The notes under the pieces: generated by a model
Seen by the model: the letters and a program-made list of their open reading frames with translations, nothing else
Told to the model about the DNA's origin: nothing
Database searches by the model: none
Shown here: in pieces, positions 1 through 64,000 of the stretch
Layout of the letters: the number at the start of each line of letters is the position of its first letter
Numbering within the stretch: position 1 is the stretch's first letter
Source: Takakia lepidozioides
Lineage: Eukaryota; Plantae; Bryophyta
Length of the DNA: 64,000 nt
Direction of reading: 5' to 3'
Assembly: GCA_030704615.1 (NCBI GenBank)
Contig: CM060732.1
Location: 32,612,001 to 32,676,000 of the forward strand
Program-made: the position numbers and the translations under genes

Positions 1-420
1 AGACCTTCCTACATCTGGTCGGCACTTACATTTATGTGCACAAATGTGAAACGTGGTTTATCGGCATTTTTCAGACAATAACCAACCATGCCCATAAAAG
101 TATGAAGTCCTTTACCACGAAGTGCTTTACAGTGGACAAGATGTCCAGGTGGTGCAAGCCTCTCGGGTATCCCACCCAAGAGACTTTTTGATAAGCTTGT
201 TCAACATAATTAAACTTGATACATACAACCTACAGACCATTTGCAAATGCAAATGGAACAAACTGTCACCTCTTTCAAGCGCACATAAGCCAGAAATGCA
301 ACGGGTAGCAATAAACTCTTCCATTTTCTGTAAGGATGTGACGTCGATATCTGCTCCACCCACGCCAATAGTAACACTTGCCTCTATGAACTTCTCTGCG
401 CCACCTTGTCTTTCCCTCTT
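1..420 (-). mobile_element. Replitron-like HUH endonuclease fragment (degenerate, runs off window edge)
   Basis: Minus-strand translation gives ASVTIGVGGADID, then ERGDSLFHLHLQMV (HUH motif), then after a frameshift GLHTFMGMVGYCLKN (catalytic Tyr motif). In-frame stop near position 10. Confidence 0.75.
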
Positions 421-3325
421 GTAGCCACTTTGATCCTACCTGCCATACCTGGCCCGACCCCCAACATAGCAAACAACTACTCACGCTGGCTCTGGCTCTC
501 AAACCACTAGTGAGACATGCTACTAGTGCCTGTGCCAGCATGTTGAAGACACAAGTTACAAGCAACTAGTCAGTTGCTTCTCACCGGACCGACATATTAG
601 TAGAAGTATCTAGAAACGAGAACTATGTAGAAAGTCAACTAGAACTAGAACTATCTAGAAAGTAGCTAGAACTAGAACTATCTAGAACGCCCACCTAGAA
701 AGTCAATCCTTAATTTTTGGACCCTTCATTTCATTAAATAATACAAGTGGCCTTAATACATTGGCCCCTCTTTTAACTCATGGACCATGCTAGAATTAAC
801 CGGGTCAAATGAAACTGCTCTACATATTGTCCGGTTCATCCCTGTGGATGTATGGGGGAAGGAAGATACAACAAGGCAATGCATGGTATAAGTATACACT
901 TTTTGTCCAGAAGTACTGGCCTGTAGGGTTTACTAAGTATCTGACATGCACTCCCTTTTCTTTTAAGATAAAATAGAATAAAAAGTCCATGAAATTAATT
1001 CCTTGAATATCCCCAAAACAGTATACCCATAAACTGCTTTTGGAAAAATTCTCATTTTGTAACCGAGGGCTGATGCTGATTTTTCCTAAGTTGGATCCTA
1101 GAGGCCTTTTATTTCATAGAATGTCCCTCCCCTATGAGAAGTCCTCAGTCTACGCTTCGGAACGGGCCACGCTGAGGCCATTCTGGTGCGGAATTCACAT
1201 GTAGAACAGGGCTCACCGTAATTGTAAAGGTGGCTTCCCCACCAGAATGGCCCAAAAATGTATTGCATGTGGGCACTGAACTTTGTAAGACAGATATTTG
1301 AAACTTTAGTATCTGAAAGGTAACGTTTAAAGTACCTTCATAAAGGTAATCTCTTGAGACACCTATATCCATGGTTGCTCAAAATGAAGAAAACAGAAAT
1401 ACAAAGGCGGCCCACTCTGCACTGTGCAGACATGGAAGGCATGGGCGGCTGGCCAACTCCACATGTTGCTGTCTAGAGCCGCCATGAAAACTTCAGAGGA
1501 AGCACAAACAGGAGCTGTCGATTTTGCGAGTGATCCGAGCCGGGAAGTGGATCACCTATTACCGACTGTTGTTGCACTGTGATCTGTCACTAAGTCAATC
1601 GATGCCTTCCTTTCGATTTCTAGAAACAAACTCCAAATTTTCCAGGATCGTGGGACAGAGATCGTAGTAATAAATGCATTGCTTTCGATTCTTGTGCAAA
1701 CATGCCGATTCAGAACTTCCATGATCGTGATCATCTTACCATGTAAGTGCGTCATCGATCCTATGCAGATGAGGCGATGGTGAGAATCCGGGCAACTATC
1801 GAAGTTGCACACTGGTGACTGAACGAACCCTCCAGTAAAGAAATCTTTGGTGACCACCATCACTACAGTAGTGTCTGGGGTTGACGAACTGTGACGGTGT
1901 TGACAGTCGGCCCCACCCACGCGAGGTTCGTTGGCGGATAGTTGGTGCTAACTGCTAACACACATTCCATATCTCGTAACTAAGAAAATCGCTGGCCGAA
2001 GTTACAGTCAGTATAGGCCAGCCACATGATGCTTGTAAGGAAGAACGACATTCAAACAAACAGTAACTTCATATGACAAGACTAGGCCAGGAAAATAAGA
2101 CAGGGACAAGAAAATATCTGAAAATTATGCTCGAGAAAGCTAAAGTTTGTTCAATCTTGTCGGATCTGCAAAGCCAATCGAGGTCAGATTTAATAGAGGG
2201 AATGGGTTTGATATTCATGTCCTTGAATTCTAGCTGTAATAAAATGCTGCAGGGAGGATTTCTGGGAGGCGGGCCCACAAGATGAGCGCAGCAGTCAAGT
2301 ACACAGAGCAGAGGTGTGTGTCTTATAGCGCAGCAGGACACGTGCGTTGACATCATTACTATTGGGTACCAAGTGCAGACCCTTCATCACTCTGGGATTG
2401 TTCCTTCGGAAGACTCAGTCTGCCTACAATCTCACAACCTTCCATCCATTTATATTTGCCTTTTGGGCATCTGGTAACTCAATCCTTCGTCCCCGGCAAT
2501 TCTCTGGAATTTGTCTGGAGCTCAGAAGGTGTAAAGTTGTACTGGCGAGAAAGGCCAGAAGACTGAAAGGCGGAGCAGGCTGAAGCAGTCCGAGGTTAAG
2601 GAAGTTTACTGCTGAAAACACAGAAAGGGGAGCTGAAGGTTTTCTGGGTTTTCGGACTCTTCCTTTTTTGCAAGCCAATTTTAGGAGATGAGAAGGCATG
2701 ACTCGGAATCTGAAGCAGGAAGGTGGCTAACTGAAGACTGAGATTCAAGAGGTCACTTGTATTGGGCTCTCAAGGTAAGCACTGCCAAGTCTGCTGGTCT
2801 GGGATCACCTTCAGTTGTATTTCCTCTTCCATAGGAGTGTAGTGCGTCGACGCGCGTGCATGCTCACTGGCCTGGGGGTTCTTCTCTCATTGGAAAGCAC
2901 CCTCGCTCAACTCTTCTTTTGGGAAAAGAAATTAAGAATTGAAACAATCCGGGTCGTTCCTTTGTTTCAATTCCCTCATGTACATTAGTACTGTCATCAA
3001 TGATATTCGTCTGTGCATCTTCTAAAGCTCGAGAGAGCGATCTAATCGTTGCACGAAGATGGAAGGGCGCGGGAAGGTAAGTTGTGAAGCATTTCTGGTC
3101 CTCAATATTGAAGGCGTCTGCCAGTGATGAGGGTCTCCGAATAGACGACCGGGCACACACAACGAACCTCCTGGGAAGATCTTATCATCACATGGCGTGT
3201 ACTCCATTTAATGTCCCGATTTAGTGATTATCGAGCTGACTCTCTGAAAGTCCATTGACGTGGTAATTTGATGAGTATGGCATCAGAAAAGGAAGTTTAG
3301 TGGCCAGCGTTTTACGTAGAACTGG

Positions 3326-3352
3326 GAGAGAGAGAGAGAGAGAGAGAGAGAG
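3326..3352. repeat. (GA)n microsatellite upstream of LOX
   Basis: Perfect GA run ending ~110 bp before the LOX ATG. Confidence 0.95.
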
Positions 3353-3462
3353 CTTCTCGTTCTTGCAAGCGGACACTTAGGAAGACACTACCTCAATAAC
3401 ATGTGGGCGAATTGAAGCTGACATGAGACAGGCATCAACTGAATGGCAGGTCACCGAGACTG

Positions 3463-6400
3463 ATGGCACAAGTTGTGCGTGGCCCTGCTCTATACACACT
3501 ATTGGGCCCAAGAAATGACCCCCTCACCGAATCACATGCGCTCGGGGGTTGGACTCCTAGGAAACTGAGGACTTCTGGTCTGAAAACAGCAAAGACTAAG
3601 TCTACGACTGTGATAAACGGAGTTACAAACAGAACTATCAATGGCCCCGTGACTGTTGACATTCCTGCCCCCACTATCACACAGGAGAAGCAAGTGGTAA
3701 ATGGATTAGCAGTGCCCGGATGCCATTTTGAGGGGCCAGTGGAGGCCATAATCACTGTCGTCCAGAAGCAGCGACCAGACATGCATGAGCAGATGGTCAA
3801 CAGAATGGATGTGATGGCTGAATATATTTTTGACCAGAAGGTCACTCTCCAACTCGTCAGCAACGAGATCGACCCAAGTATGAGCTATACCCTGTCTCTC
3901 CGGTCTAGCAAATAGACTTAGAGAGCTGTTGATAGTACACTAGATTGACAGCTTGCCAATGTTTCAAAGCGTCTCTGCCTGTCTGGCCCTAGTTTACACT
4001 TTACACCTCCCCAGAGCTGGGAATTCCAAGGCCCTTGAGGAATTGCAAACCTGCAGCATACTCTGTGGGAAGCTCAATCTCCAGTCTGGGTCTTATCCTC
4101 CATTACATGTCTGTGGCTGGCATGACATTGTTTTATGGGTCCATAATACAAGGTAGCCAAGGGTGAGACTGTTTATCTGGCTTTGTACTAATCAATCATC
4201 CAGTGCATCAATGTTCTATCAATGCTCATGACAGTTTTTGTCTTATGACATATCTTCTGACTTCGATGCACTGAATCTGTTGTAGACACAGGATGTGGCA
4301 AGCGAAGTAGTGTGTCCGAGATCAAGAATTGGGCAGCCAAGGCCAATGTTAGAGCAAACAAGGTGCAGTACTTGGCTGAGTTTACTATCAGCAGGGACTT
4401 CGGTGAACCAGGAGCCATCCTTGTAAAGAACAAGCACTCAAACGAATTCTACCTGGATGCGATTGTCTTGAAGACGCCGTTAGGATCCATTTATTTCGAT
4501 TGTTTGTCTTGGGTTCATTCTGAAAAGAACAACCCTGATGAGCGCATTTTCTTTAGTAACAGGGTACTCCCTTCACTCTCGTCCCTGGTCTGGTTTTCAA
4601 ACTGGTTCACTCCGTGAAATGTATGGTAAAAGGGTGAACTGCTTTGGCCTAGGTGATTGCGGATTCTTTTTGCCTTGGAATTTCTGTAAGCTTCAAGATC
4701 ACAACATGCACTGACTGACACCACGTGGGTAGAATATTTTTATCCAGCACTGAGAAGCCAGGCTTCACTGAAGTTTGTTTTGCTTTGCCATCATGATTCA
4801 CAATTAATCTCAGGAATCATTCCACACCTGAAACAGGTGTTTCTGCCTTCTGAGACTCCGGCAGGGTTGCAAGATTTGCGTGCAAAGGACATGGAGGGAC
4901 TGCGGGGCAGCGGGACAGGGGTACGGAAGACATGGGAGCGGATTTATGACTATGCAGTCTACAATGACCTCGGTGATCCTGACGAGAACAAGGATCATGC
5001 TAGGCCAATTCTGGGTGGTAAGGGGCATCCCTATCCGCGTCGTGTCCGCACCGGCCGGCACCCTTCCAAAACAGGTGAGCTCAAAAGGAGTGTTGGGCTA
5101 GAAATTTACTTTGAGCATAAGGAACTTGCATGCACAGCTACCAGCGGTGGTCAGTTTCTGGATCCAATGTGATAAGCTTTCTCGGTATCCAGTGCACTTA
5201 TCATGCTTGCTGTTTTTGCAGACTTGTCAGCGGAGCACAGGTTGGACAAGGGAGGTACAATGTACGTGCCTCGTGATGAGTCCTTTGAGCAGATAAAAGA
5301 GGAAAGCTTTGCTGCAAGCTCTCTGAGGGGTTTAATCCACCAGCTGGTGCCAGCCATTGTTGATCACTTCAACCGTACCCCTGATGAATTCGACAGCTTC
5401 AATGACATAGACAGGCTGTACCGTAGTGGAATTGATTTGAAAAAGGAGGTTGGACCAAAGGCAGTAGGCGTGAAGATAGAGCGTTTCTCTGGTCAGGTTG
5501 GCAAATTGGTTGGTTGGCCCTCTGTAAAGGTGCTCAACAGCTTTTTGGAAAGTCTACCACTACCTGAAGTAATTAAGGATTTGACAGTCTCGACTGGTGA
5601 ACCCAGTCTTCTCAAGTACCCCCTCCCTGAAGTACTTTCCAGTATGTCCTCAACTTTTGTTCCCAAAAAATAATTAGCAGGCCTTGGTAGTATGAAGGTG
5701 ATGTAAATTCTCTTGCATGAGCTTGCTGTAAACTGGAGGAAAGAGAGAAATGAAATGAAATGAAATGGTACTTTATAACGTCCGAGGAAAGCTCAAAGAG
5801 CTTATGGACAGAGAGAGAGAAAGGGACAGAGAGATTTGAATTATAGCCAACTTACTGGAGCTTGAATTGATGCAGAGGATAAATTCGCATGGTTACGGGA
5901 TGAGGAGTTTGCACGTCAAAGGCTAGCTGGTGTGAACCCCTTGACAATCAAATGCCTCAAGGTCCAATTTCTTCTCCTCCATTGTCTCTTCGTTGTTGAC
6001 AATAACCCATAGACCGTCTGTGACATGGGGGAGGACATCTTGGATGACCTCAAGGGTCTACCCACTCTCGGCACTAGACTGAAATTTAAACTCAGGGCAG
6101 GAAGCCTACCTTTGAACAGCAAACAGAAGCAGAGAGGAAAGGGAGAGTGCAATTGCCCGTTGTGTGGGCAATCTGAAGACAGTATTCATTTTCTGATACA
6201 CTGTCCGGGGTTCTCTCACCAAAGAGACGCTCTCTTCAAATCTATTAAGGGAATTGTGCCTGTACCCCTGTTTACCAACTTTGAAAGTCTCGAGGCTGAG
6301 CCAAAAGCCCAGGCCCTCCTGAGGCCTAGTTTTTGGGCAAATCACACACAGCAGATTGATGCTTGTGTGAAGGGATTTCTAGAGGATATCTGGAAAACCC

Positions 6401-9400
6401 GGATTAATTCTTTATATGGAGGTAAGTCTTACTACCAACGTCAGCCCCTGGCAGAGGTAGGTTCTGTCCCTTTTGTTCCCGCTCAAACTGGGCGCGGGGT
6501 CAATGGCCACAAGGCTACGGCAAACAACGTCTTATGAGTACAAAATAACCCATAGACCTCTTTTCCCAAACCTCCTGACTAGGTGTCTGGTGGCCCAATT
6601 TCCTCCTAGTTTTTTGAAGGGTAGAGACGTACAAGGCCAAAATTTCTTGAGGTGGGCAATGCTGCAACTCCTCAAAACCTTCTGGTACTTCCTATTGGGC
6701 TTGCTCAGCTCGTCTGGCATCACATTTATTTTTGTCTTTATAAAAGAACCCTTCACTCTCAGGAGCTGCACCATTCCAAGCTGCCTTTCAAAGGGCGACT
6801 GTGAGAATTTGTTGCTTCATCATTTCCCCAGGAATACAGCAAGGCAACACCCACATTTGCAGTTGAGTGGACTTCACAATGCAAAAGTTGACTTGTGTCT
6901 GTATTGATCTACCCCCCTCGTGTGTGGTCCCAGTGCCCTGGTCCCTGGGTTTTCTGTTGGAACATAGTTCATCGTAGGTACCTTATGGACTGGTGGGCTG
7001 GCTGTGGTATTGTTGCATTGTTCTGCTTGCTAAAATCCAATTCCTAAGCTTTGAGCTGCTGGTAATTGTTTGTACTTGCAGTATCAGTGCTAATGTGGAG
7101 GTGCTTATCCGTCTTGGAAGCAAAGGATACTGCAACGTGGACTTTTGTAAATGCTTTCCCTTTGTGGCAGGACTGAAGTTGGTCCAGTTAAACACCACAC
7201 CTTCATACCATATTTAGGTCTAGGAATCCATCGCTACTTACACCGAGATTTTGCACTTTTGCAGGCCTTCCCCCCACGCAGTCATCTGGATTCTGAAACT
7301 TATGGTCCACAAGTGTCGGCTATCAAACCTGGACATCTTGATAGGCAGCTTGAAGGCCTTACAGTTGCTGAGGTGTGTTCAGCTACCACTTCTCCACTTC
7401 CTCATATGCTGGATAATAATTCACAGGTCTGTCAAAAAGATTCTTAATGCAAGAGTCCCGAAGGAAAACTTGCAATGATGCTATGAGGCTATGAATATAA
7501 CTTCAGTGAAACAAGCCGACCGAAGCAAGCGTAACTTATCCCCAATGATCTACTGCCTACCGTTTGGAAGGTGGACACCTTCTAACAGCCGTAACCGGAG
7601 CAACAAAAGGACTCGAAAGTCCCTAGGTACCCACACATAAGAAGGTGTCCGGTTGACCCAGCGACCCGCCCTCCATAGTTGGGTTGGCTATGATGGGTGG
7701 CATCCATTTGCATCTATGTGGCTTTGAACCCACGACCACTTGTAAGCCTGGTGCCATCACCACTCGGCTATCTGTTGGATGCTTCTTAATAGATAATATG
7801 TTAATCTGCAGTTAGTAAAGAGACCCAAGAATCTCCCCACTCCTGAGAAAGGGATTTCCTCTCTGTGCGTTGCTTCTGTTGTCCGTGGAAGTGGCTTCAG
7901 CAGTTTCCAGCATCCTACTACTAATCAGCCAGTATACTCTTGTGTTGTGATACAGGCTGTTGACAAGAGGAGACTGTTCATCTTGGACTACCATGACATT
8001 TTCATGCCCTTTGTCAACAAAATTAATTCTTTGGAAGGGCGCAAGATATATGCATCACGAACAATTTTTTTTCTCAGTGGTAATGGGGTTCTCAAACCAG
8101 TAGCAATAGAGCTAAGTTTACCACCAGTTGTGCCTGGAGCTGCCAGCAGTCAACAGATTTTTACTCCAGAAAAACATGGCACAGGGCACTGGCTGTGGCA
8201 GCTGGCCAAGGCACATGTGTGCTCAAATGATGCTGGGTGTCACCAGCTTGCCTCTCATTGGTGAGGATTCCACTTTGACTCTAACGGTGCCTCTGGATTC
8301 TGACATTCCATTGCGTGGGGTCCAACTATGTTTAATAGCTCCTACATTGCATTAGCATGTCCTGGATTTGCGGGTTGTCTGCAGCACCGAAAGAACGATG
8401 AGTCTAACGCAGTTCCATCTCAGTCACCTGTCAGTTCATATCTTGAGCAGCCATCGATGGGTTACTCTGCCTCTTTGGCAGCTTGCTGGAATACAGCAAA
8501 GAAAGAAAATTCAAACCTCTTGATTGGTTTTGCATCTTCCTTGTCCTGTAAGCTCCTAGGGCTTCCTGCATGGATGTTTAAGTAGCTTCTTTCTTCATTC
8601 ATTCTCCTCCCCTTCTCTATTTCCAGACAGGACCTCAACAGAGGCTTTAGCATCTTATCTGTCTCTCGACCTTCAGCTTTGAGGACCAGAAGTGCTTGGC
8701 AGTTTTATCTAATGTGGCAGTTCCTCTTAGCGCAATGATTGGAGGCTTTGATGTGGTTTTCATTGTGGTCTGCTTTGTATCTGGACCTGCAATGGTCTAG
8801 GTTGATCGCGTATCAGGCAACCTTTTGGATTTGTGAGAGGCTGTCCTATGGAGGCCCTTGGACATGCTGCCGACCTAAAATTGTTTTGTCTCTTCCTTCT
8901 TTCTTTGTATCATGTTACCCTTGTTGCGGGAAGAACTGACAGGTAGGTAAATGCAAATCATTGACAGGTTGCGGACCCACGCATGCATGGAACCGTACGT
9001 GATTGCAACACATCGCCAGTTGAGTCAAATACACCCAGTTGCTAAGCTGCTGCGACCACATTTGCGCTATACACTTGAAATCAATGCAGCAGCACGTCAA
9101 AACTTGATCAGTGCAGCCGGGGTGATTGAGTCCAATTTCACACCTGGAAAATATTCAATGGAGATGAGCTCAGCAGTCTACAGTCTCCAGTGGCGCTTTG
9201 ATCTGGAGGGCTTGCCTGCAGATCTAGTTCACAGGTTCAACCCCCTGAACTCCTCCATCTTTCCCGTCTCCCGTACACTTCTTTGCTCCATCCACAGCAG
9301 TGGTAGGGTCTATCGCCGGAAAGATGCTGAGCAAAGTCTAATGGGTAGAATTGCCATACCTCGCCTTCTCTCCCTCTCTTTATCGCTTGCTGTTTCCTCG

Positions 9401-10613
9401 TCTGTTAAACATAATGATCCATAGAGTCTTTGGGTTTCCTGTGGACATTATAAAGTACCTTCTTACTTTCCGCGGACGTTATAAAGCACCATTTCATTTC
9501 ACTTCTTTCTCATGCTGGCATTCTTCCCTTCAGTGCACCTGGCAGTCCAGGTAGAGCAGTGTCGGTACAACACCATGCTTTGTAGTCTAACGTAAGTGCC
9601 AGCCCTTTTACCAACACTTAAAACTGAGTGGTTGTCAGCAGTGTGGGAACGGACTGTGTCATCAAGGATATGCATAAGCCGTGTTCGCACCAAATGAGTA
9701 CATCTCTCACAAGCTCATGCTCTGTTATATATCATTAACCACTAGAGATGCCAAAGATCCTTTCAAAATCTGCAGACCCCAACAACTAGTAAAGTATAAT
9801 CTCCAGTTTGCCACATAACAATCTTTTGGCTGCTAAGATAATATATCTCTGTACAGGGGGATGGCAGTGGAGGATTCAAGCGCCCCTCATGGTCTTCGAC
9901 TGCTGATAGAAGACTATCCCTATGCAGCAGATGGTCTGCTTCTTTGGTCCAGTATCAAGTCGTGGGTGCAGGAGTATTTGTCCCTGTACTATCCTGATCC
10001 CCAAATCATCCGTGATGACACCGAGCTGCAGCAATGGTGGACGGAAATCAGGACACAAGGCCATGCTGACAAGAAAGATGAGCCCTGGTGGCCCAAGTTG
10101 GAGAGCAAGGAGGACTTGGTGCAGATTCTGACGACAATAATATGGGTTGCCTCGGGGCATCATGCAGCTGTGAACTTTGCACAATACGGATACACTGGTT
10201 TCATGCCAAACCTCCCTTGCCTACTCCGACGCCTGATCCCCAAGGCAGGAGATCCTGAGTTTCTCGAGTTGATTTCCAACCCAGAAATCTTTATGCTCGG
10301 AACCCTTCCCAGTCAACCACAAGCCACAGTGTTGATGGCTGTTCTCGAACTGCTGTCCAGTCATTCTCCAGATGAGGAGTACATAGGGTGTGGTGGCAGG
10401 CACACAAACTGGACCAATGATGCCAAGGCACTCGATGCATTTACGCGCTTCTCAGAAAAGATTTCTGAGGCAGAGCGAGAGATTCAAAGAAGGAATGCCA
10501 ACGAGCATCTCAAGCATCGGCATGGGGCAGGAGTGCTTCCATATGAGCTGCTGCTCCCAACATCCAAGCCTGGCATCACTGGACGTGGGGTGCCCAATAG
10601 CGTTTCCATCTAG
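3463..10613 (+). CDS. LOX: Lipoxygenase, plastid-type 13S-LOX; exons 3463-3877, 4286-4563, 4837-5074, 5222-5641, 5876-5961, 7265-7372, 7956-8260, 8968-9234, 9857-10613
   Basis: All introns are GT-AG and the exons join in frame. PLAT domain ([13 protein letters not shown]), [39 protein letters not shown], iron ligands HQLASHWLRTH and HHAAVN, C-terminal PNSVSI. N-terminal Ser/Thr/basic extension resembles a transit peptide. IESNF (Phe) suggests 13-specificity. Confidence 0.96.
5747..5791 (-). repeat. Short dispersed repeat with (CATTT)n tail, probable retroposon 3' end
   Basis: gaaatgaaatggtactttataacgtccgaggaaag is the near-exact reverse complement of 9466-9501. Confidence 0.6.
6016..6543 (+). 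mobile_element. 5'-truncated LINE (C-terminal CCHC zinc finger) in LOX intron 5
   Basis: ORF with [10 protein letters not shown] and [18 protein letters not shown]. 15-bp TSD aataacccatagacc at 6001-6015 and 6544-6558. Confidence 0.88.
7449..7782 (-). mobile_element. tRNA-derived SINE in LOX intron 6
   Basis: Minus strand begins gcatccaacaga-TAGCCGAGTGG (A box), then GGTTCAAAGCC (B box). 8-bp direct repeat ttcttaat at 7441-7448 and 7783-7790. Confidence 0.75.
9466..9501 (+). repeat. Second copy of short dispersed repeat with (CATTT)n tail
   Basis: ctttccgcggacgttataaagcaccatttcatttca matches 5747-5791 in reverse. Confidence 0.6.
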
Positions 10614-12120
10614 GAGGATGCAGGCTCTAATCATTACATCCTACATTAAATCGATTCTAACCTCTGCATCTAACATCCTACACCAGGGACCACTAGTACC
10701 CACGTAAAATCATTGTCATGTGTTGGAGTAGATGTAGGAAGCTGCAAGATCGAAGTTGCCTTTCCTAGAAACCTGATAGCCCCTTGGCATGCAAATAATA
10801 GTTTGCACAACTAACACAGCAAACCTTCCCGGTCCTGTACATGTAAGATATGCTAATCATGAGGGTTTATCAGACTGCCTGGAAATTAGGCAGTTGATTA
10901 GGCAGTTGAGGGTATAGCAAATACTTCACCTTTATCAGAAATAATGAAAGAGAGAAGAGTGTGAAGTCTACCTTGAAGATCCCCATTTGTGTGTGGCTGG
11001 CTAGTTCGGTTGTCTGTATGGTTATCTCCCCACACATCTTCCTACCTCTGAATGAAAGGAAGAACGAAAGAGAATACATTGACAACACCCATGACCAGAG
11101 AAAAGGAGACAGAGGCACTTCCCAGGTCTCTTCATCAGTTGCTTTGCAAAAACTCAAGTCATTTGGTTTGAAGGAAGACCCATCTTCTTTTTTGTTGACT
11201 GATCTACTTCAGGTGTGTTGTCCATGGCTCATCATTCCCCTTTGCTTATGGCCTTTACTACATGCATATATTTGTTCGGTGCATTTTGTTGATCATTTAA
11301 TTGCCTCTTTCATACACACAATATATGTGACAGGAGCCGGGGTGTGATTGGTAAGAGGTAAATTTCTTCTGAAGTGCTTTCCTAGATTTGAGACATGACT
11401 CTCTCAAATCTAGGAAAAGTTTCAGGGTAAGAACTCAGACATTTACTTGTCATGGAGCAAATCTCAAAACCCCCCAAAGTTGCCCTGTCTAGGAAAATGA
11501 AAATGCCCAGGGCTGAGGGCTGTAATGGGTAGCTATTTAGGTCTACCCTTAGAATTGAAATATACCAGTGTTGTGCAGGTAAATTATTTACCCAGATTTA
11601 CCCGCCAAGTAAATCCGGGTACGGGTAAATGATTTACCTGCATTGGCCCATTCATTTACACATACATGCTGAGCCTGCTTGTAAAATATTACCATTGATA
11701 ACCCCAATGTTACAGGAGCTAAGCCAGATATATTAAAGCTCCGCCTAGCGCGCTTGCAAGAAAACCAACTACATGTTGCTGACAATTCCAAGCCGCCAAT
11801 AATGACGACATTGGATGTCCAGTTAGTGGAGCCAATGCAGCTTCTATCCAACCAAATGATAGACCTACTGAGCCACTAGAGAAGACTGACATTACCCAAC
11901 AAATCTCAGATAACCATACACTAAGTTGCATGAGAGTGATTTCCCCAAAGAAAGATGCATAATAACTGTGATGATATAGTGGAGTCCAGAAGTTCAGAAA
12001 CAGATCCCATCCACAAACCTGCCCCCCAATCTCCAGGATAAACTTCAGATATTCTCATGTCTTTGATACCCAACTTAACTCTGTAAGCTGACACCTCCTT
12101 CACAACACACATATTTTGGT

Positions 12121-14195
12121 TCACTCAGCTGTCCAACTTTGCTCCACTATTTCTCGTACCCTCCGGTTGTATTCGCGGCGGTTCTCGCTATACATGCGAG
12201 CAGCTTCTGAGTTTGCTGGTGAGTTTGGATTCGGATCACAGAGCAATGACTGCAAGCAGGAGCTCTTGAACATCAATACACAGGTTCAAGACAGAACCTG
12301 GAGTTGATACATAACAAAAACACACATTCTGAATGGTAACCAGATGTACAAACTACCTCCAAGAGAAACCACAACAGTAGCATATGAGATGGGCCACCAG
12401 TTAACCAGGGTCACAAATGATGAAACATATCAAACACAATGAACCTGGCAAGTTACATAACCCCATATCTATGCGAAAATGGCTTCTTGGATGAAGACTA
12501 CCTGGATGGAAGTGAGAATGGCAGCCACATCATAAATTGGACTCCACTGATTTTGCAGAATGTCTAGGCAGATGCTCCCATCCGCATAAACTGGTCGCCG
12601 AAACAAAGGTATAGTGAGTGCCATAAAGGCTGTTCACTGCCCTAAAGGCTTGAGAACCTTCATTCAATTATAGATGGTTTCAAGCTGGGGTGCACACAAG
12701 AACTATGAGAGAGGCAAAGACACCCTATTTCTGAGGAAAGATCCAAGAAATCTCTTTTCTGTACCCAGCCTTGTCACAAACAAGCCAGCAGTTAAAAGTC
12801 ACAGACATACCTACAATTGTGCACCACTTGCACCAGTGACCTGCTGTTAAGCGACCAACAGACACTAACAGCCAAATTTCTGTGGTTCCAACATGTACCA
12901 AGACCTCCTGATTGCAAGGGTAAGACTAAGATAAGGTGTCAAGGATCTTGGGGTTACACGGAGAAAGCTTACATGATTGCAAACATAGAAAGAACTAGTC
13001 CATCAGGGAAGTAAACCAAACAGAAAAGTGACAAGTACTCACTGTTCGGATGGAACATCTTAGAAACGAAACGCACAGTCGGCGGCTTGTTGGGGTAGTC
13101 CTCAGTGAATTGCAAGGTCAGCTTGAATGTACCTGGATATAGAGAAGCACAATTGAGCAATCCAACACACTCTGAAAAAGGTCCTCATCAATTAGGATCC
13201 ATGAAGACTGACAAGCATCTCTGTACTGAGGGACATGACATAGTCCACATTTAATGTGATGTGAATCAACAGATGTTCACATATTCTGAGCAAAGAGCCA
13301 AAAATAGGTCTTTTATGAGACACATCAACACGTCCAGAACAATGAAGCAGACAAACTACTTCGTCCTGCCTACATAGTGCAGAAGAACTGGAAGTTCCAA
13401 AACACGTACCTCCATCCCATGGGGTATCATCGGGCCTGTAATAGAAAGATACAATCTGTGTCAGGCAGATTAGCGGTAAAGGTCACCCTAATCACCAGAT
13501 ATAACTCCCAAAACAAAGTCAAGGAGTAGCTGACCACAACTATGAAAATTTTCACTTGATTATCTCACAGCATACTCTTTGCATATGATGAGTAACAAAT
13601 CATCCTACTCCAACCGACTCCAAAGTACACGTTCAAGCCTTCAGCGCTTAGCACATACTCTCTCCACGGTCCAGAAAGCATCCATCTAGAACCTATCAGT
13701 GATGCATAACCCTCGCATGATCAAAACCATCTGCTCAACTGGACTCTCCACACAAACCTCATGGTCTGAAACTTGACCAAGAGCTCGAAAGAGACAAGCA
13801 CAAAAACATCTACTCTTAGTCTAGGGGATAACCTTCTCAACTAAGAATCATAGCATACCAGTAAAGCTCAAACATCAGCATCAGATTCCATCAACGGCCA
13901 TCGCACAGAACAAGTTTACACGGCGTGGAAGTGTCAATTTCCTTCCATACTTGCGTCATGACCGAACAGCAAACCTGAACTAAGAACAAAATCAAACGCC
14001 TTAACTGAAAAACGTTTTCCATGGCTTCTAATTTGACACAGCCGAACCATGCACCGACAGTGGTCCTTACCCGAAGATGACAGCGTTCCACAGCATGATG
14101 TTGTTGTCCTGAGGCGCGCCACTGATGCCTGCGGGAGGATCATGTTGCAAGCGCTTAAAGTCTCGCATCAACCTCTTCCGTGATGGGGTCGACAT
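12121..14195 (-). CDS. UBC2: Ubiquitin-conjugating enzyme E2, RAD6/UBC1-2 family, 152 aa; exons 14195-14071, 13435-13410, 13132-13043, 12590-12502, 12249-12121
   Basis: [57 protein letters not shown], ending WTAE*. GT-AG introns; exons sum to 459 nt. Confidence 0.97.
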
Positions 14196-14711
14196 GGCTC
14201 CTCCCCCTTCCGCCTGGGAGGCAACCGCTCTTCCTCTGCCCGCGCTATCTTCTCTTCTCCAGCCCCCTCTCCTCCGCTTCCTAGATCCCCATAAAAACTA
14301 GCACCAGCTCTTCAACCCTCTCGCACACGATGCCGATGGCTGGCTATGGCGCAACCGGGCCTGAAACCCTGACAATGAGACCGCACGCTTCTGGCACGCC
14401 AGTGTCTCATTCCATCTCTACGCCTGCATCTCCGCCCTCCATTCGGATCCATCCACGGTCCTTCTTCTCTCACCGTGTAGGCCGCGTCTCGCTGCCCCGC
14501 GGCAGCCGCGCAGCCCCCGCGCGGTAGCCGGCCCACACTAATCCTTTCATCCTGGTTGACTTCTCTGTTTTAGTCAAGGTCTGGAGAGATTTATTTTTAT
14601 ATTTTTATATATTTTTTTTAACCCTTAAGTTCCCAAGCGACCTGAATCGGGTCACTTTGAATTTGCAGTTTGACCTAATTCTTGGAGATCTAATCTGATG
14701 GGGCCACAGCT

Positions 14712-15006
14712 TTAACCCCTAATGGACGAGGCGTCGCCGGAAAATTTCGATTGGATGAAAATCATCGAGATGAATTCGGATGAATTCGAGCTCTGAATGA
14801 AAAATGTAGGAAATTAAATTCTACGCCCTAAGTGTTGTTGGCACCCCAAAAAATCCTAAAGGACAGCCGGCAGGATTTTTTGGAAAGCATGGGGATACCC
14901 AAAAATCAGTGATTTTGGGCCTCGAGCATGGTTGACATGCCCCGTGGCCGGCTGGATGGGGTGGGGTTCATGCGTTCGGCGGCGACGAGTGCCACCGGGG
15001 GCTGCA
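14712..15006 (+). mobile_element. piggyBac left terminus (TTAA + TIR cccctaatggacgaggc)
   Basis: TTAA at 14712-14715 is followed by CCCC. The same terminal sequence recurs after TTAA at 52109. piggyBac transposase halves lie between them. Confidence 0.75.
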
Positions 15007-18000
15007 TGTCGCGCACCTCACTTCGGTAAGCTCCCCTTCAGGTCATAGTTGTTAGCTTGATGCGCGTGCCTAACTCCCAACCTGGCCACCGGACCAACTT
15101 GGAGCTTCGGCTGCTCACCGGGGCATAACGGTCCCCCTTTGAACTCCCAAAGAACCCTCCACCGATTCGGGAATTTCCTTTGGTAGTTGGCAGTCCGGAA
15201 CATCTCCCCATTCTTTGGTCGCTTTCCGGCTCGCTCGCTTACTCACTAGTTTTTGGTCACCAACGGGCTTGCACCGTTCTCGGGGTTACTACTCCCTATA
15301 TATACTTCTGTAGCTGTCCGCGGGGGTTTTCACAACCAGCCATGCCATTTTATGGCGAACCACCACGAAAACCCTCGACTCCGGTGATGGAGTCGCGGTG
15401 AGTCTTGGCCCATTCACCACGGCCCCTATGGACCGTGATGAGTCCCAAGACTCCCACGACTCCCACCACGAGGTCTCCGCCCCCATGGTGAGTCCTATGC
15501 CACCCCCACTAAGTCCCGCTAAGCTACCACCACCCCTTGTGGAGCCACCCCCACCGCAACCCGGTGTGCGGGGCTCCACCTAGTGAGCGCCTCCGCCTCC
15601 TTGAGTGCCTTGGGCACTCAAGGGTGCTTCAGCCCCCCATACCTATCGCTGCCGCTGCCCCCACCACAGGGGCAGCCCCTCATGTGTCCCGACACCCTGC
15701 CTCAAGGCAAAGGGCCGCGACACACACCCCTACAAACAGGGAGTCGATGTCCTCATCGACTTGTCCATTCTTTAATAGAAACGAACATCCAAGTTGTGGC
15801 GTCCCACATCAAGGAGTTTGTTTCCGTACCTGGGCGTTCCCATGGCAAAAGAACCAAACCCCACACTTGACTTCTTACTCTCCACTCGCTAGTTCGGCCG
15901 ACTTCCTCCAAGTCCCTGGCCAGGGGTGGAGCCTCTCAAGCTCCTCCCAGTGCACTCTTCTTGGCCTTCTTCAAGGTCAAGGAACGATCTCCTCCCGAGG
16001 ATCGATCGCCTTACTGCAACAACATTGCTTGGATCGCTCCTTATTGCCGCTTTTGGCATCACTTTGCGCAAGGATTACTCGACCCCCCTTTGACTAGGAA
16101 GATAACCTTGAACCAACCGTGCGCCCCCCCAATCACTACAATTGGGTCCGTCTTGGAATGCTGGCCTAAGGTACGGGAACACGTCGAAGCCGCACTACGA
16201 CTTCGTCCCGAGGCTACACGATTATAGTACGTGAACGGAAGAACATAGCTTCCGCGTTAGCCCGCACTACAAGGCAACCACCCTCGGTTGTTTTGGTAGC
16301 GCAGTTATAGTACGCGCACGCGTTCAGAGTGCGCACTAGCACATGAACTCCCAAAGAAGGCGCATATTTCCTTGGCCCCTTGGATGGGAGTCACCCGATT
16401 TTCGGCGGCACTGCGCAAACAACCACGATTAAACCAAAGTTACCCTCCACTTTTGTAGCTAGCATGCATTCTACTTAACTAGCCAACCACCCACCATGCA
16501 TCACCATTTTTCCACAACAAAATAGGAAACACAAACATTTGGAACCCATTTCCTTTATAACAAAATTTTGTACAATCAAGTTTTTGCAATTCGGATTCCC
16601 TGAGCTAGACTAAGCCGGCTAAAGCATGCATTTCCTCCCCACGCTCAAGGTTGATGTCCCCATCACCGATTCTTCCGCTTTTGAGGTCGTCCTTCGAAAA
16701 CTGCAAACCGCCTCGGATGCGTTTCTCATTTCTGAGGCACCGCACCCAAGATGCCTCCACATGATGGATAGCCCTTCCATTTGACGAGATTAACTCCGTT
16801 TCTCCGTTCTTGAACCTCCTCGACTTAAGTAATTGCCTCCACCTCGTACTCAAGTTCATTTTCATGATCCAACAGCATAGGGTGGGGCGACGCAACACTT
16901 GATGCCGATTCGACGCGCTTCATCTTTGAATAAGCTTCAAAAGGGAGACGTGAAATACTGGATGCACCTTGCTGTTTGCCGGCAGCTCCAATTCATATAC
17001 ATTCCTTATTCATAAACCTTCCGGATGCGAAAGGGTCCCAGCATACGGAGGGTACGAATTTTGGACTCACTTCCAGAGGTAGTCGGAAATTCTTGAATGT
17101 TAAAACCCCCAGACCTCCGTGCCTGCCTCAAAACTTCAATCTGTTTGCCGGCAGCTCCAATTCATATACATTCCTTATTCATAAACCTTCCGGATGCGAA
17201 AGGGTCCCAGCATACGGAGGGTACGAATTTTGGACTCACTTCCAGAGGTAGTCGGAAATTCTTGAATGTTAAAACCCCCAGACCTCCGTGCCTGCCTCAA
17301 AACTTCAATACCAATACAAAAGGGGGGAAACTCCCGTTGCGGAGTGTTCTGTGTTATTATAACAAAACTCTACCGCGTCTAAGTGTTCCACCCAGTCTGA
17401 TTGGTCTGCCGACACGTAATTCCGCAAGATCTGCTTCACTACGGAATTCACTCTTTCCGTTGGCCGTCAGTCGTAGGTCGGAAGGTGGTGCTCATCTTCA
17501 GCCTCGTCCCCATCTTCTTCCAAGTGTCCTCCAAAATTACTCGTAAACTTTGGGATCGCGATCGAGACAATATCCTTCGGGACTCCGTGATGTTTTAAGA
17601 CGGGGGCGAAGTAAAGTCGCGCCTGTCTCTTGCGCCGTTGCCGTCTCCTTGGTGGGGAATGAAATGGCCATTTTACTGAACTATATCACCACCACCATGA
17701 TTGCATCGAATCCTTTTGACAGCGGCATAGCAGTCATGAAATCCATCGAGACACTTTCCAAGTCCCCTCTGGAATCGGCAAGGGTTGTAACAGCCCCGCT
17801 TGCTTTTTGTACTCGCTCCGGTTTGTTGGCATGTTGTGCATGTCTTGACATACTCCTCTGCCTCTCCCTCAGTTTGGGCCATAAATATTCTTTCTCAATT
17901 CGAGTGTCGCAGTGCGCTTGGCTCCGCCGTGGCCCGCAAGGGGGCTATCATGGCATTCTCTCAAGAGACTATCTCTGATCCCTCCTTCGGCACGTAGAGA

Positions 18001-19390
18001 CGCTTTTGCTTATACCGGAGCAGTCCATTTTCAAGTGGAATTGCGATTTAACCCCCCTCCTCAAGTCCTGCATCACGGACTTCGTAAGCTCATCCTTCTG
18101 GCAAAACTTCCGGATCTTCCTTTGGAACGCCGTCTCGCCCCTATACACCAACAGGAGCTGCTGCTTTCTACTTAAAGCATCGGCCACCACATTGTACGTC
18201 CCGGTTTGTATTGGATATCCACGTCAAACACCGCCAAAGTATCTTGCACCTAAGTTGTTTTGGGGACAAACTTGGGCTGCGTGGCAAAATACTTCACCGT
18301 ACATTGTCCGTGAACACCTTCACTGGGTTGGAATCAACATAGTGGCGCCAAGCTCAAGACAGTGACACCCGCCTTCATCTCTTTCTCGTGCGTCGGCCAC
18401 CGTCGCTCCACTTCGTTCAGTTCTTACTTTCATAAGCCACTGGACGTCCATCTTGCATCAGTACACCCCCAATCGCAAAGTCCGACGCATCTGTATGAAT
18501 CTCGAACGGCCGATCGAACTCCGGGATTTTCAAGACTGGAGCTTCCACCATCCGCTGCTTCAATTCAGCAAAAGTTTGCCACACAAGGTGTTCCATACCC
18601 AGACTTTGGATTTACACAGAAGGTATCACAACGGGACCGCGCGATCTTGGCGAAATTTCTCACATACTTCAAGTAATAGGAGGCGAATCCTAGGAAGGAT
18701 CGCACTCCCGGGACCGAAGTCGGAGGCTCCCAGTCCAAGATCGCCCTCAGTTTCTGTCATCCATTTGATCCCATCCTGTGTAATCACATGCCCCAGGAAC
18801 TCCACTTTTGTGACCCCGAATTCGCAATTTGAAGCTTTGGCATACAGCTTCCTTCCCGCAATTTCTGGAACACCCTTTTGAGGTGCTCAGGTGCTCCTCC
18901 TTTGTTTTCGAATACACCACGATGTCGTCGATGTACACAATCACAAAGTCATCCAACCACTCCTGGAAAAGGCTGTTCACAGCGTGCTAAAGGTCGCGGG
19001 TGCATTGGTGAGCCCAAAAGGCATCACCAAGAACTCATATGAACCATACCTTGTCCTGCACGCGGTCTTCTCCTCATCTCTTTCCGCCACTCGAATTTGA
19101 TGATAGCCGGAGCGCAGATCGATCCGGCTGAAATACTTCGCTTCTGCCAACCGATCGAAAAAGGTCGTCGATCCTTGGCCAAAGGCAAAGGATACCGGTT
19201 TTTGATAGTCACCTAATTCAAAGCCCTGTAATCGACACACATCCGCAGCGTCTCATCCTTCTTGTCTGTGCGAATAGCACTGGGGCTCCGTAAGGTGACT
19301 TACTCGGCCGGATGTACCCCTTTGACATTAGATTTGAGCTGAGTCTTCAGCTCGACCAACTCTCTGTGGCTCAACCGGTAGGGCGCCTGG
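15007..19390 (-). mobile_element. Ty3/Gypsy chromovirus, 5'-truncated: RT-RH-INT-chromodomain, PPT and 3' LTR (~15007-16630)
   Basis: [52 protein letters not shown], chromodomain-like EVEAI...KWKGY...SW at ~16730-16860. Purine tract ggggaggaaa precedes the LTR, which ends ...gcgaca. Many frameshifts. Confidence 0.88.
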
Positions 19391-22300
19391 GTGAGATATG
19401 GGGGCGACAAACAGTCTAGCGAGTGGGGGGCGTGTAGGTTGGGAGCGGTACTGAGGTAGAAGCTCCAAGGATGATGGGGCGAAGTCGCACAGTTTATGAG
19501 GCAATTATTTTGAAAGGCGGTTGTGGGGGTAGCAAAAAAATGATTGTAGGTGACCTAAGGATATGTTGGAACGCGTTAATGGTCTAGGGTATTTTAGGCA
19601 AAAAGCGTGTGGGTTGATAAGCTGGTTCCAGTTGCATCTGTTAATTGCAAATTGTAGATTATATGTATTGCATAAAGAATTTTAGGGTGGTTGTTTGTTT
19701 GGGGTCTATTATTTGGGTCAAAAAGATGCATTGTTGTGGACTTGTATCCCATGCTTTTTCTAGGGGGTGAAAGTATGGAGTTGAATTAGGTAGCGATGTG
19801 TTAATAGTAATATGCATGTGTTGAGAGTTGTTCATTTTTTTTCTTTTTCTTGTACAAGGTTCTAAGGAGCGGCAAGTGGTACAGGCAATGGGTGGGTTTA
19901 TCGCAGGTAAGTGATCTAGACCCCCAAATTTAGAAGGCAATATGTGAAGAAGTCTTGATTAAATGCTTCAAGCGTGCCGCGCCGGGCATTTAAAGCTTCT
20001 TGTAGTTGTTGGGTGCCAGTGTTCTAGCACTATGTTTCAGCTAGGGTTGTAGTTCCAAGGCCATATAGGTTTTGAGGTCGTGTGTACCAGTGCGCTAGAG
20101 GCGCGGTTGGAAGACCGCACACTTTTTTGATAATCGTATAATGTGCATGTTAATGCATTGGATGGGGTTGCATGGAACGAGTATTCTATTAGATGGACTG
20201 ATTCGGGTTAGTTATGATAAACAATTTTTTGCATGCGATTTATTGAATGATGGTTGGTTTTGTGAATTTAGCAAGGGTGTAGCCTATGATATAAAATTGT
20301 TTCTTTTGTTGTAGATGTTTTCTGCTGTGATCCCAAATTAGCGATGGCGTCATTTGTATATCAAGATACGCGCGTGTATGGGTTGTCATGGTCTAGATAT
20401 GGAAATGGGTGGTTATATATAGAGCACAGTGGTATGTAGTATTCTGAGATAGTCGATGTACCATCTTGTTAGTATGGTGTGCAATTTCCGTTATTGCGCA
20501 TTTATGTATGCTTAGTTCCATTGCCGCCCCCATAGTATGATGATCTCATTCTCCATTTTTCTATTTGCCGGTAAGATGTGTGGCTTTATTAAAGAGTAAA
20601 ACGAGGTCGTTGCATAAGCAGTTGTTGGGACATTATGGCGAGGTAATGTATTGGTATCGAGGTTGCCTCGGGCCAACCATCTGAGAAGAGAGGCTCCACA
20701 AAAAACAAAAAAGGTATGGGCTGAGTGTGTCACCTTGTTGTATAATGCCTCTGTTGATTGGTATAGGTGATGTATCTCAAATGAGGGACCCGATTTAGTA
20801 AATGGTGCTCTGTGTATATATTACAACAGACATCACTGCAACTGTCGGGTATCCGAGATCGAACATTGACAGAGAGCATGCGAGCATGGTCAATGGAGCC
20901 AAATGCATTTTTAAATCAATGTATAATAAGTATATATCTTGATGTGTAATATCGTGCATCCTCAAGGGCAGAGATAATGAGTTGGATTTGTCTAGTTGTA
21001 CTTCTTGCAGTTCTAAATCCCTCTTGTGCATACTAAGGATATGGTGTTGTTCTCCATAGGACGTGAGGAGGTTGGTTAGGGTACTGGTGAATATATTCTA
21101 TATAGGTATAGTATAGGCTATGGGTCTACAGTGTACCAAGTGAGTGGGATCATCTTTTTTTTATAAATCAGTATTGTTCTGCTATTTTCCCAAGGTTTGG
21201 GTATTCGATGTAGCTGATAGCATAGTAGAAAGAATCAGAAGATTAATCGAACTCTAAATGTGGTCTAATGCTTTGAGAATTCATTAGGTATATTATCTGG
21301 TCCAAGTGCTTTAGAGTTGGATAGCAATCTAAGACATGTGTGATAGATTTTGGGGGTTGGTGAGGGATGCAAAAGAAATCCGCGGATGTACACTTGAATT
21401 GCAAGAACAAGGACGACATTTCCTTGAGAATCGGACATGTATCCACAGATGATGGAATAGATTATGAATTCTTGCTTGCCTGACAAGGATCTTTTTTGTA
21501 AACACGATGATGAGAAGCACTAAGGTCTATGTTTAGAGGGCCTCTTCGTTCTAATTTGAATCCCATAAATGTCATGCCATGGATTATGACGAGATGCTTG
21601 GCATAGACTGGATCATGATTGTTTTATGTGACGTGGAGGGCTAGAAGCATGCATGGGTTTTGTGGTGTGGTACATGGAGTCTGAGGCCTGTTGGTAAAAA
21701 TGGTTTTATTTATTGAGTTTGAGGAAGTGTGTGTAGGCTTCAGCGGTGTCCCGGATCGCTTGTAAAGGGAGAGAGGGGGAAGAGTTGAAGATTTATGAAT
21801 GACACGAGGCTTGTCTTGCAACATTTTACAATAGGATTGGATAAATTTATTCTGATTATGTCGAGCTTGCCTCTTTGGTAATATTATAAGCAGTTTTTTT
21901 GGCATCTCGGCCAATTTTGGAGATTGATTTAATCCATGTTTGAATGTCATCATCATCCTGGGGTACCGGGAAGCTGTGTAACATGCAGGGATTGTACGGA
22001 GGGTTGTGATATGTGGGGCATTTCTCCATTGGGGTCTCGAGTGGTTGGAGAGAGAGTAATAGCTTTTCAGACTGTGTGATGTGTGTTTAGTCTTTTTTGC
22101 CACTGTCTTTGCTGCGTTCTAGTTAGGTATCCTCCATTTATTTTGGATCTTCCAGTTGGGGAGAGGTGTGAGCCACTATACACGTGTTTAACTTGCATTC
22201 TGTGATTTGAGTAAAACTTTGTTGCAGTTTAGAGGTTGTCTTGTCCCAGATCTGAGAGGTGGGGTTCAACGAGCATCAGTCTAGTATAGTTTGTAGTTCC

Positions 22301-24200
22301 AAGATGGTTGTGGAGGATATGGATCTAAATTTAGCTTGGAAAGCCAGGATGGACAAGGGCGAGATAGGAGTAAGTATTCGAGGTCTTGTATCCAAGGAGA
22401 GGTCGTTCAAGATTGGACCTATTGGTATAATATGTGATGGAATGCGGATGAGAACTGGGTAGTGGTCAGAGTTATATATGGGGTCATATAGTATTGTGCT
22501 GTGTATTGTGTGAGGTTGTCGTTAGGTGTTTTGAGATAGTAGCCATCAATGAGACTATGTGAGGTATAGTCCAGTCCTCCTTGCCTCGAGAAAGGTTGGT
22601 TTGAGGGGATGTACTGGAATCCAAGATTTTGGGTATAGCATGTCTACTCTATATCTTTTAACGATGGAGGGGAATGTACTCCGTTATACAGTCTTCCACG
22701 TAGGGTTAGGTCTCTGTTGAAGTCTCCCGCAAGAAAGATTACAGAGGAGGAGTTAATTGGGTTATTGGAGAAATCTGCAATTTGTTGTAGTATGTCTTGG
22801 GTAAGTGGTGCATCATCTGGATGTGAGGGCATATATAGATGGATAATACTGAATTTTGGATAGGGACCGATGTGTATTTGCACTATTTGTAGGTGGGTTT
22901 CTGAGGTGAGTTGGGATACTAATCTTGGAGGTTGTATCTTGCGAGTGCATGGATTTGTGTATTCCAATTGCTACTCCTCCCCGAGCTGGTTGATACGGTA
23001 GGGCGCGTCGTCTGGTGTATTTTCTGGTGAGGGGGGCTACCGTATATTAGATGATATTTATGTAATATCTTATTTATGTACGTATTAGACGTATGCGATT
23101 GGAGTTTGTTTCTTGCAGTAGTATAATGTGTGGGGGATTCGGCTCTTGGAGTATAAGTGATAGGGTGGGGACACTAGAGGCGATGGAGCTGACGTTCCAT
23201 GTAAGACATATTAGGGGCTGATCTAGTAGGTAGTCTTGATCATCAGGAGGAGGGTTGGTTGGAGGCAGGGGTATAGCTAGTGGTGAGACAAAAACCGAGG
23301 GTAGTGTGGCAGAGAGGAGGGTGTTTAGTGTGGCAGAGAGGATCTCCGGTGATATGAAAGGAAACTTCATGGTGATATGTTGTAGGGTATGGCAAGATGT
23401 GGGTGGGAGAGATAACAGATACGTTGTGAGTACTTGTGAATTTGGCCAGGTGGAGCTTGGAGGAGATTCAGATAGTTGTGGAGGCAGTTGAGGGGGTGTG
23501 GTGGGGCTTTATTGCGATGATGTGTTCAGGGAGTGTTTGGAGTTTTGATAGTGTGGATAGTATGCGTTGTCTCCAGTTTTCAGAGAGGTAGGATGTCACA
23601 TTTTTTCGATTTTGGTGATATACATATTATATATGTAAAAAGTATATGGTCATTAGGGTAGCATCTGAGTTTGTAACTATTATGAGCGAGAAGTGGGTGC
23701 TCGGATATGGTTATACCATATGGAGGTGCATTTGGATTGTCCTGGGTCAAGAAGATGATTGTGGTTTAGGTAGGAACAGGGCAAAGACATCAAGAAGGTG
23801 TTTATACTATAATTTTAACGTAATTGTGGAGGGGTAAGAGTATATTCCATATCTTGTTTGGCGTTGGATATGCGTTTAACAATGTTTTCAATGGGTCTGG
23901 TATATGACCAACATTTATGATTGGGTTAGTAGCTAGTGTGTGTTATGCAACAGTGTCGGTTTGCAGGGCCTGGGTTGGGGTGGATATCTCACATCGTGAT
24001 GAGTAGTATGGTAGTTGCGTAGTTGTATAGTTGTGCATCCATTTTTGTTAATTTTTGTTTAGCTTGTTTGGAGATGGGAGGATCAGTATTTGTTCTACCT
24101 TTTGGGATAGTTGGGAGGTTTTGTTGTTCGTTGAGAATAGTGGCTGGGAGGAAAGTGTTGGGTTGTTTTTATGCTGCTGAGAGCGATATTTTTGCAACGA
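19390..24200 (-). mobile_element. Partial copy of the Dualen-like LINE (APE and RT regions)
   Basis: CLTWNVSS, LLQET, FLAGDFN, GPDNIPNE. Truncated just before the chromodomain and heavily frameshifted. Confidence 0.9.
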
Positions 24201-24859
24201 CGCAATGGCGTGAGCGTACGCTCACGCAGGAGTGACGTGGAGTGAGCATGATGTCAGTAGGCTGATATGGCAACAAATGCTTGATGTGGCACTACGCCGT
24301 CATCTCCCACGTCAGAATGAACATGCGCCGCCTATAACCGAGGATGGTCCTATAACCGTGGGATTAATGTAGGGAATCCTTGGCTGAATACAATGAAGAC
24401 TACCATGGGGCCTACAATTGTAGCATCCAACATTGTGCAATTACAAATGTTTGTTTCACTTTTACAATTACAAGGACGAGAGAAAATATCATCACAAAGT
24501 ATGCGCCATAGAGGTTGCCACGGGAAGACCTTGCTCCCTCCCAATAACAATGAGAGTTAGGATCATCTTCAAAAGATGATTGCAGTGCATAGCGACAGGA
24601 AAAACATATAGACTTCGAAAGGTGCAATGATGCATGTGCTTTTAGAAGTTGCCACTCAGAGCTCACTCAGTATAGTTGGAAGTATAATGGAGGGATAAGG
24701 GACGCCATATCATTGCACCGCCGACGATGTTGCAAACGAATTGATTTGAATTGAATTCCATGACAATGTTGCAAATTGCACATTTCATAACATGGTCGTC
24801 CACATACCACATTGCATAGCAGATGCTACCTATGTGTTGTATCCGCTGCAATAGAGTAT

Positions 24860-25940
24860 CAACCTCGTTGAACTCAGAGTGGCCTAGTGAACGAAGTTGT
24901 CACGTTTGGAATCGCAAACCATCATCTTCAAAAATATGAAATACAAATGTTTGCAGGGTATGAATTTACCTCTCTTGCCCAAACTGGTTGATAGCATTTT
25001 CACAAAATCAGGACAGTGCAATTGGGGGGAAATTGGAAACCGTGATGTCGTAGGCCCTGTCATGAACAGCAGATGTCAAAGTGATCATTGTGTACACCCG
25101 ATCATCATATACTTGTGAGGGCATTTCCGTGGTGCTTGCAACACGAGCTTGGAGCATTCTTACGGACTCCACTTTGCCGAAGTGTTCAGCGGTTGGAGGG
25201 AAACGCCGAACCAGCTTTCCATCTCGTTTGGTTGGCCACAAGTGAGGATTTGCCGAAGGGACCCGAAATGATGCAGAAGTAGAAGCACATGCATGCAGTT
25301 GGGGTTGTCTCGTAAGGGAAAAGTCGGCCTTCTCCAGCATTGCCAATCTCCTGACTCGTGAGATGTGTTCCCACCTTGACGGGCCAACGGTTGGAGAAGC
25401 TGGCTTCATCCCATGAATGAAATGACGCACAGTTCCATGCACACATTTACTACAATCGTCTGCAGCAGAACCAGAACTTGTGGTTTTTGGCTTTGGTTGG
25501 CCGTATGGACACATCACACCCGTGAGTCGGAATGAAGTCGGAGTAAGAGTCCGGGCACCACCTCTGGATATAGATGAAGTGCACTTTTCGAAATTAGTTG
25601 CCCTGATCGCTGTACATTTCACACGAGACCCTACACTTGTGCGTTCTATGTACCAAACGTGGTCGGGGCATGTGGACTCCAGCACATCAAGGGGGTAGTT
25701 TCTCTCTTGCATCATTTCAGTAGCACTATTTGATGCTGGAGCCTGCCTTCGTGTCCGAGGTTCCCGACATCGATCTGTCATGCAGGGGAACACGCGGCTT
25801 CGAGAAGTTATCACGGTCTGCCATGTTCGAATCGGAATCCGAGCCAGGTGGGATGTTCAATTTCCTCTTACAGGAGCCGAATCTCTCCTCCCTTTCAAGA
25901 TGTGGAATTCTAGAAACAAGTGTCGTTCCCTGGACATACA
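24860..25940 (-). pseudogene. SWIM zinc-finger ORF copy (TE-associated)
   Basis: Reverse complement of 42600-43690. Confidence 0.8.
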
Positions 25941-25964
25941 ACAAAAACAAAAAAAAACAAAAAA

Positions 25965-27063
25965 AACTGAAGTGATGATCGGCGGCACCGACAGAAGTGA
26001 TGGTCGGCACCGACCATCGCATCCACCCCAATGCCAAATGTCAAAAACCACCTTAAATTTATTTAAAAATAATAATAATCGGAAAGTGATGATCGGTGGC
26101 ACCGATAGAAGTGATTGTCGGCACCGACCATCACATCCACCCAAATGCCGAATGTCAAAAGCCAAAAGAAAAAAAAAAACAAAGTGATGATCGACGATAT
26201 TGACAGAAGTGATGGTCTGCACCGACCATCGCATCCGCCCTAATGCCGAATGTCAAAAGCCAAAAAGAAAGATCGGCGACACTGACAGAAGTGATGGTCG
26301 GCACCGACCATCACATCCACCCAAATGCCGAATGTAAAAAAGAAAAAACAAAATAAACGGAAGTGATGATCGGCGGCACCGACAGAAGTGATGGTCGGCA
26401 CCGACCATCGCATCCACCCAATGTCAAATGTCAAAAGCCACCTTAAATTTATTTAAAAATAAAATAAAATCGGAAAGTGATGATCGGTGACACCGATAGA
26501 AGTGATTGTCGGCACCGACCATCACATCCACCCAAATGCCGACTGTCAAAAGCAAAAAAATAAAAAAATAAAAAAATAAAAAAATGATGATCGGCGATAT
26601 TGGTAGAAGTGATGGTCTGCACCGACCATCGCATCCGCCCTAATGCCGAATGTCAAAAACCAAAAAGAAAGATCGGCGGCACTGACAGAAGTGATGGTCG
26701 GCACCGACCATCACATCCACCCAAATGTCGAATGTCAAAAGCCGAAGAAAAAAAAAAAAAAAAAAAAAAACGTAGAGTGGTGATCGGTAACTGAAGTGAT
26801 GGTCGGCACCGATTATCACATCCACCCAAACCCAAATGCCGAATGTAAAAAATAAAACAAAATAAACGGAAGTGATGATCGGCGGCACCGACAGAAGTGA
26901 TGGTCGGCACCGACCATCGCATCCACCCCAATGCCAAATGTCAAAAGCCACCTTAATTTTTTTTTTAAATAAAATAAAATCGGAAAGTGATGATCGGTGG
27001 CACCGATAGAAGTGATTGTCGGCACCGACCATCACATCCACCCAAATGCCGAATGTCAAAAGC

Positions 27064-27095
<32 letters not shown>

Positions 27096-27780
27096 AGAAA
27101 GTGATGATCGGCGATATTGACAGAAGTGATGGTCTGCACCGACCATCGCATCCGCCCTAATGCCGAATGTCAAAAGCCAAAAAAAAAGATCGGTGCACTG
27201 ACAGAAGTGATGGTCGGCACCGACCATCACATCCACCCAAATGCCGAATGTCAAAAGCCGAAAAAAAAAAAAAACAAAAAAAACAAAACAAAACAAAACA
27301 AAACGGAGAGTGGTGATCGGTAACTGAAGTGATGGTCGGCACCGATCATCACATCCACCCAAATTCCAAATGTCAAAAAAAAAAAAAAAAAAAAACGGAA
27401 AGTGATGATCGGCGGCACCGACAGAAGTGATTGTCGGCACCGACCATCGCATCCACCCAAATGCCGAATGTCCAAAAAATAAATAAACATAAAATTTATA
27501 TATATATATATATGATCGGCGGCACTGGCAGAAGTGATGGTCGGCACCGACCATCCATCCGCCCAAATGCCGAATGTCAAAAGCTAATTTTAAAATTAAA
27601 ATTAAATAAGAAAAAAAAAAAAAAAAAAAAACAACAACAAACAAACAAACAGAAAGTGATGATCAGCGGCTCAGACAGAAGTGATTGTCGGTGTTGACCA
27701 TCACATCCACCAAAATGCCGAATGTCCCAAAAGAAAAAAAAACAAAAAAAAACAAAACGGGGAGTGATGATCGGCGGCAC
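25965..27780. repeat. Array of ~18 hairpin-containing ~75-bp units separated by A-rich tracts
   Basis: Unit aagtgatgatcggcggcaccgacagaagtgatggtcggcaccgaccatcacatccacccaaatgccgaatgtcaaaa. Confidence 0.95.
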
Positions 27781-27914
27781 CCACAACCCTCGCCCTCACA
27801 ACTTTCGTTTCCTGTTTAGACGTCAAGTTGCTCTTGTTCTAGGGTGGAGAGAGAGAAGAGATGAGGGTGACAAGGACGGTTTTAGTGAGGCTGTGAATTC
27901 TGTGTTGAGAGAAG

Positions 27915-28757
27915 ATGTCTGGCCTGATGCCAATAGTCAGTCATCTGAAGGTTTTGGCTGCAAAGAGGTCTCTTCCTGCAAGTGTGACAGCACCTCCCGA
28001 GGGTGTCGTCAGGAAAAAAACTAGTCATGGAGTGAATTCTGGGATTGACATGGACGAGGATTTTGAGGGTGACGATGGCTACATAGGGGACTATGCCGAT
28101 GAATGTGACTGGGAGAATGATGGGGTTGACATGGAGTGCGATGAGGAGCCAACCGCCGATTTTGTCAAGATGTTCAAGCCTGCGACTTGGGAGTCCAATG
28201 TTGGCTCTGAGTTTGCAACTGATAGAGGTGCTTTTACTGGCCCTGTACCTGGTCCCTGCCTGCCAGATATGAAGGGCTCACATCCTGTTTGGTTCTTTCG
28301 TTTGTTTTGGAGACAACATGTGCTTGCACGGATATGTAGGGAGTCCAATCGTTATGCATGTGAGGCTTTGGGTGCGGGCACTCGTGAGGGGCCTAAGTGG
28401 AAAGAGCTCACTGTTCATGAGTTGAGGGCTTGGATTGGCATTTGTGTCTTCATGGGCATGAAGAAGTTGCAACACTCGAAGCAATTCTTCTCTTGTCCTG
28501 TCATCCGCAAAGTGATGACGAGAGATAGGTACGAGGCCATCCTCCGCTGTTGCATCTTGTTGACAACGCCACTTTGGTGGCGGATCGAAGAGTAGCAATT
28601 ACGACAACCTTGAAAGCTAAGGTGGGTGTGTGATGAGATTGTTGATAGGTGTAAAAGACTCTGGAATCTGAACAAAATGGTGACCGTTGATGAGGTCATG
28701 ATTCGTTACAAGAGGAGGTACTATCCAATTAGGATGTATATGCCTAAGAAACCATGC
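27915..28757 (+). mobile_element. piggyBac transposase (DDE_Tnp_1_7-like), N-terminal half
   Basis: FFRLFW, ESNRYA, ELRAWIGICVFMG, MTRDRYEAILRC, VTVDEVMIRY, YMPKKPC. Cut at 28757 by an LTR. Confidence 0.88.
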
Positions 28758-29763
28758 TGTTAGAGGACTGCTTGGGACTTGGACGCTTTTACGGGATCTG
28801 TGGAGTACCCTTAATTTTTACACAGACTGAGACCAACATGAGCCTTAGGGGTGACAGCAACAGGCTTTAGGGGGGGAGATATACAGCCCAACACAGTCCA
28901 CCACAGCCCATCACAGCCGACACAGTCCAACACAACCCGTCACAGCTTCGCACAGCCGACACAGCCCGACACAGCCAACACAGCCAGTCACAGTCCACAC
29001 AGCCCGTCACAGTCAACACAGCCCGTCACAGTCCAACGCAGCCAGTCACAGCCACACAGCCAGTCACAGCCCGACACAGCCGGTCACAGCTTGACACAGC
29101 TGTCACGACCATAGGGAACGGATAGCAGGACAGGGAACGACTGTGGGGAACAACATCTGCGAATGGAACATGTTAGTTCACGGATGACCATTAGTGAGGG
29201 AAACGGTTAGAACAACGGGTAGGAAGATAAAGCCAGGAGTGAGGACTGAAAAAGGATCAATTCTGGGGGATCACTTCTTGGGGGGACTTCGGACATCACT
29301 GGGGAAATGAGGCAGAGAGCGTATCTCTGAGCAGAAAGAGGGAGAGCATGGAGTAGGAGGAGGACGATCTGTTGATGCTTGATGAATGCAAGCAGTAGAG
29401 TTGTAATGTAGAGCAGATTAGAGACTCCATGGCTTCAGCCTGATACTTGATAGATATTAATCTGATACATACTTCATACTCACACTGTGTAGAGAGATCT
29501 GAGTGAAGCTGTGGAATGAATGGATGAGTTGATGGAATCCGATAGATTGCTGAAGCAAACTGATACTCAATTACCAACAGTAAGGTAACTAGCTAACATG
29601 AATACGGGAAGGAAAACAAATAGGAAACACCCCCATGATACACTAGTTGTAGGTCATGACTGATTGTTCTGAGCGGGCTGAGTGCCTAGAGATTTCCAAC
29701 TCTTCTATCTTGGAGTTTCCGCCTCGGATAGCGAAGGGATGGGTGAATAAAAGCCGCGCGACA
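28758..29763 (+). mobile_element. 5' LTR of non-chromovirus Ty3/Gypsy element
   Basis: TGTTAG...GCGACA ends. Homologous to 55675-54475 (reverse). Internal (acagcc)-like microrepeats. Preceded by catgc. Confidence 0.9.
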
Positions 29764-29765
29764 TT

Positions 29766-29782
29766 TGGCGACCATACTGGAG
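29766..29782 (+). promoter_or_regulatory. Primer binding site, tRNA-Arg-like
   Basis: tggcgaccatactggag lies 2 nt after the LTR end and resembles the complement of the plant tRNA-Arg(UCG) 3' end. Confidence 0.65.
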
Positions 29783-30351
29783 AACTGGGTCATGAACAAC
29801 CAGATGTGACAGGCATCTGGTGGGATCATGGTGGTTGGAGAATTAAAGAATTTGATGTGAATCAAATTCCTTGTGAAACTGAGAAGGAAAGATTGTCCAA
29901 ACGATTCTTTCAGAGATTCTTGGAATTGCCAGACGGTTGTAAAGAAAACATTCTTAAGAGAGTGCATGATGCTGACCCAAAATGGGGTCTGGAGAAAGGA
30001 GTGATAAAGATTTATCAGGTGGCCTGTAGAGGAAGAGCACGTTGGTTACCAACACTGGTTTATGTGATAGCATTGCTATCCATTAAGCGAGTAGAGTTTG
30101 AAGGCTGGGAGGAAAGAAAGGTGAATGTTTATACTCATATGCATGAAGAGCTTGTACTGGTAAAGAATTGGATTCCAAAGGATATTTTGTGGATCAAACT
30201 CACACCAAGAACAACTTTCCAGACTTGTTTGCCATATGGTTATATGGTAACGGAGACTTCTAGTATAGCCAAGGGTGCATTGAAGCTTGAAAGAAACCCA
30301 GGCATATACGAGAGATATTACAGAAGAGAGTTTTGGTTGTTGCCACATTAA
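29770..30351 (+). other. Extra ORF upstream of gag (unknown function)
   Basis: About 190 stop-free codons between the PBS and gag. Confidence 0.5.
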
Positions 30352-30372
30352 AAGAAATGAAAGACATGGGAC

Positions 30373-32345
30373 ATGAGTGATGAAAGAGAAGCTAGACGCC
30401 AGAGATATTTAGCAAAAAGAGAAAGCTATCTGAAAGCTAATTATCCATATCTTTGGGAGAGAGGAATAGACATAGGGGAATCATCTGGACCTCTCACACC
30501 ATTAAGATCAGAGAGTACATCACCCATACCGGAAGAACTAGAGTTGGATGCCACTCCTTCTTTTTCTTTGCAAGAAAGATTAAGGGATGGTACGGGAAGA
30601 AGATCAATCACGAGGTGAAAGATCTGAGGTACATCCCTGGATAAAAGATTTGACAAAAATCTTTGATAAGAGTTGGCATGGAACACCAAAAGCAGGAACT
30701 CCAGTTTCTGAAGCGGAAGGTGAAGAAGGAGGAGAGGATGTGGCAGAGCCAACGGAGAGTTCAGACTCTCCAACACCATTGCAGTTGAGTTACATGAGTG
30801 AAGAAGAAACCCAAGGGCAGAACTTGGAGGATGAAAATAGAGAGAAGAAATTGGAAGAGGAAGAGTATGAAGAAGTAGACCCAACGGCTGAGGTTGAGAC
30901 TACAACCAGGACATCCCAACCCGTTGGACCTGGATCAAGTGGAGCACTTGGATCACAGGCCAACGAAGGTGTCGGCTCAGGGGATCAGGCGGGCTGCCTG
31001 GATCTGGCTCTGGGGGGACAGGGAGTGTGGGAAGTAGTGCAACTGGAGCTGGGAATACTGTGAATATCGTGGGCCAGTAGCAGGGAGTGCTCAAGGGCCA
31101 CCACTTGGTGGAAGATCCATCACAACAACAACAGGTCCTGAAGGACCAGCACCAGCAAGGGTGCAAGTACCTGTCAGTGGGCAGAAGGTAGGGCCACAGA
31201 TGGCGTTACAACCAACACGGGCAAAACCACCTTTTCCAATATATTCAGGAAAATGGGATCTCGATGTACACATTAGCCAATTTGAGCACATGTGTATAGT
31301 AAACAATGAGAATGGCGATGATGCCAAGATGAGATTGTTTCCTTGTTCACTTATCAAGAAAGTAAGTGAATGGTATGCAAGATTCCCTGATAATCATTTC
31401 CTAACGTGGAATGGCTTGAATACATCATTCCGAAATAGGTTCAGGACAAGTAAAACTGAGGATGAAGTGTATGGAAGTTTACAACAGTTAAAGCAAAAGA
31501 AACATGAAACTGTTGAGGAGTATATGGAAAAGATGGAATTGATGATGAAAAAACTGGCTGTTGTACCAGCACCAGGTTTACAGAAGACTTGGTTTGTGAG
31601 TGGACTAAGACCAGAGTTGCAGAAGAAAGTGGATATGTTACCCCATAATACAGTGGAGGAGGCATTTGAAACTGCAAATAGAATTGAGCAATTGGGAATG
31701 CTCAGGGGAGAGAAAAGGGATGATGAGGACTCTGAGGATGAGTCAGATGAAGAAGAAGAGCAAGAACTGAAAAGGAAGAGTAAGAGAAAGGAGAAGTTGA
31801 AGAGGGATAACTATGAGAAAAGATTAGAAGAAATCTTGAAGAAGTATGCCACAGAGGCTGCAACACATTGGAGAAAGGGTGTTTGGTGTGCAAAGTGCCA
31901 GAATGAAGGCCATACCACCACTGAATGCCACATGAAGGAGAAACATTGTACTATCTGTAAAATGGATAACCATTCTACTGAGAATTGTTACTACAACAGA
32001 AGGACAACAGCTAGAGAACCTAGGCAAGTAAGGGTGCATCAAGTGCAGCCCCAGCCAAGAAGAAACAGTGATCATGACCACTATGGTAGGCCTGGTGGTT
32101 ATAACAATGGCATGGAAGGGAGAGGTAATTCAAGAGGGAATTACCAAGGAAATTCCAGAGGCAACTATCAGGGTAATCCAAGGGGGAATTACCAGCCCGA
32201 GAATCAGGATTACAGAAATAATCCAAGAGCAGACCAAGGGCGAGGACCCAATGGTGAAGAACTATGTTACTATTGTAATCAGCCAGGACATCGCAAGGCA
32301 GCCTGTTCATTCTGGATTAGACACCAGAATGAGATGAGAGCTCCT
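30373..32345 (+). mobile_element. gag with three CCHC zinc knuckles, broken at inversion breakpoint
   Basis: Retrotrans_gag-like core (LKQKKHETVEEY, FVSGLR); knuckles CAKCQNEGHTTTEC, CTICKMDNHSTENC, CYYCNQPGHRKAAC. Frameshifts in the 5' part. Confidence 0.9.
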
Positions 32346-33960
32346 TTGCAATCTCCTGAGTTGTGTGATGTATCCCCACCTTCATAGGCCAAATACTTGA
32401 TGAAGGAGGCTTCATGACCACTGATGGTCGCACAGTCCCACGCACGCACCTACCACAGTCGTCAAGGCAAAACCAGAATTAGTGGTTCTTCACCTCTGCT
32501 TGCCCGTAAGGCTGGAACAAACCAGTGAAGGTCGGAGCCGGAGTGCAAACCTTGCCTCTGGATATGGAGGACTTGCACTTCTCACGATTGGTGGCTCTGA
32601 TTGTCGTGCATTTCACTCGAGACCCAACACTGGTGCGTTCTATGTGCCAGACTTCGTCAGGGCACATGGACTCCACCACATTGGGGAGGACGTTCGACTC
32701 CTGCACCCCACAGTGGGAGATGTCTGGGTCTGGCTTTGTAAGAAGTTCCTCCGCACTGGACATTTCGGAAACAAATCTCTGATGCAATGGAACACGTGGA
32801 GTGGAGAAGTTGTCCCTGTTCGGCTTGTGCGAGTCTACATCCGAACCAGGAGGGGTGTTCAATTTCCGTTTACAAGAGCCGAATCTCTCCTCGCCCAGTC
32901 CAAATGCGGAACTCTAGACACCAGAGGAGCTCCCTCCGCACACATGCTGACAGCCTTGGCTATTTTGTTGGGATCCGCCGATCTTCTTGTAGCATGCAAC
33001 ATCAACTCAGACTTGTCGAGACCATTGCCACCAACGGCACCCCACAAGAACTCCCGGTATCTCGTTTGTTGTTGTAGAGCTCATATTGGATCAACTTTTT
33101 GTCGATACCGTAAACCTCTCTTTCAAGGAAGACAGTGCCAATCTGGTACTCGAAACGTGTTGCTAGGAGATGTTCCTCCGCAATTGCAAAACCATTGTCA
33201 TCAGCATCCTTCAAGAAATGGACAGGTTTCTCGACAAAGTAAAACTCCACTTCAGAGGAACCCATGCTGGTGCACGAGAAATTTTGAGCCACTGGAAGCC
33301 TCAAAGTGCATAGTCCCATGACTTGTGTGTGGAGTCTTGTTACAAACGACAGTAGGGATTACATTTCTACGCCGTTAGAGTTTGCACCGATACTAACGAG
33401 GCCATCTTGTCATCGTCTTCTATGTCCCAAACCGTTAATATAAGGTTGAGCCTAAACCCAGATATTTGAAAAGCTGACATACCGTTAAAGAGTCTTCCAA
33501 AAACAGTTGTTAAGCAGTTATGTGCCTGTACCGACCCAAGTGAAAAGATGACGGAGACGAAAGTATTGGAATCCAATGTTATTCCAACTTGTTGAGGCAC
33601 GTGGAATTCGACAATGCAATATTGAGTGCAGGGTTGCAGAAAATTCGGCGGAGAACCAATGATACATGGCATGTTGTGCCACATATGAAGATTTCGAACC
33701 GGGAAAAACCGGCAAAAGCTAGTCTAATAACTCATCCATCCAAATCGAATCTATCACCAAGCAATAGTACTACTAATGGCCATACCTAACTAGTTCAAGA
33801 CGACGGCCACTGCCGAAAGGACAAATGTGCCTTTGCGAGGTGGACACGTATGCCGTGAACACATGCATAACGAGATCGAGGCCCCGGCTGGTACTAATCG
33901 CACGACGTCTCGCAGCCCAGTAGTTCGTGATTTTCAAGCTGGAGAGTAGCAGGAGACTAA
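32346..33960 (-). pseudogene. N-terminal part of SWIM-finger protein gene (continues at 63513 on +)
   Basis: EERFGSCKRKLNTPPGSD, WHIERTSVGSRVKC, KFWFC and QEIA are homologous to 42600-43190. Stops and frameshifts present. Confidence 0.75.
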
Positions 33961-34043
33961 GTTCCCAGCAAGAGAGTGGAAGGCGTAGAAGATAGTCTTC
34001 CTTTTTCACTTCAGCGAGAGACAAGAAGAAGGCGAGAGAGAGA

Positions 34044-36003
34044 ATGAGAGGTCGCAAGCTCAACATGACGCTGAAGGAGATAACAGAGGAGAGCGCGGCC
34101 CTGGAAACAGAGCACATGGCGGAGGAGGACCAGCCGCGCGGAGAAGCTGGTGAACGAGGGGATGAAACAGCAACAGAGGGCGACCCTGACGACATGGACA
34201 CAGAGGAGCCCGACACCCTTTTGAGGAAGCGACGCCGAAGGGGAAGAAGGCTGCGCAAATGGGGAGGACGGCTGTGATTGTGGCTCAAGCAGAGGCATCT
34301 GGGAGTGCTCTTCCCAAAGGACCGAAGATGATTCTCTTCTTTCTCTTGATTGTGGGCAGTGGAGAAGGCATGAAAATTGCGTTCGTTGACCTACGCAGTT
34401 TTTATGCCCTCTTTACTTCTGTTTTCTATGTCAACATTTTGTGTTAGCATTGTCAGATTTGTATGAGGGCTCATAGAAGTGTAGACGACAGAGAAAACAT
34501 GGTGCTCTCAATTCAGACTTGTCCTTTTGCTGGACCTTTCATTCTGCACATAGCTGTCCACATTTTCTGAACCGCAGAAACCAATGGATGAGAGAAGGGC
34601 AATGCGAGCACCCCCAAAAATTGTGTGTTCTCACACTGTCACGCCCTGCACTTCTCTCACTGTATTATCAATGAAGTTGAATGAAGGGGAGAAAGAGAAC
34701 CCCCTCAAAATTGAGTGCGTTGACGCATGCAATTTCTCTCAATGCCCTTCTCTCATCCTTCGGTCTCTGCTTTCCTTAATCTATGAAGAAAGGTCCGGGA
34801 AGTCTGAGCAGTGAGAGACGTCTTTCAAACTTCAAAAATTGAATGCGTTTACAGAGCTCTTTTATGAGTGAAGAAATTGGGTGCGTTGACGCACTCAGTC
34901 CTAGGCAGGAAAGGAGGGAGAACCCAAATATATATATATTCCACTTGTGGCCCTCCAAAATTGAGTGCGTTGACGCACACAGTTTCAGAGGGCCACAAAC
35001 GCAGCTGTGGTTCGTCCCCCTTGAGTCATGCTTCTGGTTTTGGAGGGTAGTTCATGTTTGTTGCCTGTTTGGACACGCTTACTTCCATTGGGCAAATCAA
35101 AACCCTTCACAACTGAGTGCGTTGACGCGCTCAATTTTAGAAGGTCTGGTACCTGATGTTTTGTCTGTCCTTCCATTGAGATTAGCTTCCGGTTTTGGGA
35201 GGGGGGGGGGGGATTCCTCTTTTGGTGTCTGTATGGACATGGCAGCCAAGAATGGTGGAATGATGTCAACAGCTTATACCTGACGAAGGGGGACTTTTCG
35301 GGACAAATGGTAATCCTCCACTCCGATAAAGGGTAGCATTCTTCTCTTGTCTACTTCATTTCATTTTTTTGTTCACCCATCCAAAATTGAGTGCGTCAAC
35401 GCACTCAATTCTGAAGGGGTGAAGTTGTTCTTTTGCCCTTTTGTATGCATTCGCTCATTTGTGCTTCGTGTTGTTTTCAGTGCAGACCCACCTTTTTGAA
35501 GCCATCTGTCTCGTCAGGGTGCACCCTTCTTCGACTCTTGCTGCAGTGAAGAAGTTCAGGCTTCATAGGAGAGGTTGTTTCATGAGCAATTACGTGGATT
35601 CGAATGTCTGTTTGAGAAAGTCGAATGGAACACCATGGAGAGGGGCCAAGGAGAAGAGTCCAACTTTTATTCAAACTGTTATTGAGACACATTCCCATCC
35701 GGGGGCGTGCATCGTCGACTTGACTCTTGGAACAGGTTTGACATCTCTCCTTTTGTGGTCTTTTTTCCCTTAGTACACAATTTGTAACATCTTAGTAACA
35801 CAAACTGTGTCTTGCAGGAGCTTTGTACCATGCTTGGCAAGGCAGCGGGCCGACATTTGTTGGGTATGGATGCAGCCATTTTTACTGAGCCTCCAAGAGT
35901 TGCAAGGGCCAATATCTGCCGCCAAAGAGCATGAGGTTGTAGTGCATGTCGATATCAATGAGGGAGACGACAAGGACCTCGACGACGATCTCACATATGA
36001 ATA
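34044..36003 (+). pseudogene. Intron-containing DNA methyltransferase-like gene (N6_N4_Mtase/beta-class SAM-binding end); 5' limit uncertain
   Basis: Exon 35486-35735 (WRGAKEKSPTFIQTVIETHSHPGACIVDLTLGTG) splices GT-AG to 35818 (ALYHA, +1 frameshift, CKAAGRHLLGMD). This matches the K...LI...S.PGD.VLD...G.G...A...GR..IG.E pattern. Confidence 0.62.
34707..35410. repeat. Interspersed 26-bp palindromes aattgagtgcgt-NN-acgcactcaatt
   Basis: Clear copies near 34707, 34874, 34957, 35111 and 35385; a degenerate one near 34835. Confidence 0.9.
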
Positions 36004-36164
36004 AGTTCGTTTGGTGTTTGCTTCCCAGTTATAGCATGTGCCCCCCCCCCCCCCCCCTCCCCTATGCCTTTCACATTAGCTAATGTAATACATGAAATTT
36101 GGGTGGCAGGATATTGGAAGCTATTCATTTGCACGACGTCTCTGTTCATGCTCAGCCTCATATG

Positions 36165-36218
36165 TTCAAGGGCACCACACAAATGCCTAACATTGGTTAT
36201 GGGTCAAACAAGAAGACA
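36165..36218 (+). pseudogene. RPL32: Captured fragment of 60S ribosomal protein L32
   Basis: FKGTTQMPNIGYGSNKKT matches the eL32 signature FKG...MPNIGYGSNKKT. Flanks are unrelated. Confidence 0.8.
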
Positions 36219-38499
36219 GAGAGCTTCCGTAACCCCTTGGGTTACATTTATCAAGCGCCTCATGCGAGTGAAAGCCTCCCTCAAGCTCTCGGTCGGCTTT
36301 CTACCAACACATACCTCTCTGGATAATTATATCGGCCTGCACTACACACCCGCCCCAGTGCCAAACTATTACTATTACGCATTTACTACTGAACACTTTT
36401 ATTACTGGGAAAGATCCACTACGATCAAATACAAACTACTACACAAAAGCTATGCAACACTATGCTACTTCACGAGAGGCACTTATAGAACTTTGTCATT
36501 TTTCCCTCCGACCTTTTTCCACTCTCCATGGACCTATTCAAAATGGCCCATTAAAGCTGTTGCCCAATCTCCAGTTATATTATCACCCATATTTCCCCCC
36601 TCTAATGTATGATATACACACACACCCCACCACAGCAGTAAACCCATATAAATATGCTACAAAAACAACTGCATGCTTACATAGTTGGCAGGCATTGATT
36701 ACAGATACAACATTGGCACACCTGAGGCGGGACTCCACGTCTAGTAATACATCTAAAATTCACAACACACAAACAAAAAATATTTACCCTTTACAATGCA
36801 TCATTCAAAAGATCCTAGCTCCAATTACAGAAAGGTCTCATGCCGCCAGTAAATTATATTCCCAACACATTGCACAGTGCGACCTCCAGCTGTGTATCAT
36901 TAAATTGCTTACTCCATTCTACTACCATGTTCAGAGTCAAGACCCCAAGCAAGGCCCCCTCTACGTAGTCACATTTAACAAAGCCTCTGCCAATATAGAA
37001 CCAAAAAACAGAACAGGAACCAATCAATTATGCTTACCAAACCCATGTCCACAAAACACCTCTGTTGGTATCCCTCAAAACCCCATGCAGCCTACAAATA
37101 CTGTCACATAGCTCTTGCCAGACATGGATAGCTCTCTATATGTAACTAATGCAACACCCCTCTCGCTCAACTGCCTTGCTACACTATGCAAGATTCAAAA
37201 TTTGTTATTAAAAGCTACATCCACATCGACTGGCAGCTACTGTGTGCAGATACAACATTAATGCACCTGCAACCTGATGCCACATGCAGCAATATATTCA
37301 AAACTCATAACCCACGAACTAACCGTACTGATTCCCTCCTAGTAACCGTACACATGCAAACTATTTACAGCCTGGTGTATGAATACTTTCAAAAATCCAC
37401 AATGCTCCACAGGCACATATCAATTACAACAAACTGTACCTCAGTCCCCATTAAACAACCCCTCTTAGCTACAAGGTTGAGGCAGACTGTATGTCAATTA
37501 AAAACACGTAGCTGCACTAGGATACAACATATGCTTCTTGATTACAGCCCTGGCCCCCCTTACAGCCATCAAAACTCAGCCATATACACCCTACCGCCAC
37601 AGTGCCCCATTCAAAAGACTCGAGCCTCAATTACAATATGGTCTCACATCACCAATAAAATACTACTAAGGCATTGCAAACTGCTCCAACCAACTATACA
37701 TCAACAACGCTCCAAACAACCCACAGATCATGGAATATCCCTCACCTCTCGCTACCACAAATGACAAATATCAAATCCCTAATTCACTAATGCCTCCGAA
37801 TTGGGCTGATGTCAACCCCTATAACCTCATGCATCTCTCACAGTTGCCCCATTGCAACAGGAAACAATTACCCTCGCAACCTGGCAAAATAGCCCCATCT
37901 ACACTACCAGACCAGACGCTCTCTTACCCCCGCATTCCACCCCTGCTCCTACCTGCAACCCACTCACAAATACTTGGACAGAGTCTAAATCCACCAAATA
38001 CACATAGACAGGCCCCTTACTTCTGCATTACACACTGGATCCTACGAAAACCCATTAAAAACCCCCTACTACTTGCCCGTATAATGCAGGCAGAAAGCTC
38101 ACCACATAAAATGAAGCTGTCATTTGCAGAACCCCCAAACGCCGACCTTGGCCCCCCCAAAATCCACCCGTAACCACCCTGACAACCGCCCTAACAACGC
38201 TGTATGTCATTAAAATGCAAATGCATATCACTCAACCTGTCAAAATACATACCATAGCTTTTATTCTAACCATGCATTATGACCAAAGTCAGAAATCCAC
38301 AATGCCCTGCAGTCTCATGATAATTACAGCAAGCTACATTCTGGACTATAATAATCTGCCCACCACATCTCCCCTCACACAAAGCCACACAACTCCATAA
38401 AAAAAACTCAATACACGATCATACAAAACTCACTACACGAATCTACAGAAGATCCTTGGTGTCAGGCACCCCAATACCGCTCAAAATTGCTCACATTGA

Positions 38500-38890
38500 C
38501 AAACAACCAGAATATTTCGAATTGGGAGCTCACTTGAAGATGATACCAGCTATGTTTTCTGTTGAAAATTATCCGTTTGGGTATTTTGCAGAAGGCCTCT
38601 ATAATCCCAAGGATAGGAAAATGTACATGAAGAGCTGTCAACCAGTACATGCCATTTGGACGCTGCTCCAGGACAATGCAAATTCCTTAGATGATGGGCT
38701 TCACTGTTCCCTTGAAATTGGTCTGAAATACCCCTCAATACCAACTGTGAAGACCAGTTGACAGAATGTGGGCGAATCTTTTTACCTCAAACCAATGAAT
38801 CTTGAAACTTCCCCGATCACTTACAAGCGACAGCGAGATGAGATCATTCCTCGAAAGAGTCTGGAAGGATCGTTGAATGTGACAACCCTA
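38500..38890 (+). pseudogene. Captured fragment of plant DUF2921-family gene
   Basis: EGLYNPKDRKMYMKSCQPVHAIW...GLHCSLEIGLKYP and LETSPITYKRQRDEIIPRKSLEGSL resemble EGLYDP..GKMYL.GCRDVRA.W...GLDC..E....YP and L.Y..QRE.I.SRR..EGIL. Confidence 0.65.
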
Positions 38891-40914
38891 ATTAATACTT
38901 GCATTTACATCACAAAACTACAAACATTAGCAGGAAACCTCTTCAAATGACATCACACCCACATAGCACTACTTAATTATTGCACCCTACACACACCACA
39001 TATCTCAGGCGAACCCCTATGTATTATAGTAATACGTCAAAATTATAGGCTCACCAGGAAAATGAAACAAGATTCTACCTTATGTGGAAAGTTCAAAGGG
39101 AGAATAACCATTCATCAAACTAGGTCTAAATCCAAACCCTCCACCCCCCATAAAACTCAAATGCAGGCTGCAGGACAAAGAACGCTATGTATCCAGGCCA
39201 TCTGAAGTCTACAACGGTTATCGAACATACTCTCCCTGGTGAATGCAGGGTTGACTAGACCAAAATGGACGTTACTAGTACAATTTTAGATGACTGCAAT
39301 TGATGGTGTCATCAATTGAAATTGAATCAATTCATTAAAACCAGCAAATACATATGTCATTGGATTCATAGCTTCAATACGCACCCATAACAACTCTCCA
39401 ATCATGAATCCGATAAGAAATGACTCCGCTATGGACTTTTGAACACCGTCATTGTGGACTGTTACCGCAATTATTGGAATTAAAATGGACTGAAATTCTC
39501 TTTTGTGCCATTAGTGTTGTCATTTGACTCATATGGACTAATATATGTAAAACAAATAGGCGTTTTTTGAAAAGTCCATAACTCATCTTGTTTTTTGGAT
39601 TTTGGGTGTCATTTTTTTCTAGAAGTATAAAACCTATAATCTTCAATGGCTAGCTGTCATATTGAATTTTTTTTTGTAAACTCTAATTTTTAGTTTTTCA
39701 TAATTTTTCTAAATAATATACTAAAATATTTAATGAATTATATCTTTAATATTTGGGGTAGGACTCTTTACTAAATATGTTCAGTATACCATTATCTATC
39801 ACTAAGAAAATATTTTGGGATAGTATCCTTAACTTTTGTTTTTTGGTCATGGACTTTCATGGAGCAAGATCTGCCGTTTTTGGTCCACTCAACCCTGCAA
39901 CTGCCCGTCCCAAGACCTCATTCTCTGCCACTGTGGACCCCTGCTATGATGAGATTACAACAAATCGCTTGGCCGATGCAGTATATTGTTTGGCACTCAA
40001 CCTCGACTGAAGCATACCTCCTTAAGAGCTCATGTTGCCCGCAACCAAGCCCATGCACAAATCCAAGCCCACTGACCCCGCCCAACTTTCAAACCCATGG
40101 ATATCATCCAAATAACACACTCCACATTCATCCAAGGGATAACGACTCTTTTGCCCTATCCCTTTCATCCCCGTTCACACCAAGAAATGAAATAGAAAAC
40201 TATAATCAAAAATAATATAATAATCAAAAAATAAAAATCATACAAATAATGGTAATAAAAATAATTCTCATATATTTGGACTCTGTATGCTCATGACACA
40301 TAAACTGAAACCCAATAATATTACATTATATATACATACACTATTACGCCCAAATATACTACGAACACCTCGTATATACTTAATAATACCAAGCCCTAAA
40401 AACATCCGCCCCCATACGAAACCTAGCGTACCGACCCCAACACAAAATATGATTAATCATCCCCCAAAGACGGCAAAAGATAGATACACCTCAAAACTTT
40501 TGTCTTGCCGCAATTACTCTAAAGCTAGATCCACGCCAAATAATACCACAACCAACCATATGTTGCATTCACCCCTTCACAAAATACTCACTATTCAGCT
40601 GTACGGTTCAGGAACAAATAGTCTATAGCCGTCGTGACATGCAAAAATATGGGGGATGCCTCCGCGTGAGCCTGGCCGCGTGAGCGTGTAAGCGCGGCCA
40701 AGCTCACACCACGTCACCGGTTCTCGCCACATTGGCTCAAAGGTCCGACGCCTCGTCAGCAGTCTTCGCCATCGTGGATGACGCCACATAACGCCTCGCC
40801 ATGTCATTTCCACGGACGTACCTATGACTGTGGACAGAACAGGGAGAAATGGGCCTATAGACGCGGAATAAGTAGTCGTAGACTGTTTTTATTTTTTATT
40901 TTTTATTTTTTCCG

Positions 40915-42555
40915 CATTTGACATTCGGCATTTGGGTAGATGTGATGATCGGTGCCGATCATTACTTCTAGTTTTTTTTTTTTTTTTTTTTTTTAAATAT
41001 TTTTTTTGCTTTTGATATTTGGCATTTGGGTGGATGTGATAATCGGTGCCGGCCATCACTTCTGTCGGTGCCACCGATCTTTTTCTTTTTTTTCTTTTTT
41101 TTCTTTTATTAAAAAAAATACTTTTCTTTCATTCGGCATTTGGGTGCCGACCATCACAGCTGTCGGTGCCGCCGATCATCACTCCCCGTTTTTTTTTTTT
41201 TTTTTTTTTTGTGGGACATTCGGCATTTGGGTGGATGTGATGGTCAACACCGACAATCACTTCTGTCGGTGGCGCTGATCATCACTTTCTGTTTGTTTGT
41301 TTGTTGTTTTTTTTTTTTTTTTCTTATTTAATTTTAATTTTAAATTAGCTTTTGACATTCGGCATTTGGGCGGATGGGATGGTCGGTGCCGACCATCACT
41401 TCTGCCAGTGCCGCCGATCATATATATATATATAAATTTTATGTTTATTTATTTTTTGGACATTCGGCATTTGGGTGGATGCGATGGTCGGTGCCGACAA
41501 TCACTTCTGTCGGTGCCGCCGATCATCACTTTCCGATTTTTTTTTTTTTTATTTGACATTTGGCATTTGGGTGGATGTGATGATCGGTGCCGACCATCAC
41601 TTCAGTTACCGATCACCACTCTCCGTTTTGTTTTGTTTTGTTTTGTTTTTTTTGTTGTTTTTTTTTTTCGGCTTTTGACATTCGGCATTTGGGTGAATGT
41701 GATGGTCGGTGCCGACCATCACTTCTGTCAGTGCCACCGATCTTTTTTTTTGGCTTTTGACATTTGGCATTAGGGCGGATGCGATGGTCGGTGCAGACCA
41801 TCACTTCTGTCAATATCGCCGATCATCACTTTCTGTTTTTTTTTTTTTTTTTTTTTTGGCTTTTGACATTCGGCATTTGGGTGGATGTGATGGTCGGTGC
41901 CGACAATCACTTCTATCGGTGCCACCGATCATCACTTTCCGATTTTATTTTATTTAAAAAAAAATTTAAGGTGGCTTTTGACATTTGGCATTGGGGTGGA
42001 TGCGATGGTCGGTGCCGACCATCACTTCTGTCGGTGCCGCCGATCATCACTTCCGTTTATTTTGTTTTATTTTTTACATTCGGCATTTGGGTTTGGGTGG
42101 ATGTGATAATCGGTGCCGACCATCACTTCAGTTACCGATCACCACTCTCCGTTTTTTTTTTTTTTTTTTTTTCCTTCTTCGGCTTTTGACATTCGGCATT
42201 TGGGTGGATGTGATGGTCGGTGCCGACCATCACTTCTGTCAGTGCCGCCAATCTTTCTTTTTGGCTTTTGACATTTGGCATTAGGGCGGATGCGATGGTC
42301 GGTGCAGACCATCACTTCTGCCAATATTGTCGATCATCACTTTCTGTTTTTTTTTTTTTTTGGCTTTCGACATTCGGCATTTGGGTGGATGTGATGGTCG
42401 GTGCCGACAATCACTTCTATCGGTGCCACCGATCATCACTTCCCGATTTTTTTTTTAAAAAATAAATTTAAGGTGGCTTTTGACATTTGGCATTGGGGTG
42501 GATGCGATGGTCGGTGCCGACCATTACTTCTGTCGGTGCCGCAGATCATCACTTC
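40915..42555. repeat. Array of ~16 hairpin-containing units separated by T-rich tracts
   Basis: Unit tttgacattcggcatttgggtggatgtgatggtcggtgccgaccatcacttctgtcggtgccgccgatcatcacttt; reverse complement of the 25965-27780 array. Confidence 0.95.
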
Positions 42556-42556
42556 T

Positions 42557-42598
<42 letters not shown>

Positions 42599-42599
42599 T

Positions 42600-43690
42600 A
42601 TGTCCAGGGAACGACACTTGTTTCTAGAATTCCACATCTTGAAAGGGAGGAGAGATTCGGCTCCTGTAAGAGGAAATTGAACATCCCACCTGGCTCGGAT
42701 TCCGATTCGAACATGGCAGACCGTGATAACTTCTCGAAGCCTCGTGTTCCCCTGCATGACAGATCGATGTCGGAAACCTCGGACACGAAGGCAGGCTCCA
42801 GCATCAAATAGTGCCACTGAAATGATGCAAGAGAGAAACTACCCCCTTGATGTGCTGGAGTCCATATGCCCCGACCACGTTTGACACATAGAACGCACAA
42901 GTGTAGGGTCTCGTGTGAAATGTACAGCGATCAGGGCAACTAATTTCGAAAAGTGCACTTCATCTATATCCAGAGGTGGTGCCCGGACTCCTACTCCGAC
43001 TTTCACGGGTGTGATGTGTCCATACGGCCAACCAGAAGCCAAAAACCACAAGTTCTGGTTCTGCGCAGACGATTGTAGTAGATGTGTGCATGGAACTGTG
43101 CGTCCTTCCATGGTGATGAAGCCAGCTTCTCCAACCGTTTGGCCCGTCAAGGTGGGAACACATCTCACGAGTCAGGAGATTGCAATGCTGGAGAAGGCCG
43201 ACTTTTCCCTTACGAGACAACCCCAACTGCATGCATGTGCTTCTACTTCTGCATCATTTCGGGTCCCTTCGGCAAATCCTCACTTGTGGCCAACCAAACG
43301 AGATGGAAAGCTGGTTCGGCGTTTCCCTCCAACCGCTGAACACTTCGGCAAAGTGGAGTCCGTAAGAATGCTCCAAGCTCGTGTTGCAAGCACCACGGAA
43401 GTGCCCTCACAAGTATATGATCGGGTGTACACAATGATCACTTTGACATCTGCTGTTCATGACAGGGCCTACGACATCACAGTTTCCAATTTCCCCAATT
43501 GCACATGTCCTGATTTTGTGAAAATGCTATCAACCAGTTTGGGCAAGAGAGGTAAATTCATACCCTGCAAACATTTGTATTTCATATTTTTGAAGATGAT
43601 GGTTTGCGATCCCAAACGTGACAACTTCGTTCACTAGGCCACTCTGAGTTTCAACGAGGTTGATACTCTATTGCAGCGGGATACAACACA
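42600..43690 (+). pseudogene. SWIM zinc-finger ORF, 5'-truncated, TE-associated
   Basis: YDITVSNFPNCTCPDF...FIPCKHLYFIF (CxC...CxH). In-frame stops near 42811, 42885 and 43637. Confidence 0.82.
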
Positions 43691-44319
43691 TAGGTAGCAT
43701 CTGCTATGCAATGTGGTATGTGGACGACCATGTTATGAAATGTGCAATTTGCAACATTGTCATGGAAATTCAATTCAAATCAATTCGTTTGCAACATCGT
43801 CGGCGGTGCAATGATATGGCGTCCCTTATCCCTCCATTATACTTCCAACTATACTGAGTGAGCTCTGAGTGGCAACTTCTAAAAGCACATGCATCATTGC
43901 ACCTTTCGAAGTCTATATGTTTTCCTGTCGCTATGCACTGCAATCATCTTTTGAAGATGATCCTAACTCTCATTGTTATTTGGGGAGGGAGCAAGGTCTT
44001 CCCGTGGCAACCTCTATGGCGCATACTTTGTGATGATATTTTCTCGTCCTTGTAATTGTAAAAGTGAAACAAACATTTGTAATTGCACAATGTTGGATGC
44101 TACAATTGTAGGCCCCATGGTAGTCTTCATTGTATTCAGCCAAGGATTCCCTACATTAATCCCACGGTTATAGGACCATCCTCGGTTATAGGCGGCGCAT
44201 GTTCATTCTGACGTGGTAGATGACGGCGTAGTGCCACATCAGCATTTGTTGCCATATCAGCCTACTGACATCATGCTCACGCCACGTCACTCCTGCGTGA
44301 GCGTACGCTCACGCCATTG

Positions 44320-47300
44320 CGTCGTTGCAAAAATATCGCTCTCAGCAGCATAAAACAACCCACACTTTCCCAGCCACTATTCTCAACGAACAACAACAAC
44401 TCCCAACTATCCCAAAAGGTAGAACAAATACTGATCCTCCCATCTCCAAACAAGCTAAACAAAAATTACAAAAATGGATGCACAACTATACAACTACGCA
44501 ACTACACATACTACTCATACGATGTGAGATATCCACCCCAACCCAGGCCCTGCAAACCGACACTGTTGCATAACACCACTAGCTACTAACCCAATCATAA
44601 ATGTTGGTCATATACCAGACCCATTGAAAACATTGTTAAACGCATATCCAAAGCGGCCAAAACAAGATATGGAATATACTCTTACCCCTCCACAATTACG
44701 TTAAAATTATAGTATAAACACCTTCTTGATGTCTTTGCCCTGTTCCTACCTAAACCACAATACATTCTTGACCCAGACAATCCAAATGCACCTCCATATG
44801 GTATAACCATATCCGAGCACCCACTTCTCGCTCATAATAGTTACAAACTCAGATGCTACCCTAATGACCATATACTTTTTACATATATAATATGTATATC
44901 ACCAAAATCGAAAAAATGTGACATCCTACTCTCTGAAAAACTGGAGACACGCATACTATCCACACTATCAAAACTCCAAACACTCCCTGAACACTCATCG
45001 CAATATAAAGCCCCACCACACCCCCTCAACTGCCTCCACAACTATCTTGATCTCCTCCAAGCTCCACCTGGCCAAATTCACCAAGTACTCACAACGTATC
45101 TGTTATCTCTCCCACCCACATCTTGCCATACCCTACAACATATCACCATGAAGTTTCCTTTCATATCACCGGAGATCCTCTCTGCCACACTAAACACCCT
45201 CACATGTCTACCTGGTTTTTGCACACCCAAACATACACCACAACCAACCACGTCGGTTAATCTTGCTGACACCACACCAAACTCACCACTAGCTATACCC
45301 CTGCCTCCAACCAACCCTCCTCCTGATGATCAAGACTACCTACTAGATCAGCCCCTAATATGTCTTACATGGAACGTCAGCTCCATCGCCTCTAGTGTCC
45401 CCACCCTATCACTTATACTCCAAGAGCCGAATCCCCCACACATTATACTACTGCAAGAAACCAAACTCCAATCGCATACGTCTAATACGTACATAAATAA
45501 GATATTACATAAATATCATCTAATATACGGTAGCCCCCCTCACCAGAAAAATACACCAGACGACGCGCCCTACCGTATCAACCAGCTCGGGGAGGAGTAG
45601 CAATTGGAATACACAAATCCATGCACTCGCAAGATACAACCTCCAAGATTAGTATCCCAACTCACCTCAGAACCCACCTACAAATAGTGCAAATACACAT
45701 CGGTCCCTATCCAAAATTCAGTATTATCCATCTATATATGCCCTCACATCCAGATGATGCACCACTTACCCAAGACATACTACAACAAATTGCAGATTTC
45801 TCCAATAACCCAATTAACTCCTCCTCTGTAATCTTTCTTGCGGGAGACTTCAACAGAGACCTAACCCTACGTGGAAGACTGTATAACGGAGTACATTCCC
45901 CTCCATCGTTAAAAGATATAGAGTAGACATGCTATACCCAAAATCTTGGATTCCAGTACATCCCCTCAAACCAACCTTTCTCGAGGCAAGGAGGACTGGA
46001 CTATACCTCACATAGTCTCATTGATGGCTACTATCTCAAAACACCTAACGACAACCTCACACAATTACACAGCACAATACTATATGACCCCATATATAAC
46101 TCTGACCACTACCCAGTTCTCATCCGCATTCCATCACATATTATACCAATAGGTCCAATCTTGAACGACCTCTCCTTGGATACAAGACCTCGAATACTTA
46201 CTCCTATCTCGCCCTTGTCCATCCTGGCTTTCCAAGCTAAATTTAGATCCATATCCTCCACAACCATCTTGGAACTACAAACTATACTAGACTGATGCTC
46301 GTTGAACCCCACCTCTCAGATCTGGGACAAGACAACCTCTAAACTGCAACAAAGTTTTACTCAAATCACAGAATGCAAGTTAAACACGTGTATAGTGGCT
46401 CACACCTCTCCCCCAACTGGAAGATCCAAAATAAATGGAGGATACCTAACTAGAACGCAGCAAAGACAGTGGCAAAAAAGACTAAACACACATCACACAG
46501 TCTGAAAAGCTATTACATTACTCTCAACCACTCCACGAGACCCCCAATGGAGAAATGCCCCACATATCACAACCCTCCGTACAATCCCTGCATGTTACAC
46601 AGCTTTCCCGGTACCCCAGGATGATGATGACATTCAAACATGGATTAAATCAATCTCCAAAATTGGCCGAGATGCCAAAAAAACTGCTTATAATATTACC
46701 AAAGAGCAAGCTCGACATAATCAGAATAAATTTATCCAATCCTATTGTAAAATGTTGCAAGACAAGCCTCGTGTCATTCATAAATTGATCTTCAACTCTT
46801 CCCCCTCTCTCCCTTTACAAGCGATCCGGGACACAGCTGGAAGCCTACACACTTCCTCAAACTCAATAAATAAAACCATTTACCAACAGGCCTCAGCCAT
46901 GTACCAACCACAAACCCATGCATGCTTCTAGCCCTCCTCTCATATACAACACTATGCATGCCAAGCTCGTCATTATCCATGGCATGACATTGATGGATTC
47001 AAATTAGAACGAAGAGGCCCTCTAAACATAGACCTTAGTGCTTCTCATCGTGTTTACAAAAAGATCCTTGTCAGGCAAGCAAGAATTCATATCTATTCCA
47101 TCATCTGGGATACATGTCCGATTCTCAAGGAAATGTCGTCCTTGTCTTGCAATTCAAGTGTACATCCGCGGTGATTTCTTTTGCATCCCTCACCCCCAAA
47201 ATCTATCACACATGTCTTAGATTGCTATCCAACTCTAAAGCACTTGGACCAGATAATATACCTAATGAGATTCTCAAAGCATTAGACCCACATTTAGATC

Positions 47301-50300
47301 GATTAATCTTCTGATTCTTTCTACTATGCTATCAGCTACATCGAATACCCAAACCTTGGAAAAATAGCAGAACAATACTGATTTATAAAAAAGATGATCC
47401 CACTCAACTTGGTAACTGTAGACCCATAGCCTATACCATATATAAGTTATTCACCAGTACCCTAACCAACCTCCTCACGTCCTATGGAGAACAACACCAT
47501 ATCCTTAGTGATGCACAAGAGGGATTTAGAACTGCAAGAAGTACAACTAGACAAATCCAACTCATTATCTCTGCCCTTGAGGATGCACGATATACACATC
47601 AAGATATATACTTATTATACATTGATTTTAAAAATGCATTTGGCTCCATTGACCATGCTCGCATGCTCTCTGTCATGTTCGATCTCGGATACCCGACAGT
47701 TGCAGTGATGCTTGTTGGTAATATATACACAGAGAGCACCATTTACTCGGGTCCCTCATTTGGAGATACATCACCTATACCAATCAACAGAGGCATTATA
47801 CAAGGTGACACACTCAGCCCATACCTTTTTGTTGTATTTTTGGAGCCTCTTCTCAGATGGTTGGCCCGAGGCAACCTCGGATACCAATACATTACCTCAC
47901 CAAATAATGTCCCAACAACTGCTTATGCAGACGACCTCGTTTTACTCTTTAATAAAGCCACACATCTTAACCGGCAAATTAGAAAATTGGAAAGATTCAA
48001 TACATGGGCAGCAATGGAACTAAGCATACATAAATGCGCAATAACGGGAATTGCACACCATACTAAACATGATACATCGACTATATCAAGAATACTACAT
48101 ACCACTGTGCTCTATAATAACCACCCATTTCCATATCTAGACCATGACAGCCCATACACGCGCGTATCTTGATATACAAATGACGCCATCGCTAAATTGG
48201 GAAACTCAGAGAACATCTACAAGAAACAAATTTATATCATAGGCTACACCCTTGCTAAATTCACCAACCATCATTCGCCAAAAATTGTTTATCATCTATA
48301 CCGTAATCAGTCCATCTATAGAATACTCGTTCCATGCAACCCCATCCATGCATTAGACATGCACATTATACGATTATCAAAAAAAGTGTGCGGTCTTCCA
48401 AACAGCGCCTCTAGCGCACTGGTACAACTACCTCAAAACCTATATGGCCTTGGAACTACAACCCTAGCTGAAGCATATGCTAGAACACTGGGCACACAAC
48501 TACAAGAAGCTTTAAATGACCCTGGCAAGCTTGGAAGCATTTATCAAAGACTTCTTCAACATATCGCCTATAAATTTGGAGGTCTAGATCACTTACCTGC
48601 GATAAACCCCATTGCCTGTACCCACTTGCCGCTCCTTAGAACCTTGTACATCCTCAAACAAATGCATATTACTATTAACACATCGCTACCTAATATTCAA
48701 CTCCATACTTCACCCCTAGAAAAAGCATGGGATACAAGTCCACAACAATGCATCTTTGACCCAAATAGTAGACCCCACAAACAAACCACCCTAAAATTCT
48801 TTATGCAGTACAATATATCTACAATTTTGCAATTAACAGATGCAACTGGAACCAAGCTTATCAACCCACACGCTTTTTGCCTAAAATACCCTAGACCATT
48901 AACGCGTTCCCAACATATCCACTTAGGTCACCTACAAATCATTTTTTGCTACCCCACAACCGCCTTTCAAAATAATTGCCTCATAAACTGTGCGACTTCG
49001 CCCCATCATCCATGGGAGCTTCTACCTCAGTACCGCTCCCAACCTACACGCCCCCCACTCGCTAGACTGTTTGTCACCCCCATATCTCATCCAAGAGCCG
49101 CTCAATCCATATCTGCCCAAACAACGGATCCACAACAACCTGACACAACCCAATCAGTACAAACCCTACTAGAACCCCACTATGAGCTTGAAGAAATACA
49201 AGGTATAGTTTAAAAAATGCGAGTAGACCAATATGGAGCCTCGTGTGCTGATACTATGTACTGTGTAAATGGAAATGTGACCCCGACAAGAAAGCCACTT
49301 GGGAACATAATGACACCCTCTTTGATCGCCCATCAATACAACAATTGCAACACAATATCCAAATGATAGCTGATTACTACCGTAGAACCAACATTAACTG
49401 TTTAGCGCATATTCATAATCAGCATATTGCGGAACTGCAAACTTCTGACAAACGTTTCATTAGCCCACCAAGAAATGTATCCAACCTAAATATTTCCTTA
49501 GACAAGTGCAACCCAGACATCGATATTCTCTGCACCCACCCAAAGATCCAGACCTTCGCTGGCCTTGCCTACATATATGGACCACTAGGTTGCTACATTG
49601 GAAGCATATCACTTGCTAGATTGAACTGGCTATGGAATATGTCTCATTTAAACCCCCTACCTAGCTTGCAACCCCAGATCCCGCCAACATTTGAGACAAA
49701 AGTTTCCACACTCCTCCAGCGCTATGCTCAAGATTTGCCCCCCAAGTGTCCAATCACAACCAACAAGCTCTCTCTCGCACGTTCCCATTCAACCTTACCC
49801 ATGGCCCTCCTAGACTTTCTTACAATAGAACTTAAGTTCACTCACTCATACTATTCTAACCCTCTCACATGCCCCATGGGGATGAAGAGTTACTCCAGCT
49901 TGTATAACGCAGACCAGTGTTTCGGCTCTCTAGGTTTGGCCAGATCTCATCATTGGCAAGGTAGAGGATTTGCGCACCCCCCGGACTATAGTACAGCTAC
50001 CAAAGCAATCCATTGGGCAAGAATAGCTACCCATATATCCGCAAAAGCCTTTACCGTATTGTACATCCCGCACAATAATCACAATAACATTGATCACCCT
50101 ATGTTGGCTAGCCCCCCCCGGAATGTTCACATTTGCTATATTTGACCCACGTACGATCATCTATGAATCAACCCCACCATTACCAAAGTATATGAAATAT
50201 TCAGAGCCATCCCTAACTAAACTAGTCTATGTACACCACTCAAACAGCCCACAAATACCATGTATTTTCTTTTCACAATTAAAGCAAATACTAAACTAGT

Positions 50301-51410
50301 TGTTTGGCCCTACTGCCATAGTCTATGAACCGCAACAAGTGCCCCATATCTACCCTCGCATCAACCAAGACAAACCATGGAATCTGGCCACCCCGCGACC
50401 ACCTTGGTCAGCCCAACAACAACACCCATTCGGACAAATACCAGACTTTACAAACTTAGCCCCTTTAAAATTCCCTCCTCACCAATGTGTATATACAGAT
50501 GGCTCCCTAAAAGATGCACATGCGGGGTATGGTACATACTCTCCCGATAACAATTCAAGAACATTCAACCGTCTTCCAAGTCGGCAAAATATTTTACGTG
50601 CAGAACTCATGGCTATACATGATGCATTGAAAGCACTACCATGTCATCTTGGTTCGACCAACTACTACCTCTTTACGGATAGCTTAGTCTCTTTGTATCT
50701 CCTCTCTAACCAAAACCTTAAACCCTCCTCTCAAATTCATCACCCTGACCTTCACCTCATTAAGGCCATCATAGATATTGTACACTCATCTCCAATACAA
50801 ATTCATCTCCACAAAGTCAGATTCCATATAGGTATCACGGGTAATGAGATAGTAGACGAACTTGCCCAACTTGGAACCATCCAACTTACTACTTACCCCA
50901 CGACTGACCCTATTCACTTGACACACACATATCCATTCTGGCTGACATCCACTAAAGCTAGATTCCCGGACATAGCCCCCATTTGGGACCTGCATGCATA
51001 TATGACAGAAGAGACTATGGATCAAATCCGTCCATCGCCCACCTATCTAAAACCCTACATATCCAAATGGGTTACGCCACCTCAGCTGCTCCACCATATG
51101 TCTAATCACTTCTGGAAATCTCCAATAATCACTGATGCCCATATTAAACAAATGCTCCAATTTCGATACGGACAATACATGGGCAATCAACGGCATAATT
51201 TATTTTGGCCTCTATTATATCCTAACAAGCACTGCACATTATGTTATTCCCAACCCCCTCGAGTGGACACATGGCCGCATCTTCTTCTCCACTGTAAACA
51301 TCCCATTATCCATGGACTTCACATTACTTGACATAATCAAGGAGTTTGGCAACTCCATAAACTTTTTCTCATACACCCTAAAACTAGATGGTACAACCTC
51401 ATTAATCTTT
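44320..51410 (+). mobile_element. Dualen/RandI-like LINE: APE - RT - chromodomain - PCIF1-like MTase - RNase H - CCHC/RHN, 3'-truncated
   Basis: APE (TWNVSS, QETK, GDFN, SDH) ~45360-46125; RT (GPDNIPNE, IDFKNAF, QGDTLSPYLF, YADD) ~47240-48060; RNase H (YTDGS, RAEL, FTDS, GNEIVD) ~50490-50880; CTLC...H...C then [R>stop]HN ~51230-51340. Frameshifted remains of one long ORF. Confidence 0.85.
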
Positions 51411-52108
51411 TTTTGACTTTCTACCAATTTTGGGTACCCAGCTGCAGTAAATTGCCCCTAGAAACCTATCAAAAATCATCCAGAGATTCCAGCCTTATAG
51501 CAATGGACCCAGCTCATTTATGCATGACAAATTAAAAAAAGGAGCCAAGTCCACCGTGGAAATTGTGAGATTATAGCGTTGGCCCGGACCTCAAATATCA
51601 GGTCCCAAAGAAAAAGTGAGAAAGAAATTGGTTTGACCAAATCAAAACTTTATCCAATTTTGCTTGCCCCAAGACCCACCATTTCCAAATCAATAGTGGA
51701 GTGGCTATGACCCCACTAAATTGCAAGTCCAACTGATTTTTTCACCTATGGTTGCTATTCATGCAATTATATGGGGGTTGAAATCTCAAAATTGACAAGA
51801 GAAAATGTGCCTACAAATGAAGTACTTTTTTTTCTACAAAATGTTTAAATGCCAACGGTGGATGTGTGTATGTAATGCTCACACACCACAAGGTGAAGTG
51901 TTTTTTCCAAAATTGCTAATTTTATGCCAAAAATGGCCTTTGGAGTGCAATCTGTTTTGGGCTTGTTTACTTGCCACGTCAGTGGTCAACAAGCCCTTTT
52001 CAGGCCCCAAAACGTAAATGAGAGATCTAACATATTTTTTGTAGGTCGAAGCTTTTGTTTTTTTTTAATTTTGTTTTTTACATCATACTCGAGACAAATC
52101 CCTTGTCA

Positions 52109-53010
52109 TTAACCCCTAATGGACTAATGGACGAGGCAGTTTTTGGTGGGCCCCCTCCAAAACAGGATATACCCTCACAGATGAGGGTATATCTCTCACG
52201 AAACTAACATCCACTGGAATGAACCGTATGAATTGGAGGCTACCTACTTCATCCAGCTTCCATGAAAATTTCAGCTCATTTCACCGTGTATTTTGGAAGA
52301 TTATAAGAAATTTGCAAGCCCTAAATTTGGGGTACACTCCAAATTTGCAGTGGAAAAATGGTTTGACCAGGAAAGTGGATCGACAATTTTTTTTTCCCTC
52401 ACCAGAACCCATTCAGATTCCCATTATTGGCACCTAAAGCATGTTGTGGCAAAATTCCAAAGCAGAATTCCCAAATTTTCACAAGGTTGCTTTGTAAGGG
52501 AAAACAGGGGGGTCAAAACACACCATGAAGCTCAAATGACATGTAATTCAGGCTGAGGGGGTCCCAATTTCCTTGGAATCACAATTGCTTCAGTGAAAAG
52601 ATCCCTTGAATGATGAAGTGCCACCTCCAAAAAGAATTTCAGAATTTCAGGAAAAATTGAAGCACTGATTTGAATTTCTCCAGCTCAGGCCAAATATTGC
52701 CTGAGCCAGTAGACATTTCCGGCTACAAAAAATGGGCTACGTCACTGATTTGCGACAAAATGTCGGGGGACCCCAAATGTGAGACCCTAAGAACTGCCTG
52801 GGGACGCCCTCTGTTTCGCTTTCGCGTTTCACCCGACAACGCATTTAAAAACTAACTACCAACTACCAACTACCAACTACCAACTACCTGTTTTACCCTA
52901 GTGCAACGATACAAGCTCCCCGCGAGCTCCTGCGTTACCCCCCATGCAGCGATACAAGGTCCCCGTGAGCACCTGCTTTACCCCCAATGCAACGATATAA
53001 GCTCCCCAAG
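52109..53010 (-). mobile_element. piggyBac right terminus and subterminal repeats
   Basis: TTAA 52109-52112 followed by cccctaatggac(taatggac)gaggc. (aactacc)n at ~52853-52888. Three ~43-bp repeats at ~52893-53008. Confidence 0.72.
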
Positions 53011-53519
53011 AATATCATGATCCCAGAACTGGGGGGGAGTTGAACCCCCCGATCTGCCCATTGTGCAGACAGTCCCCCCCCTCCCCTTCCCCAAAAGTGT
53101 GAAACCACCCAAACACAACGCTCCTACGCTAATACACCCAAACCCCACATCCACCCCCTCACACACACCACTCAACCAGCAGCAGCGATGCGACATGACC
53201 CCCCACAGACTTGTGAACCATCAGCAACACACCCCACATGACCAGCACTGCTGCCATGAACCAACAAGCATCACACCCCCATGACCCTATAAGCCTCCAC
53301 TGCCCATCAACCAACACCACACCAACACCCCCAGTATACCCTACACCACACCAGCTACAGCCACAAAAAACACACCCCACGCACACCCCACGCCACATTG
53401 CCATCCACCGCCACGCAGCATACCTGCAATGCAATCCAACACATCAGTGAACCCCATCCACACAACCAATGCACACACACAAGGAAGAAGTAACCACTGA
53501 AAGGCCTAGCTGCAGTCAC

Positions 53520-54474
53520 CTCGTGGCATGTCGGTGTGCCTCATTCCAACCCGGCCCAAGGCACAATTGGCTGCTGCCATCACACAGCCAGGGCAGTAAT
53601 AGTGATACGAATGTGACACCAACACACACACACATCACCCAAAACACCGCCCCCGCCTTGTCGTGTGTGAAGCACTGAAGCCAACGTGCATTCCACTCCC
53701 TAGTGGTGTCCATTTTTCAGTGCAGCAGCCCGCTGTCAATCCGTATGCCAAACCAGATTGAATTCGAGATGTGTCATGACCCGACGCCCCAGCCTTCTCT
53801 CCATTGCAGAATGCAATATGTACGCATTCACCACTGTGGTATCCAGAAGCAAAAAAAAACCCACGATGCCACCACTTCTTTGTGCGCAGCTGCAAGCTAT
53901 ACGCACCCCTCAACTGGTCCTGCACATCTACTCCTTGCATATACGTTTGGTATTGCACATGAGCAGACATGGACGACACATGCACTCTTTGGTTTCCCAC
54001 AAAATGGCGTACAGTCACAGGAGAGGAAGGGCTGCATGCTGGCCCTTGCTGCATATGACAGTAAAAAGAGCCCCCTTCTTTGTCCTACCATAACACAACA
54101 GCCACCTCCCTTGATCATGCATCCTATACCATGAACTGTGCCCTTGCTTGGCATCTTGAATTTCTTCATTTTCAGCAAGTGGGAGGGAGACCCTTTCGTG
54201 TTCAATCTGACTGTGGCCAATGGCCCAAGTGCCAAGCTTCGCCAAGTCTACAGAAGCTGGACAGAGTAAAGTAAATTGTTAGTGACAATGACATGGCCCA
54301 AACCATGCAGCCCTTTAGTCAGCCGGCAAAAAAACATAATAACCTCTCCCTTCCCACTTTCTGCCTCTGGCCATCTGGTCCTCCTGCATTCTTACCCGAG
54401 TAAAAACAAAAATTGTAGACATATGAAGTCTCCGAGTCACAGCAGTGGCCCACCTTTTATGCCCCACTTGCATG
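53520..54474 (-). mobile_element. piggyBac transposase, C-terminal half
   Basis: Starts (P)CKWGIK right after the LTR. Contains YVYNFCFYSGK, YQTYMQGVDVQDQLRGAY, KKWWHR and a Cys-rich tail. Frameshifted. Confidence 0.88.
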
Positions 54475-55675
54475 TGTCGCGCGGCTTTTATTCACCCCAT
54501 TTCTTTGCACCATCCGGAAACTCCGATAGGGGAGGTCCCGAGGGCGTAAAACTCAAGGATGAAGAGTTGGAAATCTCTAAGCTAACAGTTCTTAGTTCTC
54601 CTAAAGGACTCAGCCCTACCACAATCATCGGATCAGAACAATCAGTCATTACCTAACTCAGCCTCCGCCTCAGGACATCAGTCATTACCTTAATAACATC
54701 TATTATTCCTGTTCCCGTATTCATGTTAGCTATTTACCTTACTGTTGGTAATTAAGTATCAAGTTTTTTTGCTTCAGCAATCTATCGGATTCCATCAACT
54801 CATCCATTCATTCCACCCACAGCTTCACTCAGATCTCTTTACACAGTGTGAGTATGAAGTATGTATCAGGGTACAGATAGATCTATCAAGTCTGATCTAT
54901 ACATATCCTATCAAGTATCAGGCTGAAGCCATGGCGCTCTATCTGCTCCACATTAATCCATCTACTACTGCTTGCATTCAGCAGCATCAGAGATCGCCTC
55001 CTCCTACTCCATAACTTGCTCCTACTCCGTGCTCCTCTCCTCTTCCGGCTCAGAGATGCGCTCTCTGCCTCAATTTCCCCAATGATGTCCGCAGGCTGAA
55101 GCCATGGCGCTCTATCTGCTCCACATTAATCCATCTACTACTGCTTGCATTCAGCAGCATCAGAGATCGCCTCCTCCTACTCCATAACTTGCTCCTACTC
55201 CGTGCTCCTCTCCTCTTCCGGCTCAGAGATGCGCTCTCTGCCTCAATTTCCCCAATGATGTCCGGGTCGTGACAGCTGTGTCAAGCTGTGACTGGCTGTG
55301 TGAAACTATGACCGGCTGTGACCGGCTGTGTCGGGCTGTGACTGGTTGTGCGACTGTGTCGGGCTGTGTCGGGCTGTGACGGGCTGTGTGGCTATGACGG
55401 GATGTGTTGACTATGACTGGCTGTGTTGGACTATGACGGGTTGTGTTGACTGTGATTGGCTGTGTGGACTGTGACGGGCTGTGTGGACTGTGACTGGCTG
55501 TGTTGGACTGTGTCGGCTGTGACAGGCTGTGATGGACTGTGTTGTGCTGTGTATCTCCCCCCCTAAAGCCTGTTGCTGTCACCCTAAGGCTCCTGTTGGT
55601 CTCAGTCTGTGTAAAAATTATAGGGTACCCCACAGATCCTATAAAAGCGTCTAAGTCCCAAGCAGTCCTCTAACA
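54475..55675 (-). mobile_element. 3' LTR of non-chromovirus Ty3/Gypsy element (PPT at 55678-55690)
   Basis: Minus strand reads gagaggggaaggg-ta-TGTTAGAGG...GCGACA-catgc. Confidence 0.9.
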
Positions 55676-55923
55676 TACCCTTCCCCTCTCAAAAAGCCGT
55701 GTCCAGTTTACTGTTTGGGATTTGTAAACCTTTATGAGCAAGCACCCTTGTGACGTTGAGAGTCTTGTGAAGGACTCCGTAATCTTTCAAGCATAGGAGA
55801 CCCCCTTCGCTTCTCTCTGCCATCTGATTGCATAGTTCCTCTGCCATGTCAAAAGAGTCCGCTGAAGAAGAAACAGTTGTGTTTAGAATCCTCGTCCCCC
55901 CTGAGGTGTTTTAACGTCGAACT

Positions 55924-58160
55924 TTAACTTGAATTCTCTGGGGCATACAATGTTGTCCCACCATGTTGGAAGTTTAAACTGTAAAACTTGTGTAAGCGCT
56001 GAATTGCAAAATTGGTGAAGACCTTGAGACTAACTTGTCTGTCCATGTGAGTGGTATACCAAGACTTGTGAATTGTGCCAAATTGCCATGCCTCATGTCC
56101 CTTAAAGAAAATATCGTCAGGCCCGAATTTCTGTGTTGACAAATGGTTCCAGGCCGCATGAAACCGAGAACGAATCTGAGAATCCTTTGCATCATAACTT
56201 TTGCTCATATAGGTACATATGAGGTGGCACTGAAGGTAAGACCCAATGATCCCCACTGAGGAATAATCAGAAAGCGCGTTTGCATCTTCTGTTGCTCAAT
56301 GTGATAACGTACTAGAAAACAAGCAGCGTAGTATAACCCGCAGCCCAGACAATACTTGCTATCTCTTTGGTCTTGGTATAAATGAATCCATGTACAACTT
56401 GGAGGCAATTAATCCTTCAACATGATACTTGCCTCATGCCAGTACTGCGCAAAGTGATGATCCTCACTTGGTCGATTGTCGGAAGAACTGTAGTCCTAGT
56501 GGCCACGAGGCAGCCCAAATGTGCATGATTTGATAGTAATGTGCAATGACTGCGGAGGACTAAATCTTTCCAAGCCAAATCCACACAATGCGGAATTTGG
56601 TTGAAGGGCATAATCATAGCTCGACGGTACTCCTGCAGCTGGAGTTTTTGGTGGGTTAAAAGCAACATTCCCCCATACCTTAGGCTGTGTGGCTGTGGTG
56701 TGGCTGTAGTAACACACAGGGTCAGCTACAGGACAGTGACTTGTTGTGGTGTTGGTGGCACTGGCTCTTGTACCATTGGCATCTCGTGCACCCCTGTGAA
56801 GAAGATGAATGAAAAGCCAAAGTTCTCGCTTGTAAATAAGAAGCCATTAGCTGGTCATCTGGTACACAGACTCTCTTGTCGATATTTGAAGTGAGGTCCT
56901 TCACTTGTGTCTGCGCGTCTACATCCTCCTGTAAACTCCGCTATCCTACTATAGACATTGTCTATAGTAGTTGTGGCAATGTTCTGCACTGCAGTCTGAG
57001 CTCATCCATCTCGCTTTGGGTGAGCTTTCGTGGTGCTTTGCCTCCCGGTCATTGTGCTAACCAGACCTGCAAGAAGGTGGTTATCCACGAAGGGTTGTGG
57101 TACCTCTGAGAGTTGCTCCTCTCTGAGTCTGTAAATCGAACTGAGGTGTAAGCCTCCAGGTGCTTTGCATGAGGTCAACCAAATTCGGCATAGGCAGCAA
57201 GCAGATTATTGGCTTCCTCCAAGCCTGTTAGCACCTCTGGAATTCAACTGTGTCCTTGACCAGACCAGACAAATTCGGCATAGGCAGCAAGCAGATTATT
57301 GGCTTCCTCCAAGCCTGTTAGCACCTCTGGAATTCAACTGTGTCCTTGACCAGACCAGAGTGGTAACTCTGTGACAAGCCGATCATCTGGCTGTGATGGC
57401 TGTGATACTGAAGTAACTTAACTTCCTCTTCCCTCTTGAAGGTCCCGCTTCCAATAATAGCAGTTCTTTGTGCTGCTGTGCCCCTTCCTGCACAAGAGCT
57501 TGGGAAACATTATCATGCGGTTTCCGTGAAGCCAGTGGATCCGCCACTACAGTCTTTCTTCGCCTCGGTCTCTTAGTCTGGGGTTGCCCTGCCAGTCCAC
57601 CCTCACTGTGTGAAGAGCCTTGCTCTTCCATTGCAGTGGTTTCAATCTCAAACACTCCCATCTCCTTTCTTTCTCGAGCATCAAGTATGCCAGAATCAAG
57701 AATTATTTGAGCAATGATTGGCCAGACACTATGATAGGAGACTTTGCGGCAGTGCCCTGTAATCTTTTCATCTCCTCTACCAGTGCGTTGTACATTATGT
57801 CCGCCCATTCTACCTCTTCTCCTCTCAGGGCTTTGAGTATTTTCTCTGTGAATGATCTGCTCAAATACTGTTGGTTCTGTTTCATGGCAAACAGAACGTT
57901 CAATACCTGGCCTACCTCCTTTAGCCCTGGATACACGGCCTTGGTACAAGCATAACCCTGAGTTTTAAAGAAACTCTCTTCTTGGAATAAGTCCCCTATT
58001 TGCAGTCTTGCCCTGTGCTCCTCCACATGCACCTGACCTGCTGGCAATTGAAACAATTGCTGTAGGTATAGGGGAGTAATTTCTAATTCAACTCCCTTCA
58101 CCATTGTTGCTCCCGTCCTAGGCTCAAAGTTCAAGCAAGAATTGTAACATGTACTGTCTA
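55924..58160 (-). other. Extra ORF remnants between pol and 3' LTR
   Basis: Overlapping ORFs 57703-58134, 57383-57949 and 55924-56408 in the same sense as pol. VKGVELEITP...LFQLP...VEWADIMYNAL resembles accessory ORFs of Athila/Tat-like elements. Confidence 0.55.
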
Positions 58161-59419
58161 TGGTGCAATGTCCAATCTTTGCTTTGCAATCCTTCCAATC
58201 GCAGCTCCTTCAGTAATTTTCCCGCCTGTGGAGTAGCAATCGTTGTTTCTGCAGGATTGTGTGCTCTTCACCCTAATTTCTTCCATTCTCTCACTCTCTT
58301 CATTCTAGACCCACAGAAAGGTTTTGGCTGTAACAATTGAAGAAATGCTGCAGGGCACAAAGCATAAACGTATGGTTGCCACAAAAAGCTATGGGTAATT
58401 TCTTGTAAGCCTGCGGGGCTTGTAAGCATCGATTAAGAGAAAAGATTCGCTCTATTCTTCCGTCCCTATGCCACTGCGTAAGTAATATTGCGAGCGTATA
58501 GTTTGTAGTTCCTCCATAGCTTCAAAGCTATAGCATTGATGGTTTGTCCCGTCGAGACGCCCGTTACTTAGAACGACGCCGACTCTTGCGCTTAAATTCC
58601 CTCCAATTTCTTGATCCATTTTCTGGCTTTCGATTGCTGTAACCGCTTGTGACTGGATTTTAAATTTAATTTTCTTTAGTGGACTTTCCCTCCTGGACTA
58701 TCCACTAGGATAACACATGTGACAAGAATTTCGCTTTTCTGTACTTGCCGTTTGTTCTGTTGCCTTTTTTCCGTATTCATTAAGGGGCCCGCCATTCATC
58801 CGAATTGACGTGCTAAGTAGGTATTTGAGGCCATTCTTGTCCTCTTTCTTGATGACACCTGTTCTTGCACTTCCTTCTCAGCTGTGTGTCACGCCCTAAC
58901 TTCCACGTGTCCCTTTCTAAACTGGCTTCCGTCCTTTCTTCCGCCGGCCATTTCCCTGAAGTTATCCTGTGTCCATCTGTCACTGATTCTATGGATTGTG
59001 TAACCCAGTAGGCTGTGTGTTGAGCTGTGACAGCTTATGTCATATTGTGGTACGTGTGTACGCTGTGATAGGCTGTGTTGCACTGTGGTAAGCTGTGATA
59101 GGTTGTGACACGCTGTGGTAGGTTGTGATAGGCTGTATTGCGCCGTGCTGGGCTGTGATTGATAGGCGTGTCGCGCCGCGTGATGGGCTTGATAGTGCGC
59201 CTTGATGGGGCTGTGATAGGCTGGTTGCGCGCTTGTTCTGCCCGCCCTGGTCATATATGCTTGGCCTAGCGACAAGTGCTCCATACTCCGTTGGTATCAC
59301 TGGTGCAGCCCGTGACTGATTTTGCGTTTCAACATGCAATTCATGCTGCAATGGTTTGTCATGGATACCACTGTACCCCTTCAAACTTATTGGCATTGAC
59401 TCTTCCCAGCATCTCTTTG

Positions 59420-62400
59420 TTAATGGTTTGTAACATGGCAGTGTTGTTATCATACATCTTCTGTATGACATAAGGTTCTTTCCATGGTGATTTAAGATTA
59501 GAAGCTTTAATCTTTCCCTTCTTCGCAACCAGAGAACCAAATCTCCCGTCTTAAAAGTCTTTATCTTGCCTTCATCAAACTGTTCCTTTCTCTTCATCTA
59601 CATTCTGGTCATGTTATCAGCTGCATCAGCACGTACTTCTTCCACATGGTATAATTCATGTTTCCTGACCTAATTGAATCTTGCAATTCCATTCTCTTTC
59701 CCCATTCCGTTCTCATGGTAGGTAACAGGAATTCCACTGGACATTCTGGTCATGTTATCAGCTGCATCAGCACGTACTTTCTTCCACATGGTATAATTCA
59801 TCGTTTCCTGACCTTAATTGAATCTTGCAATTCCATTCTCTTTTCCCCATTCCGTTCTCATGGTAGGTAACAGGAATTCCACTGGAAGTAAAGCTTCCAT
59901 ACCATAAAACTAATTGAATGGGTGTATACTTAGTGGTGACTTTATATGAAGTCTTGTATGACCACAAAGCTGTCAGCAGCTTTGTATCCCAATCCGTTCT
60001 GTTTGCATTGACTATCTTAGCCAAGATAGTACATTAGTATTTTGTTGGTAGCCTCTTGCCTGTCCATTACCCTGTGGATAATATGTTGTACTTTTCCCAT
60101 GCACAATCATGAACTCTTTAGTCAATAATTCAATGGTCTCATTAATGAAGTGACTTCCCTGATCACTGATAAATTCCAAGGGACAGCCAAATTGTGTAAG
60201 TATGTTCTCATACAGGAACCTTGCTGTGGACTTGGCTGTGTTGTCCCTCAAAGCTTCTAACCACCCACTTCGTAGTATAATCAGTGGCTTAATTATGTAC
60301 CTATTCTGTGTATTCTTTGCTGGTGGGTTAATTGGTCCAACAAAGTCTAGTCCCCATTTCTGAAAGGATGCAAGGCCATCTTTCCAGATCTCTGCAAAGG
60401 TCCTAGCCTCTGACATTTCATCACAACTCTGACAATACTTGTGTACATCTTTGAACCAAAGTAGGCCACCAGTAACCTTGCATGTAGTAATCTTCCTGCT
60501 TGGTAGTCTCTTCTCCAAAATGACCTCCTGCCACTCCTTTATGAACTTCCTCCAAAACTTTATTAACTTCATGGTGGTATAAGCATCGCTTCAGCACTCC
60601 ATCTGGTCCTAGTTATACATTCTCCTCCCTACCATAGTGTAAGGTAGAGCCTTGATAGCAATTTCTCTTCTCTGCTCCTTTCCATAACTTGGTGGGCACT
60701 GACCATGAGCATGGTAGTATCTGATTGACCACTGCCAATCTAACCAATCATCTGCACTTCCCTGCACCTCCACTGCAAATAGACTCGCATCTGGTAATTG
60801 ATCATCTACTCCCGTGGCTGGTTCTCCTGTTGATAACCGTGACAAGTGATCCGCCACAAGATGCAGCCTCCCAGGCTTGTAAACAACCTCGAACTCAAAC
60901 TCGTGCAAGATTATCAACCATCTTGCTATTCTTCCGCTTATCAGAGGTTTGTTTACCAAGTATATCAGAGCCTGGTGATCCACATAGAACATAAACTTCT
61001 TGCCCAACAGGTAATGCCTGAATTTCTTCACTGCATAGATCATTGCCAATGTTTCTCTTTCCGTTGTGCTATAATTTCTTTCGGCATTGTTCATCAATCG
61101 GCTAGCATAGTACACATGTGAATCTATCATTCCTGTAACATTTTGGGCTAACACTGCTCCTAGTGCTTCTCCAGAAGCATCACAGTGAACATGAAATATT
61201 TCCTGCCAGTGAGGATTAATCAGCACAGGTGTAGTTGTTACTGACAATGTAAGTTCCTCAAAAACCTGTTGACATTCAGGTGTCCATGCAAACACAACAT
61301 CTTTCTTCAGAAGTTTGCTCAATGGTGCTGCTATCTGTGCATACCGTCTGACAAATCTTCTGTAATAGCTGGTTTGTCCAAGGAATCTCTTTAGACTCTT
61401 AAAATTCACTGGTGGTGGAGAGGCTTTAATGGCCTCTGTCTTTCTGGGATCCACAAGAAGTCCCCTCTTACACACAATGTGTCCCAGAAGCACGCCTGAG
61501 TTCACACAGAAAGTACATTTCTCTGGATTCAGGCCCAGACCTCTCATCCTGCATCTGGCCAGACATAACTCCAATTTATGCAAGTGCTCATTCTTAGAGC
61601 TGTACACACTGAAATCATCCAAGAACACCTGCATGAAATCATCCAGATACTCATGAAAATATTCATTCATCACTCTCTGAAAGGTTGCTGGTGCATTACA
61701 AAGTCCAAAGGGCATGACTTTGTATGCATAAGCACCCCAGTCTGTGATGAAAGCTGTTTTTCCTTGGTCTTCTTCTGCCACTTGCACTTGATTATAACCA
61801 CTGAAGCCATCCATGAATGAGTACATCTCATGGCCTGCCACAGTGTCCAATACTGCTTCTGTGAATGACAAAGGGAAATGATCTTTCTTCGTACAAGCAT
61901 TCAGCTTCTTGTAGTTCACACAAACTCTTAGTTTACCATTCTTCTTAGGAACTATCACAATGGGTGACAACCAAGTTGTATACTCTATTGGGTATATAAA
62001 CTTAGCCTCAGCCAACTTCTTGATCTCTTCTCCAACCTTCTGTGCGTAGTTGGGATTCATTCTGTACCTTGCCTGCTTGATTGGTACTGACCCTGGTTCC
62101 AGTTCAATCTTATGTTGACAGATTTCAGGTGGTATCCCTTTTAGATCCTCATAGTTCCAAGCAAATACATCTCTGTATTTGATGAACAAACTCTTAGCTT
62201 CTTCAAAGAATTCTGGCTCCAAATCAGCTCCTACCTTCACCATCCTTGGTTCCTCTTTAGTTCCCACATTTACTTCCCTCACCTGCTCATCAGCTGTGAT
62301 TGTCCAACCAGTCACCACTTCATCCTGTAAACTCACAGTGCTGGTTCCTCTAGGATTTCCATTTCTCCTTCTTTTTCTTCATAGAAATGTGATGGGTAAC

Positions 62401-63512
62401 TGTTGGCTTCCTCTTCAATTGGTGTTGCTGACACTACACCACAGCAGATACCTCTTAAACAACTTAGGCTTTCCAGCCGCATCTCTGCAACCTACTCCCA
62501 CTCTGGGTGTGCAGCAAACAGGGTAGCTTCCTGCTCCTCATCCAGTCCTCCTCTCCAGTCATACTCTCTGACCCCTCGAGGTCTTCTCGTAGCAGGTAAT
62601 CTACTAGATTTCTTTGTGGTAATTTGTATCTCGTGCATCCCATTATGCACGGTTAGTAACTGAGAATTCCAGTCATGGAATACCCTGGCCTGTTTCAGCC
62701 ACGGACGTCCCAATAATAAGGAGTAAGCCTCCATGACTTCATCCATTTTCAACACAGTTACTGTGATCATAAATATCATCTTCTGTATCTATATCTTAAC
62801 TCCTCTTATTAATCCCAATGGCTGTACACTTCTTTGATCTGCCATTGTTACTGTAAATGGGGCTGGTTTCATGTTACTTAGACCAAGCTTCTTTCTTAAT
62901 TGGTCTGTCATGGTATTTACTCCAGAGCCCCCATCTATCAGTACATCAGTTAGTTCTGTGCTTCCAATTCTCAATTGGATTACTGGCATAGAATCATCAA
63001 AGTCCATGACTATTTCTCGCCCTTCCGGCTTCACATTATAACTGGTCACCTTGTTGTTCAGGTCTGTGTTTCCTGTCTCCTGGGCAATTCGATTGATTGC
63101 TTGATACAGCCTGTGTCTACAATAAGGTGCCACAGCCAATAGCTGTCCAATGGTAATCTCTGCTTTGGTCTGGCATATTACTTCAGCCAAAGTCCCTTAA
63201 TTACTTTGCATGTCTGCATCTTCTTTCTTCCTTTCATCCTCACTCACTTCTTCTTCTCCATCAGAGTCAGAGGAATCTGCCACAGGAATATCAGTACTCT
63301 TCTGCATTTCCCTTATGGTATCTGCCACTTCCTTGTGCAGTTCCTTCTCATCTCTCCAAGCCTCATGATCTTCAGGCATATCACTGCCACCTTCATTATC
63401 ATCATCTTCCTCAACTACTGGAGGTATTAGTTTGGCTTTGCTTCTTGTTACTATCATTGTACTTACTTCTGGTACAACACATGGCCTAACCATGTGAGCT
63501 GCCACCCCTGGG
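59420..63512 (-). mobile_element. gag tail-protease-RT-RNase H-integrase of non-chromovirus Ty3/Gypsy
   Basis: VLIDGGSGVN; FMDGFSGYNQ; MPFGLCNAPATFQ; FLDD; CDAS; NYSTTERE; WGLDFVGP; ISDQGSHF; YYPQGNG. Confidence 0.93.
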
Positions 63513-64000
63513 CCCTCGGAGGGGGCAGGCTTCGCTCTTCAGCGAGCCCCCTCTATACATGCAGGTGCTTCTACTTCAGCAAGTTCTCGAGTGCCACCAC
63601 CCAACGCTGATTTATGGCCAACAAAACAAAATGGGAGGCTGGTTCGTCATTTCTTTCCGACTGTCGAACACTTCGGCAAGGTGGAATCCACTCGAATGCT
63701 TCAAGGTCGTGTTACAGACACTACGGAAGTTTCACATCCCGAGTATGGACGAATCTACACTATGATGACCTCCACATCCGCTATGCATGACCGATTGTAC
63801 GACATCACAGTTTCAAATTTCCCCAACTGCACCTGTCCTGATTTTGTTGGCATGCTTACAACAAGTTTGGGAAAGACAAGAAAATTTATACCTTGCAAGA
63901 ATCTGTATTTTATCTTCTTGAACAGAATGGTTTGTGATCCCAAACGCGACATCTTCATTCACCAGGCCACCATGAGTTTCAACGAGGTGAATACACTTAT
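63513..64000 (+). pseudogene. C-terminal part of SWIM-finger protein gene
   Basis: GASTSASSRVP...LWPTKQNGRLV...YDITVSNFPNCTCPDF...PCKNLYF is homologous to 43190-43660. Confidence 0.82.

Follow-up and report, generated by a model that had tools for sequence, protein, structure and literature searches.

A decayed PCIF1/CAPAM-like domain in a putative Dualen-type LINE of the bryophyte Takakia lepidozioides

Introduction

The Dualen LINEs, reportedly described by Kojima and Fujiwara in 2005, provide one term of comparison for the locus analyzed here. In the domain lists that were examined (PMC5029228, PMC9977147), these elements are credited with an AP-endonuclease (APE), a reverse transcriptase (RT), RNase H, a CCHC motif, a restriction-like endonuclease, cysteine proteases, a PHD domain and a SET methyltransferase, and neither a PCIF1-like domain nor a chromodomain is named in those lists. 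A methyltransferase-like domain of the PCIF1 clade has been described in other retroelements, namely, the DIRS1 tyrosine-recombinase elements (Iyer, Zhang and Aravind 2015, PMC4738411). That domain was judged to be inactive, its catalytic and substrate-binding residues being substituted, and either transcript binding or mimicry of PCIF1 was suggested as its role (PMC4738411). The cellular protein, PCIF1/CAPAM, is a cap-specific adenosine-N6 methyltransferase that modifies the adenosine adjacent to the mRNA cap, and its WW domain binds the RNA polymerase II CTD. In this enzyme, mutations of the NPPF motif abolish activity (PMC8287941), the groove that accommodates the m7G cap is formed by a helical domain (PMC8287941, PMC13290413), and the tryptophan of the PEWRD motif touches the cap (PMC13290413). 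According to a review, PCIF1 homologs are missing from plants, and cap m6Am is absent from the poly(A) RNA of rice (PMC12973405).

Here we analyze a locus in the genome of Takakia lepidozioides for which it had been predicted, from the sequence alone, that a LINE polyprotein carries a PCIF1/CAPAM-like N6-adenine methyltransferase domain. The window, that is, the whole stretch of DNA that was analyzed, comprises 64,000 nucleotides (assembly GCA_030704615.1, contig CM060732.1, positions 32,612,001 to 32,676,000), and all coordinates below refer to it. A full-text literature search found no description of a PCIF1-like domain in any LINE. In the original prediction, it was remarked that no characterization of this domain in a LINE of land plants was known.

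Results

Sequence identity of the domain

A 266-residue open reading frame (ORF) in frame 1 of the forward strand (49345-50145) holds, in one frame and in the order originally given, all seven peptide blocks on which the prediction was built: ISLARLNWLW (49606-49635), FETKVSTLLQRY (49690-49725), TLPMALLDFL (49792-49821), YYSNPLTC (49849-49872), YSSLYNADQCFGSLG (49891-49935), GRGFAHPPDY (49960-49989) and AFTVLYIP (50047-50070). As claimed, it is flanked on the same strand by an RT (Pfam RVT_1, E 6.8e-14) on one side and by an RNase H (Pfam RNase_H, E 1.7e-12) on the other. The peptide MFTFAIFDPRTIIYESTPPLPKYMKYSEPSLTKLVYVHH, which belongs to the C-terminal strands of the domain described below, is located inside the segment that tblastn aligns to the related protein P0157 from residue 159 onward.

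The ORF matches the Pfam family PF12237, which is named PCIF1_WW but actually covers the methyltransferase region, with an E-value of 5.7e-6 at 49687-50004; the score of 26.5 bits is below the curated cut-off of 31.1 bits. Intact relatives exceed this cut-off, with 51-52 bits, and display the succession RVT_1, PCIF1_WW and RNase_H within single ORFs. Among 62 aligned relatives, PF12237 matches 45 (E<1e-3), and other methyltransferase families match none. When the window ORF alone was compared to the PDB sequences using phmmer, just one chance match, to an MHC protein (E 1.3), was obtained; CAPAM being missed in this way, a family profile was needed. The profile of 18 relatives, run against all PDB sequences, retrieved only CAPAM, from zebrafish and human (E 1.7e-8 and 3.2e-7), and is collinear with it over about 160 residues. 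Comparison of 24 relatives with a 700-residue protein of WW+PCIF1_WW architecture using hhalign yielded a probability of 97.8 and an E-value of 1.1e-12 over 233 columns, and a search for homologous proteins found 17 proteins. The blocks of human PCIF1 given in the original prediction are accurate: the HMMER alignment to PDB 6irv contains RVWCLLRRY, SLPVHVFEAL, FASPLNC, YCSAFPDTDGYFGSRG, FEANPPF and SFIVFIPEW. The comparison of this ORF with Pfam and PDB, proposed at the outset as a check, came out in favor of the assignment, directly for PF12237 and via the family profile for CAPAM. The domain is a true member of the PCIF1/CAPAM clade, and the resemblance goes far beyond chance.

Predicted fold

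When the window ORF was modelled with AlphaFold2 (pLDDT 84.6, pTM 0.72), the only significant Foldseek matches of the model were the six CAPAM entries (E 3e-6 to 5e-5). Superposition on human CAPAM using VIA-align, likewise suggested with the original prediction, equates model residues 64-266 with human residues 417-611 (Z 14.0, rmsd 3.7, 183 residues), against Z of about 6 for generic Rossmann methyltransferases. For the intact chlorophyte-like relative P0078, the model of residues 820-1195 (pLDDT 83.7) aligns with human CAPAM 417-668 even more closely (Z 22.3, rmsd 2.6, 235 residues), whereas other adenine methyltransferases (KsgA, Erm, METTL5 and M.TaqI) reach Z of only about 8. Together with the PF12237 match, the model of the window ORF delineates the core part of a PCIF1/CAPAM-like methyltransferase-fold domain at 49534..50142 (+). 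The tblastn alignment to P0157 places its C-terminal strands at 50123..50239 (+), in another frame past a frameshift near 50112-50132.

Judging from the predicted structures, the domain corresponds solely to the methyltransferase lobe at the C-terminus of CAPAM (human residues 417-668). The helical cap-groove domain and the N-terminal methyltransferase segment of CAPAM have no counterpart in the structural match of either the window ORF or P0078, and no WW domain match was found in the element, where a chromodomain is located upstream instead. With these three parts of CAPAM absent, the suggestion that the domain might bind the cap in the manner of CAPAM is not supported as stated.

The host element

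The domain is embedded in a decayed LINE body (44300..51406, +) that has an approximate 5' boundary and is truncated on its 3' side. Its sense strand is poor in G (GC skew of -0.3 to -0.4) between about 44 kb and about 51.4 kb, and by tblastn, the element is collinear with the full-length relatives P0174, P0072 and P0157. Each piece of the broken element was used in searches on its own. At its 5' side, there is an APE remnant in two pieces that lie in different frames (45364..45872, +; Exo_endo_phos, E 1e-3 and 4.3e-3, neither of which reaches the curated cut-off); in the relative P0175, the APE scores 42.6 bits, above the Pfam cut-off, and is accompanied by an RT. The RT of the window element (47198..48583, +; RVT_1 match at 47726-48046) contains 2 in-frame stops and is 36% identical to residues 571-1048 of P0174. 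An unannotated stretch separates it from a chromodomain remnant (49181..49323, +; Pfam Chromo, 14.8 bits) that is split by a frameshift and a stop, with YELEEIQGIV in one frame and YYVLCKWKCDPDKKATWEH in the next; the relative P0001 has a clear Chromo domain (38.8 bits, E 9e-10) immediately upstream of the PCIF1-like domain. Beyond the latter, the window element retains the RNase H domain (50486..50875, +) and a CCHC zinc knuckle with the motif CTLC...H....C (51233..51295, +), which in relatives precedes the restriction-like endonuclease. An Rfam search across the window produced no match, and a run search found no RNA sequencing run containing the locus.

The relatives with the PCIF1-like domain share a C-terminal module with CCHC, RH(D/N), PD and E motifs, the endonuclease motifs having been recognised by eye in the alignment. 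Because the C-terminus of P0157 alone found nothing in PDB with phmmer, a profile of nine relatives' C-termini was needed to reach R2; this profile retrieved the R2 proteins 9nl3, 9dou and 9nl2 (E 1e-12 to 9e-11) over the CCHC and C-terminal regions. The predicted family architecture is, then, APE, RT, chromodomain, PCIF1-like domain, RNase H, CCHC and R2-like restriction-like endonuclease. Since Dualen/RandI elements are distinguished by having both an APE and an R2-like endonuclease (PMC5029228, PMC9977147), the host element is putatively classified, by domain content, as a Dualen-type LINE.

State of the window copy

Across the window element, there are at least 4 changes of reading frame and several in-frame stops, the frame switching between APEa, APEb, the RT, the PCIF1-like domain and RNase H. 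A further break falls inside the PCIF1-like domain, where the tblastn alignment to P0157 switches frame at 50112/50132. Homology to P0157 stops at 51406, which corresponds to residue 576 of 749, so that the endonuclease core is missing in this copy and only the CCHC knuckle survives. With its frameshifts, stops and 3' truncation, the window copy is a dead pseudogene without function.

The window contains a second LINE copy (19382-24525, -) without the PCIF1-like domain. This copy belongs to an inverted duplicate (19382..27615, -) of the segment 40886-49099, detected by blastn at 89.6% identity over 8514 columns. The duplicate takes in an array of tandem repeats of about 100 bases outside the LINE, and its breakpoint falls about 80 bases upstream of the chromodomain, at the point matching 49099. 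Given that the inverted duplication extends past the LINE and breaks at this point, the second copy is uninformative on the domain content of the family; we considered the missing domain as counter-evidence and rejected it, since the break in this segmental duplicate lies immediately upstream of the chromodomain.

Presence across the family

The segment was looked for in other copies of the family, and a phmmer search of 1.84 billion cluster representatives recovered 213 relatives at E<1e-3, of which 64 at E<1e-10; in the ESM Atlas, the cluster closest to the domain bears the label Chlorophyta. The PCIF1-like domain occupies the same position in two clades, the G-poor clade to which the window element belongs and a chlorophyte-like clade, in line with the claim that a family of retrotransposons carries it. 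The domain is a standard module of the family as opposed to a single-copy capture.

The catalytic motif and conservation of the domain

In the alignments, HPPD (49975..49986, +) falls where CAPAM has its catalytic NPPF (motif IV), and the replacement noted in the original prediction is accordingly real. Among 40 cluster representatives of the window's clade, which include pseudogene fragments so that all such counts are noisy, position 1 of motif IV is His in 28 and Asn, Asp or Ser in none; Pro follows in 35; positions 3 and 4 vary (P/H/T and N/D/T), with an aromatic residue at position 4 in four; and the signature (D/N/S)PP(F/Y/W) is absent throughout. Two intact subfamilies differ at motif IV even in position 1 (AHPPD vs AIPPH). 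In the chlorophyte-like clade, half of the 20 representatives retain the Asn of motif IV, 14 retain a Tyr or Phe there, and the exact NPEY is found in nine. Other long intact ORFs of this clade have lost the motif (HPTH in P0145, HPPH in P0147), which implies that catalysis, if there is any, is dispensable for the element. Composition does not explain the change of the motif because codons for Asn and Phe need no G, whereas that for the Asp now present does.

RDxxFG, SPL and a Trp are nearly invariant in both clades, and the chlorophyte-like forms retain PxWRD, which hhalign aligns with the PEWRD of CAPAM. Conservation of the motifs among relatives, a check proposed with the prediction, holds for SPL and RDxxFG; motif IV varies, with preferences for His and the following Pro in the window's clade.

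No pair of copies proved usable for dN/dS: P0004 and P0151 are identical over about 240 residues and from there on only a frameshift apart, leaving no informative divergence, and other pairs are either >95% or about 40% identical, at which level synonymous sites are saturated. We therefore used identity per domain. Between the two intact subfamilies, which are 40% identical overall, it amounts to 42.6% in the PCIF1-like core, 42.3% in the endonuclease, 49.3% in RNase H and 33.3% in the linker, a comparison of identities between two subfamilies only and not a codon-based test of selection. On this measure, the PCIF1-like core is as conserved as the endonuclease.

Discussion

The most probable reading of these observations, in which we place considerable although not complete confidence, is that the segment 49534-50239 of the window is a decayed PCIF1/CAPAM-like domain that belongs to Dualen-type LINEs as an integral module, and that, in the window's clade, this module is a binding pseudo-methyltransferase. 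In this clade, the loss of the motif combined with the conservation of the remainder of the domain makes a retained, non-catalytic role in binding most likely. The pseudo-enzyme could bind the cofactor, the element RNA at its 5' end or another nucleic acid, and may act together with the chromatin-reading domain located directly upstream. The original prediction that the element might mark its own RNA or cDNA is not supported as stated, the helical domain, N-terminal methyltransferase segment and WW domain of CAPAM being absent and the window copy being a pseudogene; the possibility of an inactive domain, raised as a caveat in the same prediction, fits better, with no Asn, Asp or Ser at position 1 and few aromatic residues at position 4. 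A different situation is conceivable for the chlorophyte-like relatives that combine NPEY with the complete fold, some of which may still methylate adenine.

Several other explanations have to be weighed against this one. It might be suspected that chance or composition produced the likeness to PCIF1, or else, that the window copy captured a fragment of a host gene in a single event, because this dead copy scores under the Pfam cut-off (26.5 vs 31.1 bits) and is compositionally skewed, being poor in G. However, hundreds of relatives have the domain in the corresponding position, in continuous ORFs of up to 2104 residues; the results of PF12237, the PDB profile, Foldseek, VIA-align and hhalign all point to CAPAM/PCIF1; and cellular PCIF1, the potential source of such a capture, is reportedly missing in plants (PMC12973405). 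The probability of this explanation is vanishingly small, and we regard it as refuted by the homology, fold and family results.

Once the homology is accepted, the role of the domain can be construed in two further ways. If it were a mere structural spacer or a folding scaffold, with no ligand of its own, the loss of motif IV in the window's clade and its repeated loss in intact chlorophyte-like ORFs (HPTH, HPPH) would cause no difficulty; SPL, RDxxFG and the Trp, however, hardly vary even between very distant clades, whereas identity in the neighboring linker falls to 33%, a pattern that exceeds the needs of a spacer and renders this construal unlikely. At the opposite extreme, the HPPx form could still be an active methyltransferase in which His replaces Asn/Asp and which marks element RNA, cDNA or target DNA. 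The frequencies of His (28 of 40) and of the next Pro (35 of 40), the retention of RDxxFG and SPL, which probably line the cofactor pocket, and conservation of the domain to the same degree as the endonuclease all speak for this possibility, and the strong preference for His at the first position could reflect function rather than mere decay. Yet, (D/N/S)PP(F/Y/W) is missing from the window's clade altogether, positions 3 and 4 are free, with an aromatic in only 4 of 40, and the first position itself differs between the intact subfamilies (AHPPD vs AIPPH). To our knowledge, there is no adenine-N6 methyltransferase of a His type, and in CAPAM, mutations of NPPF inactivate the enzyme (PMC8287941). 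Activity of the HPPx form thus seems very unlikely, even if, in view of the conserved putative cofactor-pocket motifs, some residual or altered catalysis in the window's clade would still be conceivable. We therefore continue to favor a binding pseudo-methyltransferase in this clade.

A more extended evolutionary scenario can be proposed, although only tentatively, and we rate it as well below an even bet. Under this scenario, Dualen-type LINEs would have gained a CAPAM-type lobe before or near the split between green algae and land plants; the NPEY-containing chlorophyte members, with the complete fold and the PxW tryptophan, would be active on their own RNA 5' end, on cDNA or on target DNA; and what persists in the window's clade would be a pseudo-enzyme, paired with the chromodomain, for the binding of RNA or cofactor. 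The transposon-borne copies would then be the only PCIF1-clade proteins in land plants.

The locus in the window is an ordinary dead copy; what it points to is of broader relevance. The published view that PCIF1 has no homologs in plants (PMC12973405) needs to be qualified inasmuch as degenerate, transposon-carried homologs exist, and such copies may be the only PCIF1-clade sequences in these plant genomes. Previously, a PCIF1-clade domain in retrotransposons was known only from DIRS1 elements, and its presence as a conserved module of a clade of non-LTR LINEs, found in green algae and in a plant, adds a different class of retroelements as the second in which the cap-methyltransferase fold occurs, though not necessarily with a second origin. 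The chlorophyte-like NPEY forms are candidates, open to experimental test, for an adenine methyltransferase encoded by a transposon, and an experimental system exists, given that Dualen is active in Chlamydomonas mutation-accumulation lines (PMC9977147).

Comparison with known systems

The likeness to PCIF1/CAPAM (PDB 6IRV-6IS0; PF12237) lies in the C-terminal Rossmann methyltransferase lobe and its collinear motifs. CAPAM and the LINE domain have in common LLxRY, LP..L, FASPLNC, D..FG(S/A), the motif IV loop, (I/V)xxPxW and the final strand with (V/L)xN..G. They differ in that the LINE domain comes without the WW domain, the helical cap-groove domain and the N-terminal methyltransferase segment, and is situated in a retrotransposon polyprotein, between the chromodomain and RNase H. 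In motif IV, the NPPF of CAPAM contrasts with the HPPD of the window copy and the HPxx of its clade, and many of the chlorophyte-like relatives have NPEY.

With the domain of DIRS1, the LINE domain shares membership in the PCIF1 clade and location within a retrotransposon polyprotein. The family of the window element, however, consists of non-LTR LINEs with both an APE and a restriction-like endonuclease rather than tyrosine-recombinase elements, and no recombinase was found. In the DIRS order, the methyltransferase domain comes after RNase H, whereas in the LINE it is placed between the RT and RNase H. Features in common with Dualen/RandI are an N-terminal APE, RT, RNase H, CCHC, a C-terminal R2-like restriction-like endonuclease and a variable complement of accessory domains (PMC5029228, PMC9977147).

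Genomic surroundings of the LINE

A large inverted duplication pairs window positions 40886-49099 (+) with 19382-27615 (-), at 89.6% identity across 8.5 kb, and the duplicated segment holds the 5' two-thirds of the LINE together with flanking sequence. The spacer between the two arms, of about 13 kb, includes 32346-36003, a locus annotated from sequence alone as encoding a SWIM finger and a DNA methyltransferase. Beside the LINE, at 40886-42597, and also at 25940-27785, about 16 units, each roughly 94-106 bases long, are arranged in tandem. Every unit is T-rich at its ends, and a run of 40 T (42558-42597) closes the array. Immediately upstream of the LINE sit copies of two dispersed repeats, 42606-43185, which pairs with 32346-32935, and 43230-43669, which pairs with 63558-63997, both pairs falling in the range of 72-76% identity; one of these repeats extends over the beginning of the repeated element at 32346-36003.

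The LINE family and its relatives

The sense strand of the LINE family is strongly G-poor, with 10-13% G overall (window 44300-51400; metagenomic locus L001:3971-6220; locus L005:128-1063) and only 7.6% G at third codon positions of an intact ORF, and it is because of this composition that the encoded proteins are rich in His, Pro, and Thr but low in Gly. This bias belongs to the family itself and is no product of decay. The same 5'-truncated copy, consisting of the PCIF1-like domain, RNase H, CCHC, and endonuclease in an intact ORF of 749 residues, occurs in several JGI metagenome samples (L001:3971-10706; also L002-L004), where a second LINE with RVT_1 and Exo_endo_phos adjoins it tail to tail. 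These four loci are among the matches listed for the 749-residue protein P0157, which further contigs, at up to 5 similar places beyond that list, also carry.

Upstream of the PCIF1-like domain, the chlorophyte-like relative P0113 shows a weak PHD-finger match (residues 85-142; E 0.002); in the window's clade, a chromodomain occupies the corresponding position. Both clades may therefore place a chromatin-reader module ahead of the domain.

PCIF1_WW proteins outside LINEs

Among the ESM Atlas clusters nearest in feature space to residues 820-1080 of P0078, another chlorophyte-like relative, those with PF12237 include ones labelled Nucleocytoviricota and Uroviricota. Giant viruses thus seem to encode small PCIF1_WW proteins (about 280-330 residues), and such proteins may also be present in phage-labelled records.
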